From the IMG/VR virus record IMGVR_UViG_3300039008_000121, positions 1 through 54,091 of that record: 54,091 nucleotides of DNA, one strand, 5' to 3'. This document shows positions 1 through 54,091 of this stretch, one piece after another. Under the pieces are notes generated by a model. The model was given only the letters and a program-made list of their open reading frames with translations, did no database searches and had not been told where the DNA came from. This stretch comes from a virus. Position 1 is the first letter of the stretch, and every line of letters starts with the position of its first letter. Both the position numbers and the translations under genes were made by a program.

Positions 1-44
1 AAAACCGTCCAAAAACGACCAAACAAAAGCAAAATACAGGTATT

Positions 45-73
45 AAAAAAGGGTTTCAGAACTTCTGAAACCC
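45..73 (-). terminator. Rho-independent terminator downstream of the tRNA fragment
   Basis: GGGTTTCAGAA-C-TTCTGAAACCC perfect hairpin (51..73), followed on the minus strand by a T6 run (45..50). Confidence 0.7.
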
Positions 74-85
74 TTAGTATTAATG

Positions 86-141
86 CGGAAAGGAAGGGAT
101 TCGAACCCCCGAAACGCTTTTGGCGTTTACTCGCTTTCCAG
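86..141 (-). other. attP core: 3' ~56 nt of a tRNA-Ser(GGA)-like gene (anticodon loop to discriminator), not a full tRNA
   Basis: The reverse complement reads CTGGAAA (anticodon loop, GGA), GCGAG, a long variable arm AAACGC-CAAA-GCGTTT, a T-arm GGGGG-TTCGAAT-CCCTT, and the acceptor CCTTTCC-G. The upstream sequence (142 onward) has no matching anticodon-stem, D-arm or acceptor 5' half. Confidence 0.75.
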
Positions 142-190
142 ATGTATTAGTGACTTTCTGTAGTGCCTGTAAATACTGGTATTTCAAAAT

Positions 191-221
191 TTGCAAATAA
201 AATTTGCAAACTTTTTGCAAA
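191..221. promoter_or_regulatory. Three TTGCAAA repeats: candidate arm-type integrase/Xis binding sites (one attP arm)
   Basis: TTGCAAA at 191-197, 204-210 and 215-221, spaced 13 and 11 bp, about 50-80 bp from the tRNA-derived core. Confidence 0.5.
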
Positions 222-315
222 CACTTCTTTGATATACTCGCCTAATTAGGGTGTTATTTCTGTTGTAATTCAACACATCAAATATACATTTTGTGAGCAA
301 ATTACACCCAATATG

Positions 316-720
316 TTATTTATTTTTCCACACAATATAATCATACAAAATTGATGCAGTAACACTTGTGGTCAGCATTGAGTTTTTCGATGCAATAGAT
401 ATAACTTCGTCCATTCGTATTTGAGGTTCGATAATATTCTTTTCTATTCGCTTTTTAGCACTGTCATCCACATTAGGATGAATAACAAGATACTCTACCG
501 GATCATAGCTTATCAAATAACAATCGATAATCATATCAACCGCACCTTTATGTACGTTGTACTTTGAAGCCAGAACAAATTTTATTGCTTCGGAATCCTT
601 CTTAAGAAACTCCGTAACCTTTTCTTTTTGAACTATCGAATCCAACTCCGATTCCTTTTCGTAATGACAAGATGTGAATAGAGTCGATACGACTAATGCA
701 AGTAAAATGTTTGATTTCAT
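316..720 (-). CDS. Small lipoprotein, function unknown (candidate superinfection-exclusion factor)
   Basis: 134 aa. The N-terminus MKSNILLALVVSTLFTSC has a lipobox with Cys18. The gene is very AT-rich and is the last gene of the repressor operon, next to attP. Confidence 0.6.
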   Translation of the reverse strand: MKSNILLALVVSTLFTSCHYEKESELDSIVQKEKVTEFLKKDSEAIKFVLASKYNVHKGAVDMIIDCYLISYDPVEYLVIHPNVDDSAKKRIEKNIIEPQIRMDEVISIASKNSMLTTSVTASILYDYIVWKNK

Positions 721-732
721 ATTTACAGGAGA

Positions 733-1311
733 TTAATAGCTAAGATGCAAGCTGATTTGCCCTAAAAGTACCAACATAGCTAATACTACTGATACAGTAA
801 AAAATATATTTTTAAAAGTTTGTTTGAAATTTTTAATTGAGAAAACTTCCGCAAAACCAGCAAATACAGCACTCAATATCAGAGAAGTTACAAACATAGC
901 ACCAGTACCACCTATTATCCATCCGAAATTAAACCAAAAATCTACATAAGTATTTCCTAAGAACAAAGAGATAAAACTAGAAAGAAAACAAACTATACCT
1001 GAACGCAAGTATATATTTTTCTCTTTTACTTCACTTTTAGTTATTTGCTTATTCGTATTTTGATTATTTTCAATTTGAATATTTTTCAAAGTTTCACTAG
1101 TAGGAAAAATCCTTTTTATAACATGAATCATTTCAGCCAGTAAGCCATAGGCAATAACTGAATTATCGATAAAGCCATTATTCATATCATGATCAACCTC
1201 TGTCTTATATGGATAATATAAAACCCAAAACATTCTGCCTGGGTGTGGATGTTTAAAACTGCCTAGCATTTCCAACTCAGAATTATAAATTACCCCTGAA
1301 AAAAAAGCCAT
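733..1311 (-). CDS. Membrane protein: soluble N-terminal ~100 aa plus a 3-4 TM C-terminal half
   Basis: 192-aa ORF. Hydrophobic segments include IVCFLSSFISLFLG, FGWIIGGTGAMFVTSLILSAVFAGF and IFFTVSVVLAMLVLLG. Local GC is about 15-25%. Confidence 0.6.
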   Translation of the reverse strand: MAFFSGVIYNSELEMLGSFKHPHPGRMFWVLYYPYKTEVDHDMNNGFIDNSVIAYGLLAEMIHVIKRIFPTSETLKNIQIENNQNTNKQITKSEVKEKNIYLRSGIVCFLSSFISLFLGNTYVDFWFNFGWIIGGTGAMFVTSLILSAVFAGFAEVFSIKNFKQTFKNIFFTVSVVLAMLVLLGQISLHLSY

Positions 1312-1399
1312 AAGAAAATGCTATTATTACTGTCCAAATATGAACAACTACTCCCCAAATCCCAAGCCCTGTAATTATAGTCCCGATTATATATTTCAT
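1283..1399 (-). CDS. Possible 38-aa hydrophobic peptide (below the ORF-track cutoff)
   Basis: Hand translation gives MKYIIGTIITGLGIWGVVVHIWTVIIAFSYGFFFRGNL. It fills the 1312..1401 gap and overlaps the start of the next gene. Confidence 0.25.
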   Translation of the reverse strand: MKYIIGTIITGLGIWGVVVHIWTVIIAFSYGFFFRGNL

Positions 1400-1401
1400 A
1401 A

Positions 1402-1737
1402 CTACACAATTTGAACACCTCCAATAATCCAAACTAATACGGAAGCAATTAATAGTAGAATTGATAAAATTTGAGTATGTTTAGCAAATACAGCAGTTAT
1501 AGCACCGCTTGCAAGCCATGCTCCAATAACTCCTAAAATTGCCCAATACCACTTTATGTTAAAAAATAACTCAACAGCACCTCCTAAAATTGCTAGTAGA
1601 GCAATTATATTCAACCATGTAGAAGATTCAAATACTTTTCCAATAGGCCACCCTTTTTGTTGCGCATAAGCCTTATAAGTTACAATTGTTATTCCGGCTG
1701 TAGTTGCCATGAACGAAGATAGAATTACAGTACTCAT
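1402..1737 (-). CDS. Small integral membrane protein (~4 TM)
   Basis: 111 aa, almost entirely hydrophobic. It lies directly downstream of the repressor on the same strand. Confidence 0.6.
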   Translation of the reverse strand: MSTVILSSFMATTAGITIVTYKAYAQQKGWPIGKVFESSTWLNIIALLAILGGAVELFFNIKWYWAILGVIGAWLASGAITAVFAKHTQILSILLLIASVLVWIIGGVQIV

Positions 1738-1755
1738 TATATTTGATATTAAGTT

Positions 1756-2484
1756 TTAAAATTTCACGCTCCGTGACACTTCTTTAATGTAGAATAATTG
1801 TGCAATGTCATTTAGGTTTAATGTAAAATCTTGGTATTCCAGAGATGGATTCCAAGAATGACAGTGAATATCTCCTGTCTCGGTATTGTGATCCAATATC
1901 TCTTTTACGGTTATTCCATCCTCTTTATGAACAACAATAAAGACTTTAGGAACATGAAGTCTATTAACCCATAGTTCTCGCTGAAGCTCTCTTCCTAATA
2001 TAATATCACCCTCACAGATACTTCTCAATGAACCATCATTCATACTGTCTCCATTCACCTCAAAGGCTACATAGTTACCTCCGTTATGTTTCTTTCTGGC
2101 ATAATAAATAGGTTGTTCTTCTAAATATTCTGGATCTGCAAATCCTCTTAAATATCCTGCATGTGCATATTGGCCAATTAAAGGAGCAATTAATGTATCT
2201 GGATGATCGTATATTTTTACCTCAGATTCAACTCCTGCTATATTCAACACCTGCCCCTCACCAGTTAAGATGTATATCTTATTAACTGGATATTTCTCTA
2301 CAATTGAATCAAGAAAAACTCTTCTTAAGTCTTTCTTTCCTGCCTTAATATCTGTAAAATCTTGCGATTTATAACCAGATTTTTCTGCAACTTCTTTAAA
2401 ACTTCTGGCTAATCCTTTCTCTATCAATAAATTTATTGCTGATATAAGTCTCTCAGCCTCAATACTTTTGGGTTTTTTTTGCAT
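1756..2484 (-). CDS. CI-like repressor: N-terminal HTH plus C-terminal S24 (LexA-like) autopeptidase domain
   Basis: 242 aa. It has the GDSM serine motif (VNGDSMNDG), a downstream Lys (VVHKEDGITVKEI), and an N-terminal HTH-like region. It is divergent from the early operon. Confidence 0.85.
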   Translation of the reverse strand: MQKKPKSIEAERLISAINLLIEKGLARSFKEVAEKSGYKSQDFTDIKAGKKDLRRVFLDSIVEKYPVNKIYILTGEGQVLNIAGVESEVKIYDHPDTLIAPLIGQYAHAGYLRGFADPEYLEEQPIYYARKKHNGGNYVAFEVNGDSMNDGSLRSICEGDIILGRELQRELWVNRLHVPKVFIVVHKEDGITVKEILDHNTETGDIHCHSWNPSLEYQDFTLNLNDIAQLFYIKEVSRSVKF

Positions 2485-2489
2485 AAAAA

Positions 2490-2527
2490 CAAGAAAAAAT
2501 CTTGACTCTATCTTGCAATAATCAAGA
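2490..2527. promoter_or_regulatory. Candidate operators in the cI/early divergent region
   Basis: CAAGA-N5-TCTTG (2490..2504) and TCTTG-N7-CAAGA (2511..2527). Confidence 0.4.
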
Positions 2528-2536
2528 AAAAGTCTT

Positions 2537-2544
2537 TATATTTG
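2537..2544 (+). promoter_or_regulatory. Bacteroidota-type -7 promoter box (TAnnTTTG) for the rightward early operon
   Basis: TATATTTG matches the TAnnTTTG consensus exactly. It lies in the divergent intergenic region, 168 nt upstream of the first early ORF. Confidence 0.45.
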
Positions 2545-2564
2545 TAATGTAAAACAATTCAAAA

Positions 2565-2584
2565 CGAAACGAAACGAAACGAAT
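2565..2584 (+). repeat. Pentanucleotide microsatellite (CGAAA)x4
   Basis: Read directly as acgaaacgaaacgaaacgaa, in the early leader. Confidence 0.9.
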
Positions 2585-2711
2585 CAGGATAGAAATAAAA
2601 AAAACCTTTAGTTTTTTGCTTGTGACCAAACCAATATCAACTAAAAGATTTACATCTATTCTCTCCCTGATCTTTCGGCTAAAGTTAAAAACTTTCTAAA
2701 CAATAACAAAT

Positions 2712-2978
2712 ATGTTTAAAAATAGAGAAGAACTAAAAGACAGTATACCAAGAGGCACCATCAAGAAGCTTTCAAAAAAGCACAATTGCTCTCGCACCTA
2801 CATCGCCAATATTATAAACGGTAAAACTGATAATCCTGACATTCTGGAAGAAATCGTCCAGATAGCCCTTAAAAGCAAGCAAGAGCAAAAAAGGAAGGAT
2901 AAAATTAATGCAAGGGTCAGGAAACACCTAAAGTTTAAAATCCCTAATAAAAAGAAGAATGAGCAAACCACTACTTGA
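2712..2978 (+). CDS. Small basic HTH protein, Cro-position early regulator
   Basis: 88 aa. It has an HTH-like segment KKLSKKHNCSRTYIANIINGK and is the first gene divergent from the repressor. Confidence 0.5.
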   Translation: MFKNREELKDSIPRGTIKKLSKKHNCSRTYIANIINGKTDNPDILEEIVQIALKSKQEQKRKDKINARVRKHLKFKIPNKKKNEQTTT

Positions 2979-3165
2979 CATCGATACAATTCAACGCAAA
3001 AAATGGTTAAGCACAAGAGAGGCTACGGTTTATTTAGATGTACACAAATCGACCTTACAAGATTGGAGAGAGTTACACAAATTACCATACTGCAAAAGAG
3101 GTAAGGTCATTCGATATAAAAGAGCAGATCTTGATGCATTCATAGAAAAAGGAAAAGTAGCATGA
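2959..3165 (+). CDS. Excisionase-family / MerR-like HTH DNA-binding protein (Xis candidate)
   Basis: 68 aa. WLSTREATVYLDVHKSTLQDWRELHKLPYCKRGKVIRYKRADLDAFI is a typical Xis/AlpA-type winged HTH. Confidence 0.6.
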   Translation: MSKPLLDIDTIQRKKWLSTREATVYLDVHKSTLQDWRELHKLPYCKRGKVIRYKRADLDAFIEKGKVA

Positions 3166-3344
3166 GCGATCAATTAACCGATGATATCCTAGACGAACAG
3201 GCTAAGCCATTCGAGGACGAAATAACAGAACTGCGGTTCAAATTAACCTCTACTAAAGCACCTGAGAAAAAGAAAACAATTCAGGAGCGTATTGATGCAA
3301 CCAAAGAAGTAATTAACGCAATACTAATCAAAAACTCAATATGA
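3162..3344 (+). CDS. Hypothetical acidic 60-aa protein
   Basis: The ORF's start overlaps the previous stop in ATGA configuration. It looks coiled-coil-like. Confidence 0.5.
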   Translation: MSDQLTDDILDEQAKPFEDEITELRFKLTSTKAPEKKKTIQERIDATKEVINAILIKNSI

Positions 3345-3401
3345 CAATCATAGGCTACGACATACCGCCCGATTCCTATTGGGAACAAAACCCCGAAAAA
3401 A

Positions 3402-3608
3402 ATGAATACAGTAATGAACAACACCACAGTACACATCGGGTCAAACTACCAGATTACGTACTTAAAAAGTTTCAAAAGATTAATGCTGATTTCGCCCAAC
3501 GGAGAAATCTTGGCAAGAAAAGAGAACTACAAGCCACAGGTTAAAGAATTAGAAGCCAAAATACAAGAATTAAAAAAAGCCTACAGAGCTGCGCGACCAA
3601 CCCTATAG
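3402..3608 (+). CDS. Hypothetical 68-aa protein
   Basis: The composition looks coding, with a C-terminal coiled coil (KPQVKELEAKIQELKKAYRAA). It competes with the overlapping ORF 3341..3544 in another frame. Confidence 0.45.
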   Translation: MNTVMNNTTVHIGSNYQITYLKSFKRLMLISPNGEILARKENYKPQVKELEAKIQELKKAYRAARPTL

Positions 3609-3730
3609 ACTTAAAAACAATTCTCAGCACTTAAGTACTAATGTCAGTAACAAAAAATCAATTTCAATTATGACAAATCAAAAATGACAGCTTTCAAATG
3701 ACAAATCAAAAATAATAAAAATTTTCAATT

Positions 3731-4282
3731 ATGACAGCAAAAAATAACGAAGTGGCAGTAACCACGACACAAGAAAACGGAATTGCTCAATTGGGCAGTA
3801 TCGGAGGCACAGTAGACCTTAAAGAAGAAAAGGCTATCGCTAAAATGGAGAATGCGAAAGTTATTCCTATCAAAACTAACATTGACTCTTGGTCTCCCGA
3901 AAAACCTAATGAAAGCTTAGAAGGTGTATTTCAGGGATTATCAACCATCAAAATGCCATCATTAAACGATGAGAATGTTATTGAAGATGTTCCGGTGGCA
4001 GTTTTTGCAGTATTGGAAGATGTACCTAATAAAGATGGCGAGGCAGTGGCCAAACAAATCGCATTTAAAGGTATTGCAGCTAAAAGATGCGTTTCTCATT
4101 TCCGCAATGGCTTAATGAAAGATCAGAATGGCCAACAAGCTACACCAGTAAATACAATGTGGAAGATTGTATTTAAAGGTAAGCAGAAAAATAAAACCAA
4201 TTCTAAGCAATCCTCTGTATTCGATATGTATCGAATGGATGTTAACGGCGATGTTGAACCTAAAATGCAGGAGGCTTCATAA
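3731..4282 (+). CDS. Hypothetical protein, 183 aa (first gene of the recombination module)
   Basis: Its stop overlaps the start of the exonuclease gene (ATGA). No motif was recognised. Confidence 0.6.
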   Translation: MTAKNNEVAVTTTQENGIAQLGSIGGTVDLKEEKAIAKMENAKVIPIKTNIDSWSPEKPNESLEGVFQGLSTIKMPSLNDENVIEDVPVAVFAVLEDVPNKDGEAVAKQIAFKGIAAKRCVSHFRNGLMKDQNGQQATPVNTMWKIVFKGKQKNKTNSKQSSVFDMYRMDVNGDVEPKMQEAS

Positions 4283-5379
4283 TGAATAATCAGAAACTAT
4301 TACTAAACATGTTAGATCAGGAGGGTATAAGCCTTCCTAATCTTCAAACCGAAGTGGAAGGACTTAGAGTAGAGTCCTCAGAACTACAAACTGAAAATAT
4401 CGTAGCATATTTGATTTTTGATAACTCTCTTGAAAATGAAGAGTACCACGGATCTAAAGAGAAAGAGTTTGCAATGACTCCTTATTGCAAAGTTCCTTCA
4501 AGTTCTGTAATCAAAGAAGCTCGCACTCCAACTCACTTGCATAATTATTTTAATCGTGAGAAAAAGGATGCTTCTCATTTCTCTTTAGGTACAGCATTCC
4601 ATACAATGCTAGGCGAGGTTGACAAATTTGAATACGAATTGTTTGACGATTCTGAAATTGTTACAAAACTGGAATCAGAAGGCTCTAAAAATGCAAGAGC
4701 AACAAAAGTCTACAAAGAGTGGAAAGCTCAGTATTGCAAGGAAGATGGTAAAACTCTTCGCGATAATGTTCTGGCTAAAAAAGAATTTCAAGCCATGTTT
4801 AGCATGCGAAAAAAAATGCGCAAAGATCCTGTATTGGTTAATCTATTCAATAATGCTGATCCCGAAGTTTCAATTTTCATTGAGTATGAAAATGGATTAA
4901 AAATCAAATTCAGACCTGATGCGTTGAAATTTGCCGATGCACAAGATGTTGAGAACTTCAAAGATTATCTTGATATCAAAGAAGGAGATTTAATTAACAT
5001 CTCAATCAAAACTACTGTTGATGCTTCCCCTCAGGGATTCCAAAAGCAAGCGTACAACTTTAAATACCATTTATCTGAGGCAATGTACAAGGATGCTATC
5101 GAACACCTTTATAAGACTAATGGAGATCTTCATGAGGACAATAAAATGCACACCATTTTTGTAGTAGCCGAAAAAGGATCTGATAACCTTTTCAAAGGAC
5201 TCTACATGATTCGCCCATGCGGTGAGGATTTCTTTAACGCAGGCCGTAGAGCTTATGTTCCTAACCTGATTACCTATAAGGATACGATGAAGTCTAAAGA
5301 CTTCGATTCAGGCTACGATCACATTAATAACGGATCATCAATTTGCCCGATGAATTTACCTTCTTGGGCAGCAGCATAA
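4282..5379 (+). CDS. PD-(D/E)XK family exonuclease (RecE/RecB/Cas4-like fold)
   Basis: 365 aa. Motifs in order are GTAFHTMLGE, KFRPDAL (Asp), DLINISIKTT (D/E-x-K) and FKYHLSEAMY (QxxxY-like). Confidence 0.7.
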   Translation: MNNQKLLLNMLDQEGISLPNLQTEVEGLRVESSELQTENIVAYLIFDNSLENEEYHGSKEKEFAMTPYCKVPSSSVIKEARTPTHLHNYFNREKKDASHFSLGTAFHTMLGEVDKFEYELFDDSEIVTKLESEGSKNARATKVYKEWKAQYCKEDGKTLRDNVLAKKEFQAMFSMRKKMRKDPVLVNLFNNADPEVSIFIEYENGLKIKFRPDALKFADAQDVENFKDYLDIKEGDLINISIKTTVDASPQGFQKQAYNFKYHLSEAMYKDAIEHLYKTNGDLHEDNKMHTIFVVAEKGSDNLFKGLYMIRPCGEDFFNAGRRAYVPNLITYKDTMKSKDFDSGYDHINNGSSICPMNLPSWAAA

Positions 5380-5384
5380 AAATC

Positions 5385-5624
5385 ATGGCAATCCCATTTG
5401 TATTACTCCTGTTGGGTACTGCATGGTACCTATCAGGAAAACCAAAAGAAAACAAGCCAGATATGGAGAAGACACAGCCAGAACTCTTAGGCTTTACAGA
5501 ACAGGACCGACTGGAAGGATTTCAAGAAGTTTATCGCAGAGTATTCGAAAGAGAACCTTCACCACACGCATCAGCAAATGAACTGAAGTATAAATTAACT
5601 CATAGATTAATTAAACAAAATTAG
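5385..5624 (+). CDS. Small membrane protein (start moved to the internal Met)
   Basis: MAIPFVLLLLGTAWYL is an N-terminal TM segment. The track start at 5343 lies inside the previous gene. Confidence 0.45.
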   Translation: MAIPFVLLLLGTAWYLSGKPKENKPDMEKTQPELLGFTEQDRLEGFQEVYRRVFEREPSPHASANELKYKLTHRLIKQN

Positions 5625-5626
5625 AA

Positions 5627-6070
5627 ATGAAGAAAGGAAACTTTTTCGACGAGTATCCTGATTTCTCAGGAAACAGAGAGGAACATTTAGAAGCAAATGC
5701 TTCAAAATATATCGAAGGCGATTACCATGTTCCTTTAACCAGTGATGAAACAACAGAGGCCAAAGATCGATTAACCGAATTGGAAATTGATCAGAAGAAA
5801 ATCAGGGCCAAACTTGAATCAATCAAAAAGGATTATAAGAATCGCCTGAAACCAATCGACAAAGAGATTGATGAATTAATCGACATGCTTGCCATAGAAG
5901 CTCGTAGTGAATCAGGCAAACTTTACATGTTCGATGATCAGGAAGATGGCACAATGTACACCTACGACAAGGAAGGTAATTTAATTAACGTAAGGCCATT
6001 AACCCCTGCCGAAACTCAAACGAGCATATTCACATTAGAACCTAATCAAAAAATCTCAAAAGCAAATTAA
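5627..6070 (+). CDS. Hypothetical protein, 147 aa, central coiled coil
   Basis: ORF in tight operon spacing. No motif was recognised. Confidence 0.55.
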   Translation: MKKGNFFDEYPDFSGNREEHLEANASKYIEGDYHVPLTSDETTEAKDRLTELEIDQKKIRAKLESIKKDYKNRLKPIDKEIDELIDMLAIEARSESGKLYMFDDQEDGTMYTYDKEGNLINVRPLTPAETQTSIFTLEPNQKISKAN

Positions 6071-6073
6071 ACC

Positions 6074-6820
6074 ATGGAAAACATTAAAGTAAAAGTAGGA
6101 AAGGAAGTTGAAACTCTTATTATCAGAAATGGTGAAGCTCTGCCTTTAAAAGAGCCAAATAAGATTCAAATTAATGGACAGATCGATGCCATTGTAAGAT
6201 TCCTTTCTAAGAGAACAGCTCAATCAACAGAAGAGGATGCTAACAATCCTAGTGATATTGCAGAAGTAGTCGATAAGAATTGCCACATCTTAGTTGACCG
6301 TTCCAACCTTAAAATGGAACTACTGGTTGACGAAAAGAATTTCTACGGTAGCGAAATTACCGGAGCTCTTTTGATGAATCCTGAATTCTTAGAATGGGGA
6401 ATCAATACAAACACAACTCGCAGTCCAAAAGAACTGGCTGCATTCATTAAAATGAATCGCTATTTCTTCTCTGATCGTATGAAAGCAATGAGCCTGGTTA
6501 CCGAGCTAACCAACTTCAAAGCTAAGATTGATAAGGAAATTGAAAAGACTGATGATTTTCGAGGAAATAAACGTGAGCTTCTTGATCAGAAAATCAACAG
6601 CAATCTTCCTGAATCCTTTGATATTGAAATACCAATTTTCAAAGGTCAATCTAAACAAACCATCAATGTAGAAATCCTTATTACTGGTGATAATTTCCAG
6701 TGTTACCTGCAATCACCAGATACAATAGACTTGATTCGCGAAACTCGCGATACTATCATCGATGAGCAAATCAAAAAAATCGAGGAGCTTGCTCCTGGCA
6801 TTGCCATAATTGAAATTTAA
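6074..6820 (+). CDS. Hypothetical protein, 248 aa
   Basis: ORF in tight operon spacing, followed by two hairpins. Confidence 0.6.
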   Translation: MENIKVKVGKEVETLIIRNGEALPLKEPNKIQINGQIDAIVRFLSKRTAQSTEEDANNPSDIAEVVDKNCHILVDRSNLKMELLVDEKNFYGSEITGALLMNPEFLEWGINTNTTRSPKELAAFIKMNRYFFSDRMKAMSLVTELTNFKAKIDKEIEKTDDFRGNKRELLDQKINSNLPESFDIEIPIFKGQSKQTINVEILITGDNFQCYLQSPDTIDLIRETRDTIIDEQIKKIEELAPGIAIIEI

Positions 6821-6859
6821 CTGTGTGATTTGCTTGCAGAATGAATCACAGTTATTACC

Positions 6860-6879
6860 GAACCGCTTTCGGGCGGTTC
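6860..6879 (+). terminator. GC-rich hairpin between the 6074..6820 gene and the tRNA-like gene (terminator or processing signal, no U-tract)
   Basis: GAACCGC-TTTCGG-GCGGTTC, a 7-bp stem, 5 nt before the tRNA-like 5' end. Confidence 0.3.
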
Positions 6880-6883
6880 ATCT

Positions 6884-6999
6884 GGTCGGGTGGCGAAATT
6901 GGTAGACGCTAACCAGAGATTGCAGGCGTGCTAACTAATTAGAGATTGACGAATCTCGAACAGGACAGTCTCGTGTAGGTTCGAATCCTACTCCGACCG
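6884..6999 (+). tRNA. Aberrant 116-nt tRNA-like gene: type-II (Leu-like) D-arm, canonical T-arm and 7-bp acceptor, no canonical anticodon arm
   Basis: Acceptor GGTCGGG pairs with TCCGACC. The D-arm is TGGCGAAATTGGTAGACGC and the T-arm is GTAGG-TTCGAAT-CCTAC. The central 65 nt contain duplicated GCTAAC..AGAGATTG units and a GAGATT-GACG-AATCTC hairpin. A manual scan found no 5-bp stem with a 7-nt loop. Confidence 0.5.
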
Positions 7000-7020
7000 C
7001 AACCATTTAGAGAGGCGAGA

Positions 7021-7184
7021 GAACCAACGCTGTTTGACGTATTTACCAAGTAGGAGTAGAGATAAATCGCTCCGATCATGCAAGTTTAAGTTAGACTGTA
7101 AAAATAAGATTGTTAGAAATATTGCTGCATGTGGTTGGAAGAGTCGTGAAGGCTACTTGAAAGGTAAATATTTAGGCGTTGGTT
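7021..7184 (+). ncRNA. Candidate structured RNA (~165 nt) closed by a long-range helix
   Basis: Three helices stack: 7022-7030 (AACCAACGC) pairs with 7076... no, with 7176-7184 (GCGTTGGTT); 7039-7047 pairs with 7163-7171; 7048-7053 pairs with 7153-7158. That is about 24 bp closing a ~100-nt interior. The 417-nt gap has no ORF. Confidence 0.3.
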
Positions 7185-7237
7185 AATTTAATCAGAACAT
7201 TCATAAAATTTAATCATAAATCTTTAAAAAATCTATT

Positions 7238-7726
7238 ATGAACAAATACACTACTAAGAACAATATTGAGAAGTTACTTGGCGTTAAAGTAGAAGAAAAA
7301 GACGGCTTATTTTATCACGGTGGTTATCTCGACCTAGAGGGAACACAGATAACAAGCCTGCCTGATAACTTATCCGTTGGTGGTTCTCTCGACCTAAGAG
7401 GAACACAGATAACAAGCCTGCCTGATAACTTATCCGTTGGTGGTTCTCTCTACCTAAGAGGAACACAGATAACAAGCCTGCCTGATAACTTATCCGTTGG
7501 TGGTTATCTTATTTCTCAAGAAATAGGAAGTCGAAAGGATAAAACATCATATCATATTAAAAGTGATACAGTGCATTGTGGATGTTTTATAGGAACTCTC
7601 ATTGATTTTAAAGAAAAAGTGTATGACACATATCCTAATGGAATTTTTAGAGAGGAATATGACAAGTTTATTGAAGAAGCAATTGAATTAAGAAATAAAT
7701 ATATGAATAAGAAAGAAATTGCTTAA
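7238..7726 (+). CDS. Leucine-rich-repeat (20-aa LPX-type) protein with a unique C-terminal domain
   Basis: 162 aa with three consecutive units GG(S/Y)L(D/Y)L(E/R)GTQITSLPDNLSV (LxLxxTxIxxLPxxL pattern). Confidence 0.7.
   Translation: MNKYTTKNNIEKLLGVKVEEKDGLFYHGGYLDLEGTQITSLPDNLSVGGSLDLRGTQITSLPDNLSVGGSLYLRGTQITSLPDNLSVGGYLISQEIGSRKDKTSYHIKSDTVHCGCFIGTLIDFKEKVYDTYPNGIFREEYDKFIEEAIELRNKYMNKKEIA
7321..7500 (+). repeat. Near-perfect tandem repeat, 3 x 60 bp, inside the LRR gene
   Basis: 7321-7380, 7381-7440 and 7441-7500 differ at only a few bases. Confidence 0.95.
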
Positions 7727-7753
7727 CAATTTCTTACTACATACAACTAAAAT

Positions 7754-7827
7754 CGTCTCCTAGCTCAACCGGATAGAGCAACTACTTCCTTAGTGGTAGG
7801 TTCCAAGTTCGAATCTTGGGGAGACTT
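7754..7827 (+). tRNA. tRNA, probable Arg (anticodon CCT)
   Basis: Cloverleaf by hand: D-stem GCTC/GAGC with GG in the loop, anticodon arm ACTAC-TTCCTTA-GTGGT, variable AGGTT, T-arm CCAAG-TTCGAAT-CTTGG, acceptor GTCTCC/GGAGAC. Oddities are a C:T mismatch at pair 1-72 and T at position 37. Confidence 0.65.
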
Positions 7828-7842
7828 CTAAAATTTGACACG

Positions 7843-8289
7843 ATGATTATACACGGAATAGAAATAATAGCCAGAGCAAAAAGAGAACCTGAAAATGATT
7901 GGATTTATGGCGATATACATCGCAATGAGATAATATGGAATTATAATGACGATTTTTTTAGTGCTGATTGGCACAAAATTCAGCCTGATACTATTGGAAA
8001 ACCAACAGGTTTTTTGGATAAGAACAACATTGAGATATTCGAAGGTGATATTCTTTCAGATTGTGTCGAGACTGAAACAGGATTCATAAAATCACACAAA
8101 CAAGTTTTCTGGAATCAATTAAAAGGTAGATGGGATTTGGATGAATCATTTAGTCAAGACAAGTCATTCTCCTGCTCATTATCCAAGGATTTGAAATTAT
8201 TTCATTATGAGATTTCAGGCAACATTCACGATAACCCCGAACTAATCCCTAACCAAAATGAAAAAGTCAACCAAAAAAGAAATACGTAA
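7843..8289 (+). CDS. YopX-family phage protein (start moved to the Met downstream of the tRNA)
   Basis: It has the pattern typical of YopX domains: TIGKPTGFLDKNNIEIFEGDIL. The track start at 7816 overlaps the tRNA 3' end. Confidence 0.55.
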   Translation: MIIHGIEIIARAKREPENDWIYGDIHRNEIIWNYNDDFFSADWHKIQPDTIGKPTGFLDKNNIEIFEGDILSDCVETETGFIKSHKQVFWNQLKGRWDLDESFSQDKSFSCSLSKDLKLFHYEISGNIHDNPELIPNQNEKVNQKRNT

Positions 8290-8416
8290 CACAATCCTCT
8301 TAATCCTGTTTGCCCTGCTTCTACAAGCGACAGGAATTATCGACTGGCTTGTATATGGCAGTCCTCCAACTTCGGGAGTAAGCAACAGGAGACCCAAAAC
8401 AGAGATTAAGAAATAG
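8258..8416 (+). CDS. Possible 52-aa single-pass membrane peptide (below the ORF-track cutoff)
   Basis: Hand translation gives MKKSTKKEIRNTILLILFALLLQATGIIDWLVYGSPPTSGVSNRRPKTEIKK. It fills the 8290..8498 gap. Confidence 0.35.
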   Translation: MKKSTKKEIRNTILLILFALLLQATGIIDWLVYGSPPTSGVSNRRPKTEIKK

Positions 8417-8498
8417 GTTATGAAACCAGTCTTAGTACGAGAAATCAACCTGCGATACTTAATAGCAAGATTATTACTAATACCTAAAAAGCAAAACA

Positions 8499-8924
8499 AT
8501 GGCAGTAAACAAAGTAATTCTGGTCGGAAATGTGGGGAAAAATCCCGAAATAAAACATTTCGATAACGATAAATCCGTTGCATCATTTTCACTTGCAACA
8601 AGCGAAAGCTATACCAACAAAAGTGGTCAGAAAGTAACCCAAACCGAATGGCACAACATCCAAATTTGGGGTGGACTATCAAAAATTGTCGAAAATTATG
8701 TTGTTAAGGGAATGCAGCTTTACATCGAAGGGAAAATAAGAACCCGTTCCTACGACGACAAAAACGGCAACACACGATATGTAACCGAAATCATAGGGAA
8801 TACCATGCAAATGCTAGGTCGCAAACCCGATAATTCCAATCAGGAAACTCAGAATTCTGCAGTAAATGTTCACATTCCGAAGGAAACAACAGCCGAAGAA
8901 GAGACTGACGATCTTCCATTCTAA
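8499..8924 (+). CDS. ssb: Single-stranded DNA-binding protein
   Basis: MAVNKVILVGNVGKNPE is an OB-fold start, with TEWHNIQIWG and an acidic C-terminal tip DDLPF. Confidence 0.9.
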   Translation: MAVNKVILVGNVGKNPEIKHFDNDKSVASFSLATSESYTNKSGQKVTQTEWHNIQIWGGLSKIVENYVVKGMQLYIEGKIRTRSYDDKNGNTRYVTEIIGNTMQMLGRKPDNSNQETQNSAVNVHIPKETTAEEETDDLPF

Positions 8925-8946
8925 ATCATTCTAAAATTTACATACC

Positions 8947-9687
8947 ATGCTTAATTTAATCAGACCACTTGTGTTTTTCGATCTTGAAACAACAGGTGTG
9001 AGTATAACACAAGATCGCATTGTTCAGATAGGAGCAGTAAAGTTAAATCCTGATGGAACTCAGGAGGAGAAGAATGTACTGGTAAATCCAACCATTCCCA
9101 TCCCCGAAGAAGCAAGCGAAGTTCACGGAATAAAAGACGAAGACGTTAAAAATGCTCCCGTATTTAAGCAAATCGCAAAGTCATTATTCGATTGGCTTTA
9201 CAATTGCGATATCGCAGGCTATAATTCGAATAGCTATGATATTCCATTGTTAGCCGAGGAATTCGGACGATTAAACATCGACTGGCCCATGAGCGACACC
9301 AAGTGTTTAGATATGTTGAAAATCGAAAGACTTCTCAATCCAAACACACTTGAGGCAGCTTACAAAAGATACACTGGTTTAGAACTGGAAGGAGCGCACG
9401 ATGCACTTGCCGATGTAAAGGGAACCATTGCTGTATTGGAAGGACAATTAAAATCAAGCGATATAGAGAACGATATTGCCAAAATTGAAGAATTCCAAAG
9501 GGACGGCCAAGAACTTGTCGATATGGCAGGAAAACTAGCCAAAAATGAAAAAGGAGAGATCATCTATGCAATCGGTAAAGATGCAGGATTAGTAGTAAAG
9601 GATAATCCAGGTTTCGGGCAATGGATGCTAGGCAAGGATTTTCCAAGAGATACCAAACGAATTTTAAGAGGCTTGTTTAATGGCTAA
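8947..9687 (+). CDS. DnaQ-like DEDDh 3'-5' exonuclease
   Basis: Exo I is FFDLETTG, Exo II is GYNSNSYDIPLL, and Exo III is HDALADV. Confidence 0.8.
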   Translation: MLNLIRPLVFFDLETTGVSITQDRIVQIGAVKLNPDGTQEEKNVLVNPTIPIPEEASEVHGIKDEDVKNAPVFKQIAKSLFDWLYNCDIAGYNSNSYDIPLLAEEFGRLNIDWPMSDTKCLDMLKIERLLNPNTLEAAYKRYTGLELEGAHDALADVKGTIAVLEGQLKSSDIENDIAKIEEFQRDGQELVDMAGKLAKNEKGEIIYAIGKDAGLVVKDNPGFGQWMLGKDFPRDTKRILRGLFNG

Positions 9688-10510
9688 GAAAGGCTACATA
9701 CGATTAAGCAGAAAGTTCTTTAATCACCCCTATTGGAAAGAGAAAAGAGTTTACAGTCCTGCAGAGGCATGGTTAGACTTAATTTCTAGTGCAAGGTTTG
9801 AACCGAAACCAGAGCGCATTCATGTTCGAATGAATTTCATCGAAATCAATAGGGGTGAATTAAGGGCATCACAGCGTTTTTTATCAGAAAGATGGGGATG
9901 GTCTTTAGGCAAAGTAAACCGCTTTCTTAAAACGCTAGAACTTGAAACGATGATTGAACGCATACAGAAACACTCTGAAACGATCATTATCATTAAGAAT
10001 TACGAGAAATACAACCCTTTAAAAGATAACGCCAATGAACAGGAATTGAACACTAGTGAGAACACTGACGAGAACGAGAGCGATACAGGCGCGGAACACC
10101 AACAGGTACAAACTAAAGAAAGAAGAATAAAGGGGAATAAAGAGGAAGAAGGTAAAGAAGGAAAAATTTATTCCGAAATCATAGATTTCTACAACCAGTC
10201 ATGCACCGCTTTAACTCCTGTAAAATCAATTACCGATAAGAGAAAAGGATTCATAAACGCCAGAGTAAAGCAATACGGAATCGATAGAGTTAAAGAAATG
10301 ATAACAAACGCTTCTCAATCTAATTTTCTCGCAGGACAAAATAATAGATCATGGATTGCTGATTTTGAATGGATCATGCGCCCTAATAATTTCATAAAAG
10401 TTTTAGAAGGCAAATACAGCGATGGAAAAAACAATAGACCAAATAATCAACAGGGAAAAGGAGCTTCGTCTAAAAATTTCAACGGGGAAAACTACGATTC
10501 AGAGCTTTAA
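9680..10510 (+). CDS. Replication organiser / initiator-like protein with a conserved phage C-terminal domain
   Basis: The N-terminus is a winged-helix-like segment (YIRLSRKFFNHPYWK). The C-terminus (FYNQSCTALTPVKSITDKRKGFINARVKQYG..SNFLAGQN..WIADFEWIMRPNNFIKVLEGKY) resembles the 'phage conserved C-terminus' of replication proteins. Confidence 0.55.
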   Translation: MAKKGYIRLSRKFFNHPYWKEKRVYSPAEAWLDLISSARFEPKPERIHVRMNFIEINRGELRASQRFLSERWGWSLGKVNRFLKTLELETMIERIQKHSETIIIIKNYEKYNPLKDNANEQELNTSENTDENESDTGAEHQQVQTKERRIKGNKEEEGKEGKIYSEIIDFYNQSCTALTPVKSITDKRKGFINARVKQYGIDRVKEMITNASQSNFLAGQNNRSWIADFEWIMRPNNFIKVLEGKYSDGKNNRPNNQQGKGASSKNFNGENYDSEL

Positions 10511-11126
10511 GTTAGAGAATGTGAATCCCGAAGATTTAAAAGAAGTTTTCATAGCAATTGGAAACACCATACTGGTTGAGAATGGCGAGAAGATTTTAAA
10601 TGAGGACGATGAGTGGATCGATCGACCATTTGAGGTTGATAAATTCAATACTGATCAAATAGATCAAATCTCTTATTACTTAACTGATGATAAACGATTC
10701 AGTAAAGATCAGAACAAGGCTCTAATGTTAATGGGGTCAGTCGGATCAGGCAAGTCTATGCTGATTGAGATTTCAAGAAGATCATTTGCATATCTATCCA
10801 GAAAGATGTTTCAGATCATTCCTGCCATGAAAATTGCCAGTGCATATGCTGACAATGATATCGACACGAAAAACATCGCCAACAATACAGGAGTTCTTTG
10901 CATTGATGATATGGGATGCGAGCCTCAAACCGTTAAGCATTACGGAACTGAATACAGTCCGATTATAGAGGTAATTCATTTCCGATACATAAACCGCAGA
11001 CCAACATTTGTTACTACAAATCTGGATGCAAACGAGATCGAAGATTACTACGATGCCAGAATTCGGAACCGATTAAAGCAGATGTGCAATGCGATAATTT
11101 TTAAAGGACCAAGTAGAAGAAAATGA
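10422..11126 (+). CDS. DnaC/IstB-like AAA+ helicase loader
   Basis: Walker A is GSVGSGKS and Walker B is LCIDDMG. It overlaps the previous gene by 89 nt, and an in-frame GTG at 10521 is an alternative start. Confidence 0.7.
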   Translation: MEKTIDQIINREKELRLKISTGKTTIQSFKLENVNPEDLKEVFIAIGNTILVENGEKILNEDDEWIDRPFEVDKFNTDQIDQISYYLTDDKRFSKDQNKALMLMGSVGSGKSMLIEISRRSFAYLSRKMFQIIPAMKIASAYADNDIDTKNIANNTGVLCIDDMGCEPQTVKHYGTEYSPIIEVIHFRYINRRPTFVTTNLDANEIEDYYDARIRNRLKQMCNAIIFKGPSRRK

Positions 11127-11129
11127 ATT

Positions 11130-11351
11130 ATGAAACCAACAACATCAGATCTGATTGAAATTAGAATCAAGGCACTAGAAAAAGAATTCGATAATCCTCA
11201 GCTGACGATTAAAGAACGAACAGCAGTAGAAATGGAGCTAGGAATTGCCTACAAGCAATTGAATCAGTCAACCGATTATTTAGAAAGCAAATATGGCAAA
11301 CAAATTAAAGGAGGAACTAGATCGAGTGTTCTCAATTTACATTCGGCTTAG
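11130..11351 (+). CDS. Hypothetical 73-aa protein
   Basis: ORF whose 3' end overlaps the NinG-like gene by 59 nt. Confidence 0.45.
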   Translation: MKPTTSDLIEIRIKALEKEFDNPQLTIKERTAVEMELGIAYKQLNQSTDYLESKYGKQIKGGTRSSVLNLHSA

Positions 11352-11697
11352 AGACTCCAATTCCGATGGGAACGCAAGGTGTATTTCCTGCAATCGAACA
11401 GTAAACTGGAAAAGTGCCGACAATGGGCATTACATCGATAGGAAACACATGGGAACCCGATTCAGTCCAACCAACTGCAATTTACAATGCAGAATTTGTA
11501 ACAGGCAGGAAGATGGAAACCTGGAAGGATACGAAAAAGGATTGATTGAAAAGTACGGTGAGCAGGTGATTGATGAGCTTACAATCGAAAAACATCGAAT
11601 AACAAAATACACTCCTGCCGATTATCGCGAACTAATTGGCTATTACCAAGGAGAAATCAAAAAGCTCAAGAAAGAAAAGAGTTTAGTAACAGTTTAA
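11293..11697 (+). CDS. NinG-like recombination / structure-specific endonuclease protein
   Basis: FSIYIRLRD..CISCNR..NGHYIDRKH..CNLQCRICN is the Cys/His pattern typical of lambda NinG-family proteins. Confidence 0.55.
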   Translation: MANKLKEELDRVFSIYIRLRDSNSDGNARCISCNRTVNWKSADNGHYIDRKHMGTRFSPTNCNLQCRICNRQEDGNLEGYEKGLIEKYGEQVIDELTIEKHRITKYTPADYRELIGYYQGEIKKLKKEKSLVTV

Positions 11698-11712
11698 AAA
11701 AACAATTCAAAA

Positions 11713-12096
11713 ATGGCAGAACAACAAATGGGAGAACTTACCCAAAACCTCTACCGATGGGCAATCGTCCAGATGCTTGCAACAGAGAAATTCGATACAA
11801 TTCTTCAACCTTTGATCAAGTATCACGAACAAGGCATAGTTGCAGAATTCACAGCCAAAAAAGTGCTGATTAATCCAAAGGACAAGAAAGCTCTCTCCAG
11901 AAACGATCGAGAATATAAAACCGAGCTGCAGCGATTAAGAAAAGACTTTAGCAACTATTCCGAGCTAAACAAGAGAATGGTAAAACGATTTGCCACTATC
12001 GATGATAACACCCTCTTAAAACTCGCATCATCCAAGCTTGAACAATTCTTAGTTGACAACATCCAAATTACTCGCAATGAACCACAAGAAGCCTAA
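11713..12096 (+). CDS. Hypothetical protein, 127 aa
   Basis: ORF with operon spacing. No motif was recognised. Confidence 0.55.
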   Translation: MAEQQMGELTQNLYRWAIVQMLATEKFDTILQPLIKYHEQGIVAEFTAKKVLINPKDKKALSRNDREYKTELQRLRKDFSNYSELNKRMVKRFATIDDNTLLKLASSKLEQFLVDNIQITRNEPQEA

Positions 12097-12349
12097 CAAA
12101 GGAAGAGAGATCCACGGCCTGCACAAAGTCCCTGATTCAGTTATCATCAAATCACAACAGGTCGAAATCGGACAATTAAACTCATACATCGATGAGCTTA
12201 AATTCAAACTGGATCAGGAACGAAAAGAGAATCTAATTAAACGCAGAGGATTAATAGACCAATGCAATAACCTGGTCGAGAAGAATAAGAAACTCAAAAA
12301 GGAAAACAAAGAATACAGAAAGTTAGGAACCCATCTAAAACGAGCCTAA
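12077..12349 (+). CDS. Hypothetical basic coiled-coil protein (internal Met start preferred)
   Basis: The track ORF is 12053..12349. The Met at 12077 reduces the overlap with the upstream gene. Confidence 0.45.
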   Translation: MNHKKPNKGREIHGLHKVPDSVIIKSQQVEIGQLNSYIDELKFKLDQERKENLIKRRGLIDQCNNLVEKNKKLKKENKEYRKLGTHLKRA

Positions 12350-12350
12350 T

Positions 12351-12884
12351 ATGAACATTCTAAAACTACACGTATTCAAATCTGAGTTGTGGGAAGTAAC
12401 CACAGCTCCGGTTGGCGAAATTCCCGAGAAAGATTTTGTCATTCGTACAACTCAAGACAAGAATCAGGATAAGCTACTCGACTATGATAACAATCCAGTT
12501 CATTACGATGCAGTATTGCTTATCAAAGGATTCAAATCTACTCATCCAAGAGCCTTGGTTGAATTCATAGGGATCGAGAAAGTAAAAGAGGCCACGCATA
12601 TATTTTCCAATGGTGCAGAAGTCGATTATACAAATGGCCCTTACTGGAAAATCAATCTTGGCAAAGTTTTAGAAACGGCCAATTTCCACCCACGAACCCG
12701 ATACTGGAAAGGAAGGGAAGTAATTCATACAAAATTCCCAAAGGAAGAGTATGGAGTTTGTAAAGTAAAAAGAGCGAACGATACATTTATTGCAGTTGAG
12801 TTCGAAAAACCTCTACCAGTGATCTACAACGAAGGCATGCGCGACACTATTGCCTACTACGATCAGATTAAACCTGCAATGTAA
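12351..12884 (+). CDS. Hypothetical protein, 177 aa
   Basis: ORF immediately upstream of the two methyltransferases. Confidence 0.55.
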   Translation: MNILKLHVFKSELWEVTTAPVGEIPEKDFVIRTTQDKNQDKLLDYDNNPVHYDAVLLIKGFKSTHPRALVEFIGIEKVKEATHIFSNGAEVDYTNGPYWKINLGKVLETANFHPRTRYWKGREVIHTKFPKEEYGVCKVKRANDTFIAVEFEKPLPVIYNEGMRDTIAYYDQIKPAM

Positions 12885-12907
12885 ACCATTTAAAAAACAA
12901 TTCTCAA

Positions 12908-14491
12908 ATGATAACTGATAGAAAAATATTCTACATCGATCTATTTAGCGGAGCCGGAGGCACTACTACAGGTGTACACCTTGCAGGCTCAGAAGTTGTT
13001 GCATGTGTGAATCATGATGCAAAGGCAATTGAATCACATCGGGCAAATCATCCTGACTGTATTCATTACATTGAAGATATCAGAGACTTTGAGGTGGTGG
13101 TGAAACTTAAAAAGCAAGTTGATTTATTAAGAATTCAACATCCTGATTGTATTGTAATTATTTGGGCTAGTCTTGAATGTACCAATTACAGTAAGGCGAA
13201 AGGTGGACAGCCTAGAGATGCAGATAGCAGAACATTAGCTGAGCATTTATTCATGTATCTGGAACACCTTACACCTGAATATCTGATGATCGAGAATGTA
13301 AGAGAGTTCATGAGTTGGGGGCCATTGGATGAGAAAGGTCGTCCAGTGTGCAGAATGAAGGGGAAGGATTATTTGAAGTGGGTGGATAATGTGAAATCTT
13401 TTGGATTTGATTACGATTGGAGATTGTTGAATGCTGCTGACTTTGGATCCTATCAATCACGTGAAAGGTATTTCGGACAGTTCGCACGAAAAGGATATCC
13501 TATTGCATGGCCTGAGCCAACTCACTCAAAGAATCCAACAAAGCAAAATACTTTGTTCGGTGATCCTTTGAAAAAGTGGAAGCCGGTTCGTGATGTTTTA
13601 GATCTTGAGGATGTAGGTCAATCCATATTCAATAGAAAAAAGCCTTTGGTTGAGGCCACATTGAAGAGAATATATGCTGGACTAATCAAGTTTGTTGCAG
13701 GTGGTGAGGATAAGTGGTTGATCAAATACAATTCCATGAGTAAGCGAGGAACTTATAATCCTCCAAGCTTAAACGATCCTAGTCCAGTAGTATCAACTCA
13801 AGGAAGATTGGGAGTAGTTTTTGCAACCTCTTACTATGGGAATGGAGGATCTCACGACACGAATGAGCCTTGTCCAACCTTGACCACTAAGGATAGATTT
13901 TCATTGGTTAGACCTCAGTTCTTGGATAATCAATATGGCACAGGAGTACCATCGAGCATTGATCATCCGAATGGAACACTTACGGCCAATCCAAAGCAAA
14001 AGCTTGTAACGATTGAACCTTGGTTGATGAATACCAATTTCAATAATGTAGGCAAGTCTATTGATGGGCCAGCTCCAACCATTCTCGCATGTAGGAAGCA
14101 TCACTATCTCATGAATCCTCAGTTCAATGACAAAGGTCGATCCTTGGATAGGCCATGTTTCACATTGATTGCTAAGATGGATAAGAGACCTCCATACTTG
14201 ATTGAAGCAAACGAGGGAGCTGAGACTGTTAAGATCTTTGAGGGGGATTCTCCAATGATGATCAAGATCAAAGAGTTTATGATCCTCTACGGTATTGTAG
14301 ATATCAAAATGAGAATGCTAAAAATACCTGAGTTATTACAGATACAAGGATTCCCGAAAGACTACCAGTTGGTAGGAACGCAGGCAGATCAGAAGAAATT
14401 CATTGGCAATGCTGTAGATGTGAACATGTCTAAAGCTTTAGCCGATGCCAGTAGGAACGGAATTATTAACCACTTCAAAAAAGTAGCTTAA
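12908..14491 (+). CDS. DNA (cytosine-5) methyltransferase
   Basis: Motif I is DLFSGAGG, with ENV (MIENVREF), QSRERYF, and motif X GNAVDVNM. There is a long variable region between the conserved blocks. Confidence 0.85.
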   Translation: MITDRKIFYIDLFSGAGGTTTGVHLAGSEVVACVNHDAKAIESHRANHPDCIHYIEDIRDFEVVVKLKKQVDLLRIQHPDCIVIIWASLECTNYSKAKGGQPRDADSRTLAEHLFMYLEHLTPEYLMIENVREFMSWGPLDEKGRPVCRMKGKDYLKWVDNVKSFGFDYDWRLLNAADFGSYQSRERYFGQFARKGYPIAWPEPTHSKNPTKQNTLFGDPLKKWKPVRDVLDLEDVGQSIFNRKKPLVEATLKRIYAGLIKFVAGGEDKWLIKYNSMSKRGTYNPPSLNDPSPVVSTQGRLGVVFATSYYGNGGSHDTNEPCPTLTTKDRFSLVRPQFLDNQYGTGVPSSIDHPNGTLTANPKQKLVTIEPWLMNTNFNNVGKSIDGPAPTILACRKHHYLMNPQFNDKGRSLDRPCFTLIAKMDKRPPYLIEANEGAETVKIFEGDSPMMIKIKEFMILYGIVDIKMRMLKIPELLQIQGFPKDYQLVGTQADQKKFIGNAVDVNMSKALADASRNGIINHFKKVA

Positions 14492-14493
14492 TT

Positions 14494-14982
14494 ATGAGAA
14501 AAGGTATAGGCTCTCACCAATCAGCCAACATGAAAAAAGATGAATGGCTAACACCTCCTGAAATTATTAAGGCTCTAGGAGAATTCGATTTAGACCCATG
14601 CGCTCCTGTTATTCGACCTTGGGAAATGGCAAATACACATCTAACTGTTGAGGATGATGGTTTAGCGCATGAGTGGGAGGGTAGGGTATGGTGCAATCCA
14701 CCTTACGGACTTGAAGCTGCTAAGTGGCTTGAAAAATTAAGCGTTCACAATAATGGAATCGCACTAATATTCGCCAGAACAGAAACGAAAATGTTTTTTC
14801 AATGGGTTTGGAATAAAGCAACAGCATTAAAATTCATTGAAGGAAGACTACACTTTCATCATGTCGATGGATCAAGAGCAAAAGCAAACTCCGGTGCGCC
14901 TTCGGTATTGGTTGCCTACGGGGAACACAATGCGAAGATTCTGGAACAATCTGATATTAAAGGGCAGTTTATTAGACTTTAA
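14494..14982 (+). CDS. Phage Dam-type DNA N6-adenine methyltransferase
   Basis: EWLTPPEIIKALGEFDLDPCAP followed by VWCNPPYG (the NPPY catalytic motif). Confidence 0.85.
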   Translation: MRKGIGSHQSANMKKDEWLTPPEIIKALGEFDLDPCAPVIRPWEMANTHLTVEDDGLAHEWEGRVWCNPPYGLEAAKWLEKLSVHNNGIALIFARTETKMFFQWVWNKATALKFIEGRLHFHHVDGSRAKANSGAPSVLVAYGEHNAKILEQSDIKGQFIRL

Positions 14983-15000
14983 AATTATAAAGTAATAATC

Positions 15001-15546
15001 ATGAAAAATAAACATCACATTAAAGTTTCTATTCATATGGTAATAGATGGTAAAGTTCAAAATCTAAAAGAAGTCTTATATGAACGTGGATCAGAAACTT
15101 ATTGCTACACATTAGATGATTTGGCTAGAGTTATTTTTATGTGGGAGAGAATATTCAGTCCTCATTCTACTTATGCAATGGATGGATACTTACAAGAAGC
15201 CGAAAAGAAGTTAGCAAAAAGAGATAATGAAACAGCTCAATCTTGTTTTGAAAAATATTGGATCAATATAAAAGAAACTATCGATAAGGAGTTTTCTGAC
15301 ATAAATAACGGTAGTGACTCTATATTTCCAGAGGTTAATGATTACCTAGCATATAGCATTGCAGAGTTGTGCAGATCTATTCATCATAAGCCTTTAGTTG
15401 TTCAGCAGGGATTTTTGTACTATTTGTTTAAATACATTGAAAATTCAAGTATAAAAGAATTTGAACAAGATATTTACTTAATACCTGATTACATTAAAGA
15501 AATAGTTGACAATAAGGTAGTGCAAAAAAAATCAGATTCGGAATGA
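15001..15546 (+). CDS. Hypothetical protein, 181 aa, markedly AT-rich
   Basis: Sampled lines of this ORF are about 23-30% GC, against about 38-40% nearby. Confidence 0.55.
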   Translation: MKNKHHIKVSIHMVIDGKVQNLKEVLYERGSETYCYTLDDLARVIFMWERIFSPHSTYAMDGYLQEAEKKLAKRDNETAQSCFEKYWINIKETIDKEFSDINNGSDSIFPEVNDYLAYSIAELCRSIHHKPLVVQQGFLYYLFKYIENSSIKEFEQDIYLIPDYIKEIVDNKVVQKKSDSE

Positions 15547-15722
15547 AAAGACCAGGCAAACTAGTAAAAACCTCAAAAGGTTTCAAAGGGATCATCTACA
15601 ACGATGAACCTACTCACAACGGCAAGTATCAAGTTAGACTTGTCGGTAAAGATCTAAAACTAACGGGAGCAAATATGCTTTGTTCTCCTGATAAACTAAT
15701 CAAAATTGGAAATGTAGATTGA
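15543..15722 (+). CDS. Hypothetical 59-aa protein (below the ORF-track cutoff)
   Basis: Hand translation gives MKRPGKLVKTSKGFKGIIYNDEPTHNGKYQVRLVGKDLKLTGANMLCSPDKLIKIGNVD. Its ATGA overlaps the upstream stop, and its stop abuts the next start. Confidence 0.55.
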   Translation: MKRPGKLVKTSKGFKGIIYNDEPTHNGKYQVRLVGKDLKLTGANMLCSPDKLIKIGNVD

Positions 15723-15723
15723 T

Positions 15724-16200
15724 ATGAAAGAACTATCACACTCAGATCTCTGTAATATTGGCGCAAGGTGGATCAGTAAAAAAGGATTACCACTCGCGGC
15801 AGTTGAGTTAAAAACAATTGGTCGAGAAATTCCAGACGTGTACGCAACCAATGGAATGATGAGCGCAATTATGGAAGCTAAAGTAAGTCGATCAGACTTT
15901 CTTGCTGATGCCAAAAAAGAACATCGAATGCATCCATACAGAGGAATTGGAGATCTTAGATATTATATCTGTCCCGAAGGATTAATTAAGCCTGATGAAG
16001 TTCCCTCTGGATGGGGATTGATTTGGGTAAGTCAAAAAGGAAGGATTATAGAGCAGATTCCACTATTCAAAGGCAACATTCCAAGTGAGTGTTCTATGAG
16101 GCATCCTTGCGACAAACAAAAAGATCGAGATATTCTCTATTCAATTTGTCGCAGGTTTATCCAAGGAAAAGCTGACAAGTTGAATGTGAGATACAGATAA
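15724..16200 (+). CDS. PD-(D/E)XK nuclease, MmcB-like
   Basis: IPDVYA ... IMEAKVSRSDFLADAKK is a D...E-x-K core with the 'KVSRxDF' signature seen in MmcB-family proteins. Confidence 0.5.
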   Translation: MKELSHSDLCNIGARWISKKGLPLAAVELKTIGREIPDVYATNGMMSAIMEAKVSRSDFLADAKKEHRMHPYRGIGDLRYYICPEGLIKPDEVPSGWGLIWVSQKGRIIEQIPLFKGNIPSECSMRHPCDKQKDRDILYSICRRFIQGKADKLNVRYR

Positions 16201-16283
16201 TCAAACTACAACTCTCACAAAAATTATATACAAGAACATTTTAAAATTATATAAAATACAATAAACTTAAATATAATTGAGCG

Positions 16284-16685
16284 GTGGAAAACTTTTATTA
16301 TGAACCAATGGAAATGCCAACACCCTGCGAGCATTGCGGGACAATATTTGACTTAAACGATGGCTACCGAAGTGATAAATGGCACGATGGAATAGTTATA
16401 TGTGCCAAATGCCACGAAGAAGAGGAACGGGAAATTGAGGAAGATGAACGGTGGGAAACTATTAACCTTGAAATTAGCAATGCTTTGTACGGACTTGATA
16501 AGGAAGATGGCGCGTGGGCTAAACTTGAACACGAGAACCGCGCATTAATTATACAGCTTGTTAGCAATTCGTTTTTTGTGTGGTGGCAAAATACAGGAAG
16601 TGCTATAAGACCAAATAAGGATGAAGATTACGAGATACACGTAAAAAGAGTATGTGATGAATTTTTAAAGGCGTCGGCAAAATGA
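16284..16685 (+). CDS. Zinc-ribbon protein with an acidic linker (GTG start)
   Basis: CEHCG...CAKCH forms a four-Cys ribbon. The region is about 45-48% GC. Confidence 0.5.
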   Translation: MENFYYEPMEMPTPCEHCGTIFDLNDGYRSDKWHDGIVICAKCHEEEEREIEEDERWETINLEISNALYGLDKEDGAWAKLEHENRALIIQLVSNSFFVWWQNTGSAIRPNKDEDYEIHVKRVCDEFLKASAK

Positions 16686-16855
16686 TTGCTAACGTGCTTG
16701 GTGTATGCGGAGGCTGAGGAACGAAGCTTACGTATGACACCGTGTTACAAACTGGTGCCTATACGCTGAATTACAAACGAGATACAGACTTAGTAAAAGA
16801 AAAAGAGGGAGGGGAAAATCTTTTAAAGAGTACCTAACATTTTAAATACAATAAG

Positions 16856-17167
16856 ATGAAAGAAGAATTATGTGCAGCACAGCCAATGGCTAAAAAAAGC
16901 TTAATGAATGCACTTGAAAACTTAGAGAGAAAAGCTAGCAACTTAATGGACTTAGCAAACTTTAGTGACCAAGTGGTGGATAAGTTAAACAACCCAAGAC
17001 CGCAACCAGAACCAGAACCTACGGATGAATGTATGGATAAAAAAGGTTGCGTTGATAGACCAGTGCCAGACTTAATTGACTTGTTTAATGAAGTTGCGGA
17101 CAAACTTGACATTGCGACTAATAGGATTGGAAATAACACGGAACGAATTAAGTCTATTATTGAATAG
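16856..17167 (+). CDS. Hypothetical 103-aa protein
   Basis: The protein looks like a coiled coil. The ORF is followed by the GTGGGGT...ACCCCAC hairpin (17174..17204). The antisense ORF 16834..17139 is judged a shadow. Confidence 0.5.
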   Translation: MKEELCAAQPMAKKSLMNALENLERKASNLMDLANFSDQVVDKLNNPRPQPEPEPTDECMDKKGCVDRPVPDLIDLFNEVADKLDIATNRIGNNTERIKSIIE

Positions 17168-17288
17168 TGTGCGGTGGGGTTTTTCTTTTACGGATTGACC
17201 CCACTACACTACAAACGAGAGCCGAATGTTGATGCACTTGTTTGTAACTACTTTATAAAATTAATAAAACCCCGAAAACACCTGTAAA

Positions 17289-17534
17289 ATGGCAGAATAC
17301 AAAAACATATCCGATTCAGACCTTGCACAAATACGCAACATTATCGATGATAATCCACTTATCGCCTTAGATATATTGCACGATTGCGCAGAGTTGATCG
17401 GTGCTATTTCTGTATCCGAATATTCACACATTTTAGGAGTGCCAAAAAGAACGGTTCAGGACAGGTGCAAAAAGGATAATATTACTTGTGTAGAAATTGG
17501 AAACGTAAAGTTTCCCTGTATAAATATTGACTAA
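17289..17534 (+). CDS. Small HTH protein
   Basis: 81 aa. YSHILGVPKRTVQDRCKK is an HTH-like segment. Confidence 0.5.
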   Translation: MAEYKNISDSDLAQIRNIIDDNPLIALDILHDCAELIGAISVSEYSHILGVPKRTVQDRCKKDNITCVEIGNVKFPCINID

Positions 17535-17569
17535 CACCATATCGTTGAATCCAACAAATAGATAAAACA

Positions 17570-18088
17570 ATGAATAATATTAAAATTACAAATAGCGAAA
17601 TAATATTTCGAATCGATGTGAACTTTGAAAATTGCGAGGTTGATATGGTATATAAAGAACTTGCAGCAGCAGGAGTACAAACACCAGTTCCATCCATCCT
17701 TTGCGATGTAGCCGTAATCCCAATCAATAAAGCTAAAATGAAAACTACTCCTACCCGCGATAGCGTTGAGTTTTGCTTACAATGGCTTGCAGGATTTGTT
17801 GATAGAAGTACAATGACTATTCAAACTGGAAAATGGGATAAAGATTACTCTAAAGAAAGTATCACCAAATATACAGATGATGGAATGGCATACATCACTT
17901 ACCCTGACGTAAAAACAGAACTTGAAGAACTAGGGTTAGATGTTCTGTCAACTCACAGTTTAATGATGGGGTGTTGTCACTTAAACTGTTCATGTCCTCC
18001 CGAAATTTTTTCAATGGAAATTGTTGAAAAAGCAAACAAAATTGTAAAAGAGATATTCGACAGATTTTGCATTTTCTACGACTCCTAA
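17570..18088 (+). CDS. Hypothetical protein, 172 aa (last gene of the rightward operon)
   Basis: Its 3' end overlaps the convergent gene 18085..18513 by 4 nt. Confidence 0.55.
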   Translation: MNNIKITNSEIIFRIDVNFENCEVDMVYKELAAAGVQTPVPSILCDVAVIPINKAKMKTTPTRDSVEFCLQWLAGFVDRSTMTIQTGKWDKDYSKESITKYTDDGMAYITYPDVKTELEELGLDVLSTHSLMMGCCHLNCSCPPEIFSMEIVEKANKIVKEIFDRFCIFYDS

Positions 18089-18513
18089 ACAAACCCAATC
18101 ATCTCCTCCAACACATCCTGCTCAACACCTTTAAGAATGTATTTTAGGATGATATCAATAGCTTTTTGGTAGAAATCATTAAAGGCATCATTATCCATAC
18201 TGGCGAACGAAATAGATTTTGCCTCTCGATAGATCGTACCATCAAACAAAACAGACTCTTCGCAATGCCCCATCTCAATAGCAATGGCCTTGCGAAGTTT
18301 TTCCGTATTAGGATAGAAATCTTCCAGGTGTTCAGGCATATGATCAATCGTAAAACTAAGCAGCGCAAAGAATTTTCTATGCTTCCACAAATCACGAGGT
18401 TTGGTACACTTAAACTTTCTTGTTTCTCCAAGTGGAATTTTGTTGTACTGCATTTCGTCCATATCGCCATAAGGCAAAAGGCCACGCTCAGTTTTTATAA
18501 GAAATAAATCCAT
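18085..18513 (-). CDS. Hypothetical phage protein, 142 aa
   Basis: It contains PRDLWKHRKFFALL, a motif reminiscent of small conserved phage families. It is the last gene of the leftward late operon. Confidence 0.55.
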   Translation of the reverse strand: MDLFLIKTERGLLPYGDMDEMQYNKIPLGETRKFKCTKPRDLWKHRKFFALLSFTIDHMPEHLEDFYPNTEKLRKAIAIEMGHCEESVLFDGTIYREAKSISFASMDNDAFNDFYQKAIDIILKYILKGVEQDVLEEMIGFV

Positions 18514-18992
18514 TATACCATTTTCATTTTTCTCAACTGGAAAGACCTGTTGTTTAAAGCTCGTTCAGCTGCAATCACATCAATCTGGTATTTCTTTTCA
18601 TCATCGACCTTACCAGTGAGCTGAGACCAACCCACCATAACCGATTTTACAAGAATCTCCTTAATAGCACGATCAATCATCTTTACCACATTCTCGTTAT
18701 AAGCCTGCCTGTCTTTAATCGTAAAAGAAATATCAGTATCAGTGTTCGCATGATAATCGGTGTCAGAAACAAGCTTTTCCATTCGGCCAATTACGATATC
18801 AGCACCCTCAATCAATTTCTCTTCAAAGGCATCTCGCTCATCCTCCGTCAAGGCCAACTCATCAAGCAAGCTTTTACCTTCTTCAGTTCTAATATTTCTC
18901 GCTCTGTATGATGATAACAAAAATACACTCTTAAATAAATCATCTTTCTTGTACGAGAATATAATATTTCCATCAGGTTTGGTATATGACAT
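18513..18992 (-). CDS. Hypothetical virion/connector-region protein, 159 aa
   Basis: ORF in the late operon, with start/stop overlap to its neighbour. Confidence 0.5.
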   Translation of the reverse strand: MSYTKPDGNIIFSYKKDDLFKSVFLLSSYRARNIRTEEGKSLLDELALTEDERDAFEEKLIEGADIVIGRMEKLVSDTDYHANTDTDISFTIKDRQAYNENVVKMIDRAIKEILVKSVMVGWSQLTGKVDDEKKYQIDVIAAERALNNRSFQLRKMKMV

Positions 18993-19003
18993 AGTTCATT
19001 GGT

Positions 19004-19624
19004 TTAAAATGGTTGTGATTTTCTTCTTATTGGCTTTTTTCGATACATCAAATCACGCTTAATTTGTCTCAAAGCCTCTTCAAATTGCTCCTTTTGTACA
19101 TTTGCCTCCTGGTACATTCTTCTTAAAGCATACCATTGACTTAAAATTCCTGCCATTAGCGCATCATGAATACCCTGCAAAACAACACCTTTCATATTTT
19201 CCTCAAACGAATCTGAGAATTTCACATTATAAGCAATGTACTTACCCGAATAGCTCTCAACATCTTCATTATACTTAACAGCACCTTCAATATTCCTTCC
19301 AATAGCGCACAACTTTCGATAAATTGTATAAACAGAATTTCTAAGCAACGGATAGAACATATCCTTATCACTACTCTCACTTAATGCGATTTTATCCATC
19401 CCATCCATTCCATTCTCATCCGAAACAGTCTGAGAAGTATACAAACTACGATTGATAACTTCATTAAAAATTGCATTTTGGTTAAAAGCAAACAAATCCG
19501 ATCCGTCATCCATAGGAACAATAACATCAGGCGATATAGCAATATCTGTCGGATCAGGAATAAACTGCCTGATATACGCATCCAACGCCTCGCCATATTC
19601 AAGTTTCTCCTGAGCTAAATCCAT
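19004..19624 (-). CDS. Hypothetical virion/connector-region protein, 206 aa
   Basis: ORF in the late operon. Confidence 0.5.
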   Translation of the reverse strand: MDLAQEKLEYGEALDAYIRQFIPDPTDIAISPDVIVPMDDGSDLFAFNQNAIFNEVINRSLYTSQTVSDENGMDGMDKIALSESSDKDMFYPLLRNSVYTIYRKLCAIGRNIEGAVKYNEDVESYSGKYIAYNVKFSDSFEENMKGVVLQGIHDALMAGILSQWYALRRMYQEANVQKEQFEEALRQIKRDLMYRKKPIRRKSQPF

Positions 19625-19625
19625 A

Positions 19626-20162
19626 CTACCAAAATTTAAGTTTCGATAACAAATTCAATACAATTCCAACCATATTAAGAGAAGTGAATTTCTGAACAAC
19701 ACCAATCACAATCAAAGTAAGCTCAGCAAGTACAATCCAAAACGACCACTTGTAAGCCTTAGGAATATAACTTGTCCGGATAACCTGAACCTCGCTTGTT
19801 TCTCTTATCGCCCTCTCCAAAGTAATATTCATGTTAATTGGAATCACTTCTTTATTAATGTATGAATACACTTCCAACTTTCCTTTGGTAATTCCAACAT
19901 CAAGAGTAATCAACTGGCTTTCAATTGTTCTTCTGTCCATTTCAGCCTTACCATCAACAACAAGAACATCACCAGTAACAGCAACCGAATCTTGGGGGAT
20001 AGGAATATCCTGAACAAGATATATGGTTGTATCCTTATAAACTGTTTCAGTTTCAGGAACACCACACACCTCCACAAATCGATCACAGTTCCGGGCAATA
20101 CGTTTATTTGTCATGCAGCTACCTAGTAGCAACACAAAACTAATCAGTAGTAGATTTCGCAT
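19626..20162 (-). CDS. Lipoprotein with C-terminal TM helices: unimolecular-spanin candidate
   Basis: MRNLLLISFVLLLGSC has a lipobox. The C-terminus has WSFWIVLAELTLIVIGVV and MVGIVLNLL hydrophobic segments. It lies at the distal end of the lysis cassette. Confidence 0.45.
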   Translation of the reverse strand: MRNLLLISFVLLLGSCMTNKRIARNCDRFVEVCGVPETETVYKDTTIYLVQDIPIPQDSVAVTGDVLVVDGKAEMDRRTIESQLITLDVGITKGKLEVYSYINKEVIPINMNITLERAIRETSEVQVIRTSYIPKAYKWSFWIVLAELTLIVIGVVQKFTSLNMVGIVLNLLSKLKFW

Positions 20163-20385
20163 TTCTTTTAGGTACTAAGCGGTTAAAAACAGAGGCAAAA
20201 AACTCACGAGCCGATTGGCCTTTAAAAATAATCAGGAACACAGCCAGGCCAACAAAAGCAGCAGCCTCTTTAAAATCCAAACTCTGCTCAGGTACAATAC
20301 CCGATTTCATAAGCAATACCCATAACACTACAATTATTCCCAGAACAGTTGTAGCCTTGTCTGTAAAAGTTGATGTTGTTTCCAT
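20140..20385 (-). CDS. Two-TM small membrane protein (holin/antiholin-like); start moved to METTST
   Basis: The track start at 20418 lies inside a conserved intergenic hairpin plus an A-run. The TM segments are VLGIIVVLWVLLM and AAAFVGLAVFLIIF. Confidence 0.5.
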   Translation of the reverse strand: METTSTFTDKATTVLGIIVVLWVLLMKSGIVPEQSLDFKEAAAFVGLAVFLIIFKGQSAREFFASVFNRLVPKRNAKSTTD

Positions 20386-20401
20386 ATCTATTTGTTTTTT
20401 T

Positions 20402-20432
20402 TTGAGATTCTCACTCAAAGTGAGGCTCTCAG
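20402..20432. repeat. Conserved intergenic hairpin, family A, copy 1
   Basis: TTGAGATTCTCAC-TCAAA-GTGAGGCTCTCAG. Confidence 0.85.
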
Positions 20433-20454
20433 TAATGTAAAAGCTGTAAATAAA

Positions 20455-20485
20455 GTCTCCCCTTCAGGGGAGATTTAGAGGGATG
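20455..20485 (-). terminator. Conserved hairpin, family B, copy 1 (weak terminator/attenuator right after the endolysin stop)
   Basis: TCTCCCC-TTCA-GGGGAGA plus the conserved flank TTTAGAGGG. In the sense orientation it is followed by CTTTATTTA. Confidence 0.5.
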
Positions 20486-21013
20486 TCAAATTTCCACACG
20501 CTTATTAATCCAACCCCAAATATTTGAGCGTTGTGTTTTATCTTTCTCAGCTAGTTTGATGTAATGCATAGCCTGAAATCCATTAATCACTTTAAGTATT
20601 CGAATTGGTTCAGGCATGGTATTTATTCTGCCCAACGTAATCGAACCCAATCCGCCATCTACACGCAAATCTTTTCCATACCTTCCGTTATAGTTCAAAA
20701 CATTAAAAGCTCTTTGCAGGAATACCACCGACTTACTTGGCCCCATATTTATGGCATTATCCAAACATTCAAATGCAATCGAATCATCCTTGATCATATC
20801 AATGCCTGTTTCCAACCAAAAACCGATATGATAAATCTGAATTGCATTCTGCATCGTTAAATCTCTCATATCACCTTTATAACCGAACTGCCTTGCGGTC
20901 TTTTCAGTAATACCGTAATTGGTTTTCCCTCCACGATCATTTTTGCGATCAGAATAACCACCTTCAATATCTAATATCTCTTTTATAAATGCTATAAATC
21001 TTTCTTGCATCAC
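20486..21013 (-). CDS. Endolysin, GH108-type lysozyme with a C-terminal peptidoglycan-binding region
   Basis: EGGYSDRKNDRGGKTNYGIT matches the EGG-x-D-x-GG-x-T-x-x-GIT signature of glycoside hydrolase family 108. Confidence 0.85.
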   Translation of the reverse strand: MMQERFIAFIKEILDIEGGYSDRKNDRGGKTNYGITEKTARQFGYKGDMRDLTMQNAIQIYHIGFWLETGIDMIKDDSIAFECLDNAINMGPSKSVVFLQRAFNVLNYNGRYGKDLRVDGGLGSITLGRINTMPEPIRILKVINGFQAMHYIKLAEKDKTQRSNIWGWINKRVEI

Positions 21014-21372
21014 TTTTTAACTTTTGCAATTAACTCCTTAATTCTCCCCTTATCAATATTCAAATTCTCACAAATCGACCAAAACTCAGTTAACCCACAA
21101 TAAGCACCTGCAATTTTTGCCAAGTGCAACGATTGCCACGTCAAACTTTCATCGGTTATATGAGCCGCCACAATAAATAGGAAGTAATTCACCGCCTTGC
21201 TTACAGTGTGTCGCAACCTAAAAGAGCTGATTCTTTTTTTATTTAAATAAGATTTTCGTACACCTGTAACAAGATCGATTGTGTATAATGCCAATACAGC
21301 AATAAGAATCGATTGTATTGGTGCGAAATAGGCCGATAAAGCCAAGAGTATTTTAAGAAGGATCGTTTTCAT
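21010..21372 (-). CDS. Holin candidate (3 TM)
   Basis: 120-aa membrane protein. Its stop overlaps the endolysin start. Confidence 0.5.
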   Translation of the reverse strand: MKTILLKILLALSAYFAPIQSILIAVLALYTIDLVTGVRKSYLNKKRISSFRLRHTVSKAVNYFLFIVAAHITDESLTWQSLHLAKIAGAYCGLTEFWSICENLNIDKGRIKELIAKVKK

Positions 21373-21374
21373 AG

Positions 21375-22145
21375 TTACAGTATTACTTTAGTGATATCAA
21401 CTTGAGTATATGGAGGATTTGACTCCCAAAGTGCAACTATGGTGGCACCACCTATTAACCCTGCCGTTCTTAAATTTCTGGCATACCCGTAAAATTTACT
21501 CCCTGCTATAGTATTACTATACCCAAGGCGAAACTCCTTTGTACCTCTGCTAATATTGAAACTTTTAAAACGGGTTGTATAAGAACCATAACCAGAGAAT
21601 ACACTAATCATATAGTCATAATCTCCAATTACCGGGTTATATTCTCTATTATAGAAAAAACCTACTGTTATTTCATCAGTGGTGTTATACTGATTTGCAG
21701 CCGATGAATAAGTGAATGTTGTATTATCAGCATTAAATTTTAGTTTTATTTGCTGATCGACTGAATCAAAATAAAGAGTACACACATCTTCTATTTCGAA
21801 AATATTCCGAGTGATTGAGGTAGATGCCAATTTTATATCTATTTTAACATTAAAACTAACATCTCCTTGAGGAATTACGAAATTTGCATCTAGGCCATAT
21901 GATGTACTTCCATTTAAGTAACCCCAAGAAATTCCATGCTGATAATTTCTAAACTCACTCAACCAATTTCCATCTTTAGAATACTTGGAATCAAAACCGT
22001 TTGAATTGGCATTGGCAAAACAGGCCGATAAACTTTTATCGCAACCAATCACACTGGCAACATTGTTCAAATTCACCACGGCATTATCAGGAACCTGAGC
22101 AAAGCAGGTATTCCAAACTAATAGTAAAATCAATACTCTTTTCAT
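21375..22145 (-). CDS. Signal-peptide protein, 256 aa, translationally coupled to the fibre gene
   Basis: MKRVLILLLVWNTCFAQ is a Sec-type signal. Its start overlaps the fibre stop (ATGA). Confidence 0.55.
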   Translation of the reverse strand: MKRVLILLLVWNTCFAQVPDNAVVNLNNVASVIGCDKSLSACFANANSNGFDSKYSKDGNWLSEFRNYQHGISWGYLNGSTSYGLDANFVIPQGDVSFNVKIDIKLASTSITRNIFEIEDVCTLYFDSVDQQIKLKFNADNTTFTYSSAANQYNTTDEITVGFFYNREYNPVIGDYDYMISVFSGYGSYTTRFKSFNISRGTKEFRLGYSNTIAGSKFYGYARNLRTAGLIGGATIVALWESNPPYTQVDITKVIL

Positions 22146-25100
22146 ACTTTCTCCTTTCTCCTCCTGCCCTTTACTTTCAAAAGCAACACAAAAGCCAGTC
22201 CGATAAACAGATAACTCAAATAAACCATACTTTTTAAGTCCGATAAATCCTGCGTCTGTTGTTTTATGATTTGATCCTGTCTGGCAACTTTTGCAATCAG
22301 CAAGCTTTGGTAACTCACCGATTTTGTTTGCAAACTATCCTGAGTGGTATAAACCATTTCCGGGGCAATCTTCTCCAAGTCCTGAGCTTTCACTCCATAT
22401 CGTAGCCTTTTGGTTGAATCCGACCTCAAATAATAGGAGATGAAATCAATATCATCGAATTTCTTCAGATCCTTCACAGGGTTCATGTTTGCTTTTAGTC
22501 TGATATCTGAGGTTGTCGATACGTCAGTTGCTGTTACTGTACCTGTTGTTGTCCAATTATCAAAACCGTTTAGAACCCCACCTGCACTTATGTTTAAAAG
22601 TGTTTCAGTGTTATTTTGAAAGGAGTAACCCGAAATAGTATTAGTAGATCTAAATATATGTCTACTGCCATCAGTAGAAGCCTCTATGGTTAGATTTCTA
22701 CCGCCAACTTCATTATTGATGATCAAATCCCCTTCAGTAGTAACATTACCTGTAACACCTATACCACCAGTAGTAACCCTCAGCCTTTCTATGAGATTAT
22801 TAAATGTAGAACCTTCATTAACTTCAAATCCAATAAATTGATTTGCACTATTAATATTTCCACAAGTAATTTTTGCTAACTTTTGAGTTGCCAATAATGG
22901 ATTAGTAAATTCTAATACATCTCTAGATTGTCCAGTATTAACAGTTGCTCCTATATCTAATTGACCTGTAAATATACCACTACCACCTGTATAGTTTCTG
23001 TTGTTGTCTATTACTGTTGTTCCTGCTATAGAATATGTTTGAGCATTCCACGGAGTAGTGCTGTTATTTGAATTACCAGTATGATATAACTCTCTCCAAT
23101 CTCCAAAAGTAGTAGATGCAGCATTAATACCAATACCCCTTCGCATAAAGAATCTATCAGCGTTTTCATCTGCATAAATACCCATCCATCCTACGCCAGA
23201 GTTGGAAGATGTACCATTACTATACATGGATATATTTAAGAACCCAAAAGAGCTTGTTCCCGAAGGTTTATCAGTTAGATTAACTGAGTAGTAACTTCCT
23301 GATTTGGTTAGTGATGTTGATGCCACATTACCCATCCTTAATGTAGCTCTATTATTATCTCCAAACACAAATCTGTCGCCACCAGTGCCATCTGAATAAA
23401 CTACATTACTAAGTGTTCCTGCTGTGTTTATTGATGTGCCGTTTAGTTGATATTCACCAGAAATATTATTTATATTCCCATCATTGTCAATATATAATCT
23501 ATCAGCTAAGGCGGTGTTATCTCTAATTGTAAATCCATTATTACCTATACCTGGCTGACCTGAACTAATCCACCATTCCCTACCATTAACTCCAGTGTTG
23601 TTTAATCTTAACGTCGTAGCCGTAGCTCCATTAGCTGTAATAGTTTGGGTTGTAAAATTATTATCAATATTCTTTAACGCTACATTACTACTTAAACTTA
23701 CATCTGCTAATGTTCCTGTTACATGAGAAGATAAGTTGATTTTATTGGCTGTGATAGCCTGATTTACCATGCTCAAATACGATTCACCGCTAAGAGTAAC
23801 ATTTGGTGCATCCGCATTCACTCTGGCACTGGTATAGTATTTATTAGTTCCCTCCGGAATGTCGGAAGTGGTTAATGACACAACACCGCTTTGTCCATTT
23901 ACACTTGAAACATTATCGGCAGGCTTTTTCAGTTCTACCCATTCAATATCATCCCAGATATAAGTATTAGGTTCGCCGTTACCAATATCAGCAACAATTG
24001 CAACATCACCTTCTTTTGCTACTAAATCATCACGTATTGCAATTGTGGCAACCTGGTACACATCTGTAAAAGCAATAGCAGGTAATTGGGTAGGGTAAAT
24101 CTTACCTGATCCATCCAGATTAGCAACGCCATTGGCAATACCTTTTTCAGCAGAACGAACATAGCGTCCATCCAAATTAGCACCGTTCCCACCAGAAATA
24201 CTTAAATCACCAGTACTTGAATTAAATGAAAGATCTTGTTCGTCTGTATTATCCTTGTAAGGCGATAAGTCAACAGCGGTAGGATCGCTTTCAAGTGATA
24301 GTATATCGCCTGATAAGTTTAAATTCTGATCATCAGTATTGTCAAGATATTTAGTCAAATCAACAGTGCTTAAATCGTTGGTAATGCTCAATTCATTACC
24401 AAGCAATTTTAAATCGATTAATGGTAAATCTTTCCAACTTGCATTACCGCTTGCGTCAGAACCTAACCATTTTCCACTTCCTGCACCATCCCAAATTGTC
24501 AAAGCCTTTGTTCTAAACTTTCCATCGCGCCTAAATGCGTAGCTTGCATTTTTTACCCCTATAGTAAATTCAGATTCTTCCGCACCAGGTGTTCCATTTT
24601 GAAGTTGAGTTGTAAGAGTTGCTGCATCTACCAAATCACCATTGTTATTTTTAGCTTGTATTTTGATATCGGTTAATACACCAACAGTACTTGTTGTATT
24701 TTTAATAGTTAGAATATTGGAACCACCATTGTTTTCAATGACCATTTCATCCTTAAAGGTTTTTTTACCGCCAATATCCTCGGCAGATACCTTATCAACA
24801 AAATCATCACCACTACTTAATGGAATGTAACGCCCATCTAGATTAGTTCCATTTCCACCAGATATACTTAAATCTCCAGTTCCCAAATTGAATGATAAAT
24901 CTTGTTCATCAGTATTATCCAATTCGTTTGTCGGATCGTTATCATTGTCGGCAACATCAATATTCACACCTGCACCATTTTCAATATTTACAGGTTGAAC
25001 AGTTCCCGATTTGATTCCCAAGGATAAGTTTTGATACTCATTAGTCGAATCACCATCGCCATCCTCAACATTAAACACAATCGGATTAGCACCAGTAATT

Positions 25101-25399
25101 TGAACACTGATATCATTGCCAGTTCTGCTTACACTCAAGTTGAGCTGAACCGTATCAGTCAAACCATTTACCGACTGAACACCACCTGCAGGAATCCAAC
25201 GAATTCCATCCGAAACAAATAGCTTACCATCGGTTTTAATCTCAATTCGTCCTTTTTCTGGAACTGGATTAGTTAAAATGGTAACCGGAAACAAAGTGAA
25301 TTGTTCCGTTTCCAAACCATCTTGGAAATATTCGGCCTCTTGTGCTTGAACATTCCAAGCCAACAGAAAGCCAAGCAGTATTAAAAAAAGTTTCTTCAT
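22142..25399 (-). CDS. Fibre/adhesin protein with a C-terminal S74 intramolecular-chaperone domain
   Basis: SDIRLKANM...RYGVKAQDLEKIAPEMVY is a peptidase-S74-type autoprocessing chaperone. There are internal NTD(E/D)Q(D/N)L..GDLSISGGNG.NLDGRY repeats. The N-terminus MKKLFLILLGFLLAWNVQA-QE is signal-like. The C-terminus has the TM segment YLSYLFIGLAFVLLL plus KVKGRRRKEK. The start was set at the Met at 25399. Confidence 0.7.
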   Translation of the reverse strand: MKKLFLILLGFLLAWNVQAQEAEYFQDGLETEQFTLFPVTILTNPVPEKGRIEIKTDGKLFVSDGIRWIPAGGVQSVNGLTDTVQLNLSVSRTGNDISVQITGANPIVFNVEDGDGDSTNEYQNLSLGIKSGTVQPVNIENGAGVNIDVADNDNDPTNELDNTDEQDLSFNLGTGDLSISGGNGTNLDGRYIPLSSGDDFVDKVSAEDIGGKKTFKDEMVIENNGGSNILTIKNTTSTVGVLTDIKIQAKNNNGDLVDAATLTTQLQNGTPGAEESEFTIGVKNASYAFRRDGKFRTKALTIWDGAGSGKWLGSDASGNASWKDLPLIDLKLLGNELSITNDLSTVDLTKYLDNTDDQNLNLSGDILSLESDPTAVDLSPYKDNTDEQDLSFNSSTGDLSISGGNGANLDGRYVRSAEKGIANGVANLDGSGKIYPTQLPAIAFTDVYQVATIAIRDDLVAKEGDVAIVADIGNGEPNTYIWDDIEWVELKKPADNVSSVNGQSGVVSLTTSDIPEGTNKYYTSARVNADAPNVTLSGESYLSMVNQAITANKINLSSHVTGTLADVSLSSNVALKNIDNNFTTQTITANGATATTLRLNNTGVNGREWWISSGQPGIGNNGFTIRDNTALADRLYIDNDGNINNISGEYQLNGTSINTAGTLSNVVYSDGTGGDRFVFGDNNRATLRMGNVASTSLTKSGSYYSVNLTDKPSGTSSFGFLNISMYSNGTSSNSGVGWMGIYADENADRFFMRRGIGINAASTTFGDWRELYHTGNSNNSTTPWNAQTYSIAGTTVIDNNRNYTGGSGIFTGQLDIGATVNTGQSRDVLEFTNPLLATQKLAKITCGNINSANQFIGFEVNEGSTFNNLIERLRVTTGGIGVTGNVTTEGDLIINNEVGGRNLTIEASTDGSRHIFRSTNTISGYSFQNNTETLLNISAGGVLNGFDNWTTTGTVTATDVSTTSDIRLKANMNPVKDLKKFDDIDFISYYLRSDSTKRLRYGVKAQDLEKIAPEMVYTTQDSLQTKSVSYQSLLIAKVARQDQIIKQQTQDLSDLKSMVYLSYLFIGLAFVLLLKVKGRRRKEKV

Positions 25400-25421
25400 A
25401 TCTATTATTTGCAGCTCCAAA

Positions 25422-25452
25422 GTCTCCCTTTCAAGGGAGATTTAGAGGGGTG
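25422..25452 (-). terminator. Hairpin family B, copy 2 (right after the stop of 25453..25749, upstream of the fibre gene)
   Basis: TCTCCCT-TTCA-AGGGAGA plus TTTAGAGGG. The closing pair changes in a compensatory way relative to copy 1. Confidence 0.45.
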
Positions 25453-25749
25453 TTACAATACAGTCTTTTTAATGATTTTAAAAATTAAGATTCCGGTTGG
25501 GTATCTGTCAGGAGCAGTAAATTGGAAAGTTGTACCAGTTTGATTAACTACCACACAAGAATTTTTCGCCTCTCGATTTCCGCTTTTATAACTAATGATA
25601 TCAACCAAGTAGTTATCCATACCCAAATCAGGAAAAGTAATTACCTGTGGATTTTGAGTTGTAGTAATCTCAAAAGCTTGAGGACCGTACTTTTCCAATA
25701 CAGCGCGAATAAAACCTTCCTGCTCATTTAACAATTCCTCTCTGGTCAT
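25453..25749 (-). CDS. Hypothetical 98-aa protein
   Basis: ORF bracketed by conserved hairpins. Confidence 0.5.
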   Translation of the reverse strand: MTREELLNEQEGFIRAVLEKYGPQAFEITTTQNPQVITFPDLGMDNYLVDIISYKSGNREAKNSCVVVNQTGTTFQFTAPDRYPTGILIFKIIKKTVL

Positions 25750-25771
25750 ACACTTTTTCTTTAAGCACCTT

Positions 25772-25802
25772 CTGAGATTCTCACTCCAAGTGAGGCTCTC
25801 AG
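25772..25802. repeat. Hairpin family A, copy 2
   Basis: CTGAGATTCTCAC-TCCAA-GTGAGGCTCTCAG. Confidence 0.85.
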
Positions 25803-25862
25803 TGTTAAATCCGAAAATTGCCTCCCTCTACAATGTGAACGCTACACTTTAGAAGGGTAACG

Positions 25863-26477
25863 TTAATAGTCTTTCCCCTGATAGTAAGCAGTTACCTGCC
25901 CCATCGCCGCAACAGCCTGATCACCCATTTCAAATACCTGGAATACCTTCGCAGCACAAAGCCAGCAAAGCACCTCAGCCAAATCATCCTGAACCTGTTC
26001 AGCAACTACTTTTTTAATGTATCCGGCTCTTTTCTTTTCTGCATTAGTAACGGTGTAACATTCCAAGATTTTTTTACTTTCATCATGTCTTTCAACGACA
26101 ACAGGTTTTGTAAAGCCACCTCTTGTGTGCGCATTCAGTTGAAGGATATAATCAGGATGAGACTCACTGATCGGAACAATAACAGGTCGTTTCCAGTCGT
26201 TCATTTGCAGATAAGCCAAACGCAAATAATCATCAGGCAATACCATTACACCAACACCATCGGTTACAGTAACGGTAGCAGTTAAATCAGTAGCAACAAG
26301 AATATGCAAGGGAGCAGTTAAAAGCAGATCTCTGGCAGCTTCATCGAGTAATTCCTCAATGTATTGCTCCAATGGTTTCACCGCCTTGGCATCAACAGAT
26401 ACAACCAACCCCTCGTCAAAAGGGGTTAGCTCTTCCATTCTAATTTTAACCTTGCTAATTAAATCAGGTCTAAGCAT
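25863..26477 (-). CDS. Head-tail connector/adaptor candidate, 204 aa
   Basis: The call rests on position, just downstream of the capsid genes. No motif was recognised. Confidence 0.4.
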   Translation of the reverse strand: MLRPDLISKVKIRMEELTPFDEGLVVSVDAKAVKPLEQYIEELLDEAARDLLLTAPLHILVATDLTATVTVTDGVGVMVLPDDYLRLAYLQMNDWKRPVIVPISESHPDYILQLNAHTRGGFTKPVVVERHDESKKILECYTVTNAEKKRAGYIKKVVAEQVQDDLAEVLCWLCAAKVFQVFEMGDQAVAAMGQVTAYYQGKDY

Positions 26478-26480
26478 TTA

Positions 26481-26891
26481 CTACAAATTAGGGAAAGTTA
26501 AACCTAACGAGTTTGCAACTTCTTCTACAAGCGCATTTGTTTTCATCTTGCTTGTCTGTAGATCTTTCTCAGGGAATTTTTCTTTCAAATACTCCTGAGC
26601 TTGTTGGTTGGTTTCAACCTCAGGAACTTCGGTTAGATCATCATTTCCTCCATTACCATCGGAGCCTTTTTTTGTAGTTTTAACTTCCTCTAACAATTTA
26701 AAGGTTTTATTAAATCCTGAATCAGCCTCTAATGCTTTCTGAAGCTTAGGATCGGTAGTGCCAAACTTCCCATTTATTCTTTGTGGAGCCATGCTACCGC
26801 CAGTAAAACTAACAGAGAAAGGCTTATTATCTATCATTACATTTGTATGTAATTCGAGATCTCTAATCGATTGATATATTTTATTCATCAC
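26481..26891 (-). CDS. Hypothetical head-associated protein, 136 aa
   Basis: ORF directly after the capsid gene. Confidence 0.45.
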   Translation of the reverse strand: MMNKIYQSIRDLELHTNVMIDNKPFSVSFTGGSMAPQRINGKFGTTDPKLQKALEADSGFNKTFKLLEEVKTTKKGSDGNGGNDDLTEVPEVETNQQAQEYLKEKFPEKDLQTSKMKTNALVEEVANSLGLTFPNL

Positions 26892-26955
26892 AATTATTTT
26901 AGGATTGAAAAAAAGTTCCGAGGCAGAATGCCCCGAAACATTATATTATTTCAGA

Positions 26956-28341
26956 CTAGACTTTAGGTCTGATGATAGCGTGAGTATCAGGATAACGAGT
27001 AATCAAACCTGAACACTCTTCAATAACAGTTGCCTCAGCGTTTCTCTGACCAGAATCTTTTAACTTGACATCTCTAATATTCATGGTCTGGAACGCATGC
27101 TTGTCAATATTATTGATATCTAAAAGAATACCATTGTCACCCCAACCACATTCATCTAAACCATTGTGCATGAAGTAAAGAATGTTACCAAACATGGTTT
27201 CGATCTTCTTGAAAGTCAATCCCCATTTTACTTCGGTACTTCCTGCCTCAAGTTGTTTCTGAATATCTGGAACTTTCGAGATAGCAGCAGTTAATCCAGC
27301 CCCACCAAATAACAAGCGGTTTTCACTTCCACTATTACCGGTAAAGATTGCTTTTGACCAATCAATAAAGGTATTGTTTGAAATATCTCTATTCGCACCA
27401 CCAGTTCCGTATTCCAATGCTTTTGTAATGAATCTAGTTACACCACCAGTGAAATATCTTTCCTCACTTGTAACTGTATCAATCAGCTTATTTCTTGCAC
27501 CAAACAGATAAGACAATTCCATTCTCTGTTTCATCTCATAAATATTCTGAGCCTCATAGTCAGAGAAAGAGAAATCAACTTCCTTATCATGAATTTTCTG
27601 ATAGAAAGATTCTTCCATTTGCGCCATGAAAATTTGCATGTAGTTGTACTCTTTGGTAGGAACAATTGCAAATGGCGATGTCTGAGCATCTTTCTCACCT
27701 TTAGCATTACCCATTTTAACAAGCACGGCATTTGCTGCAATAGGAGGAACTTCTGTATCCTCACCTGCTACAACACCATTTACAGCTTGAACTTTAAGAG
27801 TAGCAGCCGCTTTATCAACATCTGCAACAAACAAAACTAAATCACCTCCATCGGTTCCCTGCACACCTTGTACAAAAGCTGTATCATCTTTTGCCCAAAG
27901 TTTGATGTTGTTCACCTCTAGATTTGTTAAGCCTGCATTTTTAATAGCAATTTCTGTTTTAACAGTGTCCTTAATCCCCCTGGTTCCGACAGCGTAATAT
28001 TCAGACCTAAAAGCATTAATCTTTTCAGCTTTCACATGGCGCATAATCGTATCCATCGGAGTACGGGAAGGTTTCATTTCAGTAATCTTCTTACTGACAT
28101 GATCAACGTTCAAATCAGGACTAAGCTCATTAACATCTTTAGTAGTTACCGTATCGGTTACCACAGCTGCACTACCTGCCATTGCTTTGATAGCTACACC
28201 ACTCCCAAACAAAGCAGGGAACATATCACTAAGTAAAGCTGCATCAAATAAATGAACAGCAAATACTGCGATTCCAATAAAGCCTAGTAAATAGGTTAGG
28301 CCCTTCAAAATTCTATTACTTCTTTTCATTGTAAAAATCAA
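26956..28341 (-). CDS. Major capsid protein candidate (possible alternative start at 28182)
   Basis: 461-aa ORF immediately after an acidic scaffold-like gene. The N-terminal 53 aa are hydrophobic and precede MAGSAAVVTD. Confidence 0.55.
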   Translation of the reverse strand: MIFTMKRSNRILKGLTYLLGFIGIAVFAVHLFDAALLSDMFPALFGSGVAIKAMAGSAAVVTDTVTTKDVNELSPDLNVDHVSKKITEMKPSRTPMDTIMRHVKAEKINAFRSEYYAVGTRGIKDTVKTEIAIKNAGLTNLEVNNIKLWAKDDTAFVQGVQGTDGGDLVLFVADVDKAAATLKVQAVNGVVAGEDTEVPPIAANAVLVKMGNAKGEKDAQTSPFAIVPTKEYNYMQIFMAQMEESFYQKIHDKEVDFSFSDYEAQNIYEMKQRMELSYLFGARNKLIDTVTSEERYFTGGVTRFITKALEYGTGGANRDISNNTFIDWSKAIFTGNSGSENRLLFGGAGLTAAISKVPDIQKQLEAGSTEVKWGLTFKKIETMFGNILYFMHNGLDECGWGDNGILLDINNIDKHAFQTMNIRDVKLKDSGQRNAEATVIEECSGLITRYPDTHAIIRPKV

Positions 28342-28348
28342 TTATAGT

Positions 28349-29152
28349 TTATAATCTTTCTCTTTTCTTTTGGCTATTCACGATCTTATCGATCTTGGAA
28401 GGAGCAGGCTTTTCAAGGGTTTCTTTTGTGCCACCACCGCCAACATTCGGCAGATTATCACCCTCTTTTTTTTCAACCTTCTTAGCCTCAATCGCTGCGT
28501 TTCTACCTGCAATACCCGCTAACTCAGCAGCTTCTTGAGCCTTACTATCAGCAGTCAAACCCTTGTGAAATTTGGCAAGAGTCTCTTTGGAGATTTTTCC
28601 ATTGAACAGGTCAGCAACAAAACCATCGAGCAATTCCATTAATTCCTTAATGCCTTCCTCGTCCAGTTCGTTTTCTTCCGCAAATTCTTTGATTGCTGCC
28701 TCGGTTCCGCCTAGGTTCTCCTGGTAGGTCTTGTCGAAGTTTCGCTTTTCCTCAAGCTTTGCCATTCTTTCCTCTTTGCCTTTGGCCCATCCTTCATAAT
28801 CTGGATCACCCTCTTGCGGAACAATAGACTCACGATCAATATGGCGACCCAGTGCAACCATAAATGGCGCACCATCTCGTAAATCAGACACAATTTTGGC
28901 AAGGGTTGGTTCTTGTTGGAATAAGGCTAGTAACTCATCGTTCTTAGCCATAGAGTTTGATCGGTAATCCGATAGATCACCCATGTGTCGATGAAGCCCT
29001 TCGTAGAATTTCTCTTCATCCCCATAGTCATCTCCATCTCCTAAAGCATTTTTGGCAAAAGCCAAAAACATCTCTTTTTTAGTCTGGGAGGGTTCTTGTG
29101 TTGTTGTTGCTTCTTTCTTCTCAACAACTTCATCTTTTATTTTTTCGCCCAT
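28349..29152 (-). CDS. Scaffolding protein candidate
   Basis: 267 aa, highly acidic and helical (EE/KE-rich). It is the first gene of the late leftward operon, upstream of the capsid gene. Confidence 0.55.
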   Translation of the reverse strand: MGEKIKDEVVEKKEATTTQEPSQTKKEMFLAFAKNALGDGDDYGDEEKFYEGLHRHMGDLSDYRSNSMAKNDELLALFQQEPTLAKIVSDLRDGAPFMVALGRHIDRESIVPQEGDPDYEGWAKGKEERMAKLEEKRNFDKTYQENLGGTEAAIKEFAEENELDEEGIKELMELLDGFVADLFNGKISKETLAKFHKGLTADSKAQEAAELAGIAGRNAAIEAKKVEKKEGDNLPNVGGGGTKETLEKPAPSKIDKIVNSQKKRERL

Positions 29153-29187
29153 TACTACTTTGTTAAGTTTTTAATATTGCAAAATCA

Positions 29188-29213
29188 GCTAAGGGCTAAT
29201 AGCTAATCGCTAA
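29188..29213. repeat. Four GCTAA motifs at exact 7-bp phase
   Basis: GCTAA at 29188, 29195, 29202 and 29209, in the divergent late promoter region. Confidence 0.85.
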
Positions 29214-29268
29214 AAGCAACTTAAACTAATACTTTAAACAAATCTATGTAATGATTTAAATGAAAGTT

Positions 29269-29301
29269 GTTTAAAATAAACGTAAAACTGTTTATTATAA
29301 C
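29269..29301. promoter_or_regulatory. Dual-palindrome operator-like element (GTTTAAAATAAAC-N8-GTTTATTATAAC)
   Basis: The same element, inverted, occurs at 49501..49533. Both copies sit upstream of a TACCTTT(A/G) box and an HTH-protein gene. Confidence 0.5.
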
Positions 29302-29311
29302 CGAAATTTTA

Positions 29312-29319
29312 TACCTTTA
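29312..29319 (+). promoter_or_regulatory. -7-like promoter box, TACCTTTA
   Basis: Near match to TAnnTTTG, 19 nt upstream of the ATG at 29338. Confidence 0.35.
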
Positions 29320-29337
29320 CAAAAAGCAATTCAAACT

Positions 29338-29559
29338 ATGGGAAGAAAAAAGAGTGAAAAACTAATAGACCGTAATCGCGAACTAATGGTCTATTATGAT
29401 GAGCTACTTCGATCCTACGGCCCTGATATGGTTAGGAGGATTTCGAAAACCTCTATATACGAAGAGGTTGGAGATAAATTTCATATTTCAGGAGATAGAG
29501 CAAGAGTGATTATCTCAAAAGAACTTAAAAAGGTGAAACAGAAAGAAGTAGCAGTATAG
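29338..29559 (+). CDS. Small HTH protein upstream of terL (small-terminase-position or late regulator)
   Basis: 73 aa. Its stop overlaps the terL GTG start (TAGTG). Confidence 0.5.
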   Translation: MGRKKSEKLIDRNRELMVYYDELLRSYGPDMVRRISKTSIYEEVGDKFHISGDRARVIISKELKKVKQKEVAV

Positions 29560-31565
29560 TGAGCAAGCCTGATATCAATAAAATACTTACCGAAAACAAG
29601 AAACGTTTAGCCGAATTATATGAGGAATACAACCCATATAGAGGTATCGGATCTCCTATAGAGCGTTTTAAGTTTGCCATTCCAGACGCACCCGAAGGAT
29701 TTACAGAAATACATCTTCCGGAAAGCATGAAGAGTTTGGCCGTTGTTTCTGCGCTCTTAAAATTTGGCTCTATTAAGGAGCTTGCTAAAAATTTAGGAAA
29801 GGAATACAGCCAAGGTTTTATTGATGGGATATGGGAAGGAATCACTAGTGATAGATTCGATCATGATTTTGAATTCTGGGCAGCTTTTGCAGCTCGTATC
29901 CAGGACAAGAAAACAAAACGATCAATTCCTTTTATTCTGAGAAAAGCACAAAGGAAGCTTTTGCGCGAACTGGAAGAAATGAGACTTGCAGGTATTCCAA
30001 TTCGAATCATTCTTTTAAAAGCTCGACAATGGGGAGGTTCTACGCTAGTTCAAATCTATATGGATTGGATTCAGCTTAGAATCAAAAAGAATTGGCACTC
30101 AGCCATTATTGCTGATGTGGAAGATCAGGCGAGAAATATCCGAGGGATGCAAACCAAATTAGCTGAGTTGTATCCTGAATCCTTGGGAACAATCACTTTT
30201 AAACCATTCGAAGGATCCAGTAAGAATAAGGTAATTGCTGATCGAGGCTGTATTATCGGTGTAGGATCAGCTCAAAAACCTGAATCGCTTCGATCTTTCG
30301 ACTTTGCCATGGTTCACATGTCCGAGGTTGGTTTGTGGAAATCTACGCCAAACCGATCTGCAGAAGATTTAGTACAATCGGTTCGCGCTACAATTCCCGA
30401 TGAACCACTATCATTGGAAGTGCTTGAATCTACCGCAAAGGGGGTAGGGAACTTCTTCCATAGAGAATGGCAAGCAGCCTATTCAGGCCGATCAGGTTAC
30501 AAAGCCGTTTTTGTTGGTTGGTGGGAGATCGATATGTATCAAATGGATATCGATAACTACAAAACATTCATTAAGACAATGGATGATTACGACTGGTTCT
30601 TATGGGAATTAGGCGCAACTCTTGAAGGTATCCATTGGTACAAACACACAAAAGCAAGTAAAAATTATGACGATTGGCGAATGAAATCGGAGTACCCAAG
30701 TACAGCCGATGAAGCATTCCAGTCATCAGGACAGAGATATTTTAAACCTAAATATGTAATCCAAGCTCGTAAAACTTGCCGACCTCCTAGATTCATTGGG
30801 GAACTGTTTGCTGATGGTCCGAAAAAAGCCGATGCGTTCAAAGGTTTGGATTTTGACGAAGTTGGAAAAGGGAATCTATTTGTTTGGGAATTACCGGACG
30901 AGGAAGAGGAAGTAACCGAAAGATATGTTGTTGTTGTTGATATCGGAGGAAAAACAGAAAATGCGGACTGGTCTATTATTAAAGTTTTTGATAGATTCCA
31001 ACAATCTCAGGGAGGAGTGCCGGAAGTGGTTGCAACTTGGCGAGGACATTTAGACCAGGATCTTGTTGTATGGAAAGCTGCACAAATAGCACGATTCTAT
31101 CACAATGCTTTACTGGTAGTAGAATCAAATTCATTGCATAAAGAAAAAAGCGAAGGCGATTTCTTCTTAACCGTTCTCGATGAAATTGCAGACTATTACG
31201 ATAACATTTTCCATCGTACCGATCCAACCAAGATCAAACAAGGTTTACCGCCTATGTATGGCTTCCATACAAACAAATCAACCAAAACAATGGTATTGGT
31301 TGCTTTAAATGCTGCCTTACGTGAAATTGGATATTATGAGCGTGATAGTCGCACATGTGACGAAATGGATTATTACGAAACCAAGCCTAACGGAACCGTT
31401 GGAGCGGTAGAAGGAGAGCATGACGACCTTGTAATGGCAACAGCAATTGGAGTGTGGGTGTGCGTTTCCTATTTAGATCTGCCTAAGCCAAAACCGAAGA
31501 GAAAAGACAAAACAAGTTCACGCAAAAGAAGTGGAGTAGTGAGCAGTTCAGTAGCTAATTTTTAA
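29559..31565 (+). CDS. terL: Terminase large subunit
   Basis: It has a Walker-A-like KARQWGGST motif and a C-terminal RNase-H-like nuclease (VVVVDIGG...DWS, GEHDDLVMATAI). 668 aa with a GTG start. Confidence 0.85.
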   Translation: MSKPDINKILTENKKRLAELYEEYNPYRGIGSPIERFKFAIPDAPEGFTEIHLPESMKSLAVVSALLKFGSIKELAKNLGKEYSQGFIDGIWEGITSDRFDHDFEFWAAFAARIQDKKTKRSIPFILRKAQRKLLRELEEMRLAGIPIRIILLKARQWGGSTLVQIYMDWIQLRIKKNWHSAIIADVEDQARNIRGMQTKLAELYPESLGTITFKPFEGSSKNKVIADRGCIIGVGSAQKPESLRSFDFAMVHMSEVGLWKSTPNRSAEDLVQSVRATIPDEPLSLEVLESTAKGVGNFFHREWQAAYSGRSGYKAVFVGWWEIDMYQMDIDNYKTFIKTMDDYDWFLWELGATLEGIHWYKHTKASKNYDDWRMKSEYPSTADEAFQSSGQRYFKPKYVIQARKTCRPPRFIGELFADGPKKADAFKGLDFDEVGKGNLFVWELPDEEEEVTERYVVVVDIGGKTENADWSIIKVFDRFQQSQGGVPEVVATWRGHLDQDLVVWKAAQIARFYHNALLVVESNSLHKEKSEGDFFLTVLDEIADYYDNIFHRTDPTKIKQGLPPMYGFHTNKSTKTMVLVALNAALREIGYYERDSRTCDEMDYYETKPNGTVGAVEGEHDDLVMATAIGVWVCVSYLDLPKPKPKRKDKTSSRKRSGVVSSSVANF

Positions 31566-31569
31566 AACC

Positions 31570-31600
31570 TTGATATTCTCACTCAAAGTGAGGCTATCAA
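31570..31600. repeat. Hairpin family A, copy 3 (with a compensatory pair change)
   Basis: TTGATATTCTCAC-TCAAA-GTGAGGCTATCAA. A G:C pair is replaced by T:A. Confidence 0.85.
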
Positions 31601-31614
31601 TAAAATACAGTATT

Positions 31615-31929
31615 ATGAAAAAAATAATCCAAAAATTACAGATCTTAATTCTAAGATTCACTTTCCAATCAAAGGAAAGCTCGTACTACATCAAAGCCTT
31701 AAAACTGAAAGATGGTAAGAAAAAAGTATTCCAGGCAGCAAAGAAATTGGCCGATGAAAACCATGAGGCAAACGGAAAACGATACTACGTTATCGACGAT
31801 TACGACAATTCAGGTCAATTTGTAGTGATGAACTCAAACGAGATCAACAGCTATAAAAAGGCAGGAATTTTCAAGAAGAATTTAAGTTTTAACCAACTGG
31901 CACAAATTGCAAGTTATCAAACTGCATAA
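31615..31929 (+). CDS. Hypothetical basic 104-aa protein (start moved past the hairpin)
   Basis: The track start at 31570 lies inside a conserved hairpin. The Met at 31615 was chosen. Confidence 0.5.
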   Translation: MKKIIQKLQILILRFTFQSKESSYYIKALKLKDGKKKVFQAAKKLADENHEANGKRYYVIDDYDNSGQFVVMNSNEINSYKKAGIFKKNLSFNQLAQIASYQTA

Positions 31930-31935
31930 ATCACT

Positions 31936-31966
31936 CTGAGGCTCTCACTTTAAGTGAGATTCTCAG
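31936..31966. repeat. Hairpin family A, copy 4 (arms swapped)
   Basis: CTGAGGCTCTCAC-TTTAA-GTGAGATTCTCAG. Confidence 0.85.
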
Positions 31967-31983
31967 TAAAAAATCAAATAATC

Positions 31984-32163
31984 ATGATAGGCGAAAAAGT
32001 AGAATATGAATACATCAACCCAAATACCGACAGGCCTGTTACCGATATTGGGATGATTGTAGATAAAATTCTTGTTAATGATTCAGATCATTATCTCATA
32101 AAAACAGCTAACAATGTGAAATCAATCAGGTGCGACAAAATTAAACGATTGATTACATCTTAA
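31984..32163 (+). CDS. Hypothetical 59-aa protein (start moved past the hairpin)
   Basis: MIGEKVEYEYINPNTDRPV. The track start lies inside a conserved hairpin. Confidence 0.45.
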   Translation: MIGEKVEYEYINPNTDRPVTDIGMIVDKILVNDSDHYLIKTANNVKSIRCDKIKRLITS

Positions 32164-32177
32164 AAACTAAAAAAACA

Positions 32178-32657
32178 ATGGAAACAATTCTCAGTGTAAT
32201 AATTATTCTTGTAGTGCAAATATGGTTGTACTACGATTGGCAAAAGAGCAAAAAAGTAAAGGACACAAAAAAGATAAATCCTATTCCCGAAATTAAAGAG
32301 GAAACTCAACCTTTAACTGTTGATTGGTCTATGATGGAATCAAATAAGAATATCATGCAAAATCTAATACAATTAAAACAGGAATACTTGATCGAATGCG
32401 ATCATTGCGATTTCAAGATTAAAAACAACTCAAAAGATCCAAATCAATCTATTGAGGCATACTTAAACAAACCATGTTCGAAATGTGGTAAAAATCTACT
32501 TAAAGAGAAGGATTATGCCGACTATAAAAGAACAATGAAAATTATCAACTGGCTTAATAAGTGGCTCAGTTGGCTTACTATATTTTCATCAAAAAATGGA
32601 TATAAAGCGAAGGGAACTATTACAATTCATAACGATGTTAAACTTGAGAGTAAATAG
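32178..32657 (+). CDS. N-terminally membrane-anchored zinc-ribbon protein
   Basis: The TM segment is ILSVIIILVVQIWLYY. The ribbon is CDHCDF...CSKCGKN. Confidence 0.5.
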   Translation: METILSVIIILVVQIWLYYDWQKSKKVKDTKKINPIPEIKEETQPLTVDWSMMESNKNIMQNLIQLKQEYLIECDHCDFKIKNNSKDPNQSIEAYLNKPCSKCGKNLLKEKDYADYKRTMKIINWLNKWLSWLTIFSSKNGYKAKGTITIHNDVKLESK

Positions 32658-32659
32658 AC

Positions 32660-33352
32660 ATGAAAACAATTAATCTATATTTCGATTTCGAATTTACATC
32701 ACTCAGTCCGGATGCACAACCGATATCAATTGGAATTATTAGTGATGATAATAAGAAATTCTACGCAGAGTTTACCGACTTCGATATCAATCATTGCGAT
32801 GAGTGGGTAAAAGAAAATGTACTATCTAAATTATATTTAAAAGAAAAGTTTTGTGAAAATGCACGGATATTAGCAGGTGATTCGTGGAAGTGCATTGCTA
32901 ATATTATTGGCATTAAATTTCACCTGTCTGAATGGCTTTCTCAATTCTCCGACTACAAAATCCAATTCGTATGCGATTGCGGAACTTACGACTGGTATTG
33001 GATGGTACAACTGTTAGCAGAGTGGGAGCAAATAGAGGATGATAAAAATGGTTTTGATGGTAATTGTCCTACATGCGGAACAAAAGGAAAGGAAAGTTTT
33101 AGTATTGGCCTTCCAAATTTACCATCAAATGTTTCACCAGTTCCAGAGGATCTAAACGATTTGATTGCAAGAAAACAACAAATTTCGGTGCGTGAGGCAT
33201 TTGATTTGAATAGGGAAGAGTTAGTTGGTAATTGGGATAAGCTTGATGAAATGAATAGTGGTAAAAAATCATATAATTTAGATCAGTTCCCAAAACACAA
33301 CGCCCTATGGGATGCAAAAGTTATCAAGCAGATATATAATAAATTAATTTAG
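32660..33352 (+). CDS. DEDDh 3'-5' exo(ribo)nuclease, small phage type
   Basis: YFDFEFTS (DxE), CGTYDWYWM (D) and HNALWDA (H-x4-D), with an inserted CPTCG element. Confidence 0.65.
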   Translation: MKTINLYFDFEFTSLSPDAQPISIGIISDDNKKFYAEFTDFDINHCDEWVKENVLSKLYLKEKFCENARILAGDSWKCIANIIGIKFHLSEWLSQFSDYKIQFVCDCGTYDWYWMVQLLAEWEQIEDDKNGFDGNCPTCGTKGKESFSIGLPNLPSNVSPVPEDLNDLIARKQQISVREAFDLNREELVGNWDKLDEMNSGKKSYNLDQFPKHNALWDAKVIKQIYNKLI

Positions 33353-33357
33353 TAGTT

Positions 33358-33468
33358 ATGAAAACAGCAGGGGATAGCCATTATCATGGCGAAGGATTTT
33401 CAGATTATGTGCCTTGGTTAGCCTCGCAAACCGATATGCTTTCAACAGATTGGGAAATAGTTGAATAA
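33358..33468 (+). CDS. Possible 36-aa ORF (below the cutoff)
   Basis: Hand translation gives MKTAGDSHYHGEGFSDYVPWLASQTDMLSTDWEIVE, starting 5 nt after the previous stop. Confidence 0.3.
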   Translation: MKTAGDSHYHGEGFSDYVPWLASQTDMLSTDWEIVE

Positions 33469-33568
33469 TTGTAAATATTTAAAGTAAAACTTTAAATAAA
33501 TATTTGTATCTTGTTGACTCATGATTGAATATGTTTTAAAAGTGAATTGACTTTTGTCATTGTCAAAG

Positions 33569-33606
33569 AAGGCTACCTTTCCCGGGGTAGCCTTTTCTTA
33601 TTTTCT
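33569..33606 (+). terminator. Rho-independent terminator at the convergent junction
   Basis: AAGGCTACC-N8-GGTAGCCTT followed by TTTCTTATTTT. Confidence 0.7.
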
Positions 33607-33637
33607 TACGTCATTTCTTAAACGCTTTGTAAAATCA

Positions 33638-33690
33638 AACCAACAACCGATAACCGACAACCGATAACCGACAACCGATAACCAACAACC
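33638..33690. repeat. Heptad/14-mer tandem repeat (CAACCGATAACCGA)n, i.e. (TCGGTTR)n in portal-sense
   Basis: Read directly. It starts 1 nt after the portal stop. A related copy lies at 35721..35753. Confidence 0.9.
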
Positions 33691-33691
33691 A

Positions 33692-35698
33692 TTAACTCAC
33701 CTTACCCAAAGCATTATTAAACATTTCAATAACTCTTGGATCGGCCTGACCTTGTATCTGCTGCATTGTTTCAGGATCAAATTGCTGTGGCAATTCTCCA
33801 CCTGCAACGGCCTGTTGTCTCTGCTTAATCTGCTCAAGCAGTTTGTCAGCAAAAGGAATCGAACTGTTTTCCAAGTACATTTGAATATCGATATACTGAC
33901 CATCCAATAACTTCATTAAACTCTCATCAAGCAATTGCCTGAATGCAGGTGTATCGGTACTTTGACCAAGTGAGTATTCAAACTCAATATTCTGAACCGC
34001 TTTAGGATCGTATTTTTTGGCCTCAGCTGAGTACGATTTACCAGACACAATCAAGTTGCGTTCTTCATCATAGAATTGCTGAATAACTTTCAGAATCTTT
34101 CTATCTCTTCGCTCTTTGAATGATTTGAATGAATCCATAACATCCATAGTAGAGATAGTTGCATTCTGTGCCTCTTGAGCATATAAACTAGCAGCCTTTC
34201 CGCTTCCTGCTGTGTGGCCCTGAATGGCACCATTAACACCAGAAATTTCTTGTAACATTCGCATTTGCAAACTCAGCATTTCATGTACACCAATATTGGT
34301 TGAATTCGTGCTAATTTGCCTTGGAATTTCAACACCTGGCTTAGCCTTGTATTTGATTACACCATTATAACGAGTCCATTCCTCTGCAAAATCTTCCTCA
34401 GTCATATCATCAGGAATTGCATCTTCCGGCAATAACAAAACACCCTTAGCCGATGCACCCATAATAAAGTCAATCATGATAATCATTCGGTTTATGTATT
34501 TTTGCTGATCAATAATATCCTCAACAAAACCCCAAACCTTACCATCCACCATAGGATACAAAGCCATAACATACGGATGCTCTTTGTGCGAGAAAGGAGT
34601 TTCACCCTCATACAAACACTGTCCGTAAGGAGTCAGATACTTCACATACCAAAAACGATCAAAACGATTATCGAACTCAATCAAAGGAGCTTCATCTTCC
34701 GGCATACCTGCCTCAACCACCTTGGCAACTCTTTGCCGATTCATCAAAGCGATATCAGCTTTCAACTTTGCCAATTCCTTTTTGGTACCAGAGTGAACTT
34801 CATAACTGGCATCTAACCAATCATGACTATAAACACGCCACTCTCCGCGAAGTTCCCAAGCCTCAATAACTCGACATTTTTGCGGATCCAAATCAGAAAG
34901 AAACGAAAGACCATCAAGCCTGTTGCTATCCAATCCCCGGCTATGCACTACCGATACACTATCAACATGACCATACCAACCACGAATCTTTTTTTCTTCA
35001 TCTTTCGATCTGGCAAAAGCACTCACCAAATCATCCATATCAATATCAAGCACACAACCCATCAAATTCAAGTCAGTCAATCTCGGATCCTCCACATTTG
35101 TATTGAAGAAAACACGATTCATATTTACATTCTCATAGTAAACATCTTCAATCTTTCTGCTTCTCCAATATCGGTAGTTAATCTTACCAACCGCACCGCC
35201 CGATATCAAAAACTCCTCGTATGCTCTTACATCAAGCTCAGGAATCTCATTAATCTGGTGAACAGCTTGCAAGGCATTAGTCATCATTTCCGATGCACTT
35301 GCATCATCCCTGTCACGAGCCACAACAATTGGCTTGGTCTTATTACTTCTGTATTGGCCTAACAAATTTCTAACCAAGTTGCGAATCTGGTTATTTTTCA
35401 ATGGAGTTTTACCTTGTCGAACAATCAACTCCATTTCTGTGATATATTCACCAGGATTATCAGGATCCTCAACTTTATCACTCCACTGATCACCGGAGTA
35501 GAACTTCCGTGCCCGTTCTCTACGCCTCCTAAAATCATCCAACGCATTGTAATACTGACCGCACAAAGTCAACAAACGCAAGTTATCTGCACTATCCTGA
35601 TTTTCTTCTTCGGCAACAACCTTAACTTCAGGCCTCTTAATACCCAAATTCGTATTGTTGTATTTCTTAAAGTTTACTTTACTTAAATCTCTTTGCAT
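33692..35698 (-). CDS. Portal protein candidate
   Basis: 668 aa in the packaging/head region, immediately downstream of the giant virion-associated gene. The call rests on size and on the N-terminal FYSGDQW-type region. Confidence 0.6.
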   Translation of the reverse strand: MQRDLSKVNFKKYNNTNLGIKRPEVKVVAEEENQDSADNLRLLTLCGQYYNALDDFRRRRERARKFYSGDQWSDKVEDPDNPGEYITEMELIVRQGKTPLKNNQIRNLVRNLLGQYRSNKTKPIVVARDRDDASASEMMTNALQAVHQINEIPELDVRAYEEFLISGGAVGKINYRYWRSRKIEDVYYENVNMNRVFFNTNVEDPRLTDLNLMGCVLDIDMDDLVSAFARSKDEEKKIRGWYGHVDSVSVVHSRGLDSNRLDGLSFLSDLDPQKCRVIEAWELRGEWRVYSHDWLDASYEVHSGTKKELAKLKADIALMNRQRVAKVVEAGMPEDEAPLIEFDNRFDRFWYVKYLTPYGQCLYEGETPFSHKEHPYVMALYPMVDGKVWGFVEDIIDQQKYINRMIIMIDFIMGASAKGVLLLPEDAIPDDMTEEDFAEEWTRYNGVIKYKAKPGVEIPRQISTNSTNIGVHEMLSLQMRMLQEISGVNGAIQGHTAGSGKAASLYAQEAQNATISTMDVMDSFKSFKERRDRKILKVIQQFYDEERNLIVSGKSYSAEAKKYDPKAVQNIEFEYSLGQSTDTPAFRQLLDESLMKLLDGQYIDIQMYLENSSIPFADKLLEQIKQRQQAVAGGELPQQFDPETMQQIQGQADPRVIEMFNNALGKVS

Positions 35699-35720
35699 AA
35701 CACATTAAATTTTACCATTT

Positions 35721-35753
35721 ACCAACAGACAACCGAAAACCGACAACCGATAA
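35721..35753. repeat. Second copy of the CAACCGA(T/A)AACCGA repeat
   Basis: accaacagacaaccgaaaaccgacaaccgataac lies between the stop of the giant gene and the portal start. Confidence 0.85.
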
Positions 35754-38700
35754 CTAATCACCACGACTCACTGCCTCAACAGCATCTTTCATTAGCTTAT
35801 TTTTCAGTCCGGTTAATTCGGAAATTGTTTCTTTATCTTCGATGTTCTTCATGCGATCATTAAGACGATTGATCTGCTTTTGATATTGTCCGAAGGTTTT
35901 AACTCGTCTTAATTGCTCTGTATCTCCAATCATCTTGAAAAGCTTATCTAGTTCACCACTGTTACGATATTGCTTATAGTAGTAATCATACTGGTCAAAT
36001 TCATCTTTAAGCTTGAAGTAATCCTCATAAACACCTTTTTTGTATGATGATTGATACAATCTGCGGAATACAGGAACATTACTGGTCTTAATTTCTTCCT
36101 CACTATCAAGTACCGAGTTTGCAGTCTTAACAACATTATTGAAAAATTTACCTCTACCACCTGCAAAGTATTCCAGGTAATGTTCAGCTTTCGATGGATT
36201 CCAATCGAACAACCAATTTTTAGCAGGATTATTTACCAACTCACCATCTTTCAACTCAACTCCTGCAGGTCTCAAATGATCTCCACCGCCTACTTCATTC
36301 AGCCATTCAGCCAAATCAGTAAGGAAACCATTGGTAGATCTCAAACCCATTTGGCTTTCAGGTTTTCGACCTTCCATATTTTTCGAGAATGCTTCTTTAA
36401 ATACCGGACCACCATAGAAATTTTCATTAACCTTAACATCGAAGATTGGAACCAGTACGGTAGGAACCGCAGGTCTCCAACTTAATTCACCTTTCTTATT
36501 GGTAATACTTGATGTGTTGATAGGAGAAAGCGCATCGGCGAAATTTCCCATTGCTGCATAAAACCCATCAGTAGCCGATTTTCTATCGTTCAATATCTCA
36601 TTGGCAATAACACCAAGACCTGAGAATGATCTAAAGAAGTGAGGCATCGGAATAGTAACAAACTTATTTTCACTTCCCCAAAAATTAGGCAATACCAAAT
36701 TGTTATACTTCTGGTAATCGCTTAACTGATCGTAGTAGTATTCTCCATCTTCATCCTGTCCTCCAAAGGCTCTGGCAATGGCAGAACTCAAAGCACCCAA
36801 TACAGCAAAGCCAGTACTAACCGCTAGCATCTTGCCCTTATGACGCTTCGCCATTGATAAGGCATTCTGCGAACCCTGAACAGTAGCATTAAAGAATGCA
36901 AACAAGGAACCAAGCAAGGAGGTCAATTTTCCTTTGCGGTTGAAGTTTACTGTTATTTCTTTTGCCTGATATGCTGCCTCTTTAGAACTCTTACCCTGCT
37001 GAATAGCAGCCAGATAAGTAGAGAATCGGGCCATATTTTCCGACTGTAAAGCCATGTATTCCAATAACTTACCACTACCTTTAATTAATCGGCCTTGAGT
37101 CATTTGATCCCATTTGGAATTCGTACCGTATAATCGTTTCAAATCCTTCTCGATTCCTTTCTTCAAATCCTTGATGTCGTACAAATGAACAAATCCAGTC
37201 TCTCCACCGCCAATCATAAATTGATGATAGAGTTTATCAATCTCACTATTCATATCAGCCGTACCACGCAAATGACGATCAATTGCGCCCATGGCAACAG
37301 GAAGATTTTTAGCAAACAGAGCAGCACTTTTCGAACCGTGCTTAATCAAATGAGCAGGAATCGAATAACCCATATCTCGAATAAAGTTGATCGGGATAAA
37401 TGCAGGATTCTTACTGGTAAAGTTCTGAGCTAACCAATGTGTCGCCTGTCCGATTGTAGACTGAGCCAACTGAGTAGCTGCCTTGGTAGTTTCTTTTATA
37501 TTGGTTTTATTGACTGCATTGGCAACATTAGGATCAGTGAAATTACCGACCATTTTTGTACCATTAAAGAAAGCCTCTACTTCGTGTTCACTTGCCAATG
37601 GCCTTGCTACTCTGCGCTGATCTTTATTTTTCATCACAACATCAGCCTCACCATTGGCCCACTTTTCCTGATCTGGCTTTTCAAGCGTTTCCTCCCAAAC
37701 CTCATTTCCATCGGCATCCTCGCCAACTTTAACCAGGTACACCTTTTTCAAGTTGAACAAATCAGCTCTGTTCTGATTATTTTTAACCATCCTGAGTGCA
37801 TTCTGCTTGATTCGGTTTTTGTTACCTGCAGCAATAGCCGTATGTGCCATACTTGCCATATATGCTAGCGGATCATCGGCCTCGCTTTCTCTACCTTCGG
37901 CTTTCTTTACCAAATTATAAGCTCCTCCGGTAGAGTTGTTCTGATAATCAAACATTGCATCCATATCCTCAGAACCTTTCCAACCACGTAACGGAACATA
38001 GAAATCAAACATTTCCTGATAAGATTGATACTGATCTTTACTCAAGAAGCCATCCTTAAACCATCGTTCAGTTGTGAATGATGTATTTCGTTTTATCTGG
38101 CTCCAAAGTTCGTTAATCTCACTTTCCGGAATATCTTTTTCAAACTGATCGATTGCCTCTTGTGCCTCCTGATCAGTCATACCCGAATACTTTTCATCGG
38201 CTTGCATGTGTTGTTCAAACACATCTTTCACTTTCTGATCGTATTTCTCATTCGCATCGCTCAGGTTAGCTTCAGCAATATCAACTTCTTCACCAGCTCC
38301 ATATTCTTCTAAGGCTTTATTGTACTGCTTTTTCAAATTGCGAACATTTTTCGCCAAAGAAACAACACTCGGATCAGACATTGTTTTCTTCATGCGAATG
38401 TGCGCATTTCTTTCCGGTGCATGCTTGGCTTTCATATATGCCTGAATCTGTTCAGGATTGGCATAATCCATCAGCTTAGACACAGCCTTTTGTAATGGCT
38501 CAAAGAACTTGGTCGTATAATCATCAATCTGTGCCTTACTTTTCGAACTAGATAAATTTTCCTCTACATAAGGATTCGAGAAATCGTCTACATTTCCACC
38601 GCCTTCAATCACTTTCTCCTGAATATTCCTGACCGATAACATTTGATCCTGGAAGTTCTCTCTTGCCTGTTCACCCTTCGAGTTGATCATCTTTCCCGAC

Positions 38701-41700
38701 TGATTTTTACTTTTAAGCTTAAATCGAACATCAGAATCATCAACAAAAAGCTCACCCTTGCTATTTCGTTCACCTTTTAGTAACTTTGCTACAGGAATAG
38801 AATTAGATTCAGTAGTGGAGTACTGGTAAGTGTCAGCTTTTTGCTGATAACCCGGATTCGGAGCCATGTCTGTTGGCCGTGCTGCTTCTAATTCTATTTT
38901 TTGTACTTCATGAGTGTAGTATTTCTTACCATCATTTCTAACATCCTTAATTGTAATCTTAACCCGTTTTAATTCGCCATTGTGTCTAATCGGCACATAA
39001 AATCTATGTATGGCATTCAGGTTAAAATCTTTTTCAGCCTTTTGTCCTTCATGGCTCTCTGCCAGTACCGATTCCTTTATTAATTCAGGAATAGACTTTA
39101 CCAAATCAATATGGCTTTGATTATTTTCGCTTTTCGATATCGCTTTTCCGCTAAATACCTTCATTAAGCTTTTTCTGCCAACTCTAATCTCAAACCCACT
39201 ATCAGCATTAACATAGCTATTCCCTTGCAAATTCTCTCTTGCCCAATCCTTAGCTTCCTGAATTGTTTTAAAAGAATCAGCAACAACATCTACAATAGCA
39301 ACATTCGGTTTCGATAATAATTCTATTTTACCTGGAGTTTTTAAAGATAATCGTGGCTCATTATAAACACTCATATCATCCAAAAAATCATTGGCATTTG
39401 TGTAATCATTAGGGTTTGGTTCCGCTTTTAATCGCTCCTTACTTTCCGCTAACAATTTGCGAATCTCCGAATCAGAATAAGAAAGCTTGTAAACCTTACG
39501 AATCAATTCGCGAATCTTAGCAATCACTTTATCCAATAGTGTAGGCGACTGATCCAACTCAGCCATTTCAGCAATGTATTCCTCGGCTATCTCGTAATAA
39601 TCATTACCATACGTTTCTGCCAATCTATCAATATCAGATTGGTTCATACCCTTGTAAACCAAATCAAGCACTTCACCAAACCGATCACCAAGAGCAACCC
39701 TCAAACCTCTGTGAGCAACAACCTCATGCAATACCACTCGTCTGGCCTCAGCTCCATCCATAATATTCGAACCAATAATATAAGACGTTTTGCTTTGCGG
39801 ATCGAACACACCTTGTACACGCCCTTCCAAATCAAGCTTGGCAATCTTGTTCTGTATGTACTGTGGCAATCCTGCCTCAGTTGATACGGCAACAATCTTG
39901 GAATTCAATTCCTTCGCCAACTCGTTAACGGTTTCCGAAATCTCCTTGTCATGCCTTCTGATTTCTGACTGAACTGCATTCAAGTAATCAATCGGATGCT
40001 TATAGTCACTCGGAAGGATCTTATTACTCTGCTTGAATTTCAAATCAGTATTTGCAGCAACATCACTTCTAAACTTGTCAGCATCTTCACCAGTCTTAAA
40101 TAAGAAACCTTTTGCAAATCGACTATAAAAACCATTGTTGTTATTGGCTATCGATTTGGTTGCTTGATAAGTATCTTTCTCAACTCTACCATTGAATTTG
40201 ACAAGCTTTAATTCTTCTTTTGTCTTGGTATTGGTGTAATCCTGAGCAGGAGCAAGGAGTTCGCTATTTGTTTCCTCAACTGGAACCGCTTGCTCTTGAA
40301 CTTTTTTCACTTGCGTTGGAATCGATTTAGTTCTTTCTGGCAATGACAAATACTCAATCTGATCAAACAACTCTCCGATATTATCGATTCTATCTAATTC
40401 GATTCGTCTTGTTGGTTGAACATCGATAGGATTCGATGCCTTATCAATCACAATCACCTTAGTACCAACTTTGGTTCCTGCTCTCTCAAATGTTACTTGT
40501 GGAAGAACAACCTCAGCAATAAGATGTGCATCAGAATTATTCGGCTTGCCTTTATCGTTCTCGCCATAAAGAAACTTCTCTAATCTCTTTTGCATTGATG
40601 GTCCATTAGGAACAATCGCCACAACTCTACCACCTTCGCGTAAATGATTGAATGCTTTCTCCACATGTTCCATTGCTGTTTTACCAGACGAACCAAATGG
40701 AGGATTCATAGCAATACCATCAAATTTATTAATGACATTGAAGTCCTCAAATTGCTGTTGCTTAATCGTTCCGCTTGCATTAATGGAAAGCTGAGAACTT
40801 AAAGTGTAACTAGGTTCTACAAAAATATTCTTTGTATCTCCCGGGAAGAATCTTGCAATTGCTCCATGTCCGGCACTTGGTTCAAGTGCCGATTCGTTTG
40901 GCTGCAATCCTAACCACTCAACCACCTTCAAACCTACCGGTTCAGGAGTGGCAAAATAGTCAGTCCCTTCTCTAGACTTGTTCTTGGCAGTTTTCTTGCC
41001 TCTGGCAAAATAGTAAGTTTTAGCCTGATCAAATTCAGACGTTTCCAATACTTGAGTATCGAATTCCTTACCGCCTTTGCCTTGTTCTTTGTTCGGTGCA
41101 TCATCAATTGCATTCTGATAACCTTCTTTAAATGCAGTCTCCAAATCTCTCGCTCTGTTACCCATTGCAAGGTTTTCGGCTGTCTTGGCTCTGGTTGCAA
41201 CCTTTTCAGCAAAAGCATGCTTTTCAAAATCGGTATGCAATACAGGATATTCAAATATCGCATCACTCTCTGAACCCAATCGGTAAATTCTACCTTCGGT
41301 CTGAATAGCATCAGTCGGTGCAGTTGGTAATCCAAGATCAATTAAAACCCTCTGCGTATTTCCTTCGATATCATGCAAAGAAATTCCTTCCTTACCTGCC
41401 TTGCGTTGAACAATCATGATATCAATGCCCGACTTCGGATCGTTAAACTCCTTAATGTAGTTGAATCGTTTCTTTTTCGATATCGTACCGTTGAATTCCC
41501 TTGCCTGTTCTCCAAATTGCTCAACTATCGCACTTCTCGGATTTACCAATTCACCCAAGTCCATGTTTACCAGTTCAGGATATTCCGACTCAAACATATC
41601 AATCTCTGCCTGTAAAGAGGTAGCCAATGCAGGATCTCCTACCATTTCCATCGGGCTAAGCATCTTATCATTTTCGATATTAAAACGGAATGGATGCGAT

Positions 41701-44700
41701 GGAAGCGAATTGTTGTAACCATGGAACAAAACAATCTTTCTACCTAAATCTAAATGCTCCTGAATACGATCAGAGATCTTACCTGCTTTAATCGATTCAA
41801 TAAGCTGATTCATGTATAAGTAATTCCATTTCTTATTAACCTTTTCGGTCAATAATTTATACTTATTCCTAAATGCTTTATTATCCCAATTTCGGAACAA
41901 CAGTATTCCTTCATTAATCTGATTGCTCAATTCAGAATCAAGCAGAACAAATTCCCTCGAATAGTCAGCATCAACAACCAATTGACGACCCGTAACTACT
42001 CCTTCCTTAACCAATTTCTCAAAGAAGTTTCTTTCAAGCAAACTCTGATCAACATCACTTTCCGGAACGGTTACTTTATTGTATCTCATTCGATACCCAA
42101 AGTTTTCAGTTAGCATTTTTTCGAATCCAACTGGTTCGTTATAGGCTGCGTATGAATCACCTTTTAGTTCTAAACTCTCACTGATATCAAATAGGGTACC
42201 ATCACCATAAATCAGGTTTTTATGGTAGGCAAAAGGCGAAGCGGATAAAAACAATACTTTAGTTCTGTCATGCAACTCATTCACTCGCTCATTGTACTTT
42301 TTCTGCCAAATCTTATGTTTTTTCTCCCACTTGGCACGGTCTTTCTCGTACTTATCAAGCTCTTTCTTGTATTTGTCTTTCTGTTGTTGAGTGGCCCAAT
42401 TTCCAGGATCTTTAGGATCATTAGGCTTGATAGGCTCTGGTAATTCTTCCTTAACACGCAACCTTAAAGCACTTGGAAGATTAGAAACAGACCTATGCGC
42501 TTTCAAGTAGGCAGTTGCTTTACCTTGTTCATTCTGATTCAGATAATGGGATTCGTCATAAATAACCAAATCGAAATCACATTGCTGTAATGCTTCGTTT
42601 TGATAGAAATTTGCATAAGTGGTAACCACCTGATTTTCTCCTGCTGTCTTGGTATCCTTTAGCTGAGTAATATCCAATTCAAGATACGATCCATCATTAA
42701 TCCAATCCTTTGCTTTGGCATCAGTAGGAACAATAAAAAGAATATTTTTCTTGCCCTGCAAAACAAATCGCTTGGCAATTCCAAGACCTGTGAAGGTTTT
42801 ACCCGTACCAGTTCCATTGGTGAACAGTTTCCCTTTACCAGTATTCTCACCAGTAAAGAATCTTTGCTCAGCTCTTAAAACATCGCCTTGTTGTTCGGGA
42901 TATAATTGGGGTAGGGTAGCAGCAATATTATCAAGCTGCCCAAGTTTTACGCTCTTCGACTTGCTATCATCAATTCCAGATCTTTCAGGGATTGAACTGT
43001 CTTTAATGTTTCCTCCCTCGATAACCTCAGATCCTTCTGTGCTAGCAATGCTGTTTCCTCTGGCGTCAACACCTCTGGTAACTGATTCCTCAGCTGTGGT
43101 TGATTCGTTTGAGTTATGTAGTTGCTTATCGCTTGATTCTCCAGGTAAAGAGGAAAATAAATCGAGACTGCTCTGCCCACTTTCGGCATTTTGGTTTTCT
43201 CCTCGATCACTCTTCTTACTTCCGCTTCCAGTTTTTCCACTTCTTCCTCGTTCTCCTGAAACATCTTTTGAGTTGTTAGATACTTCATTTCCTGAGTTTC
43301 CGCTATCTTGTTCGCTATTTCCTGACTTATTAGATACATCTTGCTTATTTTTCTCTAAGTTATCACTTTTTTTCTTATCGTCAACAACTTCCTTTTTTAC
43401 CGATGATAACTCGGCAACAGGCTTACGCTTAGTTCCGATAGTCTTTTCTGATTGTTTCAGCCACTTCCTGAACTCATCGATATTCATTTCAGATAAAGCA
43501 CCTAAACCAGTCCAACCCTCAGTATAATTGGCAAGGTAATTCGATCTTGCTTGATCGGCATTGTTAAACCCTAGCATGACTTTATGCTCGTCAAAACTTC
43601 CATCTTCATTAACCTGATCAACGATGAATACCTTTTCCGATTGTGGATTTTCACCAATGAACACATCTACATGATCACCATCTTTACCTTTAGTGCGCTT
43701 GAAGTAACCATAGTGGTTATTCATTTCGATTTCCCACGATTGGCCGTTAGGATCTACGCCTGATCGTTTTCCTCCTTTCGGGTTCTCGATAGCAATATCT
43801 AAACCTTGAACAGTAACATGGCCCTTCTTGTAGTTTCCTGCCTCTTTCTGTTTTTCGGTTGGATTCTGTTCTACTTCTTTGGCTGCATTTTCAATTTCCT
43901 TGGCTTTTTCAAATGAATGAGCTGAGACTGTATCGTAAGAATCCATTTCTTTTGCAAGATCTTCCATACCCGGCAAATCTCTTGCACCATTATAGAACGA
44001 TTTCAAGTAAGGCTCAATTGCCTCACCCAAATCACTCACCATATTTTTAGAGAAGTCAGCAAATTTCCTCGCTCCGGATTCAATGTGATACATCGCCATT
44101 TGAGTACCGATAGAAAGCAACTCAGGATCGAAACCAGAATTTAAGTTATTCAGTTTCGACTTCATTCGTTCTCTCAGCTTAGTATACTGATCATTGGAGA
44201 TTAGCTTATTATTCTCACCGTATTTTTTGGACTCTTTCTGGCCTTTTGAAACCTCAGTATTTTCGGACTGTTTACTATTTTTAGTAAGCTTTTTGGTCTT
44301 TTTCTGGCCCTTTTCTGGCCCTTTACCATTTTTAGTAAGGTTTTCTTCTGATTCAGGTTGATATACATAACCTTCTGGAAGAGCAATAAATCTGGAAATC
44401 GATGTATTTTTATCTTCTTCATATCCATGATCCAACCTCCTTGCTTGACCAACACTATTTGAAGGAGAAACCTTTGTAACCTCATACGGTACACCTGTGA
44501 ACATATCATAGATCATATCTCCTTTTTTAAAGAGATCCAATCTTTTTACATCATACTTATCACTAAATACATTTGATCTTTGATAAGAATCAATAGGGCC
44601 TAATCCTTTGTCTCCTTCTGGATTATATATAGGCAAGCCATTCACATAAGTCTCAATCGGAATGTGAGGGTTTAGATTTTCAGGAATATTATCAGGATTA

Positions 44701-47528
44701 TCGATATTAGAAGACTCAGTAATCTCCTCAAGCGGATTTACTTCTTCTGCTCCTGATTCGCTTGATTCTTCTTGCGGATCTCGCTTAATTTCGCTTTCGC
44801 TAACAGCCTCTTGGCTTCCTTCACCATTTGTTTCTTCTGATCTGTCTTGTTCATTTAAGTATGATTTTATCAGGTTGATATCATCAGGAGTAAGAACCTC
44901 CGCAAATCCATCAACATTAGTAGCATTAAATCCATTTTCCAACCATTCTTGTAGATACTCATCCGATATATTTTCGGCAGCGGCTTGTTCCTGGTCTGAT
45001 AATTCGGTACCAATAATCCTATCGGCTTCATTCAAAGTTAATTTATTACCAGTAATATCTTCATATTTCTGAGCAATTTCATCGGTAAGAGTGTTCGCCT
45101 TTATTGATCTTGGACCGTTAGGGAACTTCTTCATAAACTCAATGATATTATCTTCTGTAATTTCAACGCCTGCAGTAGTTGATATTTCTTGAGCTGCATC
45201 ATCAATTTGCTGACCATCTTGAGCGAAGTAATTCAATTGTATTTGTTTAGCACCTTCCAAGTGGTTCAAATCTCCAAATCTTTCAAAACCATCTTTGCGA
45301 ATACGGCCTAGATGCTCTCGAATCATTTCTTCCTCATAAGTTAGTTCAGGAATCTTGGCTTGTTCTTCCAGGTATGCAAGAGCTAATTCCGTAGGATTCT
45401 GACTTGTTTCCAATACAGCCTGATTAACCTGATCAGGATTCATACCATCCGAAAGTTCTGCCATTGGTAAACTCTGATTGAGTTGGTTAAGTCTATCCTG
45501 AATCAACTCACTCATAGCATCGTCGTTCTCGACTTTGATACCGTTCAATTGTTTTGGACTTTTAACAAATTGAAGGAAACCTTCTAATTCCTCTCTATCC
45601 ACCTGATCCTTACCAATGGAATAAGAAGACTCCTTAACCGGAAACTTACTACTAACTAAATTACTCAGCTCATCATCATTCTGAATTGCCAACCCACTAA
45701 TATCTTCTATATTCTCAGCAGCACGAATTAAACCTTTTGCCTGACCTCGGGAAATTGGTTCGCCATTCATTAAATAGGTTGGTTCCGTACTCTCCTGAAC
45801 TTCCACTTGCTTCGGCTTGCCACTTACTCGATATTCATCTTCTGTCAATACATCGCCCGAATCTTTCATGTCAACCTGCCAATCTGCTTTAGGAAATCGC
45901 TTTTCCAAATCCTTACGAACCTTTTCCGCTTCTTGTTGAGTAGAATAAACCTGATCTAATTCGATACCACCATCCTCCGATTCATTAACAGGAATCTCAG
46001 ATTTATTCACTGTAATCTTTCTTCGATCATCCTGAACCTGTTCAGCTTGCTCAGTCGCTTCTTCATTAACTGGTGCTTGCTCCACTCTTTGTAGAGTTGG
46101 AACATCAGCAGCAGGAACTTGAATAGATCCGTTTTCTGTTTCCAGGACTAACGAACCATCCTCAGCAATATCACTCACCACTCCAACCTGATCACCATAT
46201 TGAAAAGTCTCATCGAACTGTGGTAATTGATCTCCGGCTAACTCAACCGGTTCTTGTTCGTTCCCTGAGAACTCCTGATCAATCTGAGAATTCTTACCAT
46301 TCAGATAATCATCAGCGTTCATTACATTGCCGATCTCGATATCATTAACCGAAACTGATCTGCGATTCTCACCGTTTGCATCCGAAACAATCAACATACC
46401 ATCACCATCATCTAAATCACCATTGATAACAAATACATTGCTTCCATCCTTATCCAATCCACCTACCAAATTTCCACTTGGATGAGTAACGGCCTTAATC
46501 TTTTTTTGCGCTTTTTTCTTTTGAACACTATTAATTACCTTACTGGAAACATTGACAGGAGTTGAAACGGCTGAACCTGCACCAACGCCTATAAGAAATG
46601 CATCCATTGTTCCATCCATCACGTTACGTTCTGAATCTACTCCTGTATATTTATCAGTTAAGTTTTGAGAAAATTGAGTGGCACTCTCCTCAATCCCTTC
46701 GTGAATAGCAGTAGTGATTGGGTGTAATTTTTGAAGTCTACTCTCTACTGTTTTTATAAATCCATTTTTAGTAACCTTTTCAAAATTTTCCTTTCCAATC
46801 TTTTCAAGTAAATCCTTACTGAATGAACCTAGTTTAACAGTACCCATTTGTTCAAATGCACCCTCAGCCAAACCAGTCAATAGGGAATTGTAAGTCTTAG
46901 TAAATTCACTCAGATTCTTCGATTCATCCTCCTCGCTTAATTCGTCAAGCTCATTCTTCTTTAAACTACCTGAATAGGCTGTCATTGGTGCAATCATATT
47001 TACCTCTGCTGCACCTCCTGCCATTAATCCAACCATCAACGGCAATGTTTCAGCAACAGATAACGTCAAAACTTTTCCAGCATTAACAAAATCTTTGTTT
47101 CCTATATACTCGGTGATACTTTTATCATATTGCTTAGTTGATTCGTTATTGATTTCAGTAAGTTTATTGTAATATGAAGACAATCCCGCAGGGTCTTTTA
47201 GCCATTCGGGTGAAGATGCAGCTAATCCAGGTAAATTAAATTTCTCAGCAACATAGTTTTGAGGCATAGCAAATACGTCATAAACAAACGAAGGCATTCT
47301 GGCCATACCTTCACCCAAAGATGAACTTCCTGCTTTTAATTTATCGTAAACCTGCTTCCCAAAACTAGTATTTTCTTTAGGCTTATCTTCCCCTGAATTT
47401 TTGTCTGACTCTAAGTCTTTCATGTAACTATCATATGCTTGTATAGCCGGATCAGGTTGCCTATCAGCATTTATATAAGGACTAAATATCTGATTTAGTT
47501 TTTCTGAATCGTATTTCTTTTCTGTCAT
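35754..47528 (-). CDS. Giant 3,924-aa polyvalent protein: pyrophosphatase-like domain, SF2 helicase, N6-adenine MTase, HExxH module and a TM-containing C-terminal region
   Basis: A single uninterrupted ORF. Motif positions were checked against the nucleotide sequence: DGDHVDVF 43659..43682, GTGTGKT 42795..42815, DESH 42546..42557, QTEGRIYRLG 41274..41303, EPSAGHG 40863..40883, NPPF 40695..40706, HEVVAH 39711..39728. Confidence 0.85.
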   Translation of the reverse strand: MTEKKYDSEKLNQIFSPYINADRQPDPAIQAYDSYMKDLESDKNSGEDKPKENTSFGKQVYDKLKAGSSSLGEGMARMPSFVYDVFAMPQNYVAEKFNLPGLAASSPEWLKDPAGLSSYYNKLTEINNESTKQYDKSITEYIGNKDFVNAGKVLTLSVAETLPLMVGLMAGGAAEVNMIAPMTAYSGSLKKNELDELSEEDESKNLSEFTKTYNSLLTGLAEGAFEQMGTVKLGSFSKDLLEKIGKENFEKVTKNGFIKTVESRLQKLHPITTAIHEGIEESATQFSQNLTDKYTGVDSERNVMDGTMDAFLIGVGAGSAVSTPVNVSSKVINSVQKKKAQKKIKAVTHPSGNLVGGLDKDGSNVFVINGDLDDGDGMLIVSDANGENRRSVSVNDIEIGNVMNADDYLNGKNSQIDQEFSGNEQEPVELAGDQLPQFDETFQYGDQVGVVSDIAEDGSLVLETENGSIQVPAADVPTLQRVEQAPVNEEATEQAEQVQDDRRKITVNKSEIPVNESEDGGIELDQVYSTQQEAEKVRKDLEKRFPKADWQVDMKDSGDVLTEDEYRVSGKPKQVEVQESTEPTYLMNGEPISRGQAKGLIRAAENIEDISGLAIQNDDELSNLVSSKFPVKESSYSIGKDQVDREELEGFLQFVKSPKQLNGIKVENDDAMSELIQDRLNQLNQSLPMAELSDGMNPDQVNQAVLETSQNPTELALAYLEEQAKIPELTYEEEMIREHLGRIRKDGFERFGDLNHLEGAKQIQLNYFAQDGQQIDDAAQEISTTAGVEITEDNIIEFMKKFPNGPRSIKANTLTDEIAQKYEDITGNKLTLNEADRIIGTELSDQEQAAAENISDEYLQEWLENGFNATNVDGFAEVLTPDDINLIKSYLNEQDRSEETNGEGSQEAVSESEIKRDPQEESSESGAEEVNPLEEITESSNIDNPDNIPENLNPHIPIETYVNGLPIYNPEGDKGLGPIDSYQRSNVFSDKYDVKRLDLFKKGDMIYDMFTGVPYEVTKVSPSNSVGQARRLDHGYEEDKNTSISRFIALPEGYVYQPESEENLTKNGKGPEKGQKKTKKLTKNSKQSENTEVSKGQKESKKYGENNKLISNDQYTKLRERMKSKLNNLNSGFDPELLSIGTQMAMYHIESGARKFADFSKNMVSDLGEAIEPYLKSFYNGARDLPGMEDLAKEMDSYDTVSAHSFEKAKEIENAAKEVEQNPTEKQKEAGNYKKGHVTVQGLDIAIENPKGGKRSGVDPNGQSWEIEMNNHYGYFKRTKGKDGDHVDVFIGENPQSEKVFIVDQVNEDGSFDEHKVMLGFNNADQARSNYLANYTEGWTGLGALSEMNIDEFRKWLKQSEKTIGTKRKPVAELSSVKKEVVDDKKKSDNLEKNKQDVSNKSGNSEQDSGNSGNEVSNNSKDVSGERGRSGKTGSGSKKSDRGENQNAESGQSSLDLFSSLPGESSDKQLHNSNESTTAEESVTRGVDARGNSIASTEGSEVIEGGNIKDSSIPERSGIDDSKSKSVKLGQLDNIAATLPQLYPEQQGDVLRAEQRFFTGENTGKGKLFTNGTGTGKTFTGLGIAKRFVLQGKKNILFIVPTDAKAKDWINDGSYLELDITQLKDTKTAGENQVVTTYANFYQNEALQQCDFDLVIYDESHYLNQNEQGKATAYLKAHRSVSNLPSALRLRVKEELPEPIKPNDPKDPGNWATQQQKDKYKKELDKYEKDRAKWEKKHKIWQKKYNERVNELHDRTKVLFLSASPFAYHKNLIYGDGTLFDISESLELKGDSYAAYNEPVGFEKMLTENFGYRMRYNKVTVPESDVDQSLLERNFFEKLVKEGVVTGRQLVVDADYSREFVLLDSELSNQINEGILLFRNWDNKAFRNKYKLLTEKVNKKWNYLYMNQLIESIKAGKISDRIQEHLDLGRKIVLFHGYNNSLPSHPFRFNIENDKMLSPMEMVGDPALATSLQAEIDMFESEYPELVNMDLGELVNPRSAIVEQFGEQAREFNGTISKKKRFNYIKEFNDPKSGIDIMIVQRKAGKEGISLHDIEGNTQRVLIDLGLPTAPTDAIQTEGRIYRLGSESDAIFEYPVLHTDFEKHAFAEKVATRAKTAENLAMGNRARDLETAFKEGYQNAIDDAPNKEQGKGGKEFDTQVLETSEFDQAKTYYFARGKKTAKNKSREGTDYFATPEPVGLKVVEWLGLQPNESALEPSAGHGAIARFFPGDTKNIFVEPSYTLSSQLSINASGTIKQQQFEDFNVINKFDGIAMNPPFGSSGKTAMEHVEKAFNHLREGGRVVAIVPNGPSMQKRLEKFLYGENDKGKPNNSDAHLIAEVVLPQVTFERAGTKVGTKVIVIDKASNPIDVQPTRRIELDRIDNIGELFDQIEYLSLPERTKSIPTQVKKVQEQAVPVEETNSELLAPAQDYTNTKTKEELKLVKFNGRVEKDTYQATKSIANNNNGFYSRFAKGFLFKTGEDADKFRSDVAANTDLKFKQSNKILPSDYKHPIDYLNAVQSEIRRHDKEISETVNELAKELNSKIVAVSTEAGLPQYIQNKIAKLDLEGRVQGVFDPQSKTSYIIGSNIMDGAEARRVVLHEVVAHRGLRVALGDRFGEVLDLVYKGMNQSDIDRLAETYGNDYYEIAEEYIAEMAELDQSPTLLDKVIAKIRELIRKVYKLSYSDSEIRKLLAESKERLKAEPNPNDYTNANDFLDDMSVYNEPRLSLKTPGKIELLSKPNVAIVDVVADSFKTIQEAKDWARENLQGNSYVNADSGFEIRVGRKSLMKVFSGKAISKSENNQSHIDLVKSIPELIKESVLAESHEGQKAEKDFNLNAIHRFYVPIRHNGELKRVKITIKDVRNDGKKYYTHEVQKIELEAARPTDMAPNPGYQQKADTYQYSTTESNSIPVAKLLKGERNSKGELFVDDSDVRFKLKSKNQSGKMINSKGEQARENFQDQMLSVRNIQEKVIEGGGNVDDFSNPYVEENLSSSKSKAQIDDYTTKFFEPLQKAVSKLMDYANPEQIQAYMKAKHAPERNAHIRMKKTMSDPSVVSLAKNVRNLKKQYNKALEEYGAGEEVDIAEANLSDANEKYDQKVKDVFEQHMQADEKYSGMTDQEAQEAIDQFEKDIPESEINELWSQIKRNTSFTTERWFKDGFLSKDQYQSYQEMFDFYVPLRGWKGSEDMDAMFDYQNNSTGGAYNLVKKAEGRESEADDPLAYMASMAHTAIAAGNKNRIKQNALRMVKNNQNRADLFNLKKVYLVKVGEDADGNEVWEETLEKPDQEKWANGEADVVMKNKDQRRVARPLASEHEVEAFFNGTKMVGNFTDPNVANAVNKTNIKETTKAATQLAQSTIGQATHWLAQNFTSKNPAFIPINFIRDMGYSIPAHLIKHGSKSAALFAKNLPVAMGAIDRHLRGTADMNSEIDKLYHQFMIGGGETGFVHLYDIKDLKKGIEKDLKRLYGTNSKWDQMTQGRLIKGSGKLLEYMALQSENMARFSTYLAAIQQGKSSKEAAYQAKEITVNFNRKGKLTSLLGSLFAFFNATVQGSQNALSMAKRHKGKMLAVSTGFAVLGALSSAIARAFGGQDEDGEYYYDQLSDYQKYNNLVLPNFWGSENKFVTIPMPHFFRSFSGLGVIANEILNDRKSATDGFYAAMGNFADALSPINTSSITNKKGELSWRPAVPTVLVPIFDVKVNENFYGGPVFKEAFSKNMEGRKPESQMGLRSTNGFLTDLAEWLNEVGGGDHLRPAGVELKDGELVNNPAKNWLFDWNPSKAEHYLEYFAGGRGKFFNNVVKTANSVLDSEEEIKTSNVPVFRRLYQSSYKKGVYEDYFKLKDEFDQYDYYYKQYRNSGELDKLFKMIGDTEQLRRVKTFGQYQKQINRLNDRMKNIEDKETISELTGLKNKLMKDAVEAVSRGD

Positions 47529-47537
47529 ACCTAGTCA

Positions 47538-48944
47538 TTAAAATAATTGATCAGTAAGATTTTGAATGTCCGTTTCTGGCATTCCTACTCTCTTTAAATA
47601 CCCCTCAATAACTAACCTTTTTTGAGCTAGAGGAACACGGGTTTCATCTGTCTGCATAATCGATTCGATTTTCTTCATGTCGATATCATATGTAGGAGCC
47701 TTTTGAGACACTTGGCCATCTTTAGAGGTATAATATTTGTCATGATAATCGGCTACCAGAATATTAAGAGCATTCTTAGCATTCTCATCACCCATCGCCA
47801 AGGAAAGAACATCGATCTTTTTACTCAGATCTTCATCATTCTTGATTTTGGTAACGATATCCCAATACACACCTTGTGGCAATTTGGTAAGTTTCCCATC
47901 GGAACCCATAACTTCTAATCGATCATCCTTACCTTTAGACTTATTCATATTAGCAAAGAACCTCGACCACTGATCTTGCCTGCGTTGCTGATTCAAGTCG
48001 AATGTCAAACCACGTTGTTTAAGCGATTCAGAAGTTGCAAACTCACGCTGAAATTGTGCCATATCCCTCTGATTCTTGATCTGCTTATCCATCCGCTTAT
48101 CTGCATTTCGTTGAGACTTGTCGAATCGTTCATCTGACAAAGCATAGGTTAACGCCGTTCGTTTATCTTCTCTATTAGTTGCAATCTGACGAATCTTATT
48201 TTGCAACTCCACCATCTTGTATTGCTCCTTATCGTTATGGTACTTATCACGCATCTTGTCAAGTTCATCCAAAGTCTTAGCGATATATGGATTGTCAGAT
48301 CTTTTCTGAATGATTGCACCTTTCGAAGCTCCAACCCCTTCGGCAAGCAATTTGAAAGCATCACCCAAAGCCTGATATTTAGCTCTGGTTTGTAATCGCT
48401 TTTCCTTATCCTTATCGTAAGCAGGGGCCATACCTTCCATCAATCCTGCAAATGGCTTATCACTACCAATAAGATCCATAAACTTTTGATATCGTTCCTC
48501 GGTAGTTGATAGAGGCTTATTTTCTTCTTCCTTGAATTCAGGTGCTTTTACATCGGTCTTGTTTCTCCAATTGCCAGTATTGGCATCGTTTTTTTCAGGA
48601 AGAACAGCAGGAATCGATTGAGTACCACCAACTGTAACACCTTCCGATTGAGTCCGATTATTCGGATCAACAATAGGCCTTTCTGGTTTTTCAGTTTTTC
48701 CCTGTAATTCAGTATTTTTCCCACTAACAGGAAAAACAGGAACATTCCTATCGGTAGTTTTTCTAATTCTTTCTTCTTCTACTTTCGGCCTATTGTCACC
48801 ATTTTTCCCACTAACAGGAAAAACAGGAACATTCCTATCGGTAGTTTTTCTAATTCTTTCTTCTTCTACTTTCGGCCTATTGTCACCATTCTCAAAGAAA
48901 TCATCGAATGAAAAATCAGCCTGCACTGCTTGTTTCTCTGTCAT
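47538..48944 (-). CDS. Internal virion/ejection protein candidate, 468 aa (start moved to MTEKQ)
   Basis: The Met at 48944 overlaps the upstream stop (TAATG). The protein contains a perfect 29-aa duplication, and the rest is K/R/Q/D-rich and helical. Confidence 0.5.
   Translation of the reverse strand: MTEKQAVQADFSFDDFFENGDNRPKVEEERIRKTTDRNVPVFPVSGKNGDNRPKVEEERIRKTTDRNVPVFPVSGKNTELQGKTEKPERPIVDPNNRTQSEGVTVGGTQSIPAVLPEKNDANTGNWRNKTDVKAPEFKEEENKPLSTTEERYQKFMDLIGSDKPFAGLMEGMAPAYDKDKEKRLQTRAKYQALGDAFKLLAEGVGASKGAIIQKRSDNPYIAKTLDELDKMRDKYHNDKEQYKMVELQNKIRQIATNREDKRTALTYALSDERFDKSQRNADKRMDKQIKNQRDMAQFQREFATSESLKQRGLTFDLNQQRRQDQWSRFFANMNKSKGKDDRLEVMGSDGKLTKLPQGVYWDIVTKIKNDEDLSKKIDVLSLAMGDENAKNALNILVADYHDKYYTSKDGQVSQKAPTYDIDMKKIESIMQTDETRVPLAQKRLVIEGYLKRVGMPETDIQNLTDQLF
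48714..48887. repeat. Perfect 2 x 87-bp tandem duplication within the CDS
   Basis: 48714..48800 equals 48801..48887. It encodes GDNRPKVEEERIRKTTDRNVPVFPVSGKN twice. Confidence 0.9.
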
Positions 48945-49444
48945 TACGCACCTCCCAACATGTTTAAACTGCTCGAAACACCCTTCATCGCATTCGATGC
49001 GAAATTGCCCCAACTATTAGCAACCTGCGATTGCATGTTGTTTATTTGGGTATCATACCCCATTTTTCTATTCATGTAGCCATTCTTAATATTCTGCTTG
49101 TATTGAGTAGCGTAACCACCCAATTTATTGACCGAATCAGAAAATACATTCTGATTTTTTTCCTTAACCGCTATAGTCGCTTCGGGTGTCGATCCGGTTA
49201 CTACGGCTGTATTATCAGCCTTTTTATTATCCTTGTCAAGTCGATCATTCAAAGTTTTAATAACCGATCTTGCTTGTTCAGAATCAAAAAAATCCTTGTA
49301 ATAATCAGAATTGAACATCTGTTTATTATCTTCAGCCTGCCTTTGAATCATACGATTTAACCTCTTTTGCGCCTGACCTTGTTTTATCATTCCGAAAATA
49401 GTACCAGCTGCACTAACACCTGCTCCAATTGCTCCTGCCGACAT
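48944..49444 (-). CDS. Glycine-zipper small protein, first gene of the portal/giant-gene operon
   Basis: The N-terminus is MSAGAIGAGVSAAGTIFGMI. 166 aa. Confidence 0.5.
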   Translation of the reverse strand: MSAGAIGAGVSAAGTIFGMIKQGQAQKRLNRMIQRQAEDNKQMFNSDYYKDFFDSEQARSVIKTLNDRLDKDNKKADNTAVVTGSTPEATIAVKEKNQNVFSDSVNKLGGYATQYKQNIKNGYMNRKMGYDTQINNMQSQVANSWGNFASNAMKGVSSSLNMLGGA

Positions 49445-49500
49445 ATCTGTTTGTTTTATGTGTTTTATTCAAAAATACCTAACAGTCAGAGCAAGGAGGC

Positions 49501-49533
49501 GTTATAATAAACGGAAAACCGTTTAAAATAAAC
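49501..49533. promoter_or_regulatory. Dual-palindrome operator-like element (GTTATAATAAAC-N8-GTTTAAAATAAAC)
   Basis: Inverted counterpart of 29269..29301, with an identical 13-mer GTTTAAAATAAAC. Confidence 0.5.
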
Positions 49534-49555
49534 AGAAAACAGAGCATCTACATTC

Positions 49556-49563
49556 TACCTTTG
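49556..49563 (+). promoter_or_regulatory. -7 promoter box TACCTTTG (exact TAnnTTTG)
   Basis: It ends 4 nt before the ATG at 49568, which implies a leaderless or near-leaderless transcript if the box is used. Confidence 0.4.
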
Positions 49564-49567
49564 AAAT

Positions 49568-50032
49568 ATGGCAGGAAAACAGAAATATACGCCCGAAGAG
49601 ATTTCGAATGTTCTCAGAATAATGGATGAGAATAACGGTAGCGTTATGGCTGCTCATCGAAAGACAGGAATAAGTAGGGCCACATTAACAAGATGGAAGG
49701 AAAAACACTATCAGGGCATAGCTATTCGAGCAAACAAAAGAGTAGAGGAGAAAATCACTAAAACATACGAGAATATACATGAAGCGGTACTGATAGAAGA
49801 AGGAAAGCTTGAAAAAAGAGCAATCAAGGCAAAGGAGGCCATCATTAATCGCATCATAGAATTAGTGCCAAACGAAAAGAATATCGATCGCTTAAGCAAT
49901 GCCCTCAAAACTATGCACACCATTGCCACTGGTGAAGATCCTGACAAACCCAAAGGAGGCGGTAATACCTTAAACATATATCAAGAAGTCCAACAATTAT
50001 TAATACAGCAGAATGGAAACAGCAAGGATTGA
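49568..50032 (+). CDS. HTH protein (small-terminase-like or late regulator)
   Basis: 154 aa. The N-terminus has an HTH segment NNGSVMAAHRKTGISRATLTRWKEKH. Confidence 0.5.
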   Translation: MAGKQKYTPEEISNVLRIMDENNGSVMAAHRKTGISRATLTRWKEKHYQGIAIRANKRVEEKITKTYENIHEAVLIEEGKLEKRAIKAKEAIINRIIELVPNEKNIDRLSNALKTMHTIATGEDPDKPKGGGNTLNIYQEVQQLLIQQNGNSKD

Positions 50033-52610
50033 TCTAAAAGGGATCCAAAATAATGCACCTCTCGATCAGATCGAAGATGGAGCAAGCAATGAGATTATCA
50101 ATCTCCGACATAAGAATGGAGCGTGGAGACCAGTAGGGAAGAAGAAGGAACTATTTGCGCTTACCAAGAATTACGAAGATATTTTCGTCCATCAAACTCC
50201 ATCAGGACAAAAGAACTATATTGGTAAAGTTGGAATCGATCTTTTTCGATTCAAAGAAAATGGATCTACAACATTGCTCTATACACTTCCTTCCGATTAT
50301 GTAGGAATGAAGCATATAGGTAACATCTTATTGGTGATTCACAAAGAAGGCATTGCAAAAATCCTTTACTCTCCTGATACCGATTCTTATGGTGAACCGC
50401 TTGAACGATTCCCTAATCATCCAAGATATGAGGTTACAACAGAATATTGGAAACAGCAGGAAGAAGCAATAGAGGTTGAGAGGGAAGTGTCAGATCAAGA
50501 AATTATTGAGGATCATATGAAAACTCATGTTCCAGGCAACTACTATGCAAAGTTAGCTGATCTGAAAGATGACAAGTATTATGAAGGATATTGCGCTGTA
50601 AGGTTTGCGTATCGTTTGTATGATGAAACTTTAGTGGTTCCCACCATACCTAAACTCAGGTTTATTGGCAACAAACTAGATATTTCACACTACTTCTCAA
50701 ATTATGGCGCAGATAAGTACATCATTAAATTCGACAAGATAACAGTTGGAAATATTAAGTATGAAATCGGCACATTACCTAACGAACTTAATAACTGGAA
50801 GGATATCATTAAATCAATTTGCATATTTATAACTCGACCAGTCAGCTATTACGATTTTAGCGATATCGATATCGACTTTAATAATCGAGCAAATGATTTA
50901 ACATGGACTGACAACGACGATAAAGAATTTTTGAAGGATTACAAGAGAGATATCACAAAAGAAGATCTAATTTCTAAGAATCCTTACTATCTGGTTGACG
51001 AGATCGATATTGAAAAAGCAAGTAACCATTCGGATGGGATCTACATAGAGCATAACATCGAATCTAACGAAACACTTCCTGTAAATTCAACACACCACAC
51101 TACTATAGGAAATTCATCATTAGTCTATAATTCAAGGCTAATGGTAGGCGACACGCAATCAATTTTATTCGAAGGGTTCAACATGTCTCATTTTCTCTCT
51201 AAGAGAGATACGTTAAATAACATAACCATCTATGTTGAAACAGAACTATCAGATGTAAATGGCGATTATTTAGTTCGAAGCGAAGTGTCAGGAAATTTCA
51301 ATCACACGCAATTTGAGTTTGAAGATATAATCGGATATCCAGACTCACGAGCAAAGCGAATGAGATTGATGTATAAAGACACATCCGGCATTATTCGAAA
51401 AATAAGAGATCTTTCCGCACTTAAAAACGGAAATTTTAACTTCTCTTGCACACTTCCCAATTCAATTGAGTTAGACACTGCAATCACAGTAAAATTATTA
51501 GGCGATAACAATAGAAATATCACCATAACAACCTATTTGGGTGTTCATAGCCATGCAAATCAAAATGGCTCTATTAGCTTACGATCAGTAAAAAACAAAA
51601 CAACAAACACACAAATCATTCGCGTTTCAGAATTAAACAATCCCTTCATATTTCCAGCAACTCAAACCTACACAATCGGTAGCGATAAAGTCCTGACAAT
51701 GGCAGTCAACACCCTTCCAATTTCACAAGGTCAATTTGGTGAGCATCCGGTTATTGTGCTTTGTACTGATGGAATCTATGTATTATCCCAAGGAAATAGT
51801 GAGGTGTTATTTGCTGCAGTTCATCCAGTCAATAGAGATGTATGTAACAATCCTGACAATGTGATCGGTTTAGAGTATGGGATTCTCTACAGTACTAAAG
51901 ATGGATTGAATATATTGAACGGAACTGAATCAACTCTGATCAATGAAGTTCTCAATGGAGATCAACACAATTTTTTAGCAGGAGATCCAAACTATGAATT
52001 ATTCACGGATCATGAAATTTTATATAACCTTCTATATGTTCTGAATGAATCAGTAGATTTCACAACTTATCTGCTAGGCGCAAAGGTTGGGTACAATCAA
52101 AATAAGGACGAAAAAGAGCTGATAATATCTAACACAAATTACAATTACTCATTTGTCTACTCTATGAAGTCAGGCCAATTTCATAAGATTTTGGAGGTTT
52201 TCGACTATTTTGTGAACGATTACCCCGATATGCTTGGCATATTTGAGAACAATCTGTACATTTTATCGAAAGAAACAAAGGAGAACGTCTCAATTCACGT
52301 TCACACCCAACCAATCAAGATAATTGGCAGAAATTTTAAGACAATCACAAGGGCAAGCTTGAAGGCTCACATAAAATGCATAGACATTGCACACAAATGC
52401 GGACTATATGTGTACATATCTAACGACCTAATTAATTGGGAGTTAATCGAGGGTGTTCAGCCAAGTGTACTATACAATCACATTTTACAGCGCATTTCCT
52501 GTTCATCATTGTACATTTGTGTACACTTTGGAGCGATTTGTACACCTGATTCCTATATTAATAGTATTGATCTATCTTATAAGGTTAAGTATGCCAATAA
52601 ATTAAGATAG
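50013..52610 (+). CDS. Large orphan protein, 865 aa (possibly a tail/nozzle structural protein)
   Basis: Long ORF with no motif recognised. The structural role is a guess from its size and from the absence of other tail-hub candidates. Confidence 0.6.
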   Translation: METARIDLKGIQNNAPLDQIEDGASNEIINLRHKNGAWRPVGKKKELFALTKNYEDIFVHQTPSGQKNYIGKVGIDLFRFKENGSTTLLYTLPSDYVGMKHIGNILLVIHKEGIAKILYSPDTDSYGEPLERFPNHPRYEVTTEYWKQQEEAIEVEREVSDQEIIEDHMKTHVPGNYYAKLADLKDDKYYEGYCAVRFAYRLYDETLVVPTIPKLRFIGNKLDISHYFSNYGADKYIIKFDKITVGNIKYEIGTLPNELNNWKDIIKSICIFITRPVSYYDFSDIDIDFNNRANDLTWTDNDDKEFLKDYKRDITKEDLISKNPYYLVDEIDIEKASNHSDGIYIEHNIESNETLPVNSTHHTTIGNSSLVYNSRLMVGDTQSILFEGFNMSHFLSKRDTLNNITIYVETELSDVNGDYLVRSEVSGNFNHTQFEFEDIIGYPDSRAKRMRLMYKDTSGIIRKIRDLSALKNGNFNFSCTLPNSIELDTAITVKLLGDNNRNITITTYLGVHSHANQNGSISLRSVKNKTTNTQIIRVSELNNPFIFPATQTYTIGSDKVLTMAVNTLPISQGQFGEHPVIVLCTDGIYVLSQGNSEVLFAAVHPVNRDVCNNPDNVIGLEYGILYSTKDGLNILNGTESTLINEVLNGDQHNFLAGDPNYELFTDHEILYNLLYVLNESVDFTTYLLGAKVGYNQNKDEKELIISNTNYNYSFVYSMKSGQFHKILEVFDYFVNDYPDMLGIFENNLYILSKETKENVSIHVHTQPIKIIGRNFKTITRASLKAHIKCIDIAHKCGLYVYISNDLINWELIEGVQPSVLYNHILQRISCSSLYICVHFGAICTPDSYINSIDLSYKVKYANKLR

Positions 52611-52652
52611 TGTTCATCATTAGTGTACATGTGTACACTCATTGTACATTGA

Positions 52653-52683
52653 AAGACTCATAGGTGTGAGTCTTTCTTATTTT
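52653..52683 (+). terminator. Rho-independent terminator at the convergent junction with int
   Basis: AAGACTCA-TAGGTG-TGAGTCTT followed by TCTTATTTT. Confidence 0.7.
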
Positions 52684-53881
52684 ACTTCGAATCCTGATTT
52701 AAGTAATCAATTACCTTCCTATTCGCCTGATCAACCTTCTTTAAATCGAAATTGATATAGATATCAGTTGTTGTATTTCCTCCATGGCCCAAACCTGCTG
52801 CGATAATTTCCTTTGGAATATCCAACTCACTAGCAATTGTAGCCCAGGAGTGACGAGCATGATACATTGTCAATCTATCTATTTTCAAATCATCACCGAT
52901 AGTTTTCAGATGGTGATTCAATTGCTGATTGTAAATTCTACTGTTTTTATACCGTTCTGGATATACAAGTAAATGTTCTTTACCTGCATACTTCTTCATG
53001 ATCTTTTTGGCTTCCTTGTAAATTAAAATAGAATAAGGCTTATCTGTCTTATCTCTATTATAATACATTCGATCACCCATGATTGAAGTGTAATCAATAT
53101 GATATACATCTGAGTTGTTCATTCCAATCAAATAAAATGAAAGCATGAACGCATCGCGAACCAATTCAACTGCATAGTTATCAGTTTTATAATCTCGAAT
53201 TGCTCTGATCAGCTCAACAGTCAGGTTCTTTTTTCTTGGATTTGTTTTAGGGAATTCATATTTCCGGAAAGGATATAATTCTTGCCCGACAATCTCATCA
53301 ACATCGATAGCACGATTGAACACAGCTCTGATATTTCTAAGATCCATCGATACAGTTGTTGGTTGCCGGCCATTAATAAGTAATTTCCTTTCAAAACTTT
53401 TCAGCCATTTCTTATTGACATCCTCAAAATACAGAACTTCACCAGAAACAAATTCATTTACTTTCAGGAGAGTACTATTATATATGTTCTTCGTATTTTC
53501 ATTAGTAATCTCACCGACATATTTCTCAAAGTAATTGGTAAAAGAATCATCCGAAAAGCTTTCGTTACCTTCCTTCTCGACTAGTTTCTTGATCTGATCA
53601 GAAGTATATCTATCAATTCTATTCTTCTGATCAAGTTCTTCAATAACCTTCTCAGCTTTATTCAGCAATTCCAGAATATTTGTATTAGCTCTCCTGGTAT
53701 TATCAATGAACTCACTTCCTTTTAAGATTATTCCTGCATCCTGATTAAAATACTTTGATTCGATGCTATAAGGTGTTTTCACATAAACCACTTTTCTCTT
53801 ATGAGAGATAATTAGTTTAATCGGATATGTACCATCCTTCTTTTTACGACGGAGATCCTGAATTAATTTTACTGTTGCCAT
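52682..53881 (-). CDS. int: Tyrosine integrase with an N-terminal arm-type DNA-binding domain (start moved to MATVKLIQ)
   Basis: The C-terminal catalytic region is HARHSWAT...GLGHGG..TTDIY (HxxR, H, Y). The N-terminus is MATVKLIQDLRRKKKDGTYPIKLIISHKRK. The track's 27-aa N-terminal extension covers the TTGCAAA repeats. Confidence 0.85.
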   Translation of the reverse strand: MATVKLIQDLRRKKKDGTYPIKLIISHKRKVVYVKTPYSIESKYFNQDAGIILKGSEFIDNTRRANTNILELLNKAEKVIEELDQKNRIDRYTSDQIKKLVEKEGNESFSDDSFTNYFEKYVGEITNENTKNIYNSTLLKVNEFVSGEVLYFEDVNKKWLKSFERKLLINGRQPTTVSMDLRNIRAVFNRAIDVDEIVGQELYPFRKYEFPKTNPRKKNLTVELIRAIRDYKTDNYAVELVRDAFMLSFYLIGMNNSDVYHIDYTSIMGDRMYYNRDKTDKPYSILIYKEAKKIMKKYAGKEHLLVYPERYKNSRIYNQQLNHHLKTIGDDLKIDRLTMYHARHSWATIASELDIPKEIIAAGLGHGGNTTTDIYINFDLKKVDQANRKVIDYLNQDSK

Positions 53882-53897
53882 TGTCTTTTTTATGAAT

Positions 53898-53929
53898 TTG
53901 CAAACACTTTTTTGCAAACATTTTGCAAA
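53898..53929. promoter_or_regulatory. Three TTGCAAAC repeats: candidate arm-type sites (other attP arm), possibly overlapping the int promoter
   Basis: TTGCAAA at 53898-53904, 53912-53918 and 53923-53929, spaced 14 and 11 bp, immediately upstream of the integrase start at 53881. Confidence 0.5.
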
Positions 53930-53950
53930 CTTTTCCCATTGGAAAGATAC

Positions 53951-54091
53951 AAAACCGTCCAAAAACGACCAAACAAAAGCAAAATACAGGTATTAAAAAA
54001 GGGTTTCAGAACTTCTGAAACCCTTAGTATTAATGCGGAAAGGAAGGGATTCGAACCCCCGAAACGCTTTTGGCGTTTACTCGCTTTCCAG
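53951..54091. repeat. Terminal direct repeat, copy 2 (identical to 1..141)
   Basis: Same 141 nt as the window start. It contains the tRNA fragment and the hairpin. Confidence 0.95.

Follow-up and report, generated by a model that had tools for sequence, protein, structure and literature searches.

We analyzed a window of 54,091 nt comprising the whole viral record IMGVR_UViG_3300039008_000121, in which one gene encodes a 3,924-aa protein that is probably packaged in the capsid as an ejection protein, its two ends being conserved modules and the enzymes that it carries being swappable. The phage is a temperate podovirus whose capsid is of the SU10 type and whose portal is of the P22 type, and it probably infects a Marinifilum-like member of the Bacteroidota. 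Comparison with relatives shows a division of the giant protein into a conserved chassis, namely an N-terminal module (~300 aa, including a hydrophobic helix) together with a HExxxH peptidase, LPD3 and a ~1,000-aa LPD38 module, and an exchangeable enzyme cargo between the chassis modules. According to profile matches and intact motifs, the cargo here consists of a predicted InPase pyrophosphatase-like domain followed by a putative SNF2-type DNA translocase and NPPF adenine methyltransferase. The protein is a real member of the polyvalent giants already described and illustrates that class well without founding a new one.

The giant gene is a single ATG-to-stop ORF according to the ORF list and its translation (Table 1), and the other two frames of its strand contain 206 and 511 stops. 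At this composition, 3,924 stop-free codons would arise by chance with a probability of ~2e-123. The length alone is unusual enough to suggest several genes joined by a sequencing or assembly error, an explanation for which we found nothing further and which the data refute to near certainty. The identical full-length protein was called on the Logan assembly of SRR21418661, and a JGI metagenome contig carries its last 1,351 residues; since the protein is identical in independent assemblies, the ORF is not an artefact of frameshift or assembly. Collinear giant ORFs of 2,600 to >4,400 aa are also known from cultured phages and from viral contigs numbering in the hundreds. A megablast search with the gene as query found no match among 50,697 phage records. 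Because the window carries a 141-nt terminal direct repeat, it represents a circular assembly of ~53,950 bp, of which the gene takes 21.8%. Thus, the uninterrupted frame and the genome share of about 22% given in the initial annotation were both borne out, and the ORF withstood the possibility, raised there, that it is really several genes.

Table 1. Features of the giant gene and its neighbors (positions in the window; aa, residues of the giant protein)
Feature	Position	Strand	Basis
Whole gene: polyvalent protein, 3,924 aa	ATG 47528, stop 35754-35756	(-)	ORF list, translation, independent exact copy
Conserved N-terminal module, aa ~45-345	46494..47396	(-)	625 representative clusters
Acidic, poorly conserved region, aa 346-1090	44259..46493	(-)	composition
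Conserved ~105-aa helical domain, aa 1097-1203	43920..44240	(-)	phrog_10089 'DarB-like antirestriction', 1.2e-46
InPase domain, type I inorganic-pyrophosphatase-like, polyvalent-protein clade, aa 1225-1358	43455..43856	(-)	PF18823
Low-complexity S/G/N/K linker, aa ~1389-1530	42939..43364	(-)	composition
SWI2/SNF2-type SF2 ATPase, aa 1543-2100	41229..42902	(-)	motif I GTGTGKT, II DESH, VI QTEGRIYRLG
SAM-dependent NPPF methyltransferase, aa 2185-2365	40434..40976	(-)	TP motif ATPEPV, EPSAGHG, NPPF
Small ~70-aa domain, aa ~2425-2495	40044..40256	(-)	phrog_15406 4e-8
Zincin-like metallopeptidase (MPTase), HExxxH variant, aa 2524-2704	39417..39959	(-)	alignment A2, AF2 model
LPD3 domain, aa 2757-2871	38916..39260	(-)	PF18798 E=9.3e-21; phrog_18222 1.5e-17
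Conserved ~990-aa C-terminal module, mostly helical, aa 2937-3924	35757..38720	(-)	PF18857, phrog_14770, phrog_616
Hydrophobic helix, aa 3567-3585	36774..36830	(-)	hydropathy
LPD38, aa 3599-3820	36069..36734	(-)	PF18857 2.2e-27
Portal protein, P22-type	33692..35698	(-)	PF16510 1.1e-46; phrog_156 2e-73
Upstream gene, gp15 position, 491 aa from TTG start	47538..49013	(-)	
T7-gp14-like internal virion (ejection) protein, 166 aa	48944..49444	(-)	PF24072 T7_gp14, below threshold

All seven modules listed in the initial annotation are present, with the quoted motifs where they had been placed, and the profile searches that it proposed returned significant matches to InPase (PF18823), the SNF2-type ATPase, LPD3 and LPD38. 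The N-terminal module is marked by the motif EGxEExATQxxQNxxDxxTG and contains the Gly/Ala-rich hydrophobic region noted earlier, which hydropathy locates at aa 153-182 (nt 46983-47072). It was found in 625 representative clusters (E<=1e-3), in every case close to the start of a large protein (up to 4,503 aa), and in 5 of the 11 complete giant ORFs from the IMG/VR loci; among cultured-phage giants, the Ruegeria 45A6 protein alone gave a weak, partial match. No relative was found in Pfam, PHROG or PDB. Homology to the injection domain of N4 vRNAP is unsupported, as hhalign placed the EGxEExATQxxQN motif on N4 gp50 aa 390-444 with a probability of only 7%, and an HMM built from 149 N-terminal modules, tested against 3,000 shuffles, did not report gp50.

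The N-terminal module is followed by an acidic region, in which residues 401-1000 have a net charge between -6 and -21 for every 100 aa. This region shares patches with a few metagenomic giants and gave no tblastn match in cultured phages and no match in PHROG. The helical domain beyond it is common to almost all 'DarB-like' giant podophage proteins and is 45-52% identical to the proteins of Parlo, BS-TP4, Klebsiella ZX1, Bcep22 and JC1. Between InPase and the ATPase lies the linker, 54% S/G/N/K over aa 1401-1500, which has a low-complexity equivalent at the same position in the Parlo protein.

The InPase domain (HYGYF at aa 1272, DGDHVDVF at 1283) matches PF18823 across the full model (1-135/135, E=2.4e-58), including the metal-binding motif DGDHVDV. 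Its match in PDB is the C-terminus of the Pa193 portal gp19 (9b41_L, 1e-35), and InPase-portal fusions besides that of Pa193 (PDB 9b41) have been reported (Iyer et al., 2017; PMC5512222). The SF2 ATPase carries motifs I, II and VI at aa 1572, 1658 and 2076, respectively, and matches ResIII (1.9e-10) and Helicase_C (1.3e-5) in Pfam. The best PDB match of its family profile is SsoRad54 (1.8e-11), followed by RapA, Chd1, ISWI and DDM1, so that both motifs and closest structures place it in the SWI2/SNF2 family; its relatives match the Strawberry-notch Helicase_C_4 model. The methyltransferase shows the gamma-class layout, with ATPEPV at ~2194, motif I EPSAGHG at 2216 and motif IV NPPF at 2275, all invariant in alignment A7. 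It matches phrog_6263 'DNA methyltransferase' (9e-20), whereas the Pfam MTS score of 18.2 bits is below the cut-off of 23 and the best PDB matches are rRNA methyltransferases (E 0.012). On its motifs, the domain is predicted to be a gamma-class N6-adenine DNA methyltransferase, and the helicase-methylase pair probably acts in antirestriction.

The initial annotation had described an HExxH module. The module stands, but the motif does not: HEVVAH at aa 2601 reads HExxxH, and a search for HE..H throughout the protein found none. In the 56-sequence alignment A2, H2601, E2602 and H2606 are invariant and G2608, E2650, A2653, A2656 and E2657 nearly so; E2650 is invariant in a 14-sequence set. The AF2 model (pLDDT 91.5) comprises an N-terminal helix, three strands and the helices bearing the motif and the Glu, with H-E-x-x-x-H on one helix and the Glu on a downstream one. 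This HEXXXH variant has already been described for the MPTases of polyvalent proteins (PMC5512222), and the 933W homologue reads HEIIHH. We rejected the reading of HExxxH...EEYIAE as an M49 (DPP III)-type HExxGH/EExxAE signature, as conservation across the family is limited to E2650 and A2656-E2657 and does not extend to E2654. Foldseek placed anthrax lethal factor and MATCAP on top among PDB structures, without significance (E 0.1-4, TM 0.3-0.39), and the PDB profile search reached a zincin-like protein at E 0.4 only. The ~70-aa domain upstream of the peptidase was detected in 13 giant ORFs from IMG/VR, at positions that differ from one ORF to another.

The C-terminal module carries the family motifs HAPERN, YVPLRG, TVNFNRKG and FFNAxxQG. 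Matches to it were obtained in 346 records of cultured phages, among them BS-TP4, phi24B, 933W, JC1 and Ralstonia phages, and in at least 583 IMG/VR stretches; exact peptide patterns revealed no prophage copies in species-representative genomes. Its AF2 model (pLDDT 85.4, pTM 0.84) matched no PDB entry by fold, nor did the module by profile, T7 gp15/gp16 included, and a resemblance to solved ejection proteins was therefore dropped. In BFVD, all matches of the model are polyvalent/LPD38 proteins (TM-scores 0.5-0.73), with a PTXU04 polyvalent protein, presumably gp25, at rank 23. Two TM-like helices had been claimed in this region; one of them, aa 3567-3585, passes the Kyte-Doolittle threshold of 1.3 and lies within a confidently modelled helix, and the second was not recovered. 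The giant protein gave no 'PLxRFG' match in NCBIfam, though Klebsiella relatives bear that name, and a Pfam scan found no lytic transglycosylase (SLT) domain.

The domains could in principle be inactive relics in a mainly structural protein of an internal-core or scaffold-like kind. Long helical regions and low-complexity linkers are consistent with this explanation, as is phi24B gp47, which is abundant in virions by mass spectrometry and is not resolved in the cryo-EM reconstruction; the authors of that study proposed it as the ejection protein (bioRxiv 10.64898/2026.04.10.717836). However, Walker A/B and motif VI, EPSAGHG/NPPF, DGDHVDV and HExxxH with its Glu are intact and invariant across relatives, and InPase matches its model end to end (2e-58). 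A mainly structural role with inactive enzyme-like domains is quite improbable.

The giant gene belongs to a block of virion genes, adjacent to the portal as had been claimed. The order is gp14-like gene, ~470-aa gene, giant gene and portal gene, all co-directional, with gaps of 9 nt before and 55 nt after the giant gene; an SU10-type MCP and TerL are encoded nearby. In 64 of the 80 IMG/VR loci, as well as in Bacteroides phage BS-TP4, a homologous portal gene comes after the giant ORF in the same orientation. The two upstream products are not the small glycine-rich proteins of the initial annotation: one is 166 aa long, with a Gly/Ala-rich N-terminus, and the other ~468-491 aa. The 166-aa protein matches PF24072 T7_gp14 over its full length at a sub-threshold E of 0.0044, and 5 of the 6 members of its family match T7_gp14 (best 4.7e-7). 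Its homologues lie upstream of giant ORFs in the loci L016, L024, L031, L036 and L051, and an IMG/VR scan with the protein as query returned no relatives. The next gene more likely starts at 48944 with an ATG that overlaps the preceding gene's stop codon, which gives 468 aa, and it contains a perfect tandem duplication of 87 bp x2 (48714-48890). Its product has no Pfam or PHROG match and no detectable relation to gp15, and a weak homologue is located upstream of the giant ORF in L016. This order shows the giant gene in the place of gp16 in T7 or of the virion RNA polymerase gene in N4, the giant's own gp14-like neighbor matching below the Pfam threshold.

What is kept and what is exchanged was evident from the relatives. 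The closest overall is L015 (IMGVR_UViG_3300027082_000006), collinear over aa 1094-3891 through the helical domain, InPase, SNF2, methyltransferase, peptidase and C-terminal module. Nearly all relatives keep the C-terminal module and the HExxxH domain, and InPase is common, whereas SF2 and methyltransferase are together in only 4 of the 80 IMG/VR loci. Relatives carry ART, ParB-like, RelA/SpoT, radical-SAM and other domains, such as LPD5/LPD1/MuF-C in 933W and ParB-like and Strawberry-notch helicase domains in BS-TP4.

This distribution bears on whether the protein is instead an accessory DarB-type antirestriction passenger, dispensable on non-restricting hosts and playing no part in a conduit. 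The homology of the methyltransferase-SF2 pair to P1 DarB, the 'DarB-like antirestriction' labels on relatives in databases and the location of P1 darB next to the portal gene would all fit such a passenger. Against it, few giants possess the pair whereas both terminal modules persist together with the peptidase, the domain order of DarB is reversed with no LPD36 detected, and the gene occupies a gp14/gp15/gp16-type slot. Furthermore, PTXU04, a phage with a protein among the structural matches of the C-terminal model, requires gp25 on a laboratory host. We consider the passenger explanation unlikely and favor a core ejection role, to which the conservation of both terminal modules, the gp16-like place of the gene and the requirement for PTXU04 gp25 all point. 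The 'single injected toolkit for counter-defence' suggested earlier accordingly suits the variable middle and is too narrow for the conserved modules.

As an ejection protein, the giant would be packed in the head in a few copies, with the C-terminal region as the determinant of packaging and ejection, as in N4 vRNAP. On infection, it would exit via the portal and tail, either before the DNA or together with it, and its hydrophobic helices may assist in bridging the envelope or inserting into it. The translocase-methylase pair could then ride the entering DNA and protect it in cis from restriction, like P1 DarB, while InPase may remove pyrophosphate or a nucleotide signal. The peptidase might process the polyprotein into its working parts, either before delivery or after it. 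A bolder and rather doubtful proposal is that the two conserved modules, ~300 aa at the N-terminus and ~1,000 aa at the C-terminus, neither with a solved structural relative, form a distinct trans-envelope ejection device, replacing T7 gp16/N4 vRNAP as a universal enzyme-swapping chassis in a very large clade of P22-type-portal podophages; this clade would include abundant Bacteroidota gut and marine phages. In that case, the family motifs of the C-terminal module, which are polar and strongly conserved, might mark an unrecognised catalytic or pore-forming activity.

The giant gene is a clean, complete example, from a temperate phage of marine Bacteroidota, of a class that is widespread and almost untested experimentally. 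The comparison separates conserved chassis from exchangeable enzyme cargo and extends the giant-gene slot next to the portal, of the gp14/gp15/gp16 type, to at least 64 related viral contigs. It also yields testable predictions, that the chassis is essential and present in virions and that the cargo is relevant only on defended hosts. Known phage biology is unchanged, because the class, most of the domains and even the HExxxH variant had already been published.

The phage-type polyvalent proteins were described by Iyer, Burroughs, Anand, de Souza and Aravind (J Bacteriol, 2017; PMC5512222) as single polypeptides that unite numerous unrelated enzymatic domains and whose genes lie among those for the virion. 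The earlier assignment to this class is upheld by the matches to Pfam models from that work, all above curated cut-offs (InPase PF18823 2.4e-58, LPD3 PF18798 9.3e-21, LPD38 PF18857 2.2e-27), by the unrelated effectors (InPase, SNF2 ATPase, NPPF methyltransferase and the HExxxH peptidase-like domain) and by the location among packaging and virion genes (portal, gp14-like, SU10-type MCP and TerL). The giant shares with this class the SNF2-methyltransferase dyad and the HEXXXH-type zincin-like MPTase, but its first ~1,090 residues and most of its C-terminal module are outside those Pfam models. It also has the helicase before the methylase, whereas in Iyer et al. (PMC5512222) the methyltransferase is nearly always N-terminal to the helicase, with LPD36 before it.

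The domain order and size had been thought possibly undescribed, which is not supported: Parlo, Ruegeria 45A6, Vibrio D274 and Bcep22-like phages have proteins of 3,100-4,600 aa with the same helicase-then-methylase core. BS-TP4 of Bacteroides encodes a comparable giant of 5,391 aa. The proteins of Serratia phage Parlo (CPT_Parlo_081, 3,764 aa), Ruegeria phage 45A6 (ANH49087, 3,912 aa) and Vibrio phage D274 (3,162 aa) are 36-41% identical to the giant over the ~1,000-aa linker-SNF2-methyltransferase core, in the same order, but the N-terminal thirds are unrelated. Parlo and 45A6 have a GNAT domain after the methyltransferase, and Parlo has an SLT domain at the start and LPD39 instead of LPD38 at the end; SLT is also present in Bcep22-like phages, in contrast to the giant.

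The LPD38-type giants, phi24B gp47/933W L0134, Bcep22 gp75/JC1 gp69, the Ralstonia phage proteins, PTXU04 gp25 and Bacteroides BS-TP4 gp3, have a homologous C-terminal module (21-26% identity over 75-99%, E down to 2e-74) and, as in the giant, a peptidase-type domain upstream of it. With tblastn, the module matched JC1 and phi24B at 86-98% coverage (E 4e-36 to 4e-51), the proteins concerned being JC1 gp69 and phi24B gp47. JC1 gp69 was identified in CsCl-purified virions by mass spectrometry with 51 unique peptides (PMC9144972), and JC1 likewise spends ~22% of its genome on one gene. In BS-TP4, the giant gene is directly upstream of the portal gene, the same position as here.

P1 DarB (2,255 aa), a protein associated with the capsid, joins a SAM methyltransferase, with motif I EPSAGxG and no literal NPP[YF] match, to an SF2 ATPase, and darB adjoins the portal gene like the giant gene. 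The likeness to DarB noted in the initial annotation holds as a distant homology of methylase and helicase, a predicted adenine methyltransferase and an SF2/SNF2 ATPase being joined in both proteins. The similarity is weak, however, as BLAST gave marginal matches (methyltransferase 25% identity, E 3e-5; helicase C-lobe E 0.008). The order is reversed: DarB has the architecture LPD36-methyltransferase-helicase (methyltransferase aa 91-274, helicase 857-1518), while the giant has the helicase first and no LPD36 match. Moreover, DarB lacks InPase, LPD3, LPD38 and both chassis modules.

T7 gp14-gp15-gp16 and N4 gp52-gp51-gp50 (vRNAP) encode a small internal, a mid-sized and a very large protein in the same order as here. 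Neither terminal module of the giant has detectable sequence or fold similarity to gp16, to a PDB entry or to N4 gp50, the peptidase motif region alone aligning at 6% hhalign probability. An N-terminal lytic transglycosylase is absent, unlike in T7 gp16 or the Parlo protein; because the C-terminal model shows no structural similarity to solved ejection proteins, the parallel with gp16 is only positional. In its layout, N4 vRNAP consists of an N-terminal injection region, an enzyme in the middle and a C-terminal MPTase-containing encapsidation region, the same three-part logic as that of the giant protein.

The giant protein is encoded by a single unbroken ATG-to-stop ORF, as seen in the ORF list and in the translation of the window. 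The remaining two frames of its strand contain 206 and 511 stops, and the chance of a stop-free run this long is ~2e-123 at the base composition of the window. The full-length protein was predicted in identical form from an independent Logan assembly (SRR21418661), and a JGI metagenome contig encodes its final 1,351 residues with the same genes downstream. As the two ends of the window (1-141 and 53951-54091) are identical over 141 nt, the assembly is circularly closed and represents a complete phage genome of ~53,950 bp, of which the giant gene takes 21.8%. These results agree with the initial annotation, which described one uninterrupted ORF covering about 22% of the genome, and all the motifs it quoted are at their places in the protein. 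However, HEVVAH, read there as an HExxH module, is HExxxH, and HExxH is absent from the entire protein. Two TM-like helices had also been placed in the C-terminal region, in which only one segment (aa 3567-3585) is strongly hydrophobic. Cysteine is strikingly depleted, C1650 being the only one among 3,924 residues, which would suit a protein that unfolds and traverses the portal, tail and periplasm.

Features of the giant gene, its product and the phage genome (aa, residues of the giant protein; other positions, nt of the window)
Feature	Position	Strand	Remarks
166-aa gene	48944-49444	-	first in order
~470-aa gene	47538-48944/49013	-	491 aa, likelier 468 aa from the ATG at 48944
87-bp x2 tandem duplication	48714-48890	-	perfect (100% match), in the ~470-aa gene
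Giant gene	35754-47528	-	3,924 aa; starts 9 nt past the stop of the ~470-aa gene
P22-type portal gene	55 nt beyond the giant gene	-	
36-aa ORF	33358-33468	+	flanked by the RNase H-like and portal genes
865-aa ORF	50013-52610	+	between the putative ejection-gene block and the integrase gene
Integrase gene	52682-53962	-	
Likely attP site	80-141 (= 54030-54091)		adjoins the integrase gene
tRNA-Arg(CCT)	7754-7828	+	
N-terminal module	aa ~45-345		
N-terminal hydrophobic stretch	aa 153-182		
Acidic region	aa 346-1090		little conserved
~105-aa helical domain	aa 1097-1203		in nearly all 'DarB-like' giants, 45-52% identity
InPase	aa 1225-1358		Pfam 2.4e-58, full model
Low-complexity linker	aa 1389-1530		equivalent stretch at the same position in Serratia phage Parlo
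ResIII	aa 1543-1676		Pfam
Helicase_C	aa 2004-2085		Pfam
MTS (methyltransferase)	aa 2266-2319		Pfam, sub-threshold
HExxxH domain (modelled segment)	aa 2515-2715		
LPD3	aa 2757-2871		Pfam 9.3e-21
C-terminal module	last ~990 residues		
C-terminal hydrophobic segment	aa 3567-3585		sole C-terminal one
LPD38	aa 3599-3820		Pfam 2.2e-27

The modules proposed from motifs were checked by profile searches. Pfam matched InPase, ResIII/Helicase_C, LPD3 and LPD38, with MTS remaining sub-threshold. For the helicase-methylase core, eight relatives were combined into a profile, which we ran against the PDB. The top matches were SWI2/SNF2 enzymes, led by SsoRad54 (1.8e-11) and followed by RapA, Chd1, ISWI and DDM1; as these enzymes rank first, the helicase is an SNF2-type translocase. 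The methyltransferase carries a TP motif upstream of EPSAGHG and has NPPF 59 residues after it, all invariant among relatives, and it matched a PHROG of DNA methyltransferases at 9e-20. The same gamma-class arrangement was reported for DarB-type enzymes (Iyer et al., 2017; PMC5512222), and we infer that the enzyme is specific for DNA adenine.

In the HExxxH domain, H2601, E2602 and H2606 are invariant across 56 homologous segments, and G2608, E2650, A2653, A2656 and E2657 are nearly so. The homologue in Stx phage 933W has HEIIHH, which fits the HExxH and HExxxH spacings alike. A confident AlphaFold model (pLDDT 91.5) comprises, in order, an N-terminal helix, three strands, the long motif-carrying helix and a later helix with E2650. 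This order corresponds to the zincin topology of PMC5512222. Foldseek ranked anthrax lethal factor, MATCAP and Certhrax at the top with E values of 0.1-4, so that the assignment to a zincin-like metallopeptidase fold is suggestive, not proven. Since Iyer et al. (PMC5512222) reported a set of HEXXXH metallopeptidases in polyvalent proteins, this feature is already known; the same study related the peptidase of N4 vRNAP to lethal factor. An M49-like reading of the motif was dropped upon alignment of the 56 segments.

In 346 cultured-phage records, giant proteins end in a region that matches the C-terminal module, which also matches at least 583 stretches in IMG/VR. Its cultured carriers include Bacteroides phage BS-TP4 (99% coverage, 2e-74), Vibrio phages, the Stx phages 933W and phi24B, the Bcep22-like phages JC1 and DC1, Ralstonia phages and Bacillus phage Pony. 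LPD38 spans just one fifth of this module, whose AlphaFold model is confident and mainly helical (pLDDT 85.4, pTM 0.84). It matched no PDB entry by fold or by profile, and its BFVD matches were other polyvalent/LPD38 proteins only. A scan of species-representative genomes with exact peptide patterns of the C-terminal module found no prophage copy. The N-terminal module occurs in 625 representative clusters (E<=1e-3). The proteins that carry it are large, reaching 4,503 aa, and it always lies close to their N-terminus. Of the 11 giant ORFs that are complete in the IMG/VR loci, 5 begin with this module; it has no relative in Pfam, PHROG or PDB. Homology of this module to the N4 vRNAP injection domain found no support.

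Nearly all relatives keep the C-terminal module and the HExxxH domain, and InPase is frequent among them. The helicase-methylase pair is present in only 4 of the best 80 IMG/VR loci, always in the same order, and other relatives carry ART, ParB-like, RelA/SpoT, PBECR, radical-SAM, GNAT, SLT, LPD1, LPD5 or MuF-C domains. The domain order and size had been thought possibly undescribed. However, an ORF of another IMG/VR contig (L015, IMGVR_UViG_3300027082_000006) is collinear with aa 1094 to 3891, and the giant proteins of Serratia phage Parlo (3,764 aa), Ruegeria phage 45A6 (3,912 aa) and Vibrio phage D274 (3,162 aa), comparable in size, have a linker-SNF2-MTase core that is 36-41% identical to the one described here. 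Thus, neither size nor domain order is unprecedented. The cultured gut phage BS-TP4 encodes a 5,391-aa relative (714-16889) with ddrB-ParB, InPase, Strawberry-notch helicase and LPD38 domains, which is annotated merely as hypothetical and not discussed in the phage's own paper.

The genes preceding the giant gene encode the 166-aa and ~470-aa proteins, not the two glycine-rich small proteins of the initial annotation. Five of six members of the 166-aa protein family matched Pfam T7_gp14 (best 4.7e-7), and the window's own member scored 0.0044, below threshold. T7_gp14 is an internal virion/outer-membrane pore protein. The phage has an SU10-type major capsid protein and adaptor, and the 166-aa gene marks a T7/N4-like ejection-gene slot in a phage that combines an SU10 capsid with a P22 portal. 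In 64 of the best 80 IMG/VR loci, the giant ORF is followed by a portal homologue in the same orientation, and the BS-TP4 gene likewise lies immediately upstream of the portal gene. Complete giant ORFs in these 80 loci encode 2,644-4,212 aa; most of the others overrun the 10-kb flank and are therefore longer than 4,200 aa.

The tandem duplication in the ~470-aa gene keeps the reading frame and gives two copies of a 29-aa sequence, NGDNRPKVEEERIRKTTDRNVPVFPVSGK; either it arose recently or it stems from the assembly. The 36-aa ORF, MKTAGDSHYHGEGFSDYVPWLASQTDMLSTDWEIVE, has a weak precomputed match to PF11195 (Tad2-like/DUF2829) and may represent a sponge of the anti-Thoeris type in remnant or miniature form; in N4, too, a DUF2829 gene adjoins the vRNAP gene. 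The 865-aa ORF on the opposite strand has no Pfam match, its sole match being the uncharacterised family phrog_32516.

The 62-nt stretch beside the integrase gene shares 98% identity with the tRNA-Ser(GGA) 3′ end of a Marinifilum sp. MAG (NZ_OZ246019.1), in which a second copy of the tRNA fragment lies beside an integrase of 32% identity. This stretch is likely the attP site, and the match suggests a Marinifilum-like host (Bacteroidota, Marinilabiliales). The phage integrase has Arm-DNA-bind_5, a Bacteroidota-type domain.

Experimental data have been published for several homologues and for other phage proteins with shared features. In purified JC1 virions, gp69 ranked second by score, and 51 unique peptides were assigned to it (PMC9144972). 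The 2,811-aa phi24B gp47, with LPD5, LPD1, MuF-C and LPD38, is abundant in virions, is missing from the cryo-EM reconstruction and was proposed by the authors to be the ejection protein (bioRxiv 10.64898/2026.04.10.717836). PTXU04 gp25, a polyvalent protein of 2,198 aa, is essential by CRISPRi-ART (PMC11879866). Encapsidation of N4 vRNAP requires its C-terminal peptidase-containing region, and injection requires its N-terminal region. The Pa193 portal carries a fused InPase (PDB 9b41).

By analogy with its homologues, the giant protein would be packed in the capsid and released at infection. Domain biochemistry suggests that the SNF2 translocase could carry the methylase over the incoming DNA and thereby shield this DNA from restriction, that InPase may remove pyrophosphate or a nucleotide signal, that the peptidase may cleave the polyprotein, and that the hydrophobic helices of the end modules might aid envelope crossing or insertion. 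We consider an encapsidated ejection protein with enzyme cargo a probable reading, and hold any single cargo function with much less confidence. The initial interpretation was largely right, except for the undescribed architecture. What is shown directly is which domains the protein contains, that their motifs are intact, where the gene lies and how the modules are conserved. The giant protein is a genuine, well-preserved member of the published polyvalent/LPD38 class of giant virion proteins. Of mild interest beyond this are the two chassis modules at its ends and their nature, as neither has a solved structural relative.

The giant protein resembles P1 DarB at the level of domain content. 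Similarity between the two is marginal (E 3e-5 and 0.008), and in DarB the methylase (aa 91-274) precedes the helicase (aa 857-1518), opposite to the order in the giant protein, which thus falls outside the LPD36-MTase-helicase architecture of the DarB family (PMC5512222). In position, the giant gene is comparable to T7 gp16, which holds the same slot, and to the N4 virion RNA polymerase gene, which holds it after gp52 (150 aa) and gp51 (644 aa).
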